Positions 1 through 64,000 of a DNA stretch of 64,000 nt are shown here, one piece after another; positions within the stretch are counted from its first letter, which is position 1, and each line of letters starts with the position of its first letter. The notes under the pieces were generated by a model, which had not been told where the DNA came from, searched no databases, and saw nothing but the letters and a program-made list of their open reading frames with translations. A program made the position numbers and the translations under genes. Source of the stretch: Takakia lepidozioides (taxonomy: Eukaryota > Plantae > Bryophyta); contig CM060733.1 of the NCBI GenBank assembly GCA_030704615.1, forward strand, positions 44,206,001 to 44,270,000. Direction: 5' to 3'.

Positions 1-1490
1 GACCCGACGCCCAGCTTCCTTCTTCTTCAGGTGAATGGATTTTTCTTATGTGTTTTTGTGAGAACTAGATAGTGGCTTTTATGCGAAAGAAAGGTAGTAC
101 GTGCGCTGGAAGTCCAGGGGGACACATAGACCAACTGAGAACGAAAACAGCAGAACCACAGCTCGCCGCTCAATCGCTGCATGAAGGTGGAGTGCCTCAT
201 GCAGGCAAGCCGCTAAGCAGTGCGGTTCCGCATAGCTAAAGGCCTCTGCTAGGAGCGGAGAAATATAAAAGGATGCCGTAATTGTCGCTGGATCTCATAG
301 GCATGGGACGAGAACTCCACTTCGAGCTGTGGTGAAAATCTGGCAGATCCTCAGGAGGTCCTTTATCCCATCGTCATCTCCCTATCCGGAGAGTATTGTA
401 ACCGACTAAAAGCGCTCAAAGCTGGTGAAGGAACTCTCTCTAAGGACAAGGATGGTGTCTCTGTAAAAGTGGTTCTTTGATGTGAGCTTGGTCTGTTGCA
501 GATACCTGTTGAGATCTTCCCTAATCAGCCCGTTCCTTTCTTTTTGGTGATGACCTTAGTGGTGGATGAAAGGGGGTAGAGCCTCCACATTTAACCCTAG
601 ACTCCAGAGGAGTGTTTGCACTTAGAGAAACCTACAGATCTCTCCTTCTCCCAGGATAATCAAGACAGCCATTGGTTGGCAACCATTATGAGGATAACAT
701 GCAAGGATGATGTATAGGCCTGAAGATTGAGTCATGTTGAAGAGGAAAAGTATCTGTATTCCTCGTTTGAGGACACCTGTAGTGGTTTTCCGCCACCGAT
801 TGGCTGTAATCGTAAGTCGCCTAATGCTGCAATGGCTCAGTAGTCAGAGAAATGCTGCTGCGGCATGTCCAAACTATCTTGTGCTGTCTGGGAGAAGAAA
901 CAGATAGGAGGGGAATGAATCACTATTCTAAGATTGTTGGAAGAGTTGATGTTTTCAATACCTCGACCTGTATAGAAGAATCTGCAGTATGGATACTGTT
1001 GGGTGTTTGAGATTGGCTGGTTCACCTACTGGCCAGTGTGATGAGATAGATAGGAGAGGTGAAAGTGTGGCTGTCTTGTAATGCAATTATTATCCAAAAC
1101 ACTCTTTCGTCTATGGGTCAGCTCTAAATTTAGGAGAAATATTTGTTAGGGCTTGTGGTTGTGTGTGGAAAGGAGTTCATAGCACCTGATGGGGATAGTT
1201 AAAAGTTACTATATGCATGTATTAAACTATCGTTTGCAGGCACAGAAGTTACAGAAAATGTACCCAGACTGTTTCATCTTTTGGCCTTTTGGTTGGGGGG
1301 GGGCATGGTGCACTGACAGATTACCAAGTGAGATGGCATGTCAATTGTCCTTGATGCCATTGCACAGTGCGACGGCTGCAAGTTGCATGGTGGCTCAGCT
1401 GAACACGACAGCAGACACTCTGCTCCAGGGTATGACTTCTGACTGGTCTCATGTTAGATTGCATCTCCAATGTCGGTATTATTACAGGCT

Positions 1491-1511
1491 CCCTAAACCC
1501 TAAACCCTAAA
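1491..1511 (+). repeat. Three tandem plant telomere-type repeats (CCCTAAA)3, interstitial/telo-box-like
   Basis: ccctaaaccctaaaccctaaa read directly. Confidence 0.7.
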
Positions 1512-3566
1512 CTCGAAACAACACCATCAGCGCATTGATGATGCCTTGTTAGGTTAAGCGGACCTCGATGGCAGAGGGCATCCTTACGTCCGCTTTCGTG
1601 AAGAAACTTGTATTCGTGGTCAGATGCTGAAGTGGGGTTGCATGAACCCATACATTCAAGTCGTGCATTCTCAGCATGAGATGTCGAGAAGTTTCAAACA
1701 CTTGTTGACATGTATGCTGAAATGTGCTGTGACCCATGCATAAGGCAGTTATTTGCTATTCATCACTTGGGATTTGGTGGCACTTTCACTCAAAATTGAG
1801 TCTCCCAGGAGTCTCCAAACTAGAATATGGACTGCCCACTCTAGAGGCGCAGCACCACGAAGTACAGAGAAATGTGTTTTGTCTCTTCTTCTGTGTGTAT
1901 CATGGACTAGATCCTTCCATCTTCATCTTCTCTCTTTCTTTCTCATGTGTGAAATGATTATAGTTTTGCACCGTACATGTAGTAATTCTGGAATGAACTT
2001 GGCAAGTGCATAAATAGCAGGTGTCATGGTAGAGGATTGAAAGTCTGTGTGCTCCCTGTCAGGAACGTGGATAATTGATGATAATTGACTTCCACTGAGG
2101 TTTGCAACCTCTTTGAGATAGCTGGAGCTAGTATGATGGCCTGCAGGAGGATTGGGTAGTTGCAAACAAGCTGCATTGAATGTTATGGTAGAATGTAACC
2201 AACATCTTTGTCTTCTGTTAGTAACGCCAGTATTTATGGCATTTAATGTTTTTTGGGATTTGCAAATTTCTATAGAATGGTTCTGAACCACTTTGAAACA
2301 TGTGTAGCCAGGAAATCTGACTGAGAAAGGTTCATATTTTATCTAGCCTGTCATATATTCAAAGAGATAGTGGTGCATGTTTGCTACCTGCGAATTTCTT
2401 GATAGGCAAACAAGGATTCAATGTAATACAAGTTCAAATTTCCAAACTCATTTTGCAATCCCAACTTGCATTTTTTTTAGTATGTCTTTTAGGCTTTTTG
2501 CGACTTGCCTTCTCTCTCTCTTCCTACTGGTCCTCCTATAGTCTCTAGGATATTTTTGGAACTAATACTCACCTTGCTATGCGGTTTTAGCAAGATGTAG
2601 AGACCATAATTGCCATAGCTCTCATGCAAAATTTATGACTTATTGGACATTGAATGTTGAATTATGAACTGGTTTGCCATCTTACTTGGAAGTAATGAGA
2701 TTGATTTGAGCGTTCCTTTATCCCTCTGATGTATGACAAATGGTTGTGGTTGTAGTACTAGTGCTCTATTAGAAAGATGGAAAACAAGGAGAGTCATGCA
2801 CCCACCTCGGCCCCTCTTGACAACATGCATATTGGGGTTCATGTAATTGCACTTGGCACAAGCTCATTTAGAATGGACAGTGCCTCTCCTTTTTCGCTTG
2901 CCAATTTTTTTGGTGATTTATCAGCCATCATTGCCGCTTTAGATGGGCTTTAGTTGTTCTGGCCTTGGCATGTTGGTTTTTTGTCAGCAGTGACCTTTCC
3001 TCATGGATGTGATTACCAGAGTAATCCGGATACGGATCTGGCAGCTATTTGATATCCGACTATTATTTATATCCGACGGATACAAAAAAACACGGGATCT
3101 GGATAGGATCCTACCCGCCGGATATAAAAAAGATTAATAACCGGATTGTATCCGAATATGTACCAAAAATACCACTGTTGATATATATATACCCTGGTGT
3201 GGCAAGTTTAGGTGCCGGATGTATACCCTTATATCAGGGTATATTTTTATGATACACCCTTATCCTTATTTTTACCCTGCATCAAGACGCTCAGTATACC
3301 CTACTTTTTTGAAGGGTATATCTATCTGGGTATATAAGGGCCTTTATGTGCCTTCATAGCCTTTATGTGCTGGGCTGTCATGTTTCGATCTGAAGAGGTA
3401 TTGTTTGGGTTATATGACATTTTAGGAATGATATATATGTAGCATTTGTTTTGGCTGTGATTGGAGCTTTCTTATAGCTCAAGGCTCCCTAACAACTCAA
3501 CAAAAAGAGAAAAGACCTACAATTCAGGCCCTTGAGGAGGGGGAAAGATTAACCCCCTTTCATTTA

Positions 3567-4503
3567 AGGTAGTGGCATCTAGAAGTGTGCGTTGCCTTTA
3601 TCTGTCCCCTATTTTTGATGAATGAAGTCACTGCTTTCATCCCAGTACTGTGCACTTTTGCAATGGAGGCAGTTCAAGGTTAATTACTGCTTTGGATTAG
3701 GTACAACATGGAGTGTTTTGGGAGTACGAAGGGCTTAATTAATGGTGGGTTAGTGAAGCTAACTACACAGCCATCTAGTGATTCTCATTTCAAATTCCCC
3801 ATTCGTTTTTGAAAGTGGAGGCGGGTATTTCGGGACAATGGCCGGTTAATACAGCAGCCAAACATGAATGCAAATGGGATGCATGGCTCACTTTAGATAC
3901 TGCTACATTGCACACTTTTATCATGCTTCAGTTTACGGGAGAATGGGAAATGAAGGAGCTGTCGAGTCTTCCAGCTCTCTCCACGAGGTCGGCTAGTTTA
4001 GGGTTCTAGGATGGCCATGTCTTGGGAGATGTAGGTCAACTCAGGGCAGACATAGGGGTCCTACTTCTCCGTGTATGGTCAGCTTTTGCACAGGTCATCA
4101 TCCATGCAAGGACAGCTAGGGGTCCTTCCATCGGTAGATGCGCCGAATTCCGCATTGGGAGGCACGTACTTCTGGGCCACACATGTGCCTCTGGGCCACA
4201 CATGGCCTGGTTTTGGTAATTCTTTGAGAAAGGTGTAGGTGCACACCTTGTGCATTTAAGCACCTTTAAGCACATATCAGGGATGAATATATGGCATTAC
4301 AGGAGGGACCTACTGAGCAGAAGTGGGATAATATGTAGTTTGACGTTGATGATTCATATATAATACATCTGTGATTGGAAAATTATGTGTTTTGCACAAG
4401 TAATTGTTGCTTCATTTTCTATTCTGCTCATATAATTTTTGAGACACTGCACCCTTTGAGCAGTGCACACTACTTAAATGCACACTTCTAGATACCACTA
4501 CCT
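3567..4503. mobile_element. MITE with ~27-bp terminal inverted repeats and TA flanks
   Basis: AGGTAGTGGCATCTAGAAGTGTGCGTT at the left end; reverse complement of the right end reads AGGTAGTGGTATCTAGAAGTGTGCATT; TA on both sides. Confidence 0.8.
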
Positions 4504-4505
4504 TA

Positions 4506-4872
4506 GGGTAAGTTGGTATGACCGTTCACATAACGATGGTGAAAAATCCCACGGTGAATTTTTGTTGTTTTTACGTTGGGTAAAATTCGTATGGTGTCCA
4601 ACGTATGGGGGCAACCCACAAACTTGGAACTATTTGATTTCATGAATTTTACACAAAGTTATAGGCTTTGAAAGTCGAACCAATCAGAATGCTTGTGTGC
4701 ACCCATAGCCCTATGACCAATATCAGTTTTTGGGGGATTCTATCAAATACTTGTTTGCCAAGTGGCAATAATGGAGAGTCTTGGGACCAGCAGCATATGG
4801 TCATAGGTACTGACAGAAGCGTTAATGGGGTGTTCCGTCATAGACGCATGTTCGGTCTACGCCAACTTACCC
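4506..4872. mobile_element. Second MITE abutting the first and sharing its TA target
   Basis: TA|GGGTAAGTTGGTATGACCG ... CGGTCTACGCCAACTTACCC|TA. Confidence 0.75.
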
Positions 4873-4875
4873 TAT

Positions 4876-5022
4876 GGGCCATGAGACCTAGGACAGTCAA
4901 CGCCCAGACATACCGTCATGAATAATCCCACACACGGGGCAGGGCAGCGGGTTCGAACCCCGAACCACCAGAGCGACACACACTGTGCACTTACCAGCTC
5001 ACTGGCTACCAGCCGATGTGCC
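4876..5022 (-). mobile_element. tRNA-derived SINE-like element (Pol III A/B boxes)
   Basis: Minus strand has A-box-like TAGCCAGTGAGCTGG (4994-5008) and B box GGTTCGAACCC (~4949-4960); no closed cloverleaf. Confidence 0.5.
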
Positions 5023-5887
5023 TCTTTTTCTTTTTTTCTTTTTTTCTGTTTTTTTTGGAAAGGGAGGTAGCCCTTGAGAACTTTATTAAAAAAAATTGAA
5101 GGGAAAAAATTAAACCCTTAGATGCCCGTAGGCCATCTTTTTTTTAATCTCAAACCTCCCAGGAGTCCTCCATCTTGCATTGGAAGTTAACACCAAAATA
5201 TTATGTAATATCTTATCAATTTTCTCTTTTACCATAGATTGTATTTTTTGTGTTTTGTACATATTAAAGAACAAAAAGAAATCATATATTCTTTAAAACA
5301 TTAAATTATTTGTTAATTTAAATAACTATCCATACCCGGAAACTATTCATACCCTCAGGGAATAGTTTGGCATATATATCCATACTCGGGGGTTATATAG
5401 AAATCTGAAAAGTTAATTTACCCATATCCGGAGGGTAAATAATTTTTTGAGATTTCAATTTATCCATACTCGGAGGGTAAATGGTTTGACAAAAATAATT
5501 TACTTATACCCTAAGGGTATATTGAAATCAATTTACCCACACAACACTGAAAAATACCAGATATAAGACAATAAAATAAAATGTTAATTAAAAAAATAGA
5601 ATTGTAATGACTTAAATTGATTAAATGAAAAATTTAAAAGATGTTATTTTCTATGATTCATATATCCGGATTACTCTATAACCGCCGGATATTGTAATCT
5701 GAATATCCGGACTTATTTATATCCGGCAGATTTTTAAAAACTTCTACTATGCATAACCGGCGGATATTAGAAATGCAGATTATTCTAATATCCGGATCCA
5801 TAGGATATATCATTCTCTAATTTGTCATGTATCCGGACTCGGCGGATATTAAAAAAAATTAAGAACCGCCCAACACTGGTGGTTACT

Positions 5888-6249
5888 GAGGTTGGGTAGC
5901 ATCTGAGCATGCTTACGTGGGTGTGAGCATGCTCACGTGAGCACAAGCAAATATTAAGGATATTCCCTAGATGCCTTTCGAATATTCTTCAGCGAAACTA
6001 AAATTGAGAAACTAAAAACTTTGCGAAATTTTTTTAACTGCTCACCTAGGCCCTCACAACATCACTTAAGAAACAAGTAATACCTATACACGATAAACAT
6101 GTTACCCTATAGGCGTGGGGTTTCCTCACGTTATGCGAACTGGATACCCCAGAAAACACCAGAAAAACAAAAATCGTGGTTTTCAGTCCGGGTATCGGCA
6201 GTTTAAGCCCTAGAAAAGTTATTTCGCATTGAGAATATAAATCCAAAGG
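5888..6249 (+). mobile_element. Truncated copy (left arm) of the Mutator-like MITE family also at 53023-53406 and 53776-54097
   Basis: Near-identical GAGGTTGGGTAG...GCGAAACTAAAATTGAGAAACTAAAAAC...TTTAAGCCCTAGAAAAG sequence in the three copies. Confidence 0.85.
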
Positions 6250-6259
6250 GAGAGAAACC

Positions 6260-6770
6260 TAGCCAGCTTCATATGTTTCTTCTCGGCAATACAAGTCACA
6301 AACTCATCCAACTCTACAGTCTTTTGTAGCTGGCGTAATTGGATGTGGCGTCTTCCCACTGCTAGGGGGTGTAGGGCAGACCATCGCTTTCTGAAGTTCT
6401 TGAAGCATTGTGCAAGGTGATAGCGTGCTCTGTCCCATTCATCATTCACAACATCCAAAGTAGCCAGGTGCGTGGAGAACTCATTCAAGAGGCGCTGTCT
6501 CTTCACAGGATCCTCCAGCGACAACTGAACAAATTCTGTGAGGGAACTATGAAACTTTCAGGGCTCCCTTTATAAATAGGCCAAGGTAAAGGTCTTGTTT
6601 TTTAGGTTCCCATAGTTGTTGATAATCAGGCTCACTAGAATCGTCATTTGTGATCTCCAATAAGGTCTCTTCTACAATGACATTCCAGTTATTCAAGTCA
6701 GCCAGACAAGCAAGGCGCTGATTGTACCAAATATCTTTTTCTGTTGGCAACACTTCACCACCCATAGTGC
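6260..6770 (-). pseudogene. PRKDC: DNA-dependent protein kinase catalytic subunit (DNA-PKcs) FAT-region exon, frameshifted and isolated
   Basis: PTEKDIWYNQRLACLADLNNW...PDYQQLWE...QDLYLGLFIKGALK and DEWDRARYHL...FRKRWSALHPL...LRQLQKTVELDEFV align by eye with the vertebrate PRKDC FAT region as recalled (EKDFWELASLDCYNHLAEW; DDVDRAKYYI...LQSVQALTEIQEFI); splice acceptor actgcAG at ~6771, donor gtttct at ~6258; frameshift near 6547. Confidence 0.8.
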
Positions 6771-6899
6771 CTGCAGTTTTAGTATCAAACAACAAGTCAG
6801 TGATCCCATAAAAGCATAGGCAAGTTAAAATATTGTTGTGCTCAAGTATCACTTTCGAGCAAAGCAAAGAAAAATTTGTAGAGTTTGTCATGGATATAG

Positions 6900-7127
6900 T
6901 GTTGGAATTAACACACCCATGTTGTGATGCCGCTAGATCAGGCCTTTGTTAATGCACCGCTCCTTAAATCTAGATAGTAGTTGGCCACCGTTTACATTAG
7001 TAATTATAGCTTCATTACATTTAGCGATAAGGCCCATGTGGTCCTGCTCTCCTTATCTCTGTGACAAACGTTGTATATGTATTCACACCTCTGGTGTTCC
7101 AGTTAGTTGATCAACTCATTGTTTTCA
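6900..7127 (+). repeat. Copia 5' LTR (228 bp, TG...CA)
   Basis: Matches the reverse complement of 27035-27262 with 7 substitutions; followed by PBS. Confidence 0.95.
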
Positions 7128-7139
7128 TGGTATCAGAGC
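7128..7139 (+). other. Primer-binding site (tRNA-iMet) of the Copia element
   Basis: TGGTATCAGAGC immediately after the LTR. Confidence 0.95.
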
Positions 7140-9731
7140 GAGGATAGTGGACTACACGGGTAGTCATGAATCTTTGAGGGTACCTTCAAGACCTATACGG
7201 TTAGAGTTTGAGGAGGATATCTGAGAGCATTTTTTTTGTTTCGTAGAGAAACAAGGAAGAAGATGGTCAAGGGACGTCGTGGAGAGGCTACACGAAAGTA
7301 GTTTGCTTTCTTTCTCTTAGTTCTTCATAGCATTTCTTTATGCTGAAAGTAGATTAGTGTAAACTATTGATCTGTAAACACTTACTATTTCTTCTGCTGT
7401 AGTGTATATCGCATCGTAGAACAGTATGTCAGGAACAGAGTACTCCATAGGTGAGAACCAGAAGATTGAAGGAGCTTCAAACTATGCAATGTGGAAGTTC
7501 AGGACACAAAGTATCCTTGAACGCGAGGATCTTTGGGAAATAGTACAACCCGAGGAAGACAGTAGCTCCGCCGACACTAGCTCTGTCTCTGGCTCTTCCC
7601 CGATCCTAGAGATGCTGATCATGTTCTTAAAAAGCAAAGGATGAAGGCTTTTTCTATAATCAAGCTATTGGTGAAAGACAAGATTGTACCTTTCATACTA
7701 CATGCCAAAGGACCAAGGGAGTGCTGGGATATTTTGAAGAGGCAGTTTGAAATTGTGGCTAGAGGTATAAGAGATAATGCAATAGGACTATACCGTCTTC
7801 ACATTCAGCCCGCCAATGTTGAGTTGCATGTGGTCGAAAGATGAGGTTTTCCTATGGCACAAGAGGCTTGGGCACCTTAATTTTCAAAGTCTTTTTCACT
7901 TGAGCAACAAGGACGTTGCAACAGGGCTGCCAAAACTGCCGCTAATATCTAGTGTATGTGAAGGCTGCCAGTAACACCACAGGGAGAGCTTTCCCAAGAA
8001 AAGTCTCAACCGAGCAACACAGGTACTTGAACTCATACATACAGATCTCTGTGGCCCCTTGTCACCTTCTTTGAGAGGGTCTCGATACTTCATCACATTC
8101 ACAGACGACTATTCGAGAAAAACGTGGATTTATTTCTTGAGACTAAAAAGTGAGGCATTACAAAAATTCAAGTTTTTCAAAGCTCAAGTTGAAAATCAGA
8201 CAGGGCACAGAATTAAAATTCTACGATCTGATCGAGGGGGTGAGTATCTTTCAAATGACTTCATCAAATTTTGCAATGAAGAAGGCATACGAAGACAACT
8301 CACTCAAGCTCACACGCCGCAACAAAACGGTGTTGCTGAACGTAAAAACCGTACTTTGCTTGATAGAGCACGCAGCATGGCTCTTACTTGCTACCCAAGT
8401 TCTTGTGGAGTGAGGCAATTAACACGGCAAATTACCTGGTGAATCGATCACCAACCAAGGCCAACTCGGGTATCACTCTGGAGGAAAAATATTCAGGTAT
8501 CAAACGAGATCTTTCACTCCTCCGTATTTTTGGTTGCAAGGTTTTTGTTCACATAGCCAAGGAAGACGTGGCGTCTAAGTTATCTCCAAGGTCATTGAAA
8601 TGTTTGTTTGTGGGATATGATGAGGAGACCAAGGATTTCAAATGCTTTAGTCCTCACGGCAGAAAGGTGGTCATCACAAGGGATGTTCACTTTGATGAAT
8701 CGAGCATGTCCAGCCTTTCGACATCCTCATCTCCACCTCCCTTAAGTGCTTCTTCAGATCCAAGTCCAATTATAAATGACAATTTGCAACCATGTCATCT
8801 ACCCACTGTACTTGTTCCTGACCAAGCTTGCATTTCTGCTACACTTGTTGATCCTTCAACTCAAAGTGTCTCGGAGTCATGTCATTCACCACCTTTAGGT
8901 ATTGAGGTGCCCACGACTTCGACAGAACCACTCACACCAGAGTGGAGTCCAAACCAAAGGGTTGAAAATTCAGACGATGATAGAGATCTTGTAGGTGCAC
9001 ATGAGCAGCCAAGAGCAGGTATAAATTCCCCACTGGCTATTCGTAAGTCTGGAAGAACGATCATCCGGCCCATTCGATTCGATGACTACGTAGCAATTGC
9101 AGAAGCTGGTGAGCCACAAAAATATTCTGAGGCAATTGGAAATCCGAAATGGCAAGTTGCAATGGATCAAGAAATGGCCTCAATATAAAGAAACTCCACG
9201 TAGGACTTAGTGGATTTACCACCACAAAAACATCCAATCACGGCAAAGTGGGTTTATAAAATCAAGGAAGGAGCTGACGGCAAAGGTGATACATTCAAGG
9301 CTCGTCTTGTGGCTCGAGGGTTCGAACAAAGAGAAGGCATAGATTACGATGAGACCTTTGCGCCCATTGTCAAATGGGGCACCTTACGAACACTTGTAGC
9401 CTTAGCAGCTCAACATGATTGGAAGATGTACCACCTAGATGTCAAGACGACATTTCCTAATGGGGATCTCAAAGAAGAAGTCTTCATGACTCAACCTGAG
9501 AGGTTCATTGCTACTGGGAAGGAGAATAAGGTGTGCAGGTTGAACAAAGCCCTCTATGGGCTGAAGCAAGCTCCACGGGCCTAGTATGAAAAAATCGACA
9601 ACTATCTCCAAGAACAAGGTATGCACAGAAGCAATGCTGACTACAATATGTACTATGTCAATGAAGGTGAGAAACTTGTCATTCTTGTGCTATATGTTGA
9701 CGACCTGTTGATCACATGAAATGATAGTGTC

Positions 9732-10679
9732 TGTCGAGCGGCTTTTACTCACCCATCCCTTTGCTATCCGAGGTGGGAACTCCAAGATAGAAGAGTTGGA
9801 TATCTCCAAGCACTCAGCCCGCTCAGAACAATCAGTCATGACCTATAACTAGTGTATCATGGGAGTGATTCCTGTTTGTATTCCTTCTTGCCTTCATGAC
9901 AGCAAATTACCTTATTGTTTATATTCAAGCATCAGATTGCTTCAGCAAACTACCAGGTTCCAATCACTCATCCATTCATTCCACAGCTTCACTCAGATCT
10001 CTCTACACAGTGTGAGGATGGAATGGGTATCAGATTAAGATCTATCAAGTATCAGGCCGAAGCCATGGTGTCCCTAGTCTACCCTACAATATATCTCTAC
10101 AGCTTGCATGTAACAGCATCAACAGATCGTCTCTCCTCCTTCACCATGTTCTCCCTTCCTACTCCAGTCGTGCTCTCCGCCGATCTCCTCTCATGATGAC
10201 CAAGAAGTGCTCCCCGAGAAATGTCCTCTCTATGTTGCTACTTGCCTAATCTACCTACAAGCTGTTCCAACCGCCTAACTAACTAACTGTCATCCAGACA
10301 TAATGCACGTTCCCACTGCAAATGTCGTTCCCACATAGTCGTTCCCTGCCGCTAATAACCGTTCCCTGTGTACGCTGTGACGGGCTGTGTTCCGCTGTGT
10401 CGAGCTATGACTGTGCCAAGTTGTGACTAGCTGTGTGAAGTTGTGTCGGGCTGTGTCGGGCTGTGATAGGCTGTGATACGCTGTGGAAGGCTGTGTCAGA
10501 CTATCACAAACTATGTCAAGCTGTATCTAACTGTGTATTGTTGTGACTGACTGTGTAAACCTGTCTACCACCCCTAAGGCCTGTGTTGGTCTAAGTCTAC
10601 CATCTGTAAGTCTGCGCAAAAATTAAGGGTACCCCACAGAACCCCTAAAAGTGTCTAAGTCCCAGACAACCCTCTAACA
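9732..10679 (-). repeat. Gypsy-A 3' LTR (948 bp) with internal 10-bp CTGTG-core minisatellite
   Basis: Reverse complement of 28233-29199; TG...CA ends; preceded on the minus strand by PPT GAGAGGGAGAGGGATAA (10680-10696). Confidence 0.95.
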
Positions 10680-10699
10680 TTATCCCTCTCCCTCTCAAA

Positions 10700-13600
10700 A
10701 AGCCGTGTCCTCACAGTTTACTGTTTAGGATCAGCAAACCTTTGTGAGCGAGCACCCTTCTGTCGGTGAGAGTCCTTTGGAGGGCTCTGTGTGCGAACCC
10801 GAGCCCTGTCACTGGCTGGTGGAGATGAGTGTCGACTAGCTGGTACTGCCGGCCCTGTTTTAGTTTGAGAAGGAGATAAATACTATGGTATAGGAGATCC
10901 CCGTCGTCTTTTATCCTCCATTGCCAAGTCATACTCCTCATCCATGTCAAAGTTGCCCTCCACTGAACCAGTAGTATCAGAATCATCTTCCCCCCTGTGG
11001 CCTTTCGGTGGTCTGATCTTCTTGGGTGTCTCAGGAATCCTGCGTGACATACAGTATTGGCTCACCATGTCTAGAAGCTTAAATTGTACTACTTGCATCA
11101 ATCGCTTGCAAGCAAAATTAGTGTACTCCCTGAATTCCTTGTCCGTATAGGTGAGAGGCGTGCCAATGACTTTGGAACAGTGTAAGTATTTCCAGGCTTC
11201 ATGTCCCTTATAAAAAATATCGTCAGGGCCCAATTTTTCTTTGGCCAAGTTGTTCCAAGCCAAATTAAACCATGAACGAAGTTGGGAATCCTTCTGCAAC
11301 ATGACTTTCACCTCATACAGATACATATGGGGTGGAACTGAAGGTAAGACCCAATGATCCCCAGTGGAATAACTCAGAAATCTTGACTGCATCTTATAAC
11401 GTGCAATGAAACAAGCAGCATAGTATAATCCACAGCCCATGACCCAACTAGATACCTCCTTGGTCTTGGTGTAGATTTACCCATGAACAACCTGGAAGGC
11501 AATTAATTCCTTCAGCATGGTGCCTGCCTCAGACCAGTACCTTGCAAAATGATGATTCTCAATGGGTCAGTTATTCGGAAGAACCTTAGTCCGAGTTGCC
11601 ACTGGCAACCAAATGCGCATGATCTGGTAATAGTGTGCCAAAGACTGTGGAGGACTGAATTCCTTCCAAGCCAAATCCATCACAATGGGAATTTGGTTGA
11701 AGGGCATTATCATAGCCCGATTGTACTCAAGTGCAGCAGGAGTCCTAGGTGGGTTAAAAGCACCATCCCCCCAAACCTCAGATTGCTGCAGGGCTATGGT
11801 AGCAACAGTGTCTACCTGTTGTGGTTGCTGTGATATTGACACCACTGTCCCTCCTGTTGTTGGTAGGTCCTGCACCTCCTGTGATGAAGATTTATCAGAG
11901 TCATGGCATGCAAATAAGTAGCCACCAGCTGCTCCTCAGGAACAAAGACTCTTTTGTCAATGTTGGAACTCAAGTTATCCACTTGAGTCTGTAGCCCTTC
12001 CACATCATCCTGTAACTCAGCTATTCTACTATAGACATTGTCTATAGTAGTTGTGGCAATGTTCTGCACCTGCAACTTGAGATCATTCATCTCCCCCTGG
12101 GTGAGCTTTCTTGGTGCCTTCCCTTCCACCGGCCCTTGTGTTTAACCATACTTACATAAGATAATTATCCACCAAGTCGTGTGTAGCACTCCTAAGAACC
12201 TGCTCCTCCTTGAGTCTGTACATATGTAACTGTTGCTGTAAAGCCTCCATGCGCTTTGCATGAGGTTCAACCAGGGCTGCATAGGCAGCAGTCAGATTAT
12301 TGGCTTCCTTCCAAGCCTTGGTAGTCACAGAAAACTCATTCTTTCGTGATGTGAGCAATTGCTGCAACTCAAGGATGTACCTTCTTTTCTCAGCCCAACC
12401 TGACTGTACTGTTGGAAGGTCTCCTCATTGCGACGGATAGTAGCCTTCAATTCAGCAATGAGTTTCCCTTGCTCTATTGTCTCAGCCTCCACCATCATAT
12501 ACCTCTCTGCTTGTCTGTTAAATTCTAATGCAGTTTGCTCTAGAGTAGTTGTTAGTGTGGCACATTGGATGGTCATTTTCTGATGAACTGCCTCCAACTC
12601 TGTATGAAGCACCTTCACTTCTGCAATTTTCCTCATGCTTCACCTGCAACTGGTATAGCTGTTGCTTATGTACTTCATGCAACTTCTCCTGCTCCAGACC
12701 CGCTTCAATCAGATTCCCCTTTGCTAGATGCAGGGCAGCCTTCGTGTCCTCCAACTCTTTCTGCAACTTGAGGTTGGCCTCCAGATCCACCTTATTTGCA
12801 CACTTTGTGACAATTCTTGCTTGAGCTCCTCCCTCAAAGCTGCCAATTGTGTGGATGGAATATGGGATTTCACATAAGTGCCCAACAAATTGAGTGTCAT
12901 ATTTATGGAACACATAAGCATGGCCTGCTATGGGTCTGCATGGGAAACTTGTTGATGGTCCCCCTGATTCTCCATAGTGTGATGTTTCACCAACCATTCA
13001 GGCCATGTTCCCACAAGATCTTCTTCCTGAACGACCTCATTCTCCACAGGTGCTGGAGTGCCCTTACATTCTACCCCTGGAACCTCCTCCACAGGTTCGT
13101 ATCACATTCATAGCAGGGATTTCCTTGGTCAAACTCTGCATCTTTGGTACCACTGGTTCCCTGACCAAGCCAGAGTTTTCATAGAGAATGTCACCATTCT
13201 CAATTTCTGCCACTACCTGCTCTGTAGTGGGGATGTCCAACCCTTCTCCTTCCACAGCAATAGGCTCGGGTGTAACAGCATGTACCCTCGGAATTACCTC
13301 TGAAACAACCGAGTCAACTGGCTGTGGTGGCTGTGGTACCGAGGAAACTTCTTCCTCCCTCTCCAAAGGCTGTGCTTTCAGCAATAACAACCCCCCGTGC
13401 TGGTATTCCTCATTCTGCATAAGAGCTATGGAAACATCATCTTGCGGTTTCCTTGAAGCTAGTGGATCTGCCACTACAGTCGTATCCCGCTTTTGTCTCT
13501 TAGACTGGTGTTGCCCCTCCAATCCCCTTCACCTTGTGACGAGCCCTGCTCCTCAATTGCAGTTGTGGCTATCTCAAATACTCCCATCTCCTTGCGTTCT

Positions 13601-14216
13601 CGCGCATCAAGTAAATAAGAATCAAGGATAATTTGCACAATTATTGGGCCAGACACAATGATCAGAGACTTAGCAGCAGTGCCTTGTAACCGCTTCATCT
13701 ATTCCACCAGACCATTGTACATCAACTCCGCCCAAGCCACATCCTCTCCCCTCAAGGCTTTCAGTATCTCCTCCGTGAATGATCTGCTAAGATACTGTTG
13801 GTTCTGTTTCATGGCAAAAAGAACGTTCAGTATTTGGCCAACTTCCCTTAACCCTGGGTACTCGGCCTTGGTGCAAGTGTACCCTTGAGTCTTAAAGAAA
13901 CTTGCTTCTTGGAACAAATTTCCTATTTGCAATCTTGCCCTGTGCTCATCCACATTCACTCGGCCCGATGGCAATTCAAACAGTTGCTGCAAGTACTGGG
14001 GAATAATCTCTATATCTACTCCCCTCACCTATGTAACTCCCGTCCGGGGCTCAAAGTTCTGAATGAATTGAATCATGTACTTCCGATGATGCAAGGATCA
14101 TTCTTTGCGTAGCAGCCCTTCCAATCGCAACTCCTTCGGCAGCTGCACTGCCTGTGGTGTAGCAATTGTTTGCTTCTGCAGAATCGTGGTGCTCTTCACT
14201 CTGATATCCTCCATTC
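10700..14216 (-). mobile_element. Extra ORF 3' of integrase in Gypsy-A (env-like position; plant-transposon N-domain plus coiled coil), fragmented
   Basis: Consecutive minus-strand ORFs 13699-14028, 13064-13522, 12518-12997, 12325-12636, 12152-12367, 11812-12129, 11567-11875, 10883-11440; motif FIQNF..VRGVDIEI...LFELP...VAWA; long heptad-rich stretch. Confidence 0.7.
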
Positions 14217-14852
14217 CCCTAATTCTCTTCATCCTAGACAAACAAGAAAGCTTGTTTGGAATAGCTGTAGGAAAGCTTGCAGGGCATAGAGCATAAAGGT
14301 ATGGTTGGCACAGAAAGGAACGGGTAAGTGCGTGTAAGCCTGTGGGGCTTGCACATAGTGAGTGAGAGAAAATGTCCTTTCAACCCGTCCGTCCTTGCGC
14401 CACTGCGTAAGTAATAAAGCTAGCGTATAGTCTGTGATATCCGCCATAGCTACAAAGCTATAGCTTTGATTGCCCCTCCCGTCGAGACGCTGGTTATTCG
14501 GAGCAACCCTGACTCTTCTGCTCATAACTTTTCTAATTTCTTGTTCTTGTTTCTTGGAGGAAACCATCTGCATAAAATTCTCGCTCCCGATTGGCTGTTG
14601 CCTCCTCGGGTAACTAATTTTACCCTCATCTGCTCACATTCCCATCTGGAATGCCCACTAGGACAACACATGTGGCAAAGATCCCCCTTTTCTATACGCG
14701 TAAAGGGTTCCGTTACCTTCTCCCTGGATGCATTAATGGGCCCGCAACTAGTTTCGGCTGCTGTACCGGGTAGGTACTTCGACGGCCCAGTTTGTCTTTT
14801 TGCATGATGACACCCGCTATTGCAGTTCATGCAATGCGGAGCGTTTTGCCCC

Positions 14853-17630
14853 TTAGGCCACGTGTTCAAATTCAAACACTCTTCCATCGTCCTCTGTCCG
14901 CGTGGCTTTTTCTCCGAGTTTGACTCCCAAGCTGACCTTACACTTACCGGCCACTTTTCTGACGTTAACCCGCGTCCACCTGTCACTGATCCTATGGACT
15001 GTGCAACCCGCGTGGGCTATGTTGTGGCAGGCTGTGTCAGGTTGTGATGGGTTGTGATAAGCTGTGTTAAGCTGTGGTGGGCTGTGATAACTATGCGAAC
15101 ACCCGTGTTCTCCGCTCAGGCCATACACATTCGGCTTTACGACAAGTGCCTCATGCTCCGTTGGTATTACCGGTGTAGTCCGTGACTGCTTCTGTGTTTC
15201 AAAATGCAAATCATGCTGCAATGGTTTATCATGGATACCATTGTATCCCTTCAGCTTATTGGCATTAACTCTTTCAAGCATCTCTTTGTTAATGGTTTGT
15301 AACATGGCTGTGTTGTTATCATACATCTTCTGTATGACATAAGGTCCTTCCATGGTGACTTAAGCTTAGAAGCTTTAATCTTTCCCTTCTTCTGCAACCA
15401 CAGAACCAAATCACCCGTCTTAAAAATTTTCAATTTACCTTCATCAAATTGATCCTTTCTCTTCATCTGAATTCTGGTCATGTTTTCTGTTGCATCAGCA
15501 CGTACTTCTTCCACATGATATAATTCATGTTTCCTGACTTAATTGAATCCTCAAATTCCATTCTCCTTCCCCATTCAGTTCTCATGGTAAGTAATAAGAA
15601 TTCCACTGGAAGTAAAGCTTCCATACCATAAACTAATTGGAATGATGTATACTTGGTGGTGACTTTATATGAAGTCTTGTATGACCACAAAGCTGTCAGC
15701 AGCTTTGTATCCCAATCCGTTCTGTTTGCATTGACTATCTTAGCCAAAATAATGCATAGTATATTGTTGGTGGCCTCTGCCTGCCCATTACCCTGTGGGT
15801 AATAGGTTGTACTCTTCTTGTGCACAATCATGAACTCTTTAGTCAATAGTTCTATGGTCTCGTTAATGAAGTGACTACCCTGGTCACTAATAAATTCCAG
15901 GGCACAGCCAAATCTTGTAAGTATGTTCTCATACATGAACCTTGCTGTAGACTTAGCTGTGTTATCCCTCAGAGCCTTAGCTTCCACCCACTTTGTAGTA
16001 TAATCAGTGGCTGTGATTATATACTTGTTCTGTGTATTTCTGGCTGGTGGGTTTATTGGTCCAACAAAGTCTAATCCCCATTTCTGGAATGGTTCAGTAG
16101 GCATCGTAGGATGCAAAGCCATCTTTCCAGATCTTTGCAAAGGTCCTAGCATCTGACATTCATCACAACTCTTGCAATACTTGTGTACATCCTTGAACAG
16201 AGTAGGCCACCAGTAACCTGCAAGTAATATCTTTCTACTGGTAGTCTCCTCTCCAAAATGACCTCCAGCCACTCATTTATGAACTTCTTCCAAAATTTTA
16301 TTTACTTCATGGTGGTACAAGCATTGTTTAAGAACTCCATCAGGTCCTAGCTTATACAATATGCCACCTATCATAGTGTAAGGTAAAGCCTTGATAGCTA
16401 TTCTCTTCCTCTGTTCCTTCCCATAACTGGGTGGGCACTGACCATGAGTAAGGTAGTATCTGATTGGCCACTGCCAATCTAACCAATCATCTGTACTTCC
16501 TTGCACCTCCACTGCAAATAGACTCGCATCAGGTAGTTGGTCGTCTATTCCCGTGGCGGGCTCTCCTGTTGATAGGCGTGATAAGTGATCTGCCACAAGA
16601 TGCAAATGGCCAGGTTTGTAAACAACTTCGAATTCAAACTCGTGTAAGATTATTAACCATCTTGTTATCCTGCCACTTATCAAAGGCTTGTTCACCAGAT
16701 AAATCAAACCCTGATGATCTACATAAAACATAAACTTCATTCCCAATAGGTAATGCCTGAATTTCTTGACTGCATAAATCATTGCCAATGCTTCTCTTTC
16801 AGTGGTGCTATAGTTCCTTTCAGTATTGTTCAACAACCTGCTAGCATAGTACACATCTCCCTGTAATATTTTGGGCTAACACAGCTCCCAATGCTTCTCC
16901 TGAGGCATCACAATGTACATGAAATACTACATGTCAGTGTGGGTTAATCAGCACAGGTGTAGTTGTTACTGACAATGTAAGTTCCTCAAAAGCCTGTTGA
17001 CATTCAGCTGTCCATGTAAACACTGCATCCTTCTTCAAAATCTTGCTCAATGGAGTTGCCATCTGTGCATATCGTTTAACAAACCTTCTATAATAAGTAG
17101 TTTGTCCAATGAACCTCCTTAAACCCTTCACGTTACTTGGTGGTGGTGAGGCTTTAATAGCCTCTGTCTTTCTAGGATCCACAAGCAGTCCCTTCTTACA
17201 CACAATGTGTCCCAGTAGTACCCCTGAGTTCACACAAAAAAGTACCTTTTTCCGGATTCAGTCCAAGACCTCTCATCTTGCATCTGGCCAAACATAATTC
17301 CAACTTCTGCAAGTGCTCATTCTTAGAACTGTACACACTGAAGTCATCTAAGAACACATGCATGAAATCATCCAGATACTCGTGAAAAAATTCACTTATC
17401 ACCCTCTGGAAAGTTGCTGGTGCATTACAAAGTCCAAAAGGCATGACTTTGTATGCATTTGCACCCCAGTCTGTGATAAAAGCTGTCTTTCCATGATCTT
17501 CTTCCGCCACTTGCACTTGGTTATACCCACTGAAGCCACCCATGAATGAGAACATCTCATGGCCTACCACACTATCCAGTATAGCTTCTGTGAATGGCAA
17601 ATGAAAGGGATCTTTTTTTGTACAAGCATT
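14853..17630 (-). mobile_element. Non-chromovirus Ty3/Gypsy pol (RT, RNase H, integrase), degenerate
   Basis: DPFHLPFTEAILD, FSGYNQ, MPFGLCNAPATFQR, FLDDF, CDASG, NYSTTEREALA, GGHFG...CKSCDECQ, WGLDFVGP, ISDQGSHF, PQGNGQAE; order RT-RH-INT. Confidence 0.95.
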
Positions 17631-20600
17631 TGACGAGCCCTGGTCGCGCGCGGCCAGGGTGACGGCATACTAGCCTAAGGGGTCGTGGCAAGTTGCGGTG
17701 TAGGTTGGGCTCAACGAACCGCCTACCCGGCTGCGGTAAGTGCAGGGGTCCTTGGCAGCTATGGACGGATCTAGATAGTCTAACTTCCTACCGGCAAAGC
17801 AAAGCTTAACAACTCTACTTCACATGGCGATTTGCGTTTCCTAGTCCTACGTTTTGTTTATGGGTTTTCTACGTCTTTAATCATAATTGCCTTCCAAGTC
17901 TTTGTTTATTACTACTTCCTACATGCCTGGACTCCCAACACGCTTATAGCCGGGACGAATCTTCAAATCCCTTCACAAAACAAATCCCGAGCCCAGGGAG
18001 ACGGGGATCATTTATCTCCCGCCCAATGCCCCCCCCCTAAACCCTGAGGTGGATGAGTGTCCTACCTCCTAGGAAGGGACCGGATCCGCTTTCCCAAGTC
18101 AGTCTCTCATGCTTAGAGCGATCCCAAAATGCCACCTCAATGGTCAGTCCATCGGGTGAATGATAACAATGCCAACCTCTAAGTAATGCCCGAGGTCTAA
18201 TAACAATGGCCGTTCCTTGGCCCAAGGCCCCCCCAGTGGCCGGGTACTTGACTTCAAATATCCTCGGTGGAAAGGGGTGATACCGCCCTTAAACTTGCAT
18301 TTCGAAGTTAAGCGGGTCCGGATAAAATCCCTTAATAAAGACGAATTACCTTGCGAAATAATAAAGACAAATCATTAAAATATTCCTACAAATGCATGAA
18401 ATTCGTAGAAATAGAGAATCATCGTAGGATACTGGAGCTAATTAAATTACCCTCAAGGTACCAGGGGAACGCCCTTTTATGCCGGGAGCATTGGGGAACC
18501 GCTCTCCACTTGGGAGCGCCCCCCTAAATTCATACACCAAATCACTCAAGAACTCATTAGCAACTTAAACCATCACCGGGCCAGGATGAATGAAATCTGC
18601 CGCCCAACAGTTTCTCATCTGCTCGCCACCCTGGTGTGGAAACAATGATTAAACATTCAATGGGTCCCAGGGTCTATTTCCTGCGCCTCTTCCACCTACT
18701 TCCAATACAATCTGATTATTTTATGTAGGCAACCAGCCTAGAACGAAGTTGAAACATGTCATCTTCTACCTTATGAAACCCCAGCAGGGATTCTCTTCTC
18801 GCTGTCTCTGGGCTCCCTCTCTCTGTCTGTGGCATCTACCCGTGAGCCGTGCTTTCACAAACCCCGGAATACATATCAAACCGATGGCCTCGCTGGGGCC
18901 TATCCAATGGTTCCAGCCATTTCTTATCATTTGCTAGAACACGCCATTTTTCTCATGCAAGAAAAATACTATGAATAGTGCACAAGAAATCAAAGGCATA
19001 GGGAGAAAACCCCCCTTAAAATACCCGATCCAGGGACCAGTAGTCCCTGGCGGGGTCCGTCGAATTACCCAGCAGTTAAGGTTGATACCCCGCAGCCAGC
19101 GCTACGTGGCGCGGCGTGGCTGGCCCGCCGCCGCGCGGGTCCAGCGGGTAATGGGCAGGCTCCGTCGTCTCTGCCGCTCGTGTCGTACCTGCGTGGGCCC
19201 AGCTATGGTGTCTGGTGCTGCCACGCAATACCCCCAGTGAGCATACTTTGCTTCAGGGGTCAACTCTTTCCACGGGGGCAGGCCACGCCACCCGCGTTAG
19301 AGGCGCCACTCCATGGCGATTCTAGGCAACCTCCTTGGTTGATCTCCAACCCAAAGGCGCCTAAGGCGCCAGCACTTAAGTGCTGGGATCTGCCATTTTT
19401 GGCAGCCCTTTACAAAATAGCTTAACCACTTACAAGTTAGTTAGCAACGCCTCCCATGGTCCTCTATGGCCAGGGGGCTTATGAATCATAGATATGAACT
19501 TAATAATATGGAAATTTTGGCGATAGCTTCGCCGTCTCATGCAATATGGCCGTCGCCACTAAGCTAGAAAGGGAAATTTGACAAGAGCTTCGCCACTTCA
19601 TGCAAGCTCACCCTCTCTTTAAACATAATAATGGAAATCCACCCTCACTTCCATGACGTAATTGGGTTAGATTCCTAAGGCCCTGTCTCTTGGGGCTTCA
19701 CACCTGTGCTCTTCACACATGTATATAGAGATGCACACACATCCTCTTGAAAGAGGGTTAGTTTTTATAGATTTTTAGCAAACAATGCTTATAAGGTCAT
19801 TTCCTTGGACAAAGCTTGAACAACAAATGAAATGAATGAATTCAAAGGTCAAGAATGTATGGTAAGTCACCCTCTGAAACAAGTGGTGCTTGGGATACAC
19901 TAAATCGCTCGGTAGAATGGTACTCAAGCTTGGTCCTCCTCTGACACTCATACTCGTCCTCAAGTCTCCCACTTCATGGAGCGCTTCCTCTACTTCTTGC
20001 CTCAAATGGCCACAAGGCCTTGAGCTAGGACTATCCTGCTCTCAATATGCTTGCTTCTAATACTAGAGAGCCACAAACTCAACTCTCTAGGAACTAGCTC
20101 CCTCAAGCTCAAAACTAACTACACAAGCAAGAGGCCAAAACAACGAAATGAGACTAGATTGAATAACAAGTGGAGCATGCTCTTCTTTTATTGTGTTTTT
20201 GGGGCCTCTTAAACTAGTGAAGGATAGTCTTAAACTATTATTTCCTACATGAATCTATAATTTAAAAACAATAGAACACCATAGAATAATAACCACGGAT
20301 GGAAAATCTTGGTGTTAATGATAAATCTGGTTTTTCATCCATCCAATGGATGACCAGTTGGCGCTAGGTTGTCTTTTCATCCCTCCAGTTTGCAGGTCGA
20401 ATTTCCAGATTTCATCCATTGGATGAACTAGAATTCCATTTAATCGTCTCCCGCAACTGCCTCCGGCATGATATTTTGATGCCATCTTTAATCACCTCCA
20501 AAAATCCTCAAACTCGGTGAAAAATTATAATTAGATGGCCCGTAGCTGTCCACAAAATCTCAAGGGAATCGGAGAACAAAAGCCACATCTTTGGTTGGTT

Positions 20601-21573
20601 TCCATGGTTTTGCCATATAGGCAATCTGCCGCTTCCAGACAGTAAAAATACTGGTGGTGCCCCCAGGGGGTCTTTGGCCCTGCCACTGGGTCACAGATCA
20701 TCTAGAGTTTCCTCCTACACACTTTGCATCGCTGAGGAGTTCAAAACTCCGCCGGGAAGCTCCTTCACCCGTCGTTTGCTCCGATGCAGCACTGGCTTTG
20801 TCGCGATATTTCATCGTTGTACAGATTGTTTCCTCCAATTGCCAAGACTCCTCGCCACGTGCTCCTACTGGACTTGAAAGGCAAGAGAATAGAGAGATGG
20901 CAATCCGGGACTGGAACAGTCGCCATGTATTGTTTCGAATAGGTGCGTGTTGTCGTTATTGGTACCGAATTGGCAGCCTAACTCGCTGTCGATGTAGCTT
21001 CCTACGGTCATTTTGACGCCAGAGCTCCTCCATGGTCGTCTCAGACATAATCTAAATTCGTACGTGCTTTACCAGCGATTCACAGATAACTCACAAACTG
21101 CCCTGCTTTGGCAGTACAATGCCTAAACTGTCTGCCTTAAGATCAAAAACGATTTGAAAAGAAATATGTACCAATATATGCATCTACATATATGACGACC
21201 AATGGGGAACACTCGCCCCGAGTGTAAAAGTACTCAGAATCTTTGGTTCCCACAATCCCCCTACTAGGGTATCACTGATATCCCTTGGAGTCAACGACTC
21301 TCTTAAGTGACATGAAAAAGCTGAAGAGTAATTTCCCTTCGGCTCTCCCTCTTCGGAGAAAGTTCAAGTCTTCCGGGAGAGTGGAGGGAAAAATAAAAAG
21401 AAAAAGCCAAAAAATACTTCAAAACCACCCGACTCACCCTCTTCGGAGAGAGTTGGAGTTCCCAGATAAAAAATACTTCAAAACCGCCATTCTCCCCCAC
21501 CGGACTGGGTTCGAAGCCCCTAGATGATGCAAGAGAGATATGCGCGGTGCAATTTGATAATCCTATTCTAACA
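17631..21573 (-). mobile_element. ~3.9-kb non-coding insertion with TG...CA ends (large LTR-like relic) interrupting Gypsy pol
   Basis: Begins TGACGAGCCC exactly where the RT peptide NAC is cut; ends ...TTCTAACA; no recognisable coding domain; no TSD found. Confidence 0.45.
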
Positions 21574-21596
21574 CAGCCTTGGAAGGACTTTGGTTC

Positions 21597-24318
21597 GCTG
21601 TCGTTGTGGTGTAGCTCCCGGAATTAGGGGAATAGGGTGCATGGCCACATAAGAGGGCACCCCTTTCAACTCGGTGTAGGACCACGAGAAGATGTCTCTA
21701 AATTCTTTGAACAAGGCCTGGTACTCTGCCGCCTGTTCTTCTATCAAATGGGATCCAACCTTCACCATCTTGGGTGATTTTCCTCCCACCGCCATATTGA
21801 CCAATTGCGTTGTTGGCTCGGCTGTGAAGGTTGATCCTGGTTCAAACCTTGATCCGTTTGACCCTTGTTGTAAATATGGAATGTAGGGGGCACTATGTTT
21901 CATCACATCTCTTTCTAGGTTGGCCTCCCTACAATTCTCATTTCAATGCTCTCGCCATTCTCCTCCTGAGGAATCTCTGGTTCTTGCAGACCAACCTGTT
22001 CGGCGGATATCGAGAAGAGCTCGGTTAGTGACTCGAACGCTGGAAGTGCCTCAGTTGATACCGAGTGTACCATCACCTCCTTGCCTTGGTTTTCTCCGAA
22101 CAACCAGGCGATGCAATCTGCATCAAACTCGCATTCATATAAACCCGGACCTAGGGACTTGACGGCGTCCTCTAGTCCTACCTTCCTTTGCTTAACCTCC
22201 CAGCGAGGCGCGGTGCTGGTTGCTAGTACTCGGTGGGCATGTGACGTTAGATGGATCTCTCTATCTGTCCACCAGTCCTCCTCACTCAAGTCCGCAGATT
22301 CCTCTTTAGAACCAATCATGTTGAGCTCATCCTCATCTGTTTCGTGGTGAGGTGCTCCCGAAAGAAAAGCGACTGTAGTCATGTAAGGTTTTATCCCATA
22401 AGTGATCGTACCTGCCCCCCAGTCCATTCGAGCTCGGGACTGGACCAACCATGGCCTCCCTAGTAGGAGTGCGTAGGAATACTCATCAATGGGGAAATCT
22501 ATGATTTGGAAGTCTACCGCGTACGTGTAGCCCCCGGTCTTTAGTCGAACATTCGCTAAGTGACCCACTGGTCTGATCTTCCGTTGGTCAGCCAGTCTGA
22601 TAGTTAATGGAGACTCCCCTATCATGTTCAATCCTAACTTTGACAAGGTGGAGAGTGGCATGATGTTGACAGAGCTCCCATCACCCGCTAAATAACGTCG
22701 TATCAGACGGTCTGCAATCTCCACTTTGATTTCTACTGGGCCCGGGTCGACATGGGCGTTAATGTGGTGGGTCTGAGCAAAAGTACCTACTCGCTTCCTC
22801 ACCAAGGATGCCTTGAGAGCATGTCGGATTGTTGGTGCCAGTGCTATGAGTTGGGCAAATGTAATGTTTGCCTGAATGTGGCGCAAATCTTCCAGTAGAT
22901 TATACGGCTCCAACTCATCCGCGCATAGTGGAGTGTGTTCTCCTTTTGGGAAGCTTTGCTGGTGCTACTGGTCGGTTGGCCGGACTCTTTGTTCTGGATG
23001 TCAAAAGGGGCTGAGAAATGGTTGGCCGACTGCCGGAGATTCGGTCTCTGCAAATGCTACCTCCTTCTCCTTGGGATGGGTATCCTCTCCTCCCTGAGTA
23101 CAGTTTCCGCCACCTTCCATGCGTCTGACTTCATGACTTTAAAGTTTAGATCTTCCTGTTCTGATGCTGATGTGGCTGACTCTGACGCCACATACCCAGG
23201 GCCTTTCCCTAGCGTATCTCGTTGCTGTCGGGTCATTACTGCATAGCTACCTTCCTCAGGGCTAGCCTGCGTAGTTTGAGTGGCGCCGAGCTCACTGAAA
23301 ATCCAATTGACTTGGTGCTGCGTCTCCTGTTGACGGGACGACTAACCGGGATGCATACTGGCTTGCTGCTGGGATGGCGTTGAAGTGGATGCTTGCTGCC
23401 CTCCCTGCACCCTTACATCCTGAGGGGGAGACCACGTATTAGAAGAACCCTGGGCTATCTGAGCCGCAAGATTTGAAATAGGCTGCTTGGGAATTTTGTC
23501 CCATAGCTGCATTGCCCCCATAATATGATGGGCCTGCCTGATCTGTTCTAGTCCGCTGCGCTATCTACGTTGGAGTAGCAAAATACATGCTATGTTGTTG
23601 TGGTAGAGGGTTGGGTGGTTCAGTGGTATACAAATCCGGGAAGGGTGCTCGCTGCCCTTCCAAATTCCTCTCTACTTGTTGAATGGTGGCCGGCGTAGGC
23701 TGGTCCACTTGTCTATGAGGACATTTGTCTAAGGGATGACCTCGCTGGCCACAGTGCAAACACACAATGTCACTCCAACAATTTTTAGTTGAGTGAATGG
23801 TTCTTCCGCACTTTTGACATCCTCTACGAGATTGATTGAATTGCCTTTTTGGTTTATCTTGATAAGTTGGGTTCCGGCTTACCTGCCTTTCCCGAACGGG
23901 ATAAGGATAGTGTTGAGACGCATGTCCCGAGTTGTTGCAATTGGAACACCATAACTTGGCCGGGTTGGGGCCGGACTCTCCCATTGGGGCCGCATCTCGG
24001 TACCCCACATAGCTGGTAACCTACTGACCGATTGAGCTCATGCGGTCGCCCATTGTTTCAATGGTCTTGATGAGAGAAGTGACTTGTGCCTCTAGATGGC
24101 CCACTCACGAATTGGATTGCCCGCTTGAATCTGCCTGTGAGTTGGTAGGAACAACATTCGCGTATTGCGGAACCGTTGGCGCTACTACGGGTGTCAGAGA
24201 CGCTGCTGGGGCGTAGGGTCTCACTCCTCCTACATAAGATGGCGTGTAATGCAGGGTGGGCTGGATTACCGCTAATGGTGTCGGCTCCTACGCGGGCTCG
24301 ATTGAAATGTACGATGGT
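21597..24318 (-). mobile_element. Ty3/Gypsy gag C-half (three CCHC knuckles), aspartic protease and RT N-terminus, degenerate
   Basis: CSNCNNSGH, CQKCGRTIHSTKNC, CLHCGQRGHPLDKC; protease region LAGDGSSVNIM...LLGRPWL; FKEFRDIFSWSY..LKG. Confidence 0.9.
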
Positions 24319-24319
24319 A

Positions 24320-26840
24320 GAGCAAAGAATACCCAAACCTTGCAAAAATAGCAGAACAATATTGATTTATAAAAAAGATGACCCCACTCAACTTGGTACA
24401 AAAGACCCATAGCCCTTGCTAATACCATACATAAGTTATTCACCAGTACCCTAACCAACCTCCTCGCGTCCTATGGAGAGCAACACCATATCCTCAGTGA
24501 TGCACAAGAGGGATTTAGAACTGCAAGAAGTACAACTAGACAAATCCAACTCATTATCTCTGCCCTTGAGGATGCACGATATACACATCAAATATATACT
24601 TATTATACATTGACTTTAAAAATGCGTTTGGCTCCATTGACCGTGCCTGCATGCTCTCTGTCATGTTCGATCTCGGATACCCGACAGATGCAGTGATGCT
24701 CGTTGGTAATATATACACAGAGAGCACCACCATTTACTCGGGTCCCTCATTTGGAGATACATCACCTATACCAATCAACAGAGGCACTATACTAGGTGAC
24801 ACACTCAGCCCATACTTTTTTGTTGAATTTTTGGAGTCTCTTCTCAGATGGCTAGCCCCAAGCCAACCTCGGATACCAATACATTCTCTCACAAAATAAT
24901 GTCCCAACAGCTGCTTATGCAGACGACCTCGTTTTACTCTCTAATAAAGCCACACATCTTAGCCGGCAAATTAGAAAATTGGAAAGATTCAATAAATGGG
25001 CGGCAATGGAACTAAGCATACATAAATGCGCAATAACGGGAATTGCACACCATACTAAACATGATACATCGACTATATCAAGAATACTACATACACTGTG
25101 CTCTATAATAACCACCCATTTCCATTTCTAGACCAGGACAGCCCATACACATATCTTGGTATACAAATGACGCCATAGTTAAATTGGGAAACTCAGAGAA
25201 CTTCTACAAGAAACAAACTTATATCACAGGCTACAGCCTTGCTAAACTCACCAGCCACCATCCGCCAAAAATTGTTTATCATCCGTACCGTAAATCAGGC
25301 CGTTTATAGAATACTCGTTCCATGCAACCCCATTCTCAATCCCAGACATAAATGCATTAGACATGCACATTATACGATTATAAAAAAAAATGTGTGGTCT
25401 TCCAAACAGTGCCCCTAGCGCACTGATACAACTACCTCAAAACTTATATGGCCTTGGAACTACAACCCTAGCTCATATGCTAGAACATTGGGCACACAAC
25501 TACAAGAAGCTTTAAACGACCCTGGCAAGCTTGGAAGCATTTATCAAGGACTTCTTCAACATGTCGCTTCTAAATTTGGAGGTCTAGATAACTTACCTGC
25601 GATAAACCCCATTGCCTGTACCCACTTGCCGCTCCTTAGAACCTTGTACATCCTCAAACACATGCATATTACTATTAACACATCGCTACCTAATATTCAA
25701 CTCCACACTTCACCCCTAGAGATAGCATGGGATACGAGTCCACAACAATGCCTCTTTGACCCAAATAGTAGACCCCACAAACAAACCATCCTCAAATTCT
25801 TTATGCAGTACAATATATCTACAATTTTGTAACTAACAGATGCAACTGGAACCAAGCTTATCAACCCACACGCTTTTCACCTAAAATACCCTAGACCATT
25901 AACGTGCTCCCAACATATCCACTTAGGTCACCTACAAACCATTTTTTGCTACCCCACAACCGCCTGCCAAAATAATTGCCCCATAAACTATGCGACTTCG
26001 TCCCATCATCCATGGGAGCTTCTACCTCAGTACCGCTCCCAACCTACACGCCCTCCACTCGCTAGACCGTTTGTCGCCCCCATATCTCATCCAAAAGCCG
26101 CTCAATCTATAACTGCCCAAACAACGGATCCACAACAACCTGACACAACCCAATCAGTACAAACCCTACTGGAACCCCATTATGAGCTTGAAGAAATACA
26201 AGGCATAGTTAAAAAAAATGCGAGTAGACCAATATGGAGCCTCGTGCGCTGATACTATGTACTTGTGTAAATGGAAATGTGACCCCGACAAGAAAGCCAC
26301 TTGGGAACATAATGACACCCTCTTTGATCGCCCATGAATACAACAATTGCAACACAATATCCAAATGATAGCTGATTATTACCACAGAACCAACATTAAC
26401 TATTTAGTACATATTCATAATCAACATATTGCGGAATTGCAAACTTCTGACAAACGTTTCATTAGCCCACCAAGAAATGTATCCAACCTACATATTTCTC
26501 TAGACGAGTGCAACCTAGACATCGATATTCTCTGCACCCACCCAAAAATCCAGATCCACGCTGGCCTTGCCTACATATATGGACCACTAGGCTGCTACAT
26601 TGGAAGCATATCACTTGCTAGATTGAACTGGCTATGGAATATGTCCCATTTAAACCCCCTACCTAGCTTGCAACCCCAAATCCCGCCAACATTTGAGACA
26701 AAAGTTTCCCCACTCCTCCAACGCTATGCTCAAGATTTGCCCCCCAAGTGTCCAACCACAACCAACAAGCTCTCTCTCGCACATTCCCATTCAACCTTAC
26801 CCATGGCCCTCCTAGACTTTCTTACAACAGAACTTAAACT
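24320..26840 (+). mobile_element. Truncated non-LTR retrotransposon (RT resembling the Dualen/RandI clade), degenerate
   Basis: TILIYKKDDP..RPIALANT, QEGFR, YIDFKNAFGSID, MFDLGYP, PIPINRGTILGDTLSPY, AAYADDL, YTYLGI; many frameshifts. Confidence 0.85.
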
Positions 26841-27034
26841 CAGTGTTTGGGACAATGCTGTAATTACCCAGCTTTGTCTTGGAAGCTTGCTCATTAGACC
26901 ATAAACGTTGCCTCAATACAACTCATGTATCAGTGAGCACCCAAATGGTTTGTAGCAAAGGCCTGCTAACAAGAGGATCAACACGAGTCAGCGCATCAAC
27001 ATTTGTATTTTCCTTGCCATTCTTGTATACTATA

Positions 27035-27262
27035 TGAAAACAATGGGTTGATCAACTAACTAGAACACCGGAGGTGTGAATACATATACAACGTTTGTCA
27101 CAGGGATAAGGAGAGCAGGACCACATGGGCCTTATCGCTAACTGTAATGAAGCTATAATTACTGATGCAAACGGTGGCCAACTACTATCTAGATTTAAGG
27201 AGCGGTGCATTAACAAAGGCCTGATCTAGCGGCATCACAACATGGGTGTGTTAATTCCAACA
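27035..27262 (-). repeat. Copia 3' LTR (inverted relative to the 5' LTR)
   Basis: Reverse complement of 6900-7127; PPT TGAGAGGAGG adjacent on the minus strand; TSD TATAG (27030-27034 rc) matches 6895-6899. Confidence 0.95.
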
Positions 27263-28232
27263 CCTCCTCTCACACCCATCCTCCTCTCAATACTGAACTA
27301 CTCTCTTGAGGTGCTCAGCCTGCTAAGAGAGACAACACCTAGCTTCTCTCTAAGTCCTTCAAATTTCACTCTCCCCAAAGGTTTAGTCAGGATATCTGCT
27401 ATTTGATCCCTGGTCGATACATGTGCAAGATCCACCATTCCTTGTTGTACTTGCTCTCGCACAAAATGATAGTGTACCTCGATGTGTTTTGTGCGTGCAT
27501 GAAGAATTGGATTCTTTGCAATTTTTATGCTACTCATATTATCACACCAGATTCGTATGGGTTCTTCTCCGAAGATACCTAACTCGTTGGATAGGTGCTG
27601 CAACCAAATTGATTCCTTAGTCCCTTCGGCTAGGGCTCGGTACTCGGCCTCTGTAGAGCTGAGAGCCACTGTGGGTTGACGTTTAGAGCACCACGTTACA
27701 AGACTACCTCCCAGTTGAAATACGTACCCCGTAGTGGATCTTCTATTTTCCTGGTCACCTGCCCAGTCCGTGTCGGTGAATCCTGTGATCTCGCTAGTTC
27801 CTTGTTTCTTGAAGAGAACCCCAAGTTCAATTGTCCCCTTCAAGTATCTGAAAATGTGCTTAACTGCTTCCATATGAGGTGCTTGCGGGTTATTCATGAA
27901 GCGGCTAACGACAACCACAAAGTATGAGATGTCAGGTCTCGTGTTGGTAAGATATATGAGCTTACCAACCATTTGCCGATATATGGTAGCATCTGCAAGC
28001 TCATCACCCATGTCAATGATAAGTTTTGTCCCTTCGAGCATTGGAGTCGGTTTTGAGTTGGAATCTGAAAGCCCAAATTGTTCAAGCATTTTGGTGATGT
28101 ACCCACGCTGTGTCATGAAGATGCCCTCCCTGAGATACAAAAATTATATTCTCAAGTAATGAGACATTTCCCCCAAGTTTGTCATCTCGAATCTCTGCTG
28201 TAATTGATCTTTGATCCACTCAATTTGAACAC
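27263..28232 (-). mobile_element. Copia 3' half (RT C-half and RNase H)
   Basis: FEMTNLG, YRQMVGKLIYLTNTRPDI, FTDTDWAGD..RRSTTGY, SSTEAEY, WCDNMSSI, RTKHIEVHYHFVRE, QIADILTKPL; continues the RT broken at 9731. Confidence 0.95.
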
Positions 28233-29199
28233 TGTTAGAGGGCTGTCTGGGACTTAGACACTTTTAGAGGTTCTGTGGGGTACCTTTAATTTTGCGCAGA
28301 CTTACGGATGGTAGACTTAGACCAACACAGGCCTTAGGGGTGGTAGACAGGTTTACACAGTCAGTCATAGCAATACACAGTTAGACACAATTTGCCACAG
28401 CTTGTCATAGTCTGACACAGCCTGACACGGCTTGTCACAGCCTTCCACGGCCTATCATAGTCTATCACAGCCCGACACAGCCCGACACAGCTTCACACAG
28501 CCAGTCACAGCTTGGCACAGTCATAGCTCGACACAACGGAACACAGTCCGTCACAGCATACCAAGGAACGGTTATTAGCGGCAGGGAACGACTGTGTGGG
28601 AACGACATTTGCAGTGGGAACGTGCATTCTGTCTGGATGACAGTTAGTTAGTTAGGCAGTTAGAACAGCTTGCAGGTAGATTAGGCAGAGTAGCAATATG
28701 GAGAGGACACTTCTCGGGGAGCACTTCTTGGTCATCACGAGAGGAGATCGGCGGAGAGCACGACTGGAGTAGGAAGGGAGAACATGGTGAAGGAGGAGAA
28801 ACGATCTGTTGATGCTGTTACATGCAAGCTGTAGAGATATACTGTAGGGTAGACTAGGGACACCATGGCTTCGGCCTGATACTTGATAGATCTTAATCTG
28901 ATACACATTCCATACTCACACTGTGTAGAGAGATCTGAGTGAAGCTGTGGAATGAATGGATGAGTGATTGGAACCTGGTAGTTTGCTGAAGCAATCTGAT
29001 GCTTGAATATAAACAATAAGGTAATTTGCTGCCATGAAGGCAAGAAGGAATACAAACAAGAATCACTCCCATGATACACTAGTTGTAGGTCACGACTGAT
29101 TGTTCTGAGCGGGCTGAGTGCTTGGAGATATCCAACTCTTCTATCTTGGAGTTCCCACCTCGGATAGCGAAGGGATGGGTGAGTAAAAGCCGCTCGACA
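28233..29199 (+). repeat. Gypsy-A 5' LTR (967 bp)
   Basis: TGTTAGAGGG...CCGCTCGACA; homologous to 9732-10679 rc. Confidence 0.95.
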
Positions 29200-29201
29200 T
29201 T

Positions 29202-29219
29202 TGGCGACCATACTGGGGA
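29202..29219 (+). other. Primer-binding site of Gypsy-A (tRNA-Arg-like, Tat/Ogre style)
   Basis: TGGCGACCATACTGGGGA two bases after the LTR end. Confidence 0.75.
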
Positions 29220-29241
29220 ATTGGGTCAAGAACAACCAGAT

Positions 29242-30175
29242 ATGACAGGCATCTGGTGGGATCATGGTGGATGGAGAATTAAAGAATTTGATGTGAATCA
29301 AATTCCCTGTGGAACAGAAAGAAAGATTGTCCAAACAGTTCTTTCAGAGGTTATTGGAATTGCCAGACGGTTGCAAAGAAAACATTCTTAAGAGAGTGCA
29401 TGATGCAGATCTAGAGTGGGGTCTGGAGAAAGGAGTGATAAAGATTTATCAAGTGGCCTGTAGAGGGAGAGCAAGTTGGTTACCAACACTGGTTTATGTG
29501 ATAGCATTGCTATCCATCAAACGAGTGGAGTTTGAAGGCTGGGAGGAACGGAAAGTGAATGTTTACACTCATATGCATGAAGAACTGGTAATGGTAAAGA
29601 ATTGGATTCCTAAGGATATCCTGTGGATCAAACTTACACCAGGAACAGCTTTTCAGACGTGCTTGCCATATGGTTATATGGTAACGGAGACTTCTAGTAT
29701 AGCCAAGGGTGCATTGAAGCTTGAAGGAAATCCAGGCATATACGAGAGATACTACAGAAGGGAGTTTTGGTTACTGCCTCATTAAAGATATGAAAGACAT
29801 GGGACATGAGTGATGAAAGAGAAGCTAGACTCCACAGATATTCAGCGAAAAGAGAAAGTTATTTGAAAGCTAATTATCCATATCTTTGGGAGAGGGGAAT
29901 AGACATAGGGGAATCATCTGGACCTCTCACACCATTAAGATCAAAGAGTATATCACCCATACCGGAAGAACCAGAGTTGGATGCCCACTCATTCTTATTC
30001 TTTACAAGAAAGATTAAGGGATTTGGTACAGGAAGAAGATCAGCCACGAGGGGAGAGATCGGAGGTACATCCTTGGATTAAAGATTTGACAGAATTTTTT
30101 TTTATCAGAGTTGGCATGGAACACCAAAAGCAGGAACTCCAGTTTCTGAAGCAGAAGACAAAGAATGAGAGGAGG
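29242..30175 (+). mobile_element. Gypsy-A 5' internal coding region (ORF upstream of or N-terminal to gag), truncated
   Basis: ORFs 29122-29391, 29309-29785 and 29806-30081 directly after the PBS; no capsid motif recognised. Confidence 0.6.
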
Positions 30176-30179
30176 ATGA

Positions 30180-31130
30180 TAGAAGAAAACACTCTGGGGC
30201 TGGGCCTCCTTCCACATCTTTAGACTGGTCCCCTCGTCCTTATGTCGTTTGAAAGTCTCACATGTCAGCTTGTCCATGATGTTTCTAATGTCATGCTCAA
30301 GCACAACATCATCACGACACCACTTCTCTCCATTGACCTTGTTGTCAAATACCTGTTGTTCATGTTGGGCCATGATTTCAGCAGGCAACAACCCAGCACA
30401 TATGCTATCCGTTATCCACATCTTAACCTCTTCACTAAGGTGAGGTGCATGCGCAAAACGGGTGTTATTTGAAGTCGGGTCAATGTGGCCATGGCAGACC
30501 TTGTCACATCCATCAACATGGTTTTTGTTGTAGTATGTTATGACAGCAAGAGAAGGATCCAGGTAGCATCATCCAATCCTAAACTGACACAGGCAACCCC
30601 TCTTGATGGACTCTCCCTGAATGACTTTCTTCCGTCTCGGCCCTTTGTGGTTATTGTAAGAAGGCGATGAAGCATCCAACACACACCCTCTCTTGCCGTT
30701 CCTTCTCTTCAAAGAATGTTTATTGATAGGTATTACATTTGTGCGCTTGTCCTCAGGTCCATAAGAACAATGGAACCTGAACAATGATGAGAATTATGTC
30801 GGCGGAGTGGAATACTCGGAGCAAGAGAGCATAGCATTTTGACAAAATAGAAGAGCAAACAATGAAAACAAGCAGCATGCCATTACAAAGAACACATAGA
30901 GACCATCCAGAAACCACAAAGGTGAAGGCGGACTTTATCACAACAGAGCAATTATTGGCCCTTGGAGCTAAGAGCTCGCCCTCCTCATGCTTTCCCTTTT
31001 TAGGCACCATTCTGTTGAAGTGAGTGGGCGCCTCTGCCCTTTCTTCCTCCCCTCTCACAAAATCGTCGATCCTGCTCCAAGGAATGACCGCAACATCCGT
31101 ATACACGATGTCCACCTCCACTTGAAATAG
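30180..31130 (-). pseudogene. Mutator-like (MULE) transposase N-half, homologous to the AT4G13970/AT1G60560 SWIM family; one intron (30777-30933); truncated
   Basis: VAVIPWSRIDDFVRGE..PTHF, FHCSYGPED, KRGCLCQF, HVDGCDKVCHG, APHLSEE, RDDVV, VFFY; compare the Arabidopsis family as recalled (IPFARVDDFVRGE, WCSFGPDD, KRGCTCHF, HVDKKGLPCHG, APYISE, VFFY); in-frame TGA at ~30570. Confidence 0.8.
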
Positions 31131-31399
31131 TTGGAGTCTATATAAGCGACCTGTGGTTGAAGGAACCATCCTGGGGGATTTGCAACGTGCCATGCAGCTG
31201 TGATAGAAGGAATGACGTGCGCAACTCCGAAGATCCAATCATGATGCCCGGCAGCCTTGCAGGAACAGTACACATCCGCAGACCACACGCGTCCTGTAGA
31301 AACAGTACACAGCAGCAAACTACACGCGCAAAGAGGATCAAATCTCCGAGCAACCGGAAACCCTAAATTTCAATACATCCACTCCGTTCATCTCACAGA

Positions 31400-32960
31400 C
31401 CAAAATGGCAGGGGACGTGCATGGCCGTTGGATGGGAGGACGACATAGATGAACAGAATGATAGCCACGTGCAAACAGCCCTAACATTTGACACGTGGAA
31501 GGGGGATTGCTCCGGCGGGGGGCGGAAGGATGGGGGATCACTCCAGGTGGTGTGGGGGATCAACGGAGAGGGGACCGCCATGGGGGGGAACGATCACCTG
31601 TTCCGCCGTTGACGCGCGGGGGGTCAAGGGTGGGAAGACACGTGGCATGGCGGCGGCGGGGGATCAACCAGAGGCGGGGGGAGCGGTGGCTCGGGGGATC
31701 GGGTCTTGGATGGGATGAGGGGATCGACGGCCACGGAGACCGCCACGTGGTGGTAGAAGACGAGAGGGGGATCAATTGCCGGTTTGGACGGGGGATCAAC
31801 CGAGGCGGGGGGTCGCGGCCCGGGGGATCGCCACGTGGATGGGAGGACGGGATCGAATGTCGGGGGATCGCGAATGACTCAGTTTTGAGGTTGGATGGAT
31901 GCGCAAGGGATCCTCGGTTCAGGGGAGCACCACGTGGCGGCTGATGGCTGGAGGGGGATCAGTGACCGCATTGGACGGGGATCGAAACGGGGGGGGGGAG
32001 ACCGGCGATGGCCCGGGGATCACGCCTTCGATGGGATGAGGGGATCGACAGGGGGGAGCACCACGTGGCGGTGGGCGTGCCATGGGGCCTTCATCCGGCC
32101 TTCGTCCATCCACTGCGCGGGAGATGCGGGGGGATGAGGGGCAGATGACCCAGAACATCCATTGTTTTGAGGTTGGATGGATGAGCAGGGGATCGACGGT
32201 TCGGGGGAGCAGCACGTGGCGGGTGATTAGGGGTGGGGGATCACTGCAGGTCCGGAGTGGGGATCAAGCCAGGTCGGGGGATCGGCGGCGGGGGGAGCGC
32301 CACGTGCCGTCTGATGGGTGGAGGGGGATCAGTCACCGCATTGGACGGGGATCAACGAGGGGGGTGGGCGGGACGTGTCGGGGGATGGGCCGTGGATGGA
32401 AAGAGGGGATCGACGCGGGGGGAGCGGGAGGATGGCGGGGGGATGAGGGGTGGATGACACACAACATCCATGTTTGTGAGGTCGGATGGATGCGCAGGGG
32501 ATCGACGGTCCGGGGGATCCGCACGTGGCGGGCGATTAGGGTTGGGGGATCACTCCCGGTCCGGAAGGGGGATCAAGGCATGTCATGGGGAGTGGCGACG
32601 TCTTGGGGGAGTGCGCCGTGGATGGGAGGAGGGGATCGACGGCGGCGGGAGCGCCACGTGGCAATGGGCGCGTCATGGGCCTTCATCCGGCCGTCATCCA
32701 GAGGTTGGATGGATGGGGAGGGGATCGACGGTTCGGGGTAGCGCCACGTGGCTGGAGATGGGGATAGGAGATCACTCCGGCACTGGAAGGGGGATCAACC
32801 CAGTGAGGGGATCCACAGCGGGGGGCCGCCATGTGGCTGGAGATCGGCGGTGCTGTGGGGCGCCGCGCGGCCAGCGGTGGGGCGGGGGTCAGGGTCCCGG
32901 GCGGGCGGGAGCGGGGTAGGGGGGGTGCGGGGGGCGAGGGGCGGGCTGGGGCGGGCTCCC
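31400..32960 (-). repeat. GC-rich subterminal repeat arm and probable terminus of the MULE
   Basis: >25 GGGGATC motifs and 12 CACGTG; a duplicated module of ~300-380 bp; abrupt end at GGGCGGGCTCCC (32960). Confidence 0.7.
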
Positions 32961-33291
32961 ACGCTTGCAATAAAATCAAGCCACATCCATATTGGGACCG
33001 TTGAATGTGTGGCATGGACGTAGCAATAGTCTAGAAGATCTTGGAGGCTCCCTGAAAATATTCTTGACGACCTCCAGGATTTTCGTGCCAGCCATTATCC
33101 CCGGTGAACTGAGATCTTGGGCCGAGAATAAACACGTTGTAGTTTCTAGTCTAATTGGGCATGAGAAGATAGCGTCAGTAACTGGCATGCATTTATGGAG
33201 ATTGCCACAAAGGCAACCTCATTTTCAGTACATCTGATTTGGTGTAGAGCAACAGCCTCCATGAGAGGACAAAGTTTTCCTCCATTGAAGT

Positions 33292-33600
33292 AGACGTAAT
33301 TTTATCCTATGTTTTCCGTGATCATTCCTTTGATGTGCGAAAGTTCATCTCAGGAGAGTGCAGTGACAACTCATCCTACATAGTGACTTCCGTAACAAGA
33401 GATGTGGTACCCACCAAGTCTAGAAGTCTAGACAGTATATTGTTGCAGAGCGATGCGGGGAGTTCCCGCCACTGCAACCTTCTCCGCTTTCCTACGTACG
33501 CTTGTGCACAAGAATCTTGATATTTGGTGCCAAACATTCAGTCGTCTGCTGCCGTCCTGGATCGGTGCTACTTACTACGTACAAGGTGTTGCAGGCATTC
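33292..33600 (+). repeat. Direct repeat copy 1 (MCM3 upstream region), duplicated at 41087-41342
   Basis: ATCCTATGTTTTCCGTGATCATTCCTTTGATGTGCGAAAGTTCATCTCAGGAGAGTGCAGTGACAA... shared by both copies. Confidence 0.9.
33455..33469. promoter_or_regulatory. E2F-like near-palindromic site upstream of MCM3
   Basis: GCGGGGAGTTCCCGC; GTTCCCGC matches TTTSSCGC at 7/8; MCM genes are known E2F targets. Confidence 0.4.
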
Positions 33601-33695
33601 GCTGCGCACTGGCAGCGTGTACATGACATTGCCATCTGAAGCTCGTCTCCTCCCGAGATCAGGGACTGCGAGTCTCAGCGGAACGATCAGGGGGC

Positions 33696-40402
<6,707 letters not shown>

Positions 40403-41086
40403 AGGTGGTGTGGGAAATGTATTTTCAGCTTTTCACTCCATTGCTGAGCCTGCCCAGTCCTCCAGCACTTGTTGATCACACAAGATGCAATAGATAAACC
40501 CACAGTTTTATGTGTCTGATTCAGGACTGGTTCTCAGCATCAGAAGAGGAACTTGGTGTCCTCGCACCTTGTGCAATGGTGGTGTACATGAGAATACTAA
40601 GGTGCAGGAAAAGATCAGGATGAGGACAGGTGTCATTTCGTTGCCTGACCCCACAAACTGTGAGAATATTGTGAGATACAAAGACTTACCTCCTGCTGAT
40701 GAAAAATCTCAAGTTTTGATGAACCAATTTTGATTCATTACTCTGTTGTCTCGTCAACAGCTATGAACTTGTTCCACAAATTGATGCACCCCAAGAACTC
40801 GATGGAAATATATGCGTAGTATTGAGTGGGCTGAAAATCATCCCCACCATTCAAGTGCTCGCATTGCCACCAGGGAGGCCGCCGCTATGGCACCATGAGT
40901 TGGGGTCCTGCATGCCAGCTCAAAGCTACCAGAAATCCAAGCCTGCAAACCCAGCAAACGAGGGAACCTGCAGGGGCTATGGCATCTCTATTTGTGCGCT
41001 GACACTAGAAATGGGGCGCCTCCCACGCTGTACGCTGTCCCCGCCCGTAGTCCTGGTAATCCTATCTCTCGGCTGTGTACCTTGAA

Positions 41087-41342
41087 AGACATAATTCTAT
41101 CCTATGTTTTCCGTGATCATTCCTTTGATGTGCGAAAGTTCATCTCAGGAGAGTGCAGTGACAAATCCTCCTACATAGTGACTTCCGCAACAAGAGATGT
41201 GGTACCCATCAAGTCTAGACGTCTAGACAGTATATTGTTGCAAGCCCAGCTCGAGCGATGCCCGCCACTGCAACCTTCTCCGCTTTCCCACGCATGTGCA
41301 CAAGAATCTTGATATTTGGTACTACAAGGTGTTGCAGGCATT
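41087..41342 (+). repeat. Direct repeat copy 2 downstream of MCM3
   Basis: Homologous to 33292-33600, with an internal deletion and an altered E2F-like site. Confidence 0.9.
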
Positions 41343-42578
41343 TGCAACACCTCGCATTCACAGGTCCGGATTGTTATTATCCGGCCTCGGATTTCAAGTG
41401 TAATACCATCCTGGGTGTACGTAATCTAACATAAAATGAAGTGGTAGACAAAACATTGTGCCTTCAATTTATAAGTATACTACTGACAAGCATACCTGGT
41501 CTCCCACAGCAAAGGAGAAAAGATCTGTGCATTGCATATGCACATTTTGTAGATATATGTAAGAGAAGAGAAAGCAGGTCCAAGTCTCATCGTTTAACAT
41601 GACCTGCAATGAGGTTTTCCTCATCCATCAGATTGTATTCCGACAGAAAAATTCCCTTGATCAGCATGTCGGGGTAAATAGTACAAAGCAGGTGGTACAA
41701 CATTGGTTGATGCTTGATACCTCCTGCATTGTCCTTGTTTTTCCCCCTAATACACGAATTTTGTTTGCCAATACCAGCCCGTTTATAACCCTTTCAGACA
41801 TAGGGATGTCCTAAGAGGTAAACTATCTATTGCAAAACTAGCTACAGTAGTCACTTTATGTCATTGATGATATGCACAAAACTTGGACAAAGACTGCCTT
41901 GTATCAACATTTGTAGGCCAATCGAACTTCGGCAGCAGACCTGCATCTGTGCTCACAACGGTTGCCACAACAGTGAATCTCATTGCCAAGTATAATGTGA
42001 GAAAATTTATGCACTGTCAAAGTAGCCATATTATCTCTTTACTCAAATACTCAAACTTAAATGGTGAGATAACCAGATTGGCAAGGGAACGTTCCCAAGA
42101 GAAAAGCAAGCATTCTCAAATGGGGCACTAATATGTACATTGTCCCCAATCATGCGCTCTCTTTGTTTGTACAAAAAGGCACTTTCCAGCTATAATCCCT
42201 TGGCCATTGAGAAAGTCTTCCCCACTCAGGAATGTGATCTCTCTTCCCACTCTCAATCAAGTGAATATGTTCAAATCCAATTGAACAAGAGGGCACTCTC
42301 TATGGTTGTTTGTCAGTCTTGACTAAAATTATAAATGAACATATTACACTACTTGAACTGGATTTGATCAATAGACTATGCCACTTGAATACTATCTTAC
42401 ATTACTAGAACTGGATTTGATCAAATAGACTACTCCACTGCCACTTCTCTCTCCTTGAATACTATCTACTAAACTTGTACAGAGAAGGACGGTAAACAAT
42501 CCCCTCGAAGCCTTGTAGGAGCCCTCTCCAAATCTACTCCAAATCTCCAAGGACAACTCCAAATCTACCACATTCACC

Positions 42579-45500
42579 TTACTTCAACTCTCCAAAGTCA
42601 ATGTCATCATCTGCAGGGAACAGCATAGAGCAACAGTTCAGTTGAATCTTTTCACTTCATGTGGACTAACCACATCCCATCTCAACTGCTGACACATGTG
42701 CAGCCACTCTCAGACAGTTTTGACCACTTCACACCAGGTGTTTCCTTTGTAAATCAAGGAAAAGAAGTGGCATGCTAATTAGGTGTTCTCGAATCGGACA
42801 TCTCAATTCATCTTACCTTGCTTGCAAACCTCTAAAAAAAGAGCATCCTGAAAGAGCTTCTCATGTAAGGTACAGACCCCTTCCATCTCAAATGCACCTT
42901 TCCAACGAGAACTAGTTCGTAGTGTGCAGATGAAAACTCAATGTGGTCAGTATTTACCAAGGACATCTTTATCAGGAGATCGTAGGAAAGTGTCGGGTGT
43001 CAAAAAAGGCGAGCCTGTATAACTTCCGAGAGGTCCCAAATCTACATCACCTGAACAAAGGGCTCAGTCCAAGACACAAGAGTGCGGGGAGGGCAGGGGT
43101 TAGGGATGGAGGGAAAGCAATAGTGAGAATGAAAGGAAGTAGACAACAAAATCCAAACCAGAACTGCATACAATGAAAGTAAGACCCACTTTCTTTTCTG
43201 TTCCATTTTCACTCGACCAAAACATTCCTGCCCACAAAACAAAATAACGCCGGGGTGGTTTACCTCCTCCATTTGTGAGCTCCGCCGTCAAATCAGAAAG
43301 ACTGAAATTGCGGGGCAATTGGCCAAGGGACTCGAGCGATTCTCTAGTACTGCTCGCATCTGCATCCGCTGATGTCATTGGAAGAGTGCCAATGCCATTT
43401 TGATTATTGGGATCAGAGGCTGCAAATGGGGTGTCAAGAGCTATGGACGTTGGTAGGCCCATCCCCATGCCTGACATGTCTGGTGGGCCCATGGTTCCAA
43501 AGGGAAAAGAACCTCCAGCCATTCCCCCTGGTGTCGACCCCATGGAACCCAATGAGAGGTCACTACTCCCAGACGAACCTGATGATGGTATCCCCAATGT
43601 CATGTCAACCATGCCACTGCATTTGGTCAAGGATACCCTGTCAGAATTCTGTGTTCTTACAAGGTAAGTTCCTTCTCACAACTTATGAATTTTAATTTCA
43701 AACAAGTGACCATACGACCATCTCAGATCCCTACACAATATCCTTTCACAGAGAGAGAGCTACATTTGTTGTCCCATGCACATATAGTCATCGAGTAATC
43801 CTGAACCCCACATATGCGCAGAAAAAATTCCAATAGGCAAGACACAGTCTCCAACATGAAGTCAACGCAATCAAAACAGACAGCCGCAAACCTGGCCCTC
43901 TAGGACAGATTATCCGCAAAGTTTCTTGACAAATACTGCTAAACTTGTCTGCAAAGTTACATGCAAAGAGATGCTTACTTCGTGCCATCATTGTCCTGAG
44001 AGTGATAGCTGTCTGGCATAGCAGGGGCCCCATTCATTAGCTGTGAGCTTGGGGCTGGCATGGACATTGACACCATGCGTGGATGACCTGGAGGTACACC
44101 CCCGCTTGGTGGCTGCATTGGGTACCCCATTGGAGTATGATGCACTGCAAGAGACATCAGAAAGCATCAGAAGCATTTCATGCAGGAGACAACGAGTAAA
44201 AAGAAGAGAAATGGTAAAAGGTTGAGGGTGTTACTGGGTGAGGGATGCAAGCCATTCTGCAAGGGGAGCGACGCCTTGGCAGGGAGCAAGCGCATCTTGT
44301 GCATAAGCTGTACCTGTTGCTCTAGCAGGTGATTGAACAGCACAATCTGCTTCTTGAGTTTGAGACGAGTGTAGTATGCCTTGAAAAATTCAGGGTTCTG
44401 TTCCTCCAGCTTCTGCCAAACTGCACATGTACAAGAAATATCCATACTGTACTCTGAAGATAATTGCAGCATCCTCCCTTACATATAAGAGTGTCAGCTT
44501 CCAAGAGATGGTCGAGTGGTTAAGGGGCACAAGGCCAGTTTGCAAGACCACACAGTATTTGCATGTCACCCATCATAGCCAACCCAGCTGTAAAAGGGGG
44601 TCACTTGGTCAACTGGTCAATGATCACATCCATATGCCCGAGGCAGTGTATAGCTCTCAATGGTACACACTGGCATGATTATTCATTATCAGGGGGGTCA
44701 TATCCATAGCAGCTATAGATCGTTTGGAGCTCCACCCCTCAGTTGGGTGAGAGCCTGCCATGATTACTTGTTAAATTCAGAGTTGTGATCAGAGACAGGT
44801 ATACACAGAGGCCTAATTTGGTCAGAAAATGTCATGTTTTGCCATGATTGGGCCAAAAAACAACAAAACATCTTGGGTAACTTGGGAAATTCCTCTGGCA
44901 CACCAACTTTGCCAAAGAGCTGATCTAAGGGCTAGCAATAACATCATACAGAAAGGTATGATTTTACCGATATACATCAATGATCTTGATAACAGCTTGC
45001 CTCCTTTCCAAACAAAGATTTGACATGAGGAGGAGAGAGTAAAGCTGGGGGTGTGGAGCATCACACTGCATTACCAGAGCATTTAAAAATAATACAATCA
45101 GATAATTTGTTTGGAAGCTGATAGAAGGAACAGCCGTATTACGTCAAGTTTGATTACCTTGCCAACACACAGTTACTGAGTGCCCCCTGCAATGAAATGA
45201 GTTTCAGCTGTAGAGTATCCAGGTTGCTCTCGAATTACTAAGATTTCTGTCCAAGTTTTTGTCAACGGCCACCCTCTCTCCTACAGAGACAGACACAAAC
45301 ACTCTCTCTCACAAGAAATAAAGCCGAGAACTTCGAGGACACTCTGTGAGGATGCAAGAGTTCCTGTACAAATAAAGGGGAACAGAAGAAAAAACCACCT
45401 TACCAAGGCTTGTGAAACCAGGCTCTATCTTGGCCTGGTACTGCAATGTAGTAATGACCTCGCTCTGGTTCATGTACAACTGAAGACATCGCTCTATCAG

Positions 45501-45936
45501 ATTCTGCACCTGCCTCATCCAAACGTCATAGACTGAGCAACAACTACAAGGGGTTTATCCAGCTTTATACATGTCTGCAATGCCAGTGCCAATGGCGTCT
45601 ACATTTCCTTTCTTCCTCTCTCCCTCCCTCTTAATGTCATATTTGCCTCCAACAAACACTGTTGCTAGCATTAATTTTAATGCCTACCTACATTTCTTCC
45701 ATGACATTACGACCATTGAATCCCAACAGAGAGGAAGGGAAGACAAAAACCAGCTGAATGTCCTCGCATGATATTTTCCTGCCTTCACTGTTTGGAGTAG
45801 GAGCAGAACTCGGGTTAGATCCTGCCGGCGTTGGCTTGGCTTGCTGCTGCTGGGGAGGTGACGAGGCTAATGATGTAGGAGGCCCTTGAGCAGTTGTAAT
45901 CTACATGATGACAAAAAAATCCAAACAATATTGATG

Positions 45937-45971
<35 letters not shown>

Positions 45972-46750
45972 CAGCAAACAGAAGCAGAGAGGAAAGAGAG
46001 AGTGCAATTGCCCATTGTGTGGGCAATCATTGTGTGGGCAATCTGAAGACAGTATTCATTTTCTGATACACTGTCCGGGGTTCTCTCACCAAAGAGACGC
46101 TCTCTTCAAATCTATCAAGGGAATTGTGCCTGTACCCCTGTTTACCAACTTTGAAAGTCTCGAGGCTGAGCCAAAAGCCCAGGCCCTCCTGAGGCCTAGT
46201 TTTTGGGCAAATCACACACAGCAGATTGATGCTTGTGTGAAGGGATTTCTAGAGGATATCTGGAAAACCCGAATTAATTCTATATATGAAGGTAAGTCTT
46301 ACTACCAACGTCAGCCCCTGACAGAGGTAGGTTCTGTCCCTTTTGTTCCCGCTCAAACTGGGCGCGGTGTCAATGGCCACAAGGCTACGGCAAACAACGT
46401 CTTATGAGTACAATCTTTTACTTACACATACACTACGGCAAACATCTCATATCTCTCTTTCTCTCTAATCTATCCCCTATTCATGCTTCACAAGCCTGTA
46501 AGACCCTGTCTGTTTGTCTCCTTCATGCTACATGATAAATCCCCTCTCTCGTCCTCTTCTAACCATGTCATACTAGCAGCATGGTAGTGCAATAACAGGA
46601 TCAGAAGGTGTGTTCGTCAAACCATAACCAATTCGACATCAAAACCCAGGAATCAACATGTCACATGAAAAGAAAGATAAGCATGGATGCTTGAAAAACC
46701 TCTGGTTTAACATCAGCATTTGCTGGTTCCACCTCAGCCATACTACTCAT
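42579..46750 (-). CDS. Plant-specific TIGR01589 / A_thal_3526 family protein; exons 46750-46700, 45900-45751, 45509-45404, 44420-44235, 44144-43979, 43637-43264, 43041-42958, 42610-42579
   Basis: ISCEDIQLVQNLIERCLQLYMNQSEV...IEPGFTSLVWQKLEEQNPEFFKAYYTRLKLKKQI, and C-terminal LGQLPRNFSLSDLTA..DLGPLGSYTGSPFL; GT-AG phases consistent; the first exon is less certain. Confidence 0.88.
45941..45968 (+). repeat. (CT)14 microsatellite in an intron
   Basis: Read directly. Confidence 0.95.
45970..46407 (+). mobile_element. 5'-truncated LINE 3' end (C-terminal zinc finger), intronic and antisense to the host gene
   Basis: CPLCGQSEDSIHFLIHCP...FLEDIWKTR; contains a 15-bp internal duplication. Confidence 0.75.
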
Positions 46751-48717
46751 CTCCAAGCATGCCTACACCAGCTTCTCACTCACTTGGCTCCTGCAACTGC
46801 ACTCAGCCCAGGCCACAACCTGGTTAGAGCACTCAGCATTGATGGGTTTAACCTATGCGCAACATGCTGGTACTGCTCCCCTTCTGTTTATATATGTCTC
46901 GTCTCTCTCCCCCTCCATGCCACCACTTTGGATTAGATTATCCGGGTCCATTGGGCTTGAAATTAACTAACTCCAAAACCCTGGAATGCAAACTTTCATG
47001 AATTGTGCCTGAAAGCATCTCAAGGATTGGTACACTGGCGGGATAAACACTGAATACTCTCAGAGGTTGTGATACCCATGTGTAAGAATCCAGAACTGAC
47101 ACTGATGAATCTATCTCTCCCTCCCTCTCCCCCATCTGCATATGCCTGTCTGGCCGCAGACTACCAATGCTTCAATTTGCATGTCATTAGTGATCCAAAA
47201 CCACTGCTGGACCAGTAGCATAATGACTAAATGACTGCATAATATCCACTTGAAGAACATATAGAAGGGCATAGAGCATTCAACCCAGATCAAAAACAGT
47301 GACTGAGGTAAGTGGCCTTGTTTCAAGAAAAAAACAAATTCTGTACTATGTCTGGGCCGTCATTCTCGACAACGCCTGCACCTTTATAGTGTTGCTACAC
47401 CATCCATAGTCACTGCTGGTAACTTCGAGCCGGAAGAAAACTGGCGGACATTAACGCGACAAGACCAAGAGAGCGAGGGAGACAGACAGAGGACAGAGGC
47501 GAGGCAGAAGAAATGGCGTTTCTTGCTCAGCAATGGCCTGACAAGAATGACATAGCTGGATAGGCTGGATATACAGTGACATAGGCACTTAATTCGAGTG
47601 CATTTTTTTTCCCCTCTCCCACACGAGCGTCCCTATAATTACCACAACTGTGCAAAAATTGACAGCACGATACCATTTCCTATCACCTACGTTCCCACAT
47701 GTATGGATATAGGTACAGGCACATCATCAAGCAAGTGCCCCTTAAGTTGACCTTAAAAGTAAAAGAGCGCGCTCACACACTATCTTCAGCATTGCAGGGC
47801 CGTGAGAAGCCTGCGGACTGCACATTCGTGCATGCTCCAGCCTTCACTCTCCCTGGACGTTACAAAGAATTTTCTTTCTTTCTCCTCTTCACCCGCACTT
47901 GCTCCTTTAAACGTCTGTTGCTACTTTAGCCTTCTCAACGCTTCTGCAGACTCTCTCGCTGTCTTCTCCCTCGCTGCACGGATCACACCCCCACAACCAC
48001 CAAGGATTCTTCCCTCGCTCTGCAACAATTCGCAGAAATCTGTAGAGCGCTCTATTAGGGCTTTACTAATTACCACCTATTACTCACTAACCACCCCCCA
48101 AACTTACTAACTTCGCTCCACTAATCACCCGCTGCCGCCTTTGAAAAGTGGAAAAAAGGAAAACAGAAGCGACAAACTCGGCGCAGCGCATGTGCTCTAC
48201 ATATTTCATTTCTGACGATAAATAATTATCTCATACCATGTCCTCCAAGTAGGTACATGATGCATGTAAGGAATTGATTAAAAAGAGTTGTAAGTGATCA
48301 TCGCTGTGTACCCCGCATTATCTGTGGGTACATGAATTCTCTGTGAGGACTTGAGGTCGAATCTCCAATACACGGAGCAAGAGTGGGCGAAATGCCGTTC
48401 GCCAATCCGCTTACGTACCCTACCTACGTAGTCATCCATCCAAACCCATCCAATATCATCCAAATAGGTCATGCTGTCGTGGTCATCGGGATGGGCACAG
48501 GGCAGGCGCAGGTAATGATTACCAGTGCGGAATTTCTATCGGCAGCCCGTACTTCCGCCACGTGTAATCTGGATAGTGGTGGGCCCCCCGCAACGTAAGT
48601 GGCACGTCTTGGATGGAATCATTACTATTCTGTGGGATGTATATTCTGGGAATAAAGGATGGTAGGTCCTACGTTGGTCGACATAAATGTAGTAAGCTAA
48701 ACGGGTGTGTAGGACTG

Positions 48718-51700
48718 ATGCCCCAGCCGCTGCTGCCACGCTCCACAGCGCTCTCCCCGCCATAGCCACCCACAACACGCAATCAGCAACCAGAGGGAGC
48801 GTCAACTCTCTGTCACTCTCGCTGCCGCAAGCTTCATCAGGGTTAGCTGCAGCGGCTTTCCCTGCGGGTGTGAGGGATGTGGTGGCCCCGGGGGTTGGAG
48901 CGGAAGCCAGCAATGTTGGCCTGGCGAGAGTTAAGCTGGCGGACATCTCTCCAGAAGATGGAGCCGCGTCGTGTGTCTACACGCGGGCGCTTGAGACTCT
49001 GTCGTCGTCGCTGTCAGGAAACTATGCGGCTATCATCGAGTTGAATGGAGAAGACGCAGCTCTTATGAGATGTGCTTTGGATTCTGCGAAGCTTTACTTT
49101 CGAAGCAGGGGACAGGCAGCGTCATGGAGTGGAGCAGACTGGATCAAATCATCGGGCTACATGACAGCGCCGACAGGGGACGTGTATTGTTATAGTGCTG
49201 GAAGGTGAGGGGTTGCTCCGCCTTTTCAAAATTTATGACTCGTTTAAATGCTCTGGTTTCTCTCAATCCGGGTGGATTGCCGATCACTATCGTTGGACGG
49301 AGGAACTCGACGTGGAATTTTTCAAATCGGTTAACCTATTTCTGATGTCTGATTTTTTACGAGCACCTGCTGAACACGTACCACCTTATCTTATGAGAGT
49401 ATGATATGCTGAATAGATTCATTTTGCGAGCACAGCAGTTCAAGCAGATGCAGAGCTCCAGAATTTTCAGCACGCCACATGCTGTCACACCAGAGATTCT
49501 TGGAGTTTTGGAGCTTTGCAGAATTAAACGTTTCTATAATGTGGGAAACGAATGGAAGAATTTCTCACTCCAATTGATATGATACATGAACGCAATATCA
49601 GGAGGGTGATTGTCAGTGCTGAGGCATATTTCCAGTCCTGAAAAGTTAATTGTCTGAAGCAATTTGAGGATGCAATGGGAAGTGGATTTGAGAAAGACTC
49701 CAATTCTTTGCCATGTTATTTTATTGCACAGTTCTCCACTCAAATTGTAGTCAACGGTTATGTTTGTGTATGAACGGAATTCTTCTAGGTGATGCAGACC
49801 ACCACGTCCATGCATGCCAGAGGTGTTTCAATGTCTGGGTAAGGCATCGAGGTGTTCTTTGAGTGCCATTTGAGTGCCATTTCCCACCATCTTTGGCTCC
49901 GAGGCGAGGAAGTATGCAGGTCTATGCATTCGTGCTTTCCTTTCCTATGGTCTTACCGCTATATGTAACCCATCTGACTTGCTTTGGTGTTCTTCTCTTT
50001 AGGACTCTTATGACTGAAGCCTGTATGAAGTTTTGATGATATGAGTGCATGTCGGTACTTTGTGGCAGTGCATTTGGCCCTCTTTTGGATGACTCTCCTT
50101 TGACAACAGGGGAAATATCATCATCTGTGCTAACGGCCATATCATTCCAGGCCGGTGGGAAGGGTCTTGTAGGAGAGTCTGAGATTCCTCAGGAAGTTGA
50201 GAAAGGGCTACTGATGCTGATTGCATCTGATTCCTCTACTCAGTACCTTGCTCTTTTACAGTCCTGTTAGGGGGATATGAACTGTGCTCATGGCTGTCCA
50301 GTTCTCAACAGACTGTTACACGGAGAGTTTTCACCATTCAAACAATCGAATCTTTTTCCTCACACCTGTTAGAGCTTGCCATGTGCTTATTCTAGTGAAT
50401 GGAAAGTGTGACTTGCATGTGACTAATGATAGGTATGAGATGCTTTCTGCGTTCTCTTGTTTGTCTGACTTACAAAAGGCTAAAGGGTTAATGATGTCAT
50501 GTTACATTCTGCATGTGTCATGACGTACATACATAAGCAGATCATGCGTCCTATCCCATGATTTCTTAAGTATATTTTCCATGGACTATATGTATGTATT
50601 CGTCTGATGCACATTTATCAGTACTTTTCCTGAACATCCTGGCATATCAGCATCTCCTGTGGTCATACGGCCAATATACTGGTGCCTGTTTGTGATTGAC
50701 ATTACAGAGAGGGGACTAGGATTGGAGGTTAGAAGCTAATATTCCCTTGTAACTAAAATTCCTTAACATATTCTGGATGAGCTCATGCATGAGCTGACAA
50801 AAGCACATGTTAATGAGGTGTAGAGGGGCAGGTTGGCATGAATTGTAGTGTTGAGAGTCTTGTATAATACACCTTGGTTGTCTACCAACTTCCTAGAGTT
50901 TGTAAGCTTTCACATGCTTGCCCATCTACTGGGTCATAGCATTTCATTTCTGGGTTAATATTAATATATGCACATATATCAGTCCTGATTGGGCTTCAAT
51001 TTGTGCTCGTGTTGAGGTTTCATGGAAAATGGCACTCTTGCCTCTCGTCAGCATCCCCTTCAAAGTTATTCGCACGCCTTCTGTCTCTTATGCACTACTC
51101 AAGGATGCGATCTCTTCAATTTTTGTTGTTTCTCACGTGGTTACTTAGTTGGCTATCTTAGCAGTGTGTGCTTGGCTTGTGCATCATTGTCTCTTGTCAC
51201 ATGGTACCTTTCGCCACACTCTTGTTGTTTGTTTGTCTTCCTCCTTACCCATGGTACCCGTGCAGGTACTGATAACTAGCTGAGGTGCTTGAGAAGATGA
51301 CCGTTTACTGAGAATTGATGACAATGCAATTATAGTAAATTTAAGTGATGTGGCAGGTCTGTGATCCACGTGGTCGCTGGTACCTGGCAGACAATGGGCA
51401 GGTCCGGGAGATCTACTCTTGCTGACAGGAAGGGTATTCCAGCATGCCACTGCTGGTCTCCATCACGCACCTGCGTACCGTGTTGTACCTCTATCTCCAG
51501 GTTCTATGTCTACATTTGCAGGGAGGTGCATGGGCTTTCTTTATGTACATGGCAACTTGCTGCCGCTTCTCACATTTGAGTAGTCTCAAAGTACTAGTTG
51601 AGGTTCTCTGTGAGTCTCCCCACAGGCTGATTTTTTTGAATGTAAGGGTCTGTGTTTTATGTGTTGCAACCAGTTTAGTACCTGGCTTGGCATTGATGGC

Positions 51701-52232
51701 CCACATGAGAGGAGTTGGAAGGCAGCATTGCTGGGGATGTTAGACTTATAGCAATTCCAATGCTTGGATATCAGAACATCCTTGGTGTTTCAGTTAGTGC
51801 CTCATGCAGTTGCAACCATCAACTGCTCCCTTATAGCAAAAGCCAGTCATGTCATTCCTCAAGGGTATGGACCTGTTTTCAGTGGCAGCTTTTATGGAGA
51901 ATTTGACTGCAGCAGAGGCTGGTTCAGATTGCAATATTGTAAGATCGTCTTCCTTCTGTCAAGATGTGTTTCTATTGGGTGTCTACTACTTCGCAGGTCC
52001 AAGCTTTGCTGTCAGACATGATTCCTCCTCCCTCCTCTCGGACTGATTTTTAGAGGGCATGTTACCTCTATTCAGTTCTGTGGGTCCATGCAAAGAAGAA
52101 AGAATAACAGTTCTTCCTTGGGGTAAGAGCTGCTGTGTAGGTTCTGATTTCTGACTCTTCGATCATATTGGCAGGAAGTGGCAAGTACGAATTCAGAGCC
52201 CATGCTACGAAACGTGTTTTCTGACCCTCTCA
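48718..52232 (+). pseudogene. AT3G19895-like 2OG-Fe(II) oxygenase-like/U-box protein pseudogene
   Basis: RVKLADISPEDGA..ALMRCALDSAKLYFR, PCMPEVFQCLGKA, LLDDSPL..EISSSVL, EVEKGLLML, VCDPRGRWYLADNG, GDLLLLTG, HVIPQGYGPV, EPMLRNVFSDPL; disrupted by an 11-bp duplication (~49860) and frameshifts (~51398, ~51877); remainder of the U-box is absent. Confidence 0.85.
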
Positions 52233-52847
52233 CGGAAGTTATTAGGATGGAGTTAGTATTGGACTTTCGAAAAAGTCGCGGCCAAATGTATCAGTACACA
52301 AATGTTATCGATATGTACTTTTTTCTTTCATGGTACATATCAAAATGAAAAAAAAGACTCACTAAGGAGACACTTTTCTTAAAGAAACTGAAATGACAAA
52401 TTTAATAGATTAATATTCAATTATGTAAATTTCATGTATTTTTAAGAACCCTAATAAACAGTGAATTTTCAAATTGTTCTATAGGAGGAAAATGATTGAA
52501 TTAAAGAAACTCCCTTCATTGAAAAGGTATATTTGCCTATTACACAGGGATCGCCAAGATACGGACTTTTTCCTGTAATTAGAAGTTTAGGATTTATGGT
52601 TTAGGATGACTTTAAGGTTGACCTTAGGATTTCAACAACTTAATCTAATCACCAATTTTTTTCTTAAAATGAATTTGTAGTATACAACGACTTTCTCATT
52701 CAATACATTGCATTTTCATTTTTCGAACTTTAAAAAAAAGTGTGGTGTATTTCTTAAGAATGACATATGAGGACTAAACTGAGCCACCGAATGTTGCTTT
52801 CATCCAATTCTTGATCCGCAACCTCCTCATCACCAGCATGTGCAGAT

Positions 52848-53576
52848 TCATATGCCAAGCGTGTCAACACCATTGCCACACACAAGACTGTTCATCACAC
52901 GTAAATTTACATGGTATCTTGCATTATAATTAAGGCTGCCATCAGACTTATAGTAAATAGCCAAGACTGTCCCTCCTGGCCAAAGGTATGTATATCCAGC
53001 TGAGGCGCACATGCTTATATAGGAGGTTGGGTAGCGCGTGAGCAGCATGAGCACAAGCGAATATTAAGGGTATTCCTTAGATGCCTTTCGAATATTCTCC
53101 AGCGAAACTAAAATTGAGAAACTAAAAACTTTGTGAAACTTTTTTTAACTGCTCACATAGGCCATCACAATCGGATACCTCAAAAAACCCCAAAAAAACA
53201 AAAATTGTGGTTTTCAATCCGGGTATTCAGTTTAAGCCCTAGAAAAGTTATTTTCGCACTGAGAAAATAAATCTAAAGGTACTCATATGCACCGTGCCTG
53301 TTAACATGTAATTCCTATAACCGCGGTTTGAAAACATTTAACCCTATGACCGCGGGTTGTGCTCACGTGAGCATGCTCACGCTGTGCTCACAAGATACCA
53401 ACCCCCCTTATACAGCCGCATCTATCCGGCACCAACTCCCCGTTGATGTTGCCTAAATAAGCATTGAGATTTATTTGCGTGTTCGTCGTGCACCCCTAAT
53501 TGTTCCAGCAGCAGGCACTAAGAACAGTCCCGACCAATTTTGGTCCCCAACAAGTTGCAAGAAAATTACCACAAAT
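52848..53576 (-). pseudogene. Cyanovirin-N homolog (CVNH) lectin exon, interrupted by a MITE and a TAG stop
   Basis: After removing 53023-53406 and one TSD copy: ICGNFLATCWGPKLVGTVLSACCWNN*GCTTNTQINLNAYLGNINGELVPDRCGYISMCASAGYTYLWPGGTVLAIYYKSDGSLNYNARYHVNLRVMNSLVC. Confidence 0.75.
53023..53406. mobile_element. Complete Mutator-like MITE with 9-bp TSD
   Basis: TSD CTTATATAG (53014-53022) / CTTATACAG (53407-53415); ends GAGGTTGGGTAG... / ...GATACCAACCCCC; GTGAGCATGCTCAC subterminal palindromes. Confidence 0.85.
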
Positions 53577-53775
53577 CTGTTTTGAACAGTCATGCCACAA
53601 CATACACACGCATCCATGAATTAATCATTTGTATCTTTGTCCGTTGGAACATGGAACAATAAATGCATTTGATACATGTCGAGAGCATAGTGTCATTCTC
53701 GCTTCATCCAAATCCACGAGCAGTTTACGGATGTGTGACTTTAACCTGAGACCTAGAGAACCGTAATATATATCG

Positions 53776-54097
53776 AGGTTGGGTAGTGTGTGAGCATGCT
53801 CACATGAGCACAAGCGAATATTAATGATATTCCCTAGATGCCTTTCAAATATTCTCCAGCGAAACTAAAATTGACAAACTAAAAGCTTTGCGAAACGTTT
53901 TTTAACTACTCACATAGGCCCTCACAGCATCACTTAAGAAACAAGTAACACCTATACACAATAAACATGTTACCCTATAGGCGTGGGGTTTCCTCATGTT
54001 ATGCAAACCGGATACCCCAGAAAATCCCAGAAAAACAAAAATCGTGGTTTTCAGTCCGGGTATCGGCAGTTTAAGCCTTATTTTCGCATTGAGAAAA
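53776..54097 (+). mobile_element. Third, truncated copy of the Mutator-like MITE
   Basis: Homologous to 5888-6249. Confidence 0.85.
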
Positions 54098-54098
54098 T

Positions 54099-54290
54099 CG
54101 TGGCAGTGGATGAACTATCGTGCCATCGGATGAAAAATCACGACGATGGATGAAATTGCGCCAGCGGATGAAATCGTGCCAGTGGATAAAATATCGCACT
54201 GACGGATGAACTATCGAGACGGATGAAATATCGGACCTGCAGATGAGAAATTGCGGTTTTGGATGAAATTTGGTCAGTGACAGATGAAAA
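54099..54290 (+). repeat. ~20-bp GGATGAA-core minisatellite
   Basis: About 10 degenerate units of the cgtgccagtGGATGAAatat type. Confidence 0.8.
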
Positions 54291-54334
54291 ATTGACTGAC
54301 TGTCTGCACCATGTTTTTATATGAAATTGACCTC

Positions 54335-54627
54335 CCGCAGTCGTTCATACGACTGTAGTCATATGAACTACTATATAAATAGTCGTCTGTATGACTACAT
54401 GGCTCCGGAATAGGCGGAAGGCTGGTCAACGGCAATCGACCAGATTCAGCTCACCATTCATAGTCATTTCCATGACTATAGTATACATGGATGAGGTTAC
54501 ATAGTCATGATGAGTACTTGGGATTTTGTAATTTGGTGTGTATAATACAATTAAAACCATGGTCAAAGTTATGAAAACCATGACTACCACGGTTTGGCAG
54601 TTATAACTACCGCGATCTGTTGTAGTG
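54335..54627 (-). mobile_element. CACTA element terminus that truncates the methyltransferase
   Basis: Minus strand begins CACTACAACAGATC at 54627; TAGTC/GACTA subterminal repeats. Confidence 0.75.
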
Positions 54628-55440
54628 GATCCTGGGAACCTGAGCAGTGTAGGTAGTGCTGCTTGTGGTCGACCCACCTTGTTGACCACTACCAAAGGCG
54701 AACGGTCATCGTGTCTCACACGCTGAGACTGCTTCCTTGTGTCCAAAATGTTATCCACTGTGAGGTGTGCTGGCCGCTGCACCCCATCAAATGCACGCTT
54801 AAGCAGTGCGGGTGGCATCAAGTTAGTCCACCATAACCGTGGACGATGAGCCCGTGACCCCACTGCAGCTGCATCCAGCAACACTGCTGACCCAAGCCAC
54901 GACTGGACTTGATGCACACTGGCTATCACTATGGTCCGAGAATTGCCCATCAGTGACACATTCTCCAAGATGTATGTTGGAGATACAGCTTGATGAAGCT
55001 GTAAGTGGCGCAAAACCCGCATCATCTCCCAAAACAGACCCGACCTCGAATCTCGCAATCCATTGCCATGCCCGGCTGATGAATACCCTTGGCAGGGCCA
55101 ACCTGCCACTACCAAATCAATGGAGCCAACCCCCTCCAAATCCTGCGCCCCCAGCAACGAAATGTCTCCTAGCAAGGCCTGCTGTTATCCACGAACTGCA
55201 GACACCGGCAACAACTTAGGGTACTGCTGCACCAACTGAGCAACATGGCATAGGGAGATGCGTCGTGCAGTCTCATCCCTCTCCACATACAGGTAACGCC
55301 GTACCCGTAGACCTGCCTGTAGAACAGCAGCCAATCCGGTGCTGATCCCGCCAAACAAGTCCAGAAGGCAAATGTCTTCATCCGGACACTGCCACATGAT
55401 CGGTGTGGTATCCAATGGTGACAACTGAGGTGGACCTGGT
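54628..55440 (-). pseudogene. Retrotransposon-borne C5 cytosine DNA methyltransferase domain (DNMT3-like motif order), truncated
   Basis: Motif I LDLFGGI, II YVERD, III GDI, IV DLVVAGWPCQG, RSGLFWE, VI YILENV, VIII AHRPRLWWTN; one TAA at 55185-55187; motifs IX and X lost; no introns. Confidence 0.9.
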
Positions 55441-56850
55441 CTGCTCTAGCTGCTGAAGCCGGTTGGCCATGCCTTGGTCATCACCTTGACCTCCGCGTCC
55501 TTGGCCATGTTGAGCTTGCCCTTGGCCTACACCTCGTGCCTGACCACCTCGTCCTCTCTGGGCTGCTCCACCTCGCCCCCGGCCACCATTGTTCCCTTGG
55601 AACTGGCCTGGGCGCAACTCAGGATGCAAACCATAGCACTGGGCCTCACCATGCCCGTACTTGCCACAATGCCCACACTGCAACTGTGCAGGCTGTGCTG
55701 GTGTCAAACCATTGCCTCCATCTGGGCAATCCTTCTTGACATGGGGTCCTCCACATGTCTAGCACACCACATCCACCCATTGTTGGCTTACAAATGAAGG
55801 GAGAGACCCCTGCATCTGAGGTCCTCATTGTTCTTCCTTGGGCTTCACCTGAGCCCCCTTATTGCCTTGAGTACATTGAGGTAGTGGCTGGCTAGGAGTA
55901 CCACTACCCCGTGGTGCTTCCTTAGCAAATCCCACCATGACCACTCGTTCCTCCACCATGTTGAGCTCTATCCGCTCTGCCAGCAAAAACACATTTGCTA
56001 AGGTGGGTTGGGCCGCTTATAGGAGAGTTGCATCCCGCACCCTTCTCCTCAGCTCCTTGTCCAATATCCCGTACCAGAACTGGACTACCTGAGCCTCCGT
56101 AACCCCTTGGGTTACATTTATCAAGCGCTTCATGCGAGTGAAAGCCCCTCTCAAGCTCTTAGTAGGCTTCATCTGGAACTCTTGCAAGCTCCTCAACTTC
56201 TCTGTCCTCACCCCTTGGTAGTTCCTTCTCAACTCTTCGAAGAACTCCACAACGGGGTTGAAGGCAGACACCGCCACTGGTGCTGGTGCAGCAGTAGCTT
56301 GGGTGGACGACGTAGCCTCTGTACCACTAGTCCCACTATTGCCGGTGCAGCTGCTGCCCTTGTGCCTCTAGTGATGGAGACATAGTCGGGTGACTAGTAC
56401 ATCCTCCACTCCTCGATCTCAACATCGTGCCCCCGCCTAAACTCATGGTAATCATCCATGGGCGGCCCCTCAAGGTGCTAAAACAGCCCCTTCCATGCCA
56501 TGAAAGGCGTAAACAGTTGTGGATTGCGCATTTGCTGCAAGTCACACCAACTATCAAACTCTTGGATAAAATCATCCAGCTCAATGGTGCCGACCGCCCC
56601 AAAGTACCTTCGTGGCCCATTGGTGGCTCCATACATCTCCTCCATCGTGTCCCACAACAATGGCAAGGAAACAACTTGCACCGCCGGTGGGAGTCCTCCT
56701 GATTCACAATCCGAATCAGAACCTTCCGTAGAAGACACATGAAGTGAAAGTAGCCTAAACCGTACACCTCGTCTCGTATACCCGCTAGTATCGCTAGTGC
56801 TCGTACCAGCACTTTCCCCAGCAACTAGTGGCACCTCCGTGTTGACAAAC
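55441..56850 (-). mobile_element. Ty3/Gypsy-type gag with CCHC knuckle and RGG-rich tail, degenerate
   Basis: LDDFIQEFDSWCD, FFEELRRNYQG..ESL-like KSLRGAFTRMKRL..QFWYGILDKELRRRV, CGHCGKYGHGEAQC, GGRGRGG. Confidence 0.85.
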
Positions 56851-58556
56851 TGGCACTCAACCGGTCATGAACCTGTCTCTAACCCCCTTTCCACAAGGTA
56901 ACCGGGTAGAGAACCTGATGCGGCTTATGGTTTGGAATACTAGGTTCCTAACATAGCCTGCACCTGCACCTACATCCACCGCAGGTACTCCTATGGTTGG
57001 CTGGTCATCACCTCCAACCTCACCACAGGAGAAACAAAGATGGTCTAACTGGTCATCACCCCAGCCTCGCCATCGACAACATGCTCTAGGGTGGGATCGG
57101 CGATCAAGCCCGAGTCCACCACCTATAAAATCAAGCGCCCACACAAAACTAGCATGGCGCACAATCAAGCATGCAGGTGTAGAGGGGATCCAAACACAAG
57201 AATGAAAACAACAACTCCCCCACACCAAACAACAACTCCACAGTGTCGTTCCTGCAACCCAGCCCAAACCCGGACTGACTCTTGCCTCCACCTACAGAAA
57301 GGTATCGGCCTACAGAGAAGGTGAAAAACTACGAGGAAGAGAAGCTAAAGCAATGCCTATCCCAAGCACGCTCTCATCCCAACACCCTCTTTTTTTCCTC
57401 TCTTCTCTCACTTGCATGACCATGAGAGCATCCTATAGACACTCCTCAAACCGCCCTCCATGAGCTCATGAAACTCCAAGGCCTCCAAGGCCTCCAAGGC
57501 CCCATGCAAGCCTCCACAGGGTCCGCCAGTGCCTCCTTACATCCACCAGCCATTCCTCCGAATGGAACCACCTCAGGAAACCACACCGTTCACTGAAGGT
57601 TCAAAAATGGAGCAAATAGAGGTACATATAGGCCCCAACAACATTCTGTCCAAAGGAATTACCTGCAGGCTGGTCTTCCCTATAGTTAAGAATTGGGCTG
57701 AAAACCCGAAAAGATTACCTGCAGGGAAGTAATCCCCTTTGTTAAAACACAACAGGGAGGCAATTCTGACTTTTCTTCCGGATTAGATAGCTCAAAACCG
57801 TTGTTCTTCAGAGCCCAGCCTCCCCATCAAGGTCCCACGAAACGAGTGAATTTTTTATTTTTTTAATTTTATTTTTTTAATTTTTTTAATTTTTTACTCT
57901 AACTGTTCGCGGCCTTCCGTGGCTCCAACCGCCACGACTCCTCACGGCCCACCCTAGGCACTCGTTGGCCACGGGCTGCCCAGTGATACCCTGTGGTACC
58001 ACTCCCACGAGCCTTCACGGCCCGCCATCCCCACGATCTGGTCACCGTGCCCACCCATTGTATCCGCACCACGACTTCCAACGGTCACGGTCAACCATCA
58101 CGACCTGGGCTCGTGGTATCTCGTGATACCGCCCCAACGGCCCATCATGACCACTATTCCCTGCGATCCCTGGAACTCCCAACGAGTTCCCGAGGCGTTC
58201 CCACGCGTTCCCGAGCTGGGTTTGCTCTTGCACCTGCTGCCGACGAACTATGGCTTCTGCGGAGCCATCAACCCCGTCGCCCTGCACTCCTGAGCTCTCA
58301 CGGCCCACTAGAAGTGCCTCCAACTCAACAAGCAAGCTATATGCTGCCCAACAAGCTCCATTTTCTTCATGAAGCTCAATCTGAAAATACACACCTTTAC
58401 AAACTTGGTGCACCTGCACTTCTCATGCATCTCCCTTGGTTCTAGGGCGCCTTGTTGCTGCCCTTCCAGCCCCGCTCTTGCCACTCCAAGAGCCCTTACA
58501 CTGCCGAGTTTCAGATTGAAACTCCAACTCAGCACATGTTTCACAAGTGCACTGAT
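56851..58556 (-). mobile_element. Probable 5' leader of the gag-DNMT element, starting at a PBS-like remnant
   Basis: Non-coding region upstream of gag; minus strand starts AATCAGTGC (cf. TGGTATCAGAGC) at the junction with the inverted integrase. Confidence 0.45.
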
Positions 58557-59351
58557 TCTCGGGATCATCAAAGGCTGATGGCTTGGCAGAGAGAGTTGTT
58601 CAGACAGTCAAGAGAGATTTGCGCAAGTACGGTTTGCAGAAGGGACACCTAGGAGATTGGGACCTTCAGTTGCATTAACTAGCTATGGGCTATAGGTTTA
58701 GCAAGCAAGCTTCACTTGCCGCCTTCTCACCTTACTTTCTTCTCTTCGGCCGAGAGCCGGATTTACCTGCATCTATTCGCAGGGAGGCTGTAGTAGTTCT
58801 CAACCTTGATGATCCGGATGTGTGGCCACAAGCATGTGCTCAACGGGCAGAGTTGTTCAAGAGAGTCATGCCTATGGCTTTTGAGAACCTTGCTACTGCC
58901 CAACACCGAGACACATTGAGGTACGCCACTATACGTGGAGGGGGATATCGGCCAAGTGTTCGGCGTTTCCACCCTGGGGACTATGTGTATTTGCAGCAGA
59001 CAGTGCCGACGACCTTGGATGTCACAGCAGGACGTGTGATTCTAAGGGTCAGGGAGGTGTTGCCTTCAGGAGTATTGATTTTGGAGGGTCGAGATGGCAT
59101 GGTATGGAAGGACCGCGTGCGCAATTGTGCGCCATGTCACCTTTCCACATGTGGATGGGAGGATAGATCCCAACCTTGCAGTGGTACCTGCAGGTTTGCG
59201 TTGCATGCTATGTGGGCATGCTGGTGGCGCCGCAACCATGTTGGTGTGTGATAAATGCTCAAGGGGGTGACACACATGATGCTTAACACCGCCACTTGAG
59301 GAGGTTCATATCGGAGAATGGTTGTGTCCACGATGCCTTGGACAGAGGTAG
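58557..59351 (+). mobile_element. Gypsy integrase C-half plus PHD finger, degenerate
   Basis: ADGLAERVVQTVKR..RKY, DWDLQL, FSPYFLLFGRE, AQHRDTLRY, FHPGDYVYL; then CMLC..MLVCDKC..G*H..CLTPPL..GEWLCPRC (C4HC3). Confidence 0.9.
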
Positions 59352-59564
59352 CTAGTAGGGCTTCAATGCCATGGATACTAACTGAAGATCATGGATTGCA
59401 TGAAGGCGACTAACGATGGGGCTACGTTTGCACCCAGCCTCTTGATCTATCGACTTCAGGTGTTGGGACTTGTGCGATTGAAGATCAAGCGATGATCTTA
59501 TTGGGGTGGATACTTGCGAGCTATCCGGTGTTAGAGGAACCTAATCACCAGCTAGGGGGGCGAT

Positions 59565-59999
59565 TGTGGCGTGGCTTTCTAGGACTATATGTTAGGAAGT
59601 ATGGTTGGACAACGATGTATGTTGTGGTACGATGCTTAGGTGTACGACAGCTGTCATGGTTTTGTTTGTGATTAGTTAGAAATAGTTATTTCTAGCTAAT
59701 TAGGACATTATACATTTATATTTGTATTTTGTTGGCATTGGGACTTCATTTGGTTCCATATGCCAAGTGAGGTGGCGAACCTCACTTAGGACGTGGAGAG
59801 GTTATCTCCACGTGAAACGTAGGCAGGCTCGTCTTCTTCTAGTCGAGCCTCCCAAGGCCTTTCTCGCCGCCATAGCTCTAGTACTTGAGATGGAGAGTGG
59901 GCGAGGTCTGTATGGTGGAGTCCTTTAGCAAAGGTGCCATTGGCTTGACTTATATAACGTGATAGAGTGGTTTCTCCTCTTTTCACCATTTCCGTATCA
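59565..59999 (+). repeat. 3' LTR of the integrase-PHD element (435 bp, TG...CA), followed by a partial second copy at 60001-60086
   Basis: PPT AGGGGGG just upstream; TGTGGCGTGGCTTTCTAGGACTATATGTTAGG repeated at 60001. Confidence 0.8.
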
Positions 60000-60213
60000 T
60001 TGTGGCGTGGCTTTCTAGGACTATATGTTAGGAAGTGTGGTTGGACAGCGATGTATGTTGTGGCATGATGCTTAGGTGCACGACAGGGGTGGTGACTGGC
60101 TTGCGTAACCACGTTTTATTCTTATTACCATGTTGGACGGTAAGGTGTGCCGTTTACGAACTTACAATTGACTTTTATTGCGTGTGAAACACGTCATTTC
60201 CCTGCGTAAAGAC

Positions 60214-61232
60214 CACTGTTGGCGGGTATTACATTTTTAAAAACCAGCCGGTTCCATAGTATTGAAATATTCACTTAATTCTAATATCCACTGGTTCTCA
60301 ATAGTAGTATGATTTTTAATTTGTGGACGGGTATCAGTAGGACGGGTATTCCCATTTGTAATACCAGCCGGTTATAAACACGGATATAAATAATTAAAAT
60401 TAAGATTAAAATAACCAGCAAATCATTAATATGCCTTTACTTTGGAATTTAAAAAAAAAAATAGTGAATAGGGGGATTGTAGCCCTGGAAATATTAAGTA
60501 AGGAAAAAATAACCTTACAAAAACCATAAGGTTGAGAACAAAGATACCACTACGAACCAAAAGTCCAAAGCTAAGGGGGAGAAGAGAAGGATCTAAAGAA
60601 ATGAAGCAGAAAGAATCAAAGCACCTAGAAGAACAAGAGAGAGAGAGAAACCTTGCAAACAGGTAAGCAATAAGCCAGCAAGGGAAGAGAAGCCAAGAAT
60701 CTAAGCCCAACAAAGGGCATAAACACCACTTATACAAACAAAACTAAAATTAGGATAAGCAGTAGTTGACTGTAGAATAGTCTACCAGGGAACAAATAGA
60801 AGCCTAAAAAGAATCTTGGAGCCATTGCTCAGGCCAACACCAGAACCCAAACCCAAAGCCAAAGCGCTCCAAAATCCAAAAGCCAAAGTGTCGGAGAAGC
60901 ATCCTGCTAGGGGGGACACCTGCTGATGAAGGAACCTGCATGGAACAACACAGTACATAACACACCACAAGGGCACAAATATTGTGTTGCAAAGTTCAGA
61001 CTTTGCGTTACATAATAATATTGCGGATTTTAATGAGCAAAGTGAAGCGAGCCTCATTGTCAAACATGCCAACATCTGCAATAACATCCTCCTCGTCATC
61101 AATCATATTGTCTTCCGATAAAAAGAAATCCTTGATCCCTCACTCAACCACCTTTCAATCCGTCCGCACGTCATCCGGCCCATTATTTGAGATTAGCACT
61201 AATTTGTCGAGGTTTTCAATGCCAAGTCGACA
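60214..61232 (-). mobile_element. hAT transposon 3' end with transposase dimerisation-domain remnant
   Basis: CRLGIENLDKLVLISNNGPDDVR (61232-61160); terminus CACTGTTGGCGGGT resembles the end at 5878; CCAGCCGGTT subterminal motifs. Confidence 0.65.
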
Positions 61233-61352
61233 TTAATCACATTAATCTGTGATAAAATCAAACCCAGGCCTTTGTCCCCTGTTTTTCCCCAACCTAAGAT
61301 TATTTTATAATTATTATTTTAATTTAAAAAAATTAAAAAAATATTTTATTTA

Positions 61353-61389
<37 letters not shown>

Positions 61390-61390
<1 letters not shown>

Positions 61391-64000
61391 GACATTGCCC
61401 CACTTGGATACATAGGAAATTACACTTGGTCTTAGATTTCAATTCTTCACATATGGGCCAAACGGCATAGGCTCTGTGGAAAAAACATGCATTTGGACTT
61501 AGATGACATTGGACCCTTGGGCCAACGGCAGAGGCTACCCTAGAGGTTGCACTTGGGCCTCGACATAGGAGACGCACTTGCATACATACGAGATTGCACT
61601 TGGACTTAGATGACACTTGACACTTGGGCCAACAGCACAAGCGACCCTGGAGGTCATACTTGGGCCTAGACATAGGAGACGCACTTGAATGTATAGGAGA
61701 TTGCACTTGGGCATACACATGACCCTGGACACTTGGGCCAACGGCACAGGCTACCCTAGTCAATATCAATTTACATGAAGCGAGACGTTTGTTTTGTTTG
61801 TTTTGTTTTGTCACGTTGAGATGTCCCAAACCGCAAGGCCCCAGCCCTGGTGCTTGGTACCGTTGGAAAGCCCTCGACGAGGAGGGGTGCATGGGCTTGG
61901 TCTCGCGATTTTTGGACCTGCGGTGTGGGAGATGTCAAATTCCAAGTGCTTTTGGTCATTGGAAATTCACAAAAAATAGCAAAAATGGCAAAGTGGGCAT
62001 TCCTGGGACAATGGTTGGAGCCTCGATGGGAGAGATATAAAGGGAAAGGTCTCCGGTTCAAATCTGGTCATAGGCTTTGTGGAAAAATAATGATTAGACT
62101 TAGATGACATTGGACACTTGGGCCAACGGCAAAGGCTACCCTAGAGGTCGCATTTGGGCCTCGATATAGGAGACGCATTGGATACATAGGAAATTGCACT
62201 TTGTATTAGATTTTCAATTCTTCACACATGGGCCAAATGTACAGGCTATCCTAGAGGTCACACTTGGGCCTCGACATAGGAGACGCATTGGGATACACAT
62301 ATGATTTTACACTTGGATTTAGACTTGACACTTGGGCCCACGACACATGCTACCCTAGAGGTCACATTTGGGCCTCGACACTTGGATATAGAGAGGATTG
62401 CACTTGGACTTAGATGACATTGGACACTTGGGCCAACGACAAATGCTACCCTAAAGGTTGCATTTGGGCCTCAACATAGGAGACGCACTTTGATACATAG
62501 GGGATTGCACTTGGACTTAGATGACACTGGACACTTGGGCCAACGGCACATGCTACCCTAGTATAAATGAAGTCAGTTTGTTTGTTTGTTTGTTTTGTAG
62601 CGTTGAGATGTCCCAAACCGCGAGGCCCTGGCGAGGGTGCTTGGTCCTATTGGAAAGCCCTCGACGAGGAGGGTGTGCACGGGCTTGGTCTCACAATTTT
62701 TGGACTTGCGGTGCGGGGGATGTGGAATTTCAAGTACTTTGGGTTGCTGGAAATTCATGAAAAATTGCAAAGTGGGCATTCATGGGACAATGGTTGGAGC
62801 CTCGACAAGAGAGATATAAAGGGAAAGGTCTCCGGTTCAAGTCTGGTCGTAGGCAATGTGGAAAAAAAATGCATTTGGACGTAGATGACATTGGACACTT
62901 GGGCCAATGGCACACGCTACCCTAGAGACGGGAGATATATCAATAACGATATTCATGAAAAATAAAATAAAAATGGGGCCTTGACATTGGAGATGTACTT
63001 GGATACATAGGAGATTGCACATTGGGCTTAGATGGGCCTCGACATAGGAGACGCACATGGGAGACGCCCTTGGATACATAGGATATCGCACTTGGGCTTA
63101 GACGACAGTGGACACTTGGGCCTCTACATGAGATGCACTTGGATACATAGAAGATTGCACTTGGGCAAAGTGGGCTTTCCTAGAGCAACCATTGGCGCGT
63201 CACGTGGGAGATTTGGAATTTCAAGTCCTTTTGATCGCTGGAAAGTCGCAAAAAATAGCAAAGTGGATATATCAATATATGAAACCTCGACAGGGGAGAT
63301 TGCCAAAATATCAAAGTGGGCAATGACATAGATATTGTTGGAACAATGACGTGGAGATCTCCCAAACTGTAGGGTCTCTGGATGCATAGGGGATTACACT
63401 TGGACTTAGATGACATTAGACACTGGAGGTCGCACTTGGGCCTCTACATGTGAGACGCACTTGGATACATAGGAGATTTGCAATCAATATATGAAGGGAG
63501 ACGTTTGTTTTGTTTTGCTTTGTTTTGTAACGTCGTTGAGATCTCCCAAACCGCGGGCCCCAGCGCGGGTGCTTGTTGCCTTTGGAAAGCCCTCGATGAG
63601 GAGGGGTGCACCGGCTTGGTCTCATGATTTTTGGACCAGCGGTGAGGGAGATGTGGAATTCCAAGTACTTTTGGTCGCTGGAAATTCACAAAAAATAACA
63701 AAAATGGCAAAGTGGGCATTCCCGGGACAATGGTTGGAGCCCCGACGGGAGAGATATAAAGGGAAAGGTCTCCAGTTCAAATCTGGTCGTAGGCTCTGTG
63801 GAAAAAAAAACTTACTTAAATGACATTGGACACTTGGGCCAACGACAAAGGCTACCCTAGAGGTTGCATTTGGCACAAGCTACCCTAGAGGAGGAAATTC
63901 AGGAAAAATAGCAAAGTGGGCTTTCCTGGGGCAGTGATTGGCCCTTCATGTGGGAGATTTGGAATTTCAAGTGTTTTTGGTCACTGGAAATTCACGAGCA
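61390..64000 (+). repeat. Higher-order tandem array, probably non-autonomous Helitron-derived
   Basis: ~100-bp units ending GGGCCAACGGCACAGGCTACCCTAG, interleaved with a ~330-bp module (TGAAG..GTTTG..GGAAAGCCCTCGACGAGGAGGGGTGCA) at ~61760, ~62562 and ~63484. Confidence 0.75.

Follow-up and report, generated by a model that had tools for sequence, protein, structure and literature searches.

The window, a 64,000-nucleotide stretch of the genome of the moss Takakia lepidozioides, holds the remains of a retrotransposon with its own cytosine-5 DNA methyltransferase (DNMT), and we are highly confident that this copy is a decayed, internally deleted moss Ty3/Gypsy-type element of the KnitGypsy-Dnmt3 lineage. 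KnitGypsy-Dnmt3 itself is described in the text sections of PMC5890265 from the charophyte Klebsormidium nitens, as an intronless DNMT3 within Gypsy pol with DIRS-like repeats and a Ka/Ks under 0.2; its acquisition was placed in the K. nitens lineage, with modest copy number. Our observations extend retrotransposon-borne DNMT3 to mosses and liverworts and to high copy number, the kind of element itself being already published. Taking the reading as a whole, we consider it probable that this is an element of the KnitGypsy-Dnmt3 lineage whose DNMT likely methylates the cDNA that the element itself makes, either inside the particle or prior to integration. Such elements pose a puzzle recognized in 2018, namely what benefit a retrotransposon has from carrying the very enzyme by which it is usually silenced; dinoflagellates and Klebsormidium, the hosts known so far, are difficult experimental organisms.

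A methyltransferase domain in a broken element

The methyltransferase domain displays motifs I (LDLFGG), IV (GWPCQ), VI (ENV) and VIII (RPRLWW) in unpermuted order within a single intronless minus-strand frame (55400-54630), just as an earlier note on this DNA had described, and a Pfam scan that the same note had proposed placed the translation above the cut-off for PF00145 (E = 4.5e-14, 53.1 bits, cut-off 22). By sequence, the closest solved structures were DNMT3A (E = 8.8e-10) and DNMT3B, followed by weaker matches to M.HhaI (3e-5) and DRM2 (0.016). A predicted model of the DNMT domain of an intact relative, L001 (pLDDT 85.7), had DNMT3A as its top match in a fold search (E = 1.2e-19, TM 0.71); ESM Atlas matches to the DNMT consisted of generic C5-methylase clusters only. 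In this ranking, which is by similarity and not by tree, the window domain is nearer DNMT3 than DRM, DNMT1/CMT, DNMT2 or bacterial enzymes.

The frame is interrupted by an in-frame stop at 55187-55185, which is the TAA previously read at 55185, and its homology ends at 54628, with alignment showing that about 70 C-terminal residues bearing motifs IX-X, complete in relatives, are absent. A CACTACA motif starts at 54627 on the minus strand, exactly at the end of the DNMT homology, so the position of the truncation formerly ascribed to a CACTA element holds; the CACTA label itself stands on the terminal motif, no partner end being present in the window. Two shared repeat segments (53016-54098 and 5921-6249, 88-94%) probably belong to the internal part of the CACTA-like element by which the DNMT is truncated.

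On the same strand lies a decayed gag, matched by Marchantia proteins over 56645-55606 (tblastn), in which one zinc knuckle is canonical (CX2CX4HX4C) and the other damaged, the PF03732 match (E = 0.0015) remains under its cut-off, and five stops and one frameshift near 56360 have accumulated. The earlier note had the DNMT directly downstream of a CCHC gag; the common strand and the knuckle are there, and the direct contact is a deletion product, gag adjoining DNMT in the window through the loss of some 500 codons, the protease among them. Residues 354 to 864 of Marchantia protein P0005, which span the gag C-terminus, protease and linker, are unmatched in the window, gag and DNMT occupy separate frames with stops in between, and contigs of runs X1, X5 and X6 depart from the window at 55440, other copies continuing differently. 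Internal deletions likewise occur in relatives L007, L016, L017 and L027.

No protease, RT or RNase H (RH) is present in the window copy. The C-terminal part of an integrase (INT) and a PHD finger of the same family lie on the opposite strand, together with a B-A-B repeat end, and this piece and the gag-DNMT piece may represent one inverted element or two copies (Table 1). A match and stem search of the window found neither an A repeat nor a priming stem upstream of gag. Contigs of run X1 join the B2 terminus (60085) to the reversed 5′ non-coding region (57124) at depth 400, which suggests copies inserted into one another. As had been concluded before, the window copy is dead, and the damage (five gag stops, a frameshift and about 70 lost DNMT residues) goes beyond what was then claimed; no protein is possible from it.

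Table 1 Features of the element in the window and of the terminal repeats in the complete relative L020.
Feature	Position	Strand	Basis or context
CACTA-like terminus cutting off DNMT	54600..54627	-	CACTACA motif; no partner end in window
DNMT3-like C5 methyltransferase domain, motifs I-VIII	54628..55400	-	PF00145, DNMT3A match, motif alignment
Protease-DNMT linker end and deletion junction (~55440)	55401..55460	-	P0005 gap; contig divergence
Decayed gag, two zinc knuckles (~55770-55635), Gly/Arg-rich tail	55461..56645	-	Marchantia P0005 at 74% and 50% identity
Probable 5′ non-coding region of gag-DNMT piece	56646..58480	-	Repeated by contig depth; assigned from position
Integrase C-terminal part, same family, opposite strand to DNMT	58487..59143	+	79% Marchantia P0043, 51% Klebsormidium P0045
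PHD finger, pol end, two stops	59151..59345	+	PF00628, E 3.7e-11
Polypurine-tract-like run before B1 (putative primer)	59554..59563	+	Conserved in L020
Repeat B1 (TG...CA)	59565..59649	+	Window repeat search
Near-palindromic B|A junction CA-GC-TG (candidate integrase attachment site)	59643..59658	+	Same in L020, L005
Repeat A2 (TG...CA), 348 bp	59652..59999	+	Positional equal of L020 A
Repeat B2, element 3′ terminus	60001..60085	+	Against B1, 5 differences in 86 bases
L020 repeat A1	1679-2017		Complete relative; preceded by AAGG
L020 repeat B1	10239-10350		After purine run, then GC
L020 repeat A2, 339-bp A	10353-10691		Then AT
L020 repeat B2	10694-10805		Then AAGG

Relatives, domain order and abundance

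From 6,759 candidates, a protein search yielded 49 longer homologues, with Marchantia, Calypogeia, Sphagnum, Closterium and Klebsormidium as the named hosts; the window DNMT was 60-71% identical to the liverwort and moss homologues, and several of the longer homologues carried RT, RNase H and integrase in one chain. Haematococcus and Cymbomonas were added by a profile search, Scenedesmus and further Closterium by cluster look-ups of 20 proteins, and 508 clusters (50% identity) matched at E = 1e-30 or better. Vascular plants and hornworts were missing from the named hosts, an absence that carries little weight, since transposon proteins are frequently masked.

Relatives from Marchantia, Calypogeia, Sphagnum, Closterium and Klebsormidium share the domain order gag-PR-DNMT-RT-RH-INT-PHD (PR, protease). 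Among annotated metagenome loci (L001-L047 of 49, several of them near-duplicates), gag or pol domains stood beside the DNMT in 39 of 47, RT followed the DNMT in 21 of 47, and RT or RH preceded it in 9 of 47. Across 271 proteins, the DNMT came before RT in 14 and after RT or RH in 83, with PR-DNMT found in 36 and DNMT alone in 108. Two groups can be told apart: group A (PR-DNMT-RT), whose named members are streptophytes, and group B (RH-DNMT-INT), whose named members are the chlorophytes Scenedesmus and Haematococcus. The order RT-RH-DNMT-INT that the earlier note had expected did not hold for the moss family, whose relatives have PR-DNMT-RT; the other order occurs in the chlorophyte relatives. 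Group B (loci L028, L033, L034, L036-L039, L041 and L042; proteins P0256 and P0232) forms a large sister group, often with long open frames (1,100-3,300 codons), and our literature search found no paper on a DNMT between RNase H and integrase.

The RT of relatives was closest to Ty3 (E = 4.6e-82). Unrooted RT and DNMT trees, built by a quick method from 47-48 chosen rows, divided the same groups A and B (98 and 99 SH-aLRT) and both recovered the Klebsormidium and Closterium subgroups. The window DNMT fell with Klebsormidium, Closterium and bryophyte elements in group A, within a seven-row group with Marchantia (98). When the DNMT tree was widened and given 12 prokaryotic outgroups, with no host DNMT3, it yielded a single element clade (99) and did not hold Closterium and Klebsormidium with the bryophytes. 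Viral contigs, comprising 17 loci with weak phage methyltransferase matches (28-42% identity), were used as outgroup only.

The family is very highly repeated in the moss genome. Run X1, which possibly derives from the source sample, contained 36,913 contigs on a 9-kb stretch, and summed contig depth reached 6-10 × 10^5 for the DNMT and 4-10 × 10^5 for gag plus DNMT, sums that are not copy numbers, while the flank comparison gave single contigs at depth ~60-70. Run X8 (putative RNA) contributed 66 contigs, none at 99% identity or above, which speaks neither for nor against expression. Repetition, pol context and trees together bear out the earlier proposal of a multi-copy, Klebsormidium-related Ty3/Gypsy-type family with a DNMT3-like domain in a land plant: the DNMT is not single-copy, as the high contig depth attests, and elsewhere it lies inside pol.

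This copy is intronless, broken and out of frame with gag, as would also be the case for a processed fragment of a host DNMT3 that had landed by chance beside a gag fragment. The pol context found in genomes independent of this one (39 of 47 loci) refutes such an origin, and against it stand also the 60-71% identity shared with polyproteins from retroelements in other bryophytes, the high repetition of the family and the congruence of DNMT and RT trees; we regard it as extremely improbable. The moss family and KnitGypsy-Dnmt3 both have an intronless, unpermuted DNMT3-like domain in Gypsy pol and belong to one lineage, and the K. nitens polyprotein KFL_009030040 (P0045) has the order PR-DNMT-RT-RH-INT and falls in group A in both trees. 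Unlike KnitGypsy-Dnmt3, the moss and liverwort family is highly repeated, and the DNMTs are ~42% identical.

No land-plant report of Gypsy-DNMT3 elements was found in the open literature. The words ‘Marchantia’ and ‘Sphagnum’ are absent from the text of three supplementary files of the 2018 paper (PMC5890265), and the available text of a 2025 paper and a 2026 preprint ascribes these elements to ‘streptophytes’ only. The spread over chlorophytes, charophytes and bryophytes points to a capture far older than a Klebsormidium-specific one.

The window also contains an MCM3 gene (33696-40399, plus strand, 13 exon matches), the protein of which is 84% identical to that of Sphagnum and which, in a tree of 21 rows, groups with Sphagnum and Ceratodon (100/100), with the liverwort, lycophytes, ferns and seed plants apart, a position that marks the host as a moss.

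Split terminal repeats and a candidate replication route

In place of the paired LTRs that had been anticipated, the ends of the family are split repeats, A...B-A-B. The complete relative L020 is laid out as TSD-A-coding-PPT-B-GC-A-B-TSD (TSD, target-site duplication; PPT, polypurine tract), with gag-PR-DNMT-RT-RH-INT-PHD as its coding part, and both its A and B repeats have the form TG...CA. Four-base-pair TSDs were present in both relatives for which the two ends were available (AAGG in L020, CACA in L014) and follow B2, not A2, the element ends being A and B-A-B; the window shows the 3′ end only, a B-GC-A-B arrangement spanning 59565-60085.

The two kinds of internal junction behave differently. 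At the B|A junction, a 16-bp near-palindrome, the spacer is GC in all three cases (L020, L005 and the window), whereas the A|B spacer varies in all three: AT, T, and, in the rearranged L014/L015, 17 bases that start like the sequence following A1. Where B follows a purine run (five loci), it leads on to A in two and directly to the flank in two, and one locus ends there. In L020, positions 159-180 of A pair with the sequence that directly follows A1 (22 nt, 95%); across seven loci, such a priming stem started at the A end with 10-17 exact nt in five, had 11 nt further along in one, and 8 nt in one. The fold z-score of the stem region (-4.4) is inflated because the ends were chosen around the stem. 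No tRNA-type TGG primer site was seen after A in the loci scanned, and no terminal repeats were found in nine scanned chlorophyte-type loci, which may be incomplete or collapsed.

We propose a cycle in which the RNA would start inside A and prime its own reverse transcription, as in Tf1, and the plus strand would begin at the purine run before B, making B-GC-A the working LTR. Normal reverse transcription would yield a linear cDNA with B-GC-A at each end, which could be closed into a two-LTR circle. The DDE integrase would then cut the palindrome CA-GC-TG inside one LTR, rather than the LTR ends, and the cut circle would give A-coding-B-A-B with a TSD, in which the A|B joint would be imprecise and the B|A joint constant, as is observed. 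The form A-coding-B may come from circles with a single LTR or from B1 recombining with B2. The model draws on three A|B junctions, one of them from the rearranged copy L014. It also allows the mirror product A-B-A-coding-B, seen at none of nine 5′ ends, and that lack is left unexplained by it. On balance, we lean slightly towards integration through such a circle as the origin of the split ends.

Split direct repeats in the layout A-coding-B-A-B also characterize the tyrosine recombinase elements PAT, Ngaro and TOC1, and a route like that of DIRS/Ngaro elements merits comparison. Here the RNA would run into B2, the internal B-A junction would serve as the template from which the two ends are rebuilt, and the integrating molecule, circular or linear, would have A...B ends and arise without a normal two-LTR cDNA. 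That A-coding-B-A-B is the sole form seen, and its mirror never, would fit such a route, as would the description of KnitGypsy repeats as DIRS-type (PMC5890265, Fig. 4 legend). The purine run before B and the stem after A, however, occupy the places expected for a normal B+A LTR, the A|B spacer varies between copies with B|A constant, and the 4-bp TSDs point to a DDE integrase; in keeping with this, the Pfam matches of the scanned polyproteins include an rve integrase and no tyrosine recombinase. The rve DDE integrase and TSDs likewise set the moss family apart from PAT, Ngaro and TOC1, which integrate by tyrosine recombinase. We consider a DIRS/Ngaro-like route unlikely, if still a serious competitor of the two-LTR circle.

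Retroviruses offer a partial parallel to the two-LTR circle, since their integrase can cut the palindromic junction of such a circle and integrate it (PMC4372172; PMC1905944, PMC1180852), but in that case it is the junction between the LTRs that forms the palindrome, and a normal provirus results, whereas here the palindrome would lie inside the LTR and the product would be permuted. Tf1/Sushi elements and the plant Tcn1 chromoviruses share with the moss family the Ty3/Gypsy order, the lack of a tRNA primer site and predicted self-priming, and differ in having a chromodomain instead of the PHD finger and DNMT of the moss family, and ordinary paired LTRs instead of its split ends (PMC6317226, in the text available). 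DIRS-like repeats have been reported for KnitGypsy-Dnmt3 and may correspond to the split repeats here; TSDs, self-priming and a palindromic junction are absent from the text sections of PMC5890265. Troyka was considered as a split-repeat Gypsy and rejected, the text of PMC12440569 giving it ordinary LTRs, CG ends and 3-bp TSDs. If true, circle integration with the cut inside the LTR would be a route undescribed for LTR elements, although jointly with the whole lineage reading set out below we think it improbable. Split ends with TSDs, which suggest this route, would make LTR-finding programs miss the elements.

Conservation, candidate functions and other window features

GWPCQ, ENV and RxRxW were unchanged in 12 of 12 aligned DNMT domains, and comparison of the window DNMT with L001, L005 and L024 gave pN of 0.23-0.39, with synonymous sites saturated. 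For dN/dS we used 22 of loci L001-L035, having dropped 7 near-duplicates or self-matches and 7 distant loci and re-added L005 as reference. Among 20 close copies, which are mostly broken relatives, dN/dS was 0.54 for DNMT, 0.39 for RT, 0.40 for RH, 0.60 for protease and 0.71 for the integrase C-terminus. The DNMT value, showing weaker constraint than RT and about that of protease, is as expected of mostly dead copies and is no proof of recent selection; the strong purifying selection between families, taken with the dN/dS within the family, therefore indicates a DNMT long conserved like the rest of pol.

We looked for a methylation footprint in the element itself. CG observed/expected was 0.49 for the element, 0.52 for the window and 0.46 for a host exon, and CG/CHG depletion in the element was no different from this background, so the element bears no special footprint. 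Most differences between the window copy and other copies in run X1 run from A/T in the window to G/C elsewhere (200 vs 96 places), an excess that would be expected if methylated cytosines had been lost here.

As to function, the DNMT, sited between protease and RT, could be freed from pol, packaged with the cDNA and mark it at CG, a role for cDNA methylation that was proposed in 2018 for DIRS elements (PMC5890265). We put methylation of cDNA as the selected function at somewhat short of an even chance. A relative with demonstrated activity is SymbioDIRS-Dnmt3 of Symbiodinium, a retrotransposon-borne DNMT3 for which CG de novo methylation was shown in yeast, unlike the moss family in being a tyrosine-recombinase (DIRS) element and an independent capture (PMC5890265). 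In yeast, the DNMT of KnitGypsy left the DNA unmethylated, an outcome that its authors regard as inconclusive; human DNMT3B likewise failed in yeast (PMC5890265).

The DNMT might instead be kept for a role other than marking its own cDNA, such as DNA or chromatin binding that, with the PHD finger, aids targeting or protection of the integration complex, or methylation of RNA-DNA intermediates, or of flanking or host DNA in trans. The inactivity of the Klebsormidium relative in yeast would agree with such a role, chromatin reading is suggested by the PHD finger that ends pol, and the DNMT occurs at two different pol positions in groups A and B, so that a place beside RT is not essential. Yet the motifs with the catalytic Cys, Glu and Arg do not vary across elements whose synonymous sites are saturated, which argues for catalysis, and SymbioDIRS-Dnmt3 does methylate CG de novo. 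Another role appears less likely to us than marking of the element’s own cDNA, and we hold it as a minority view.

EpiLTR/DAM-LTR elements are also LTR elements with their own DNA methyltransferase, and differ in carrying an adenine methyltransferase, a DNMT4-related enzyme and a chromodomain; in the available text of the preprint, their authors set them apart from streptophyte Gypsy-DNMT3 (bioRxiv 10.64898/2026.05.21.726589).

Relatives 61-66% identical occur in Marchantia polymorpha as unnamed gene models (e.g. Mp_4g09160, Mp_8g17980), and since Marchantia has both methylation mutants and these relatives, the question of what the enzyme does becomes testable there. Annotations of bryophyte genomes can also list too many DNMT3 genes on account of such elements. 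At its broadest, the lineage reading would have Gypsy elements, from chlorophytes to mosses and liverworts, keep a DNMT3 active over hundreds of millions of years, self-priming, integrating as circles and pre-methylating new copies, with an enzyme that, given the copy numbers in this moss, could add to host de novo methylation; this combination we consider doubtful.

Several unrelated features share the window. A second decayed Gypsy element on the minus strand (15478-24020) has rve and H2C2 integrase domains, RT and knuckles, with no DNMT match. Two Copia-like copies, labeled by eye, lie in opposite orientation at 6899-10679 and 27034-29199, with parts 97% alike (inverted repeats I1-I7). An exon of a plant A_thal_3526 (PF09713) gene occupies 44170-44478 on the minus strand (E = 1e-10), and a minus-strand frame at 6547-6948, with no Pfam match, is one that we take to resemble a DNA-PKcs exon. 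GC-rich repeats spaced ~280-310 bp apart (31500-32900) adjoin open reading frames at 29297-31238 that have no Pfam match, and the end of the window (61400-64000) is an array in which a longer unit is interspersed among ~107-bp repeats, sequence that recurs in the genome.
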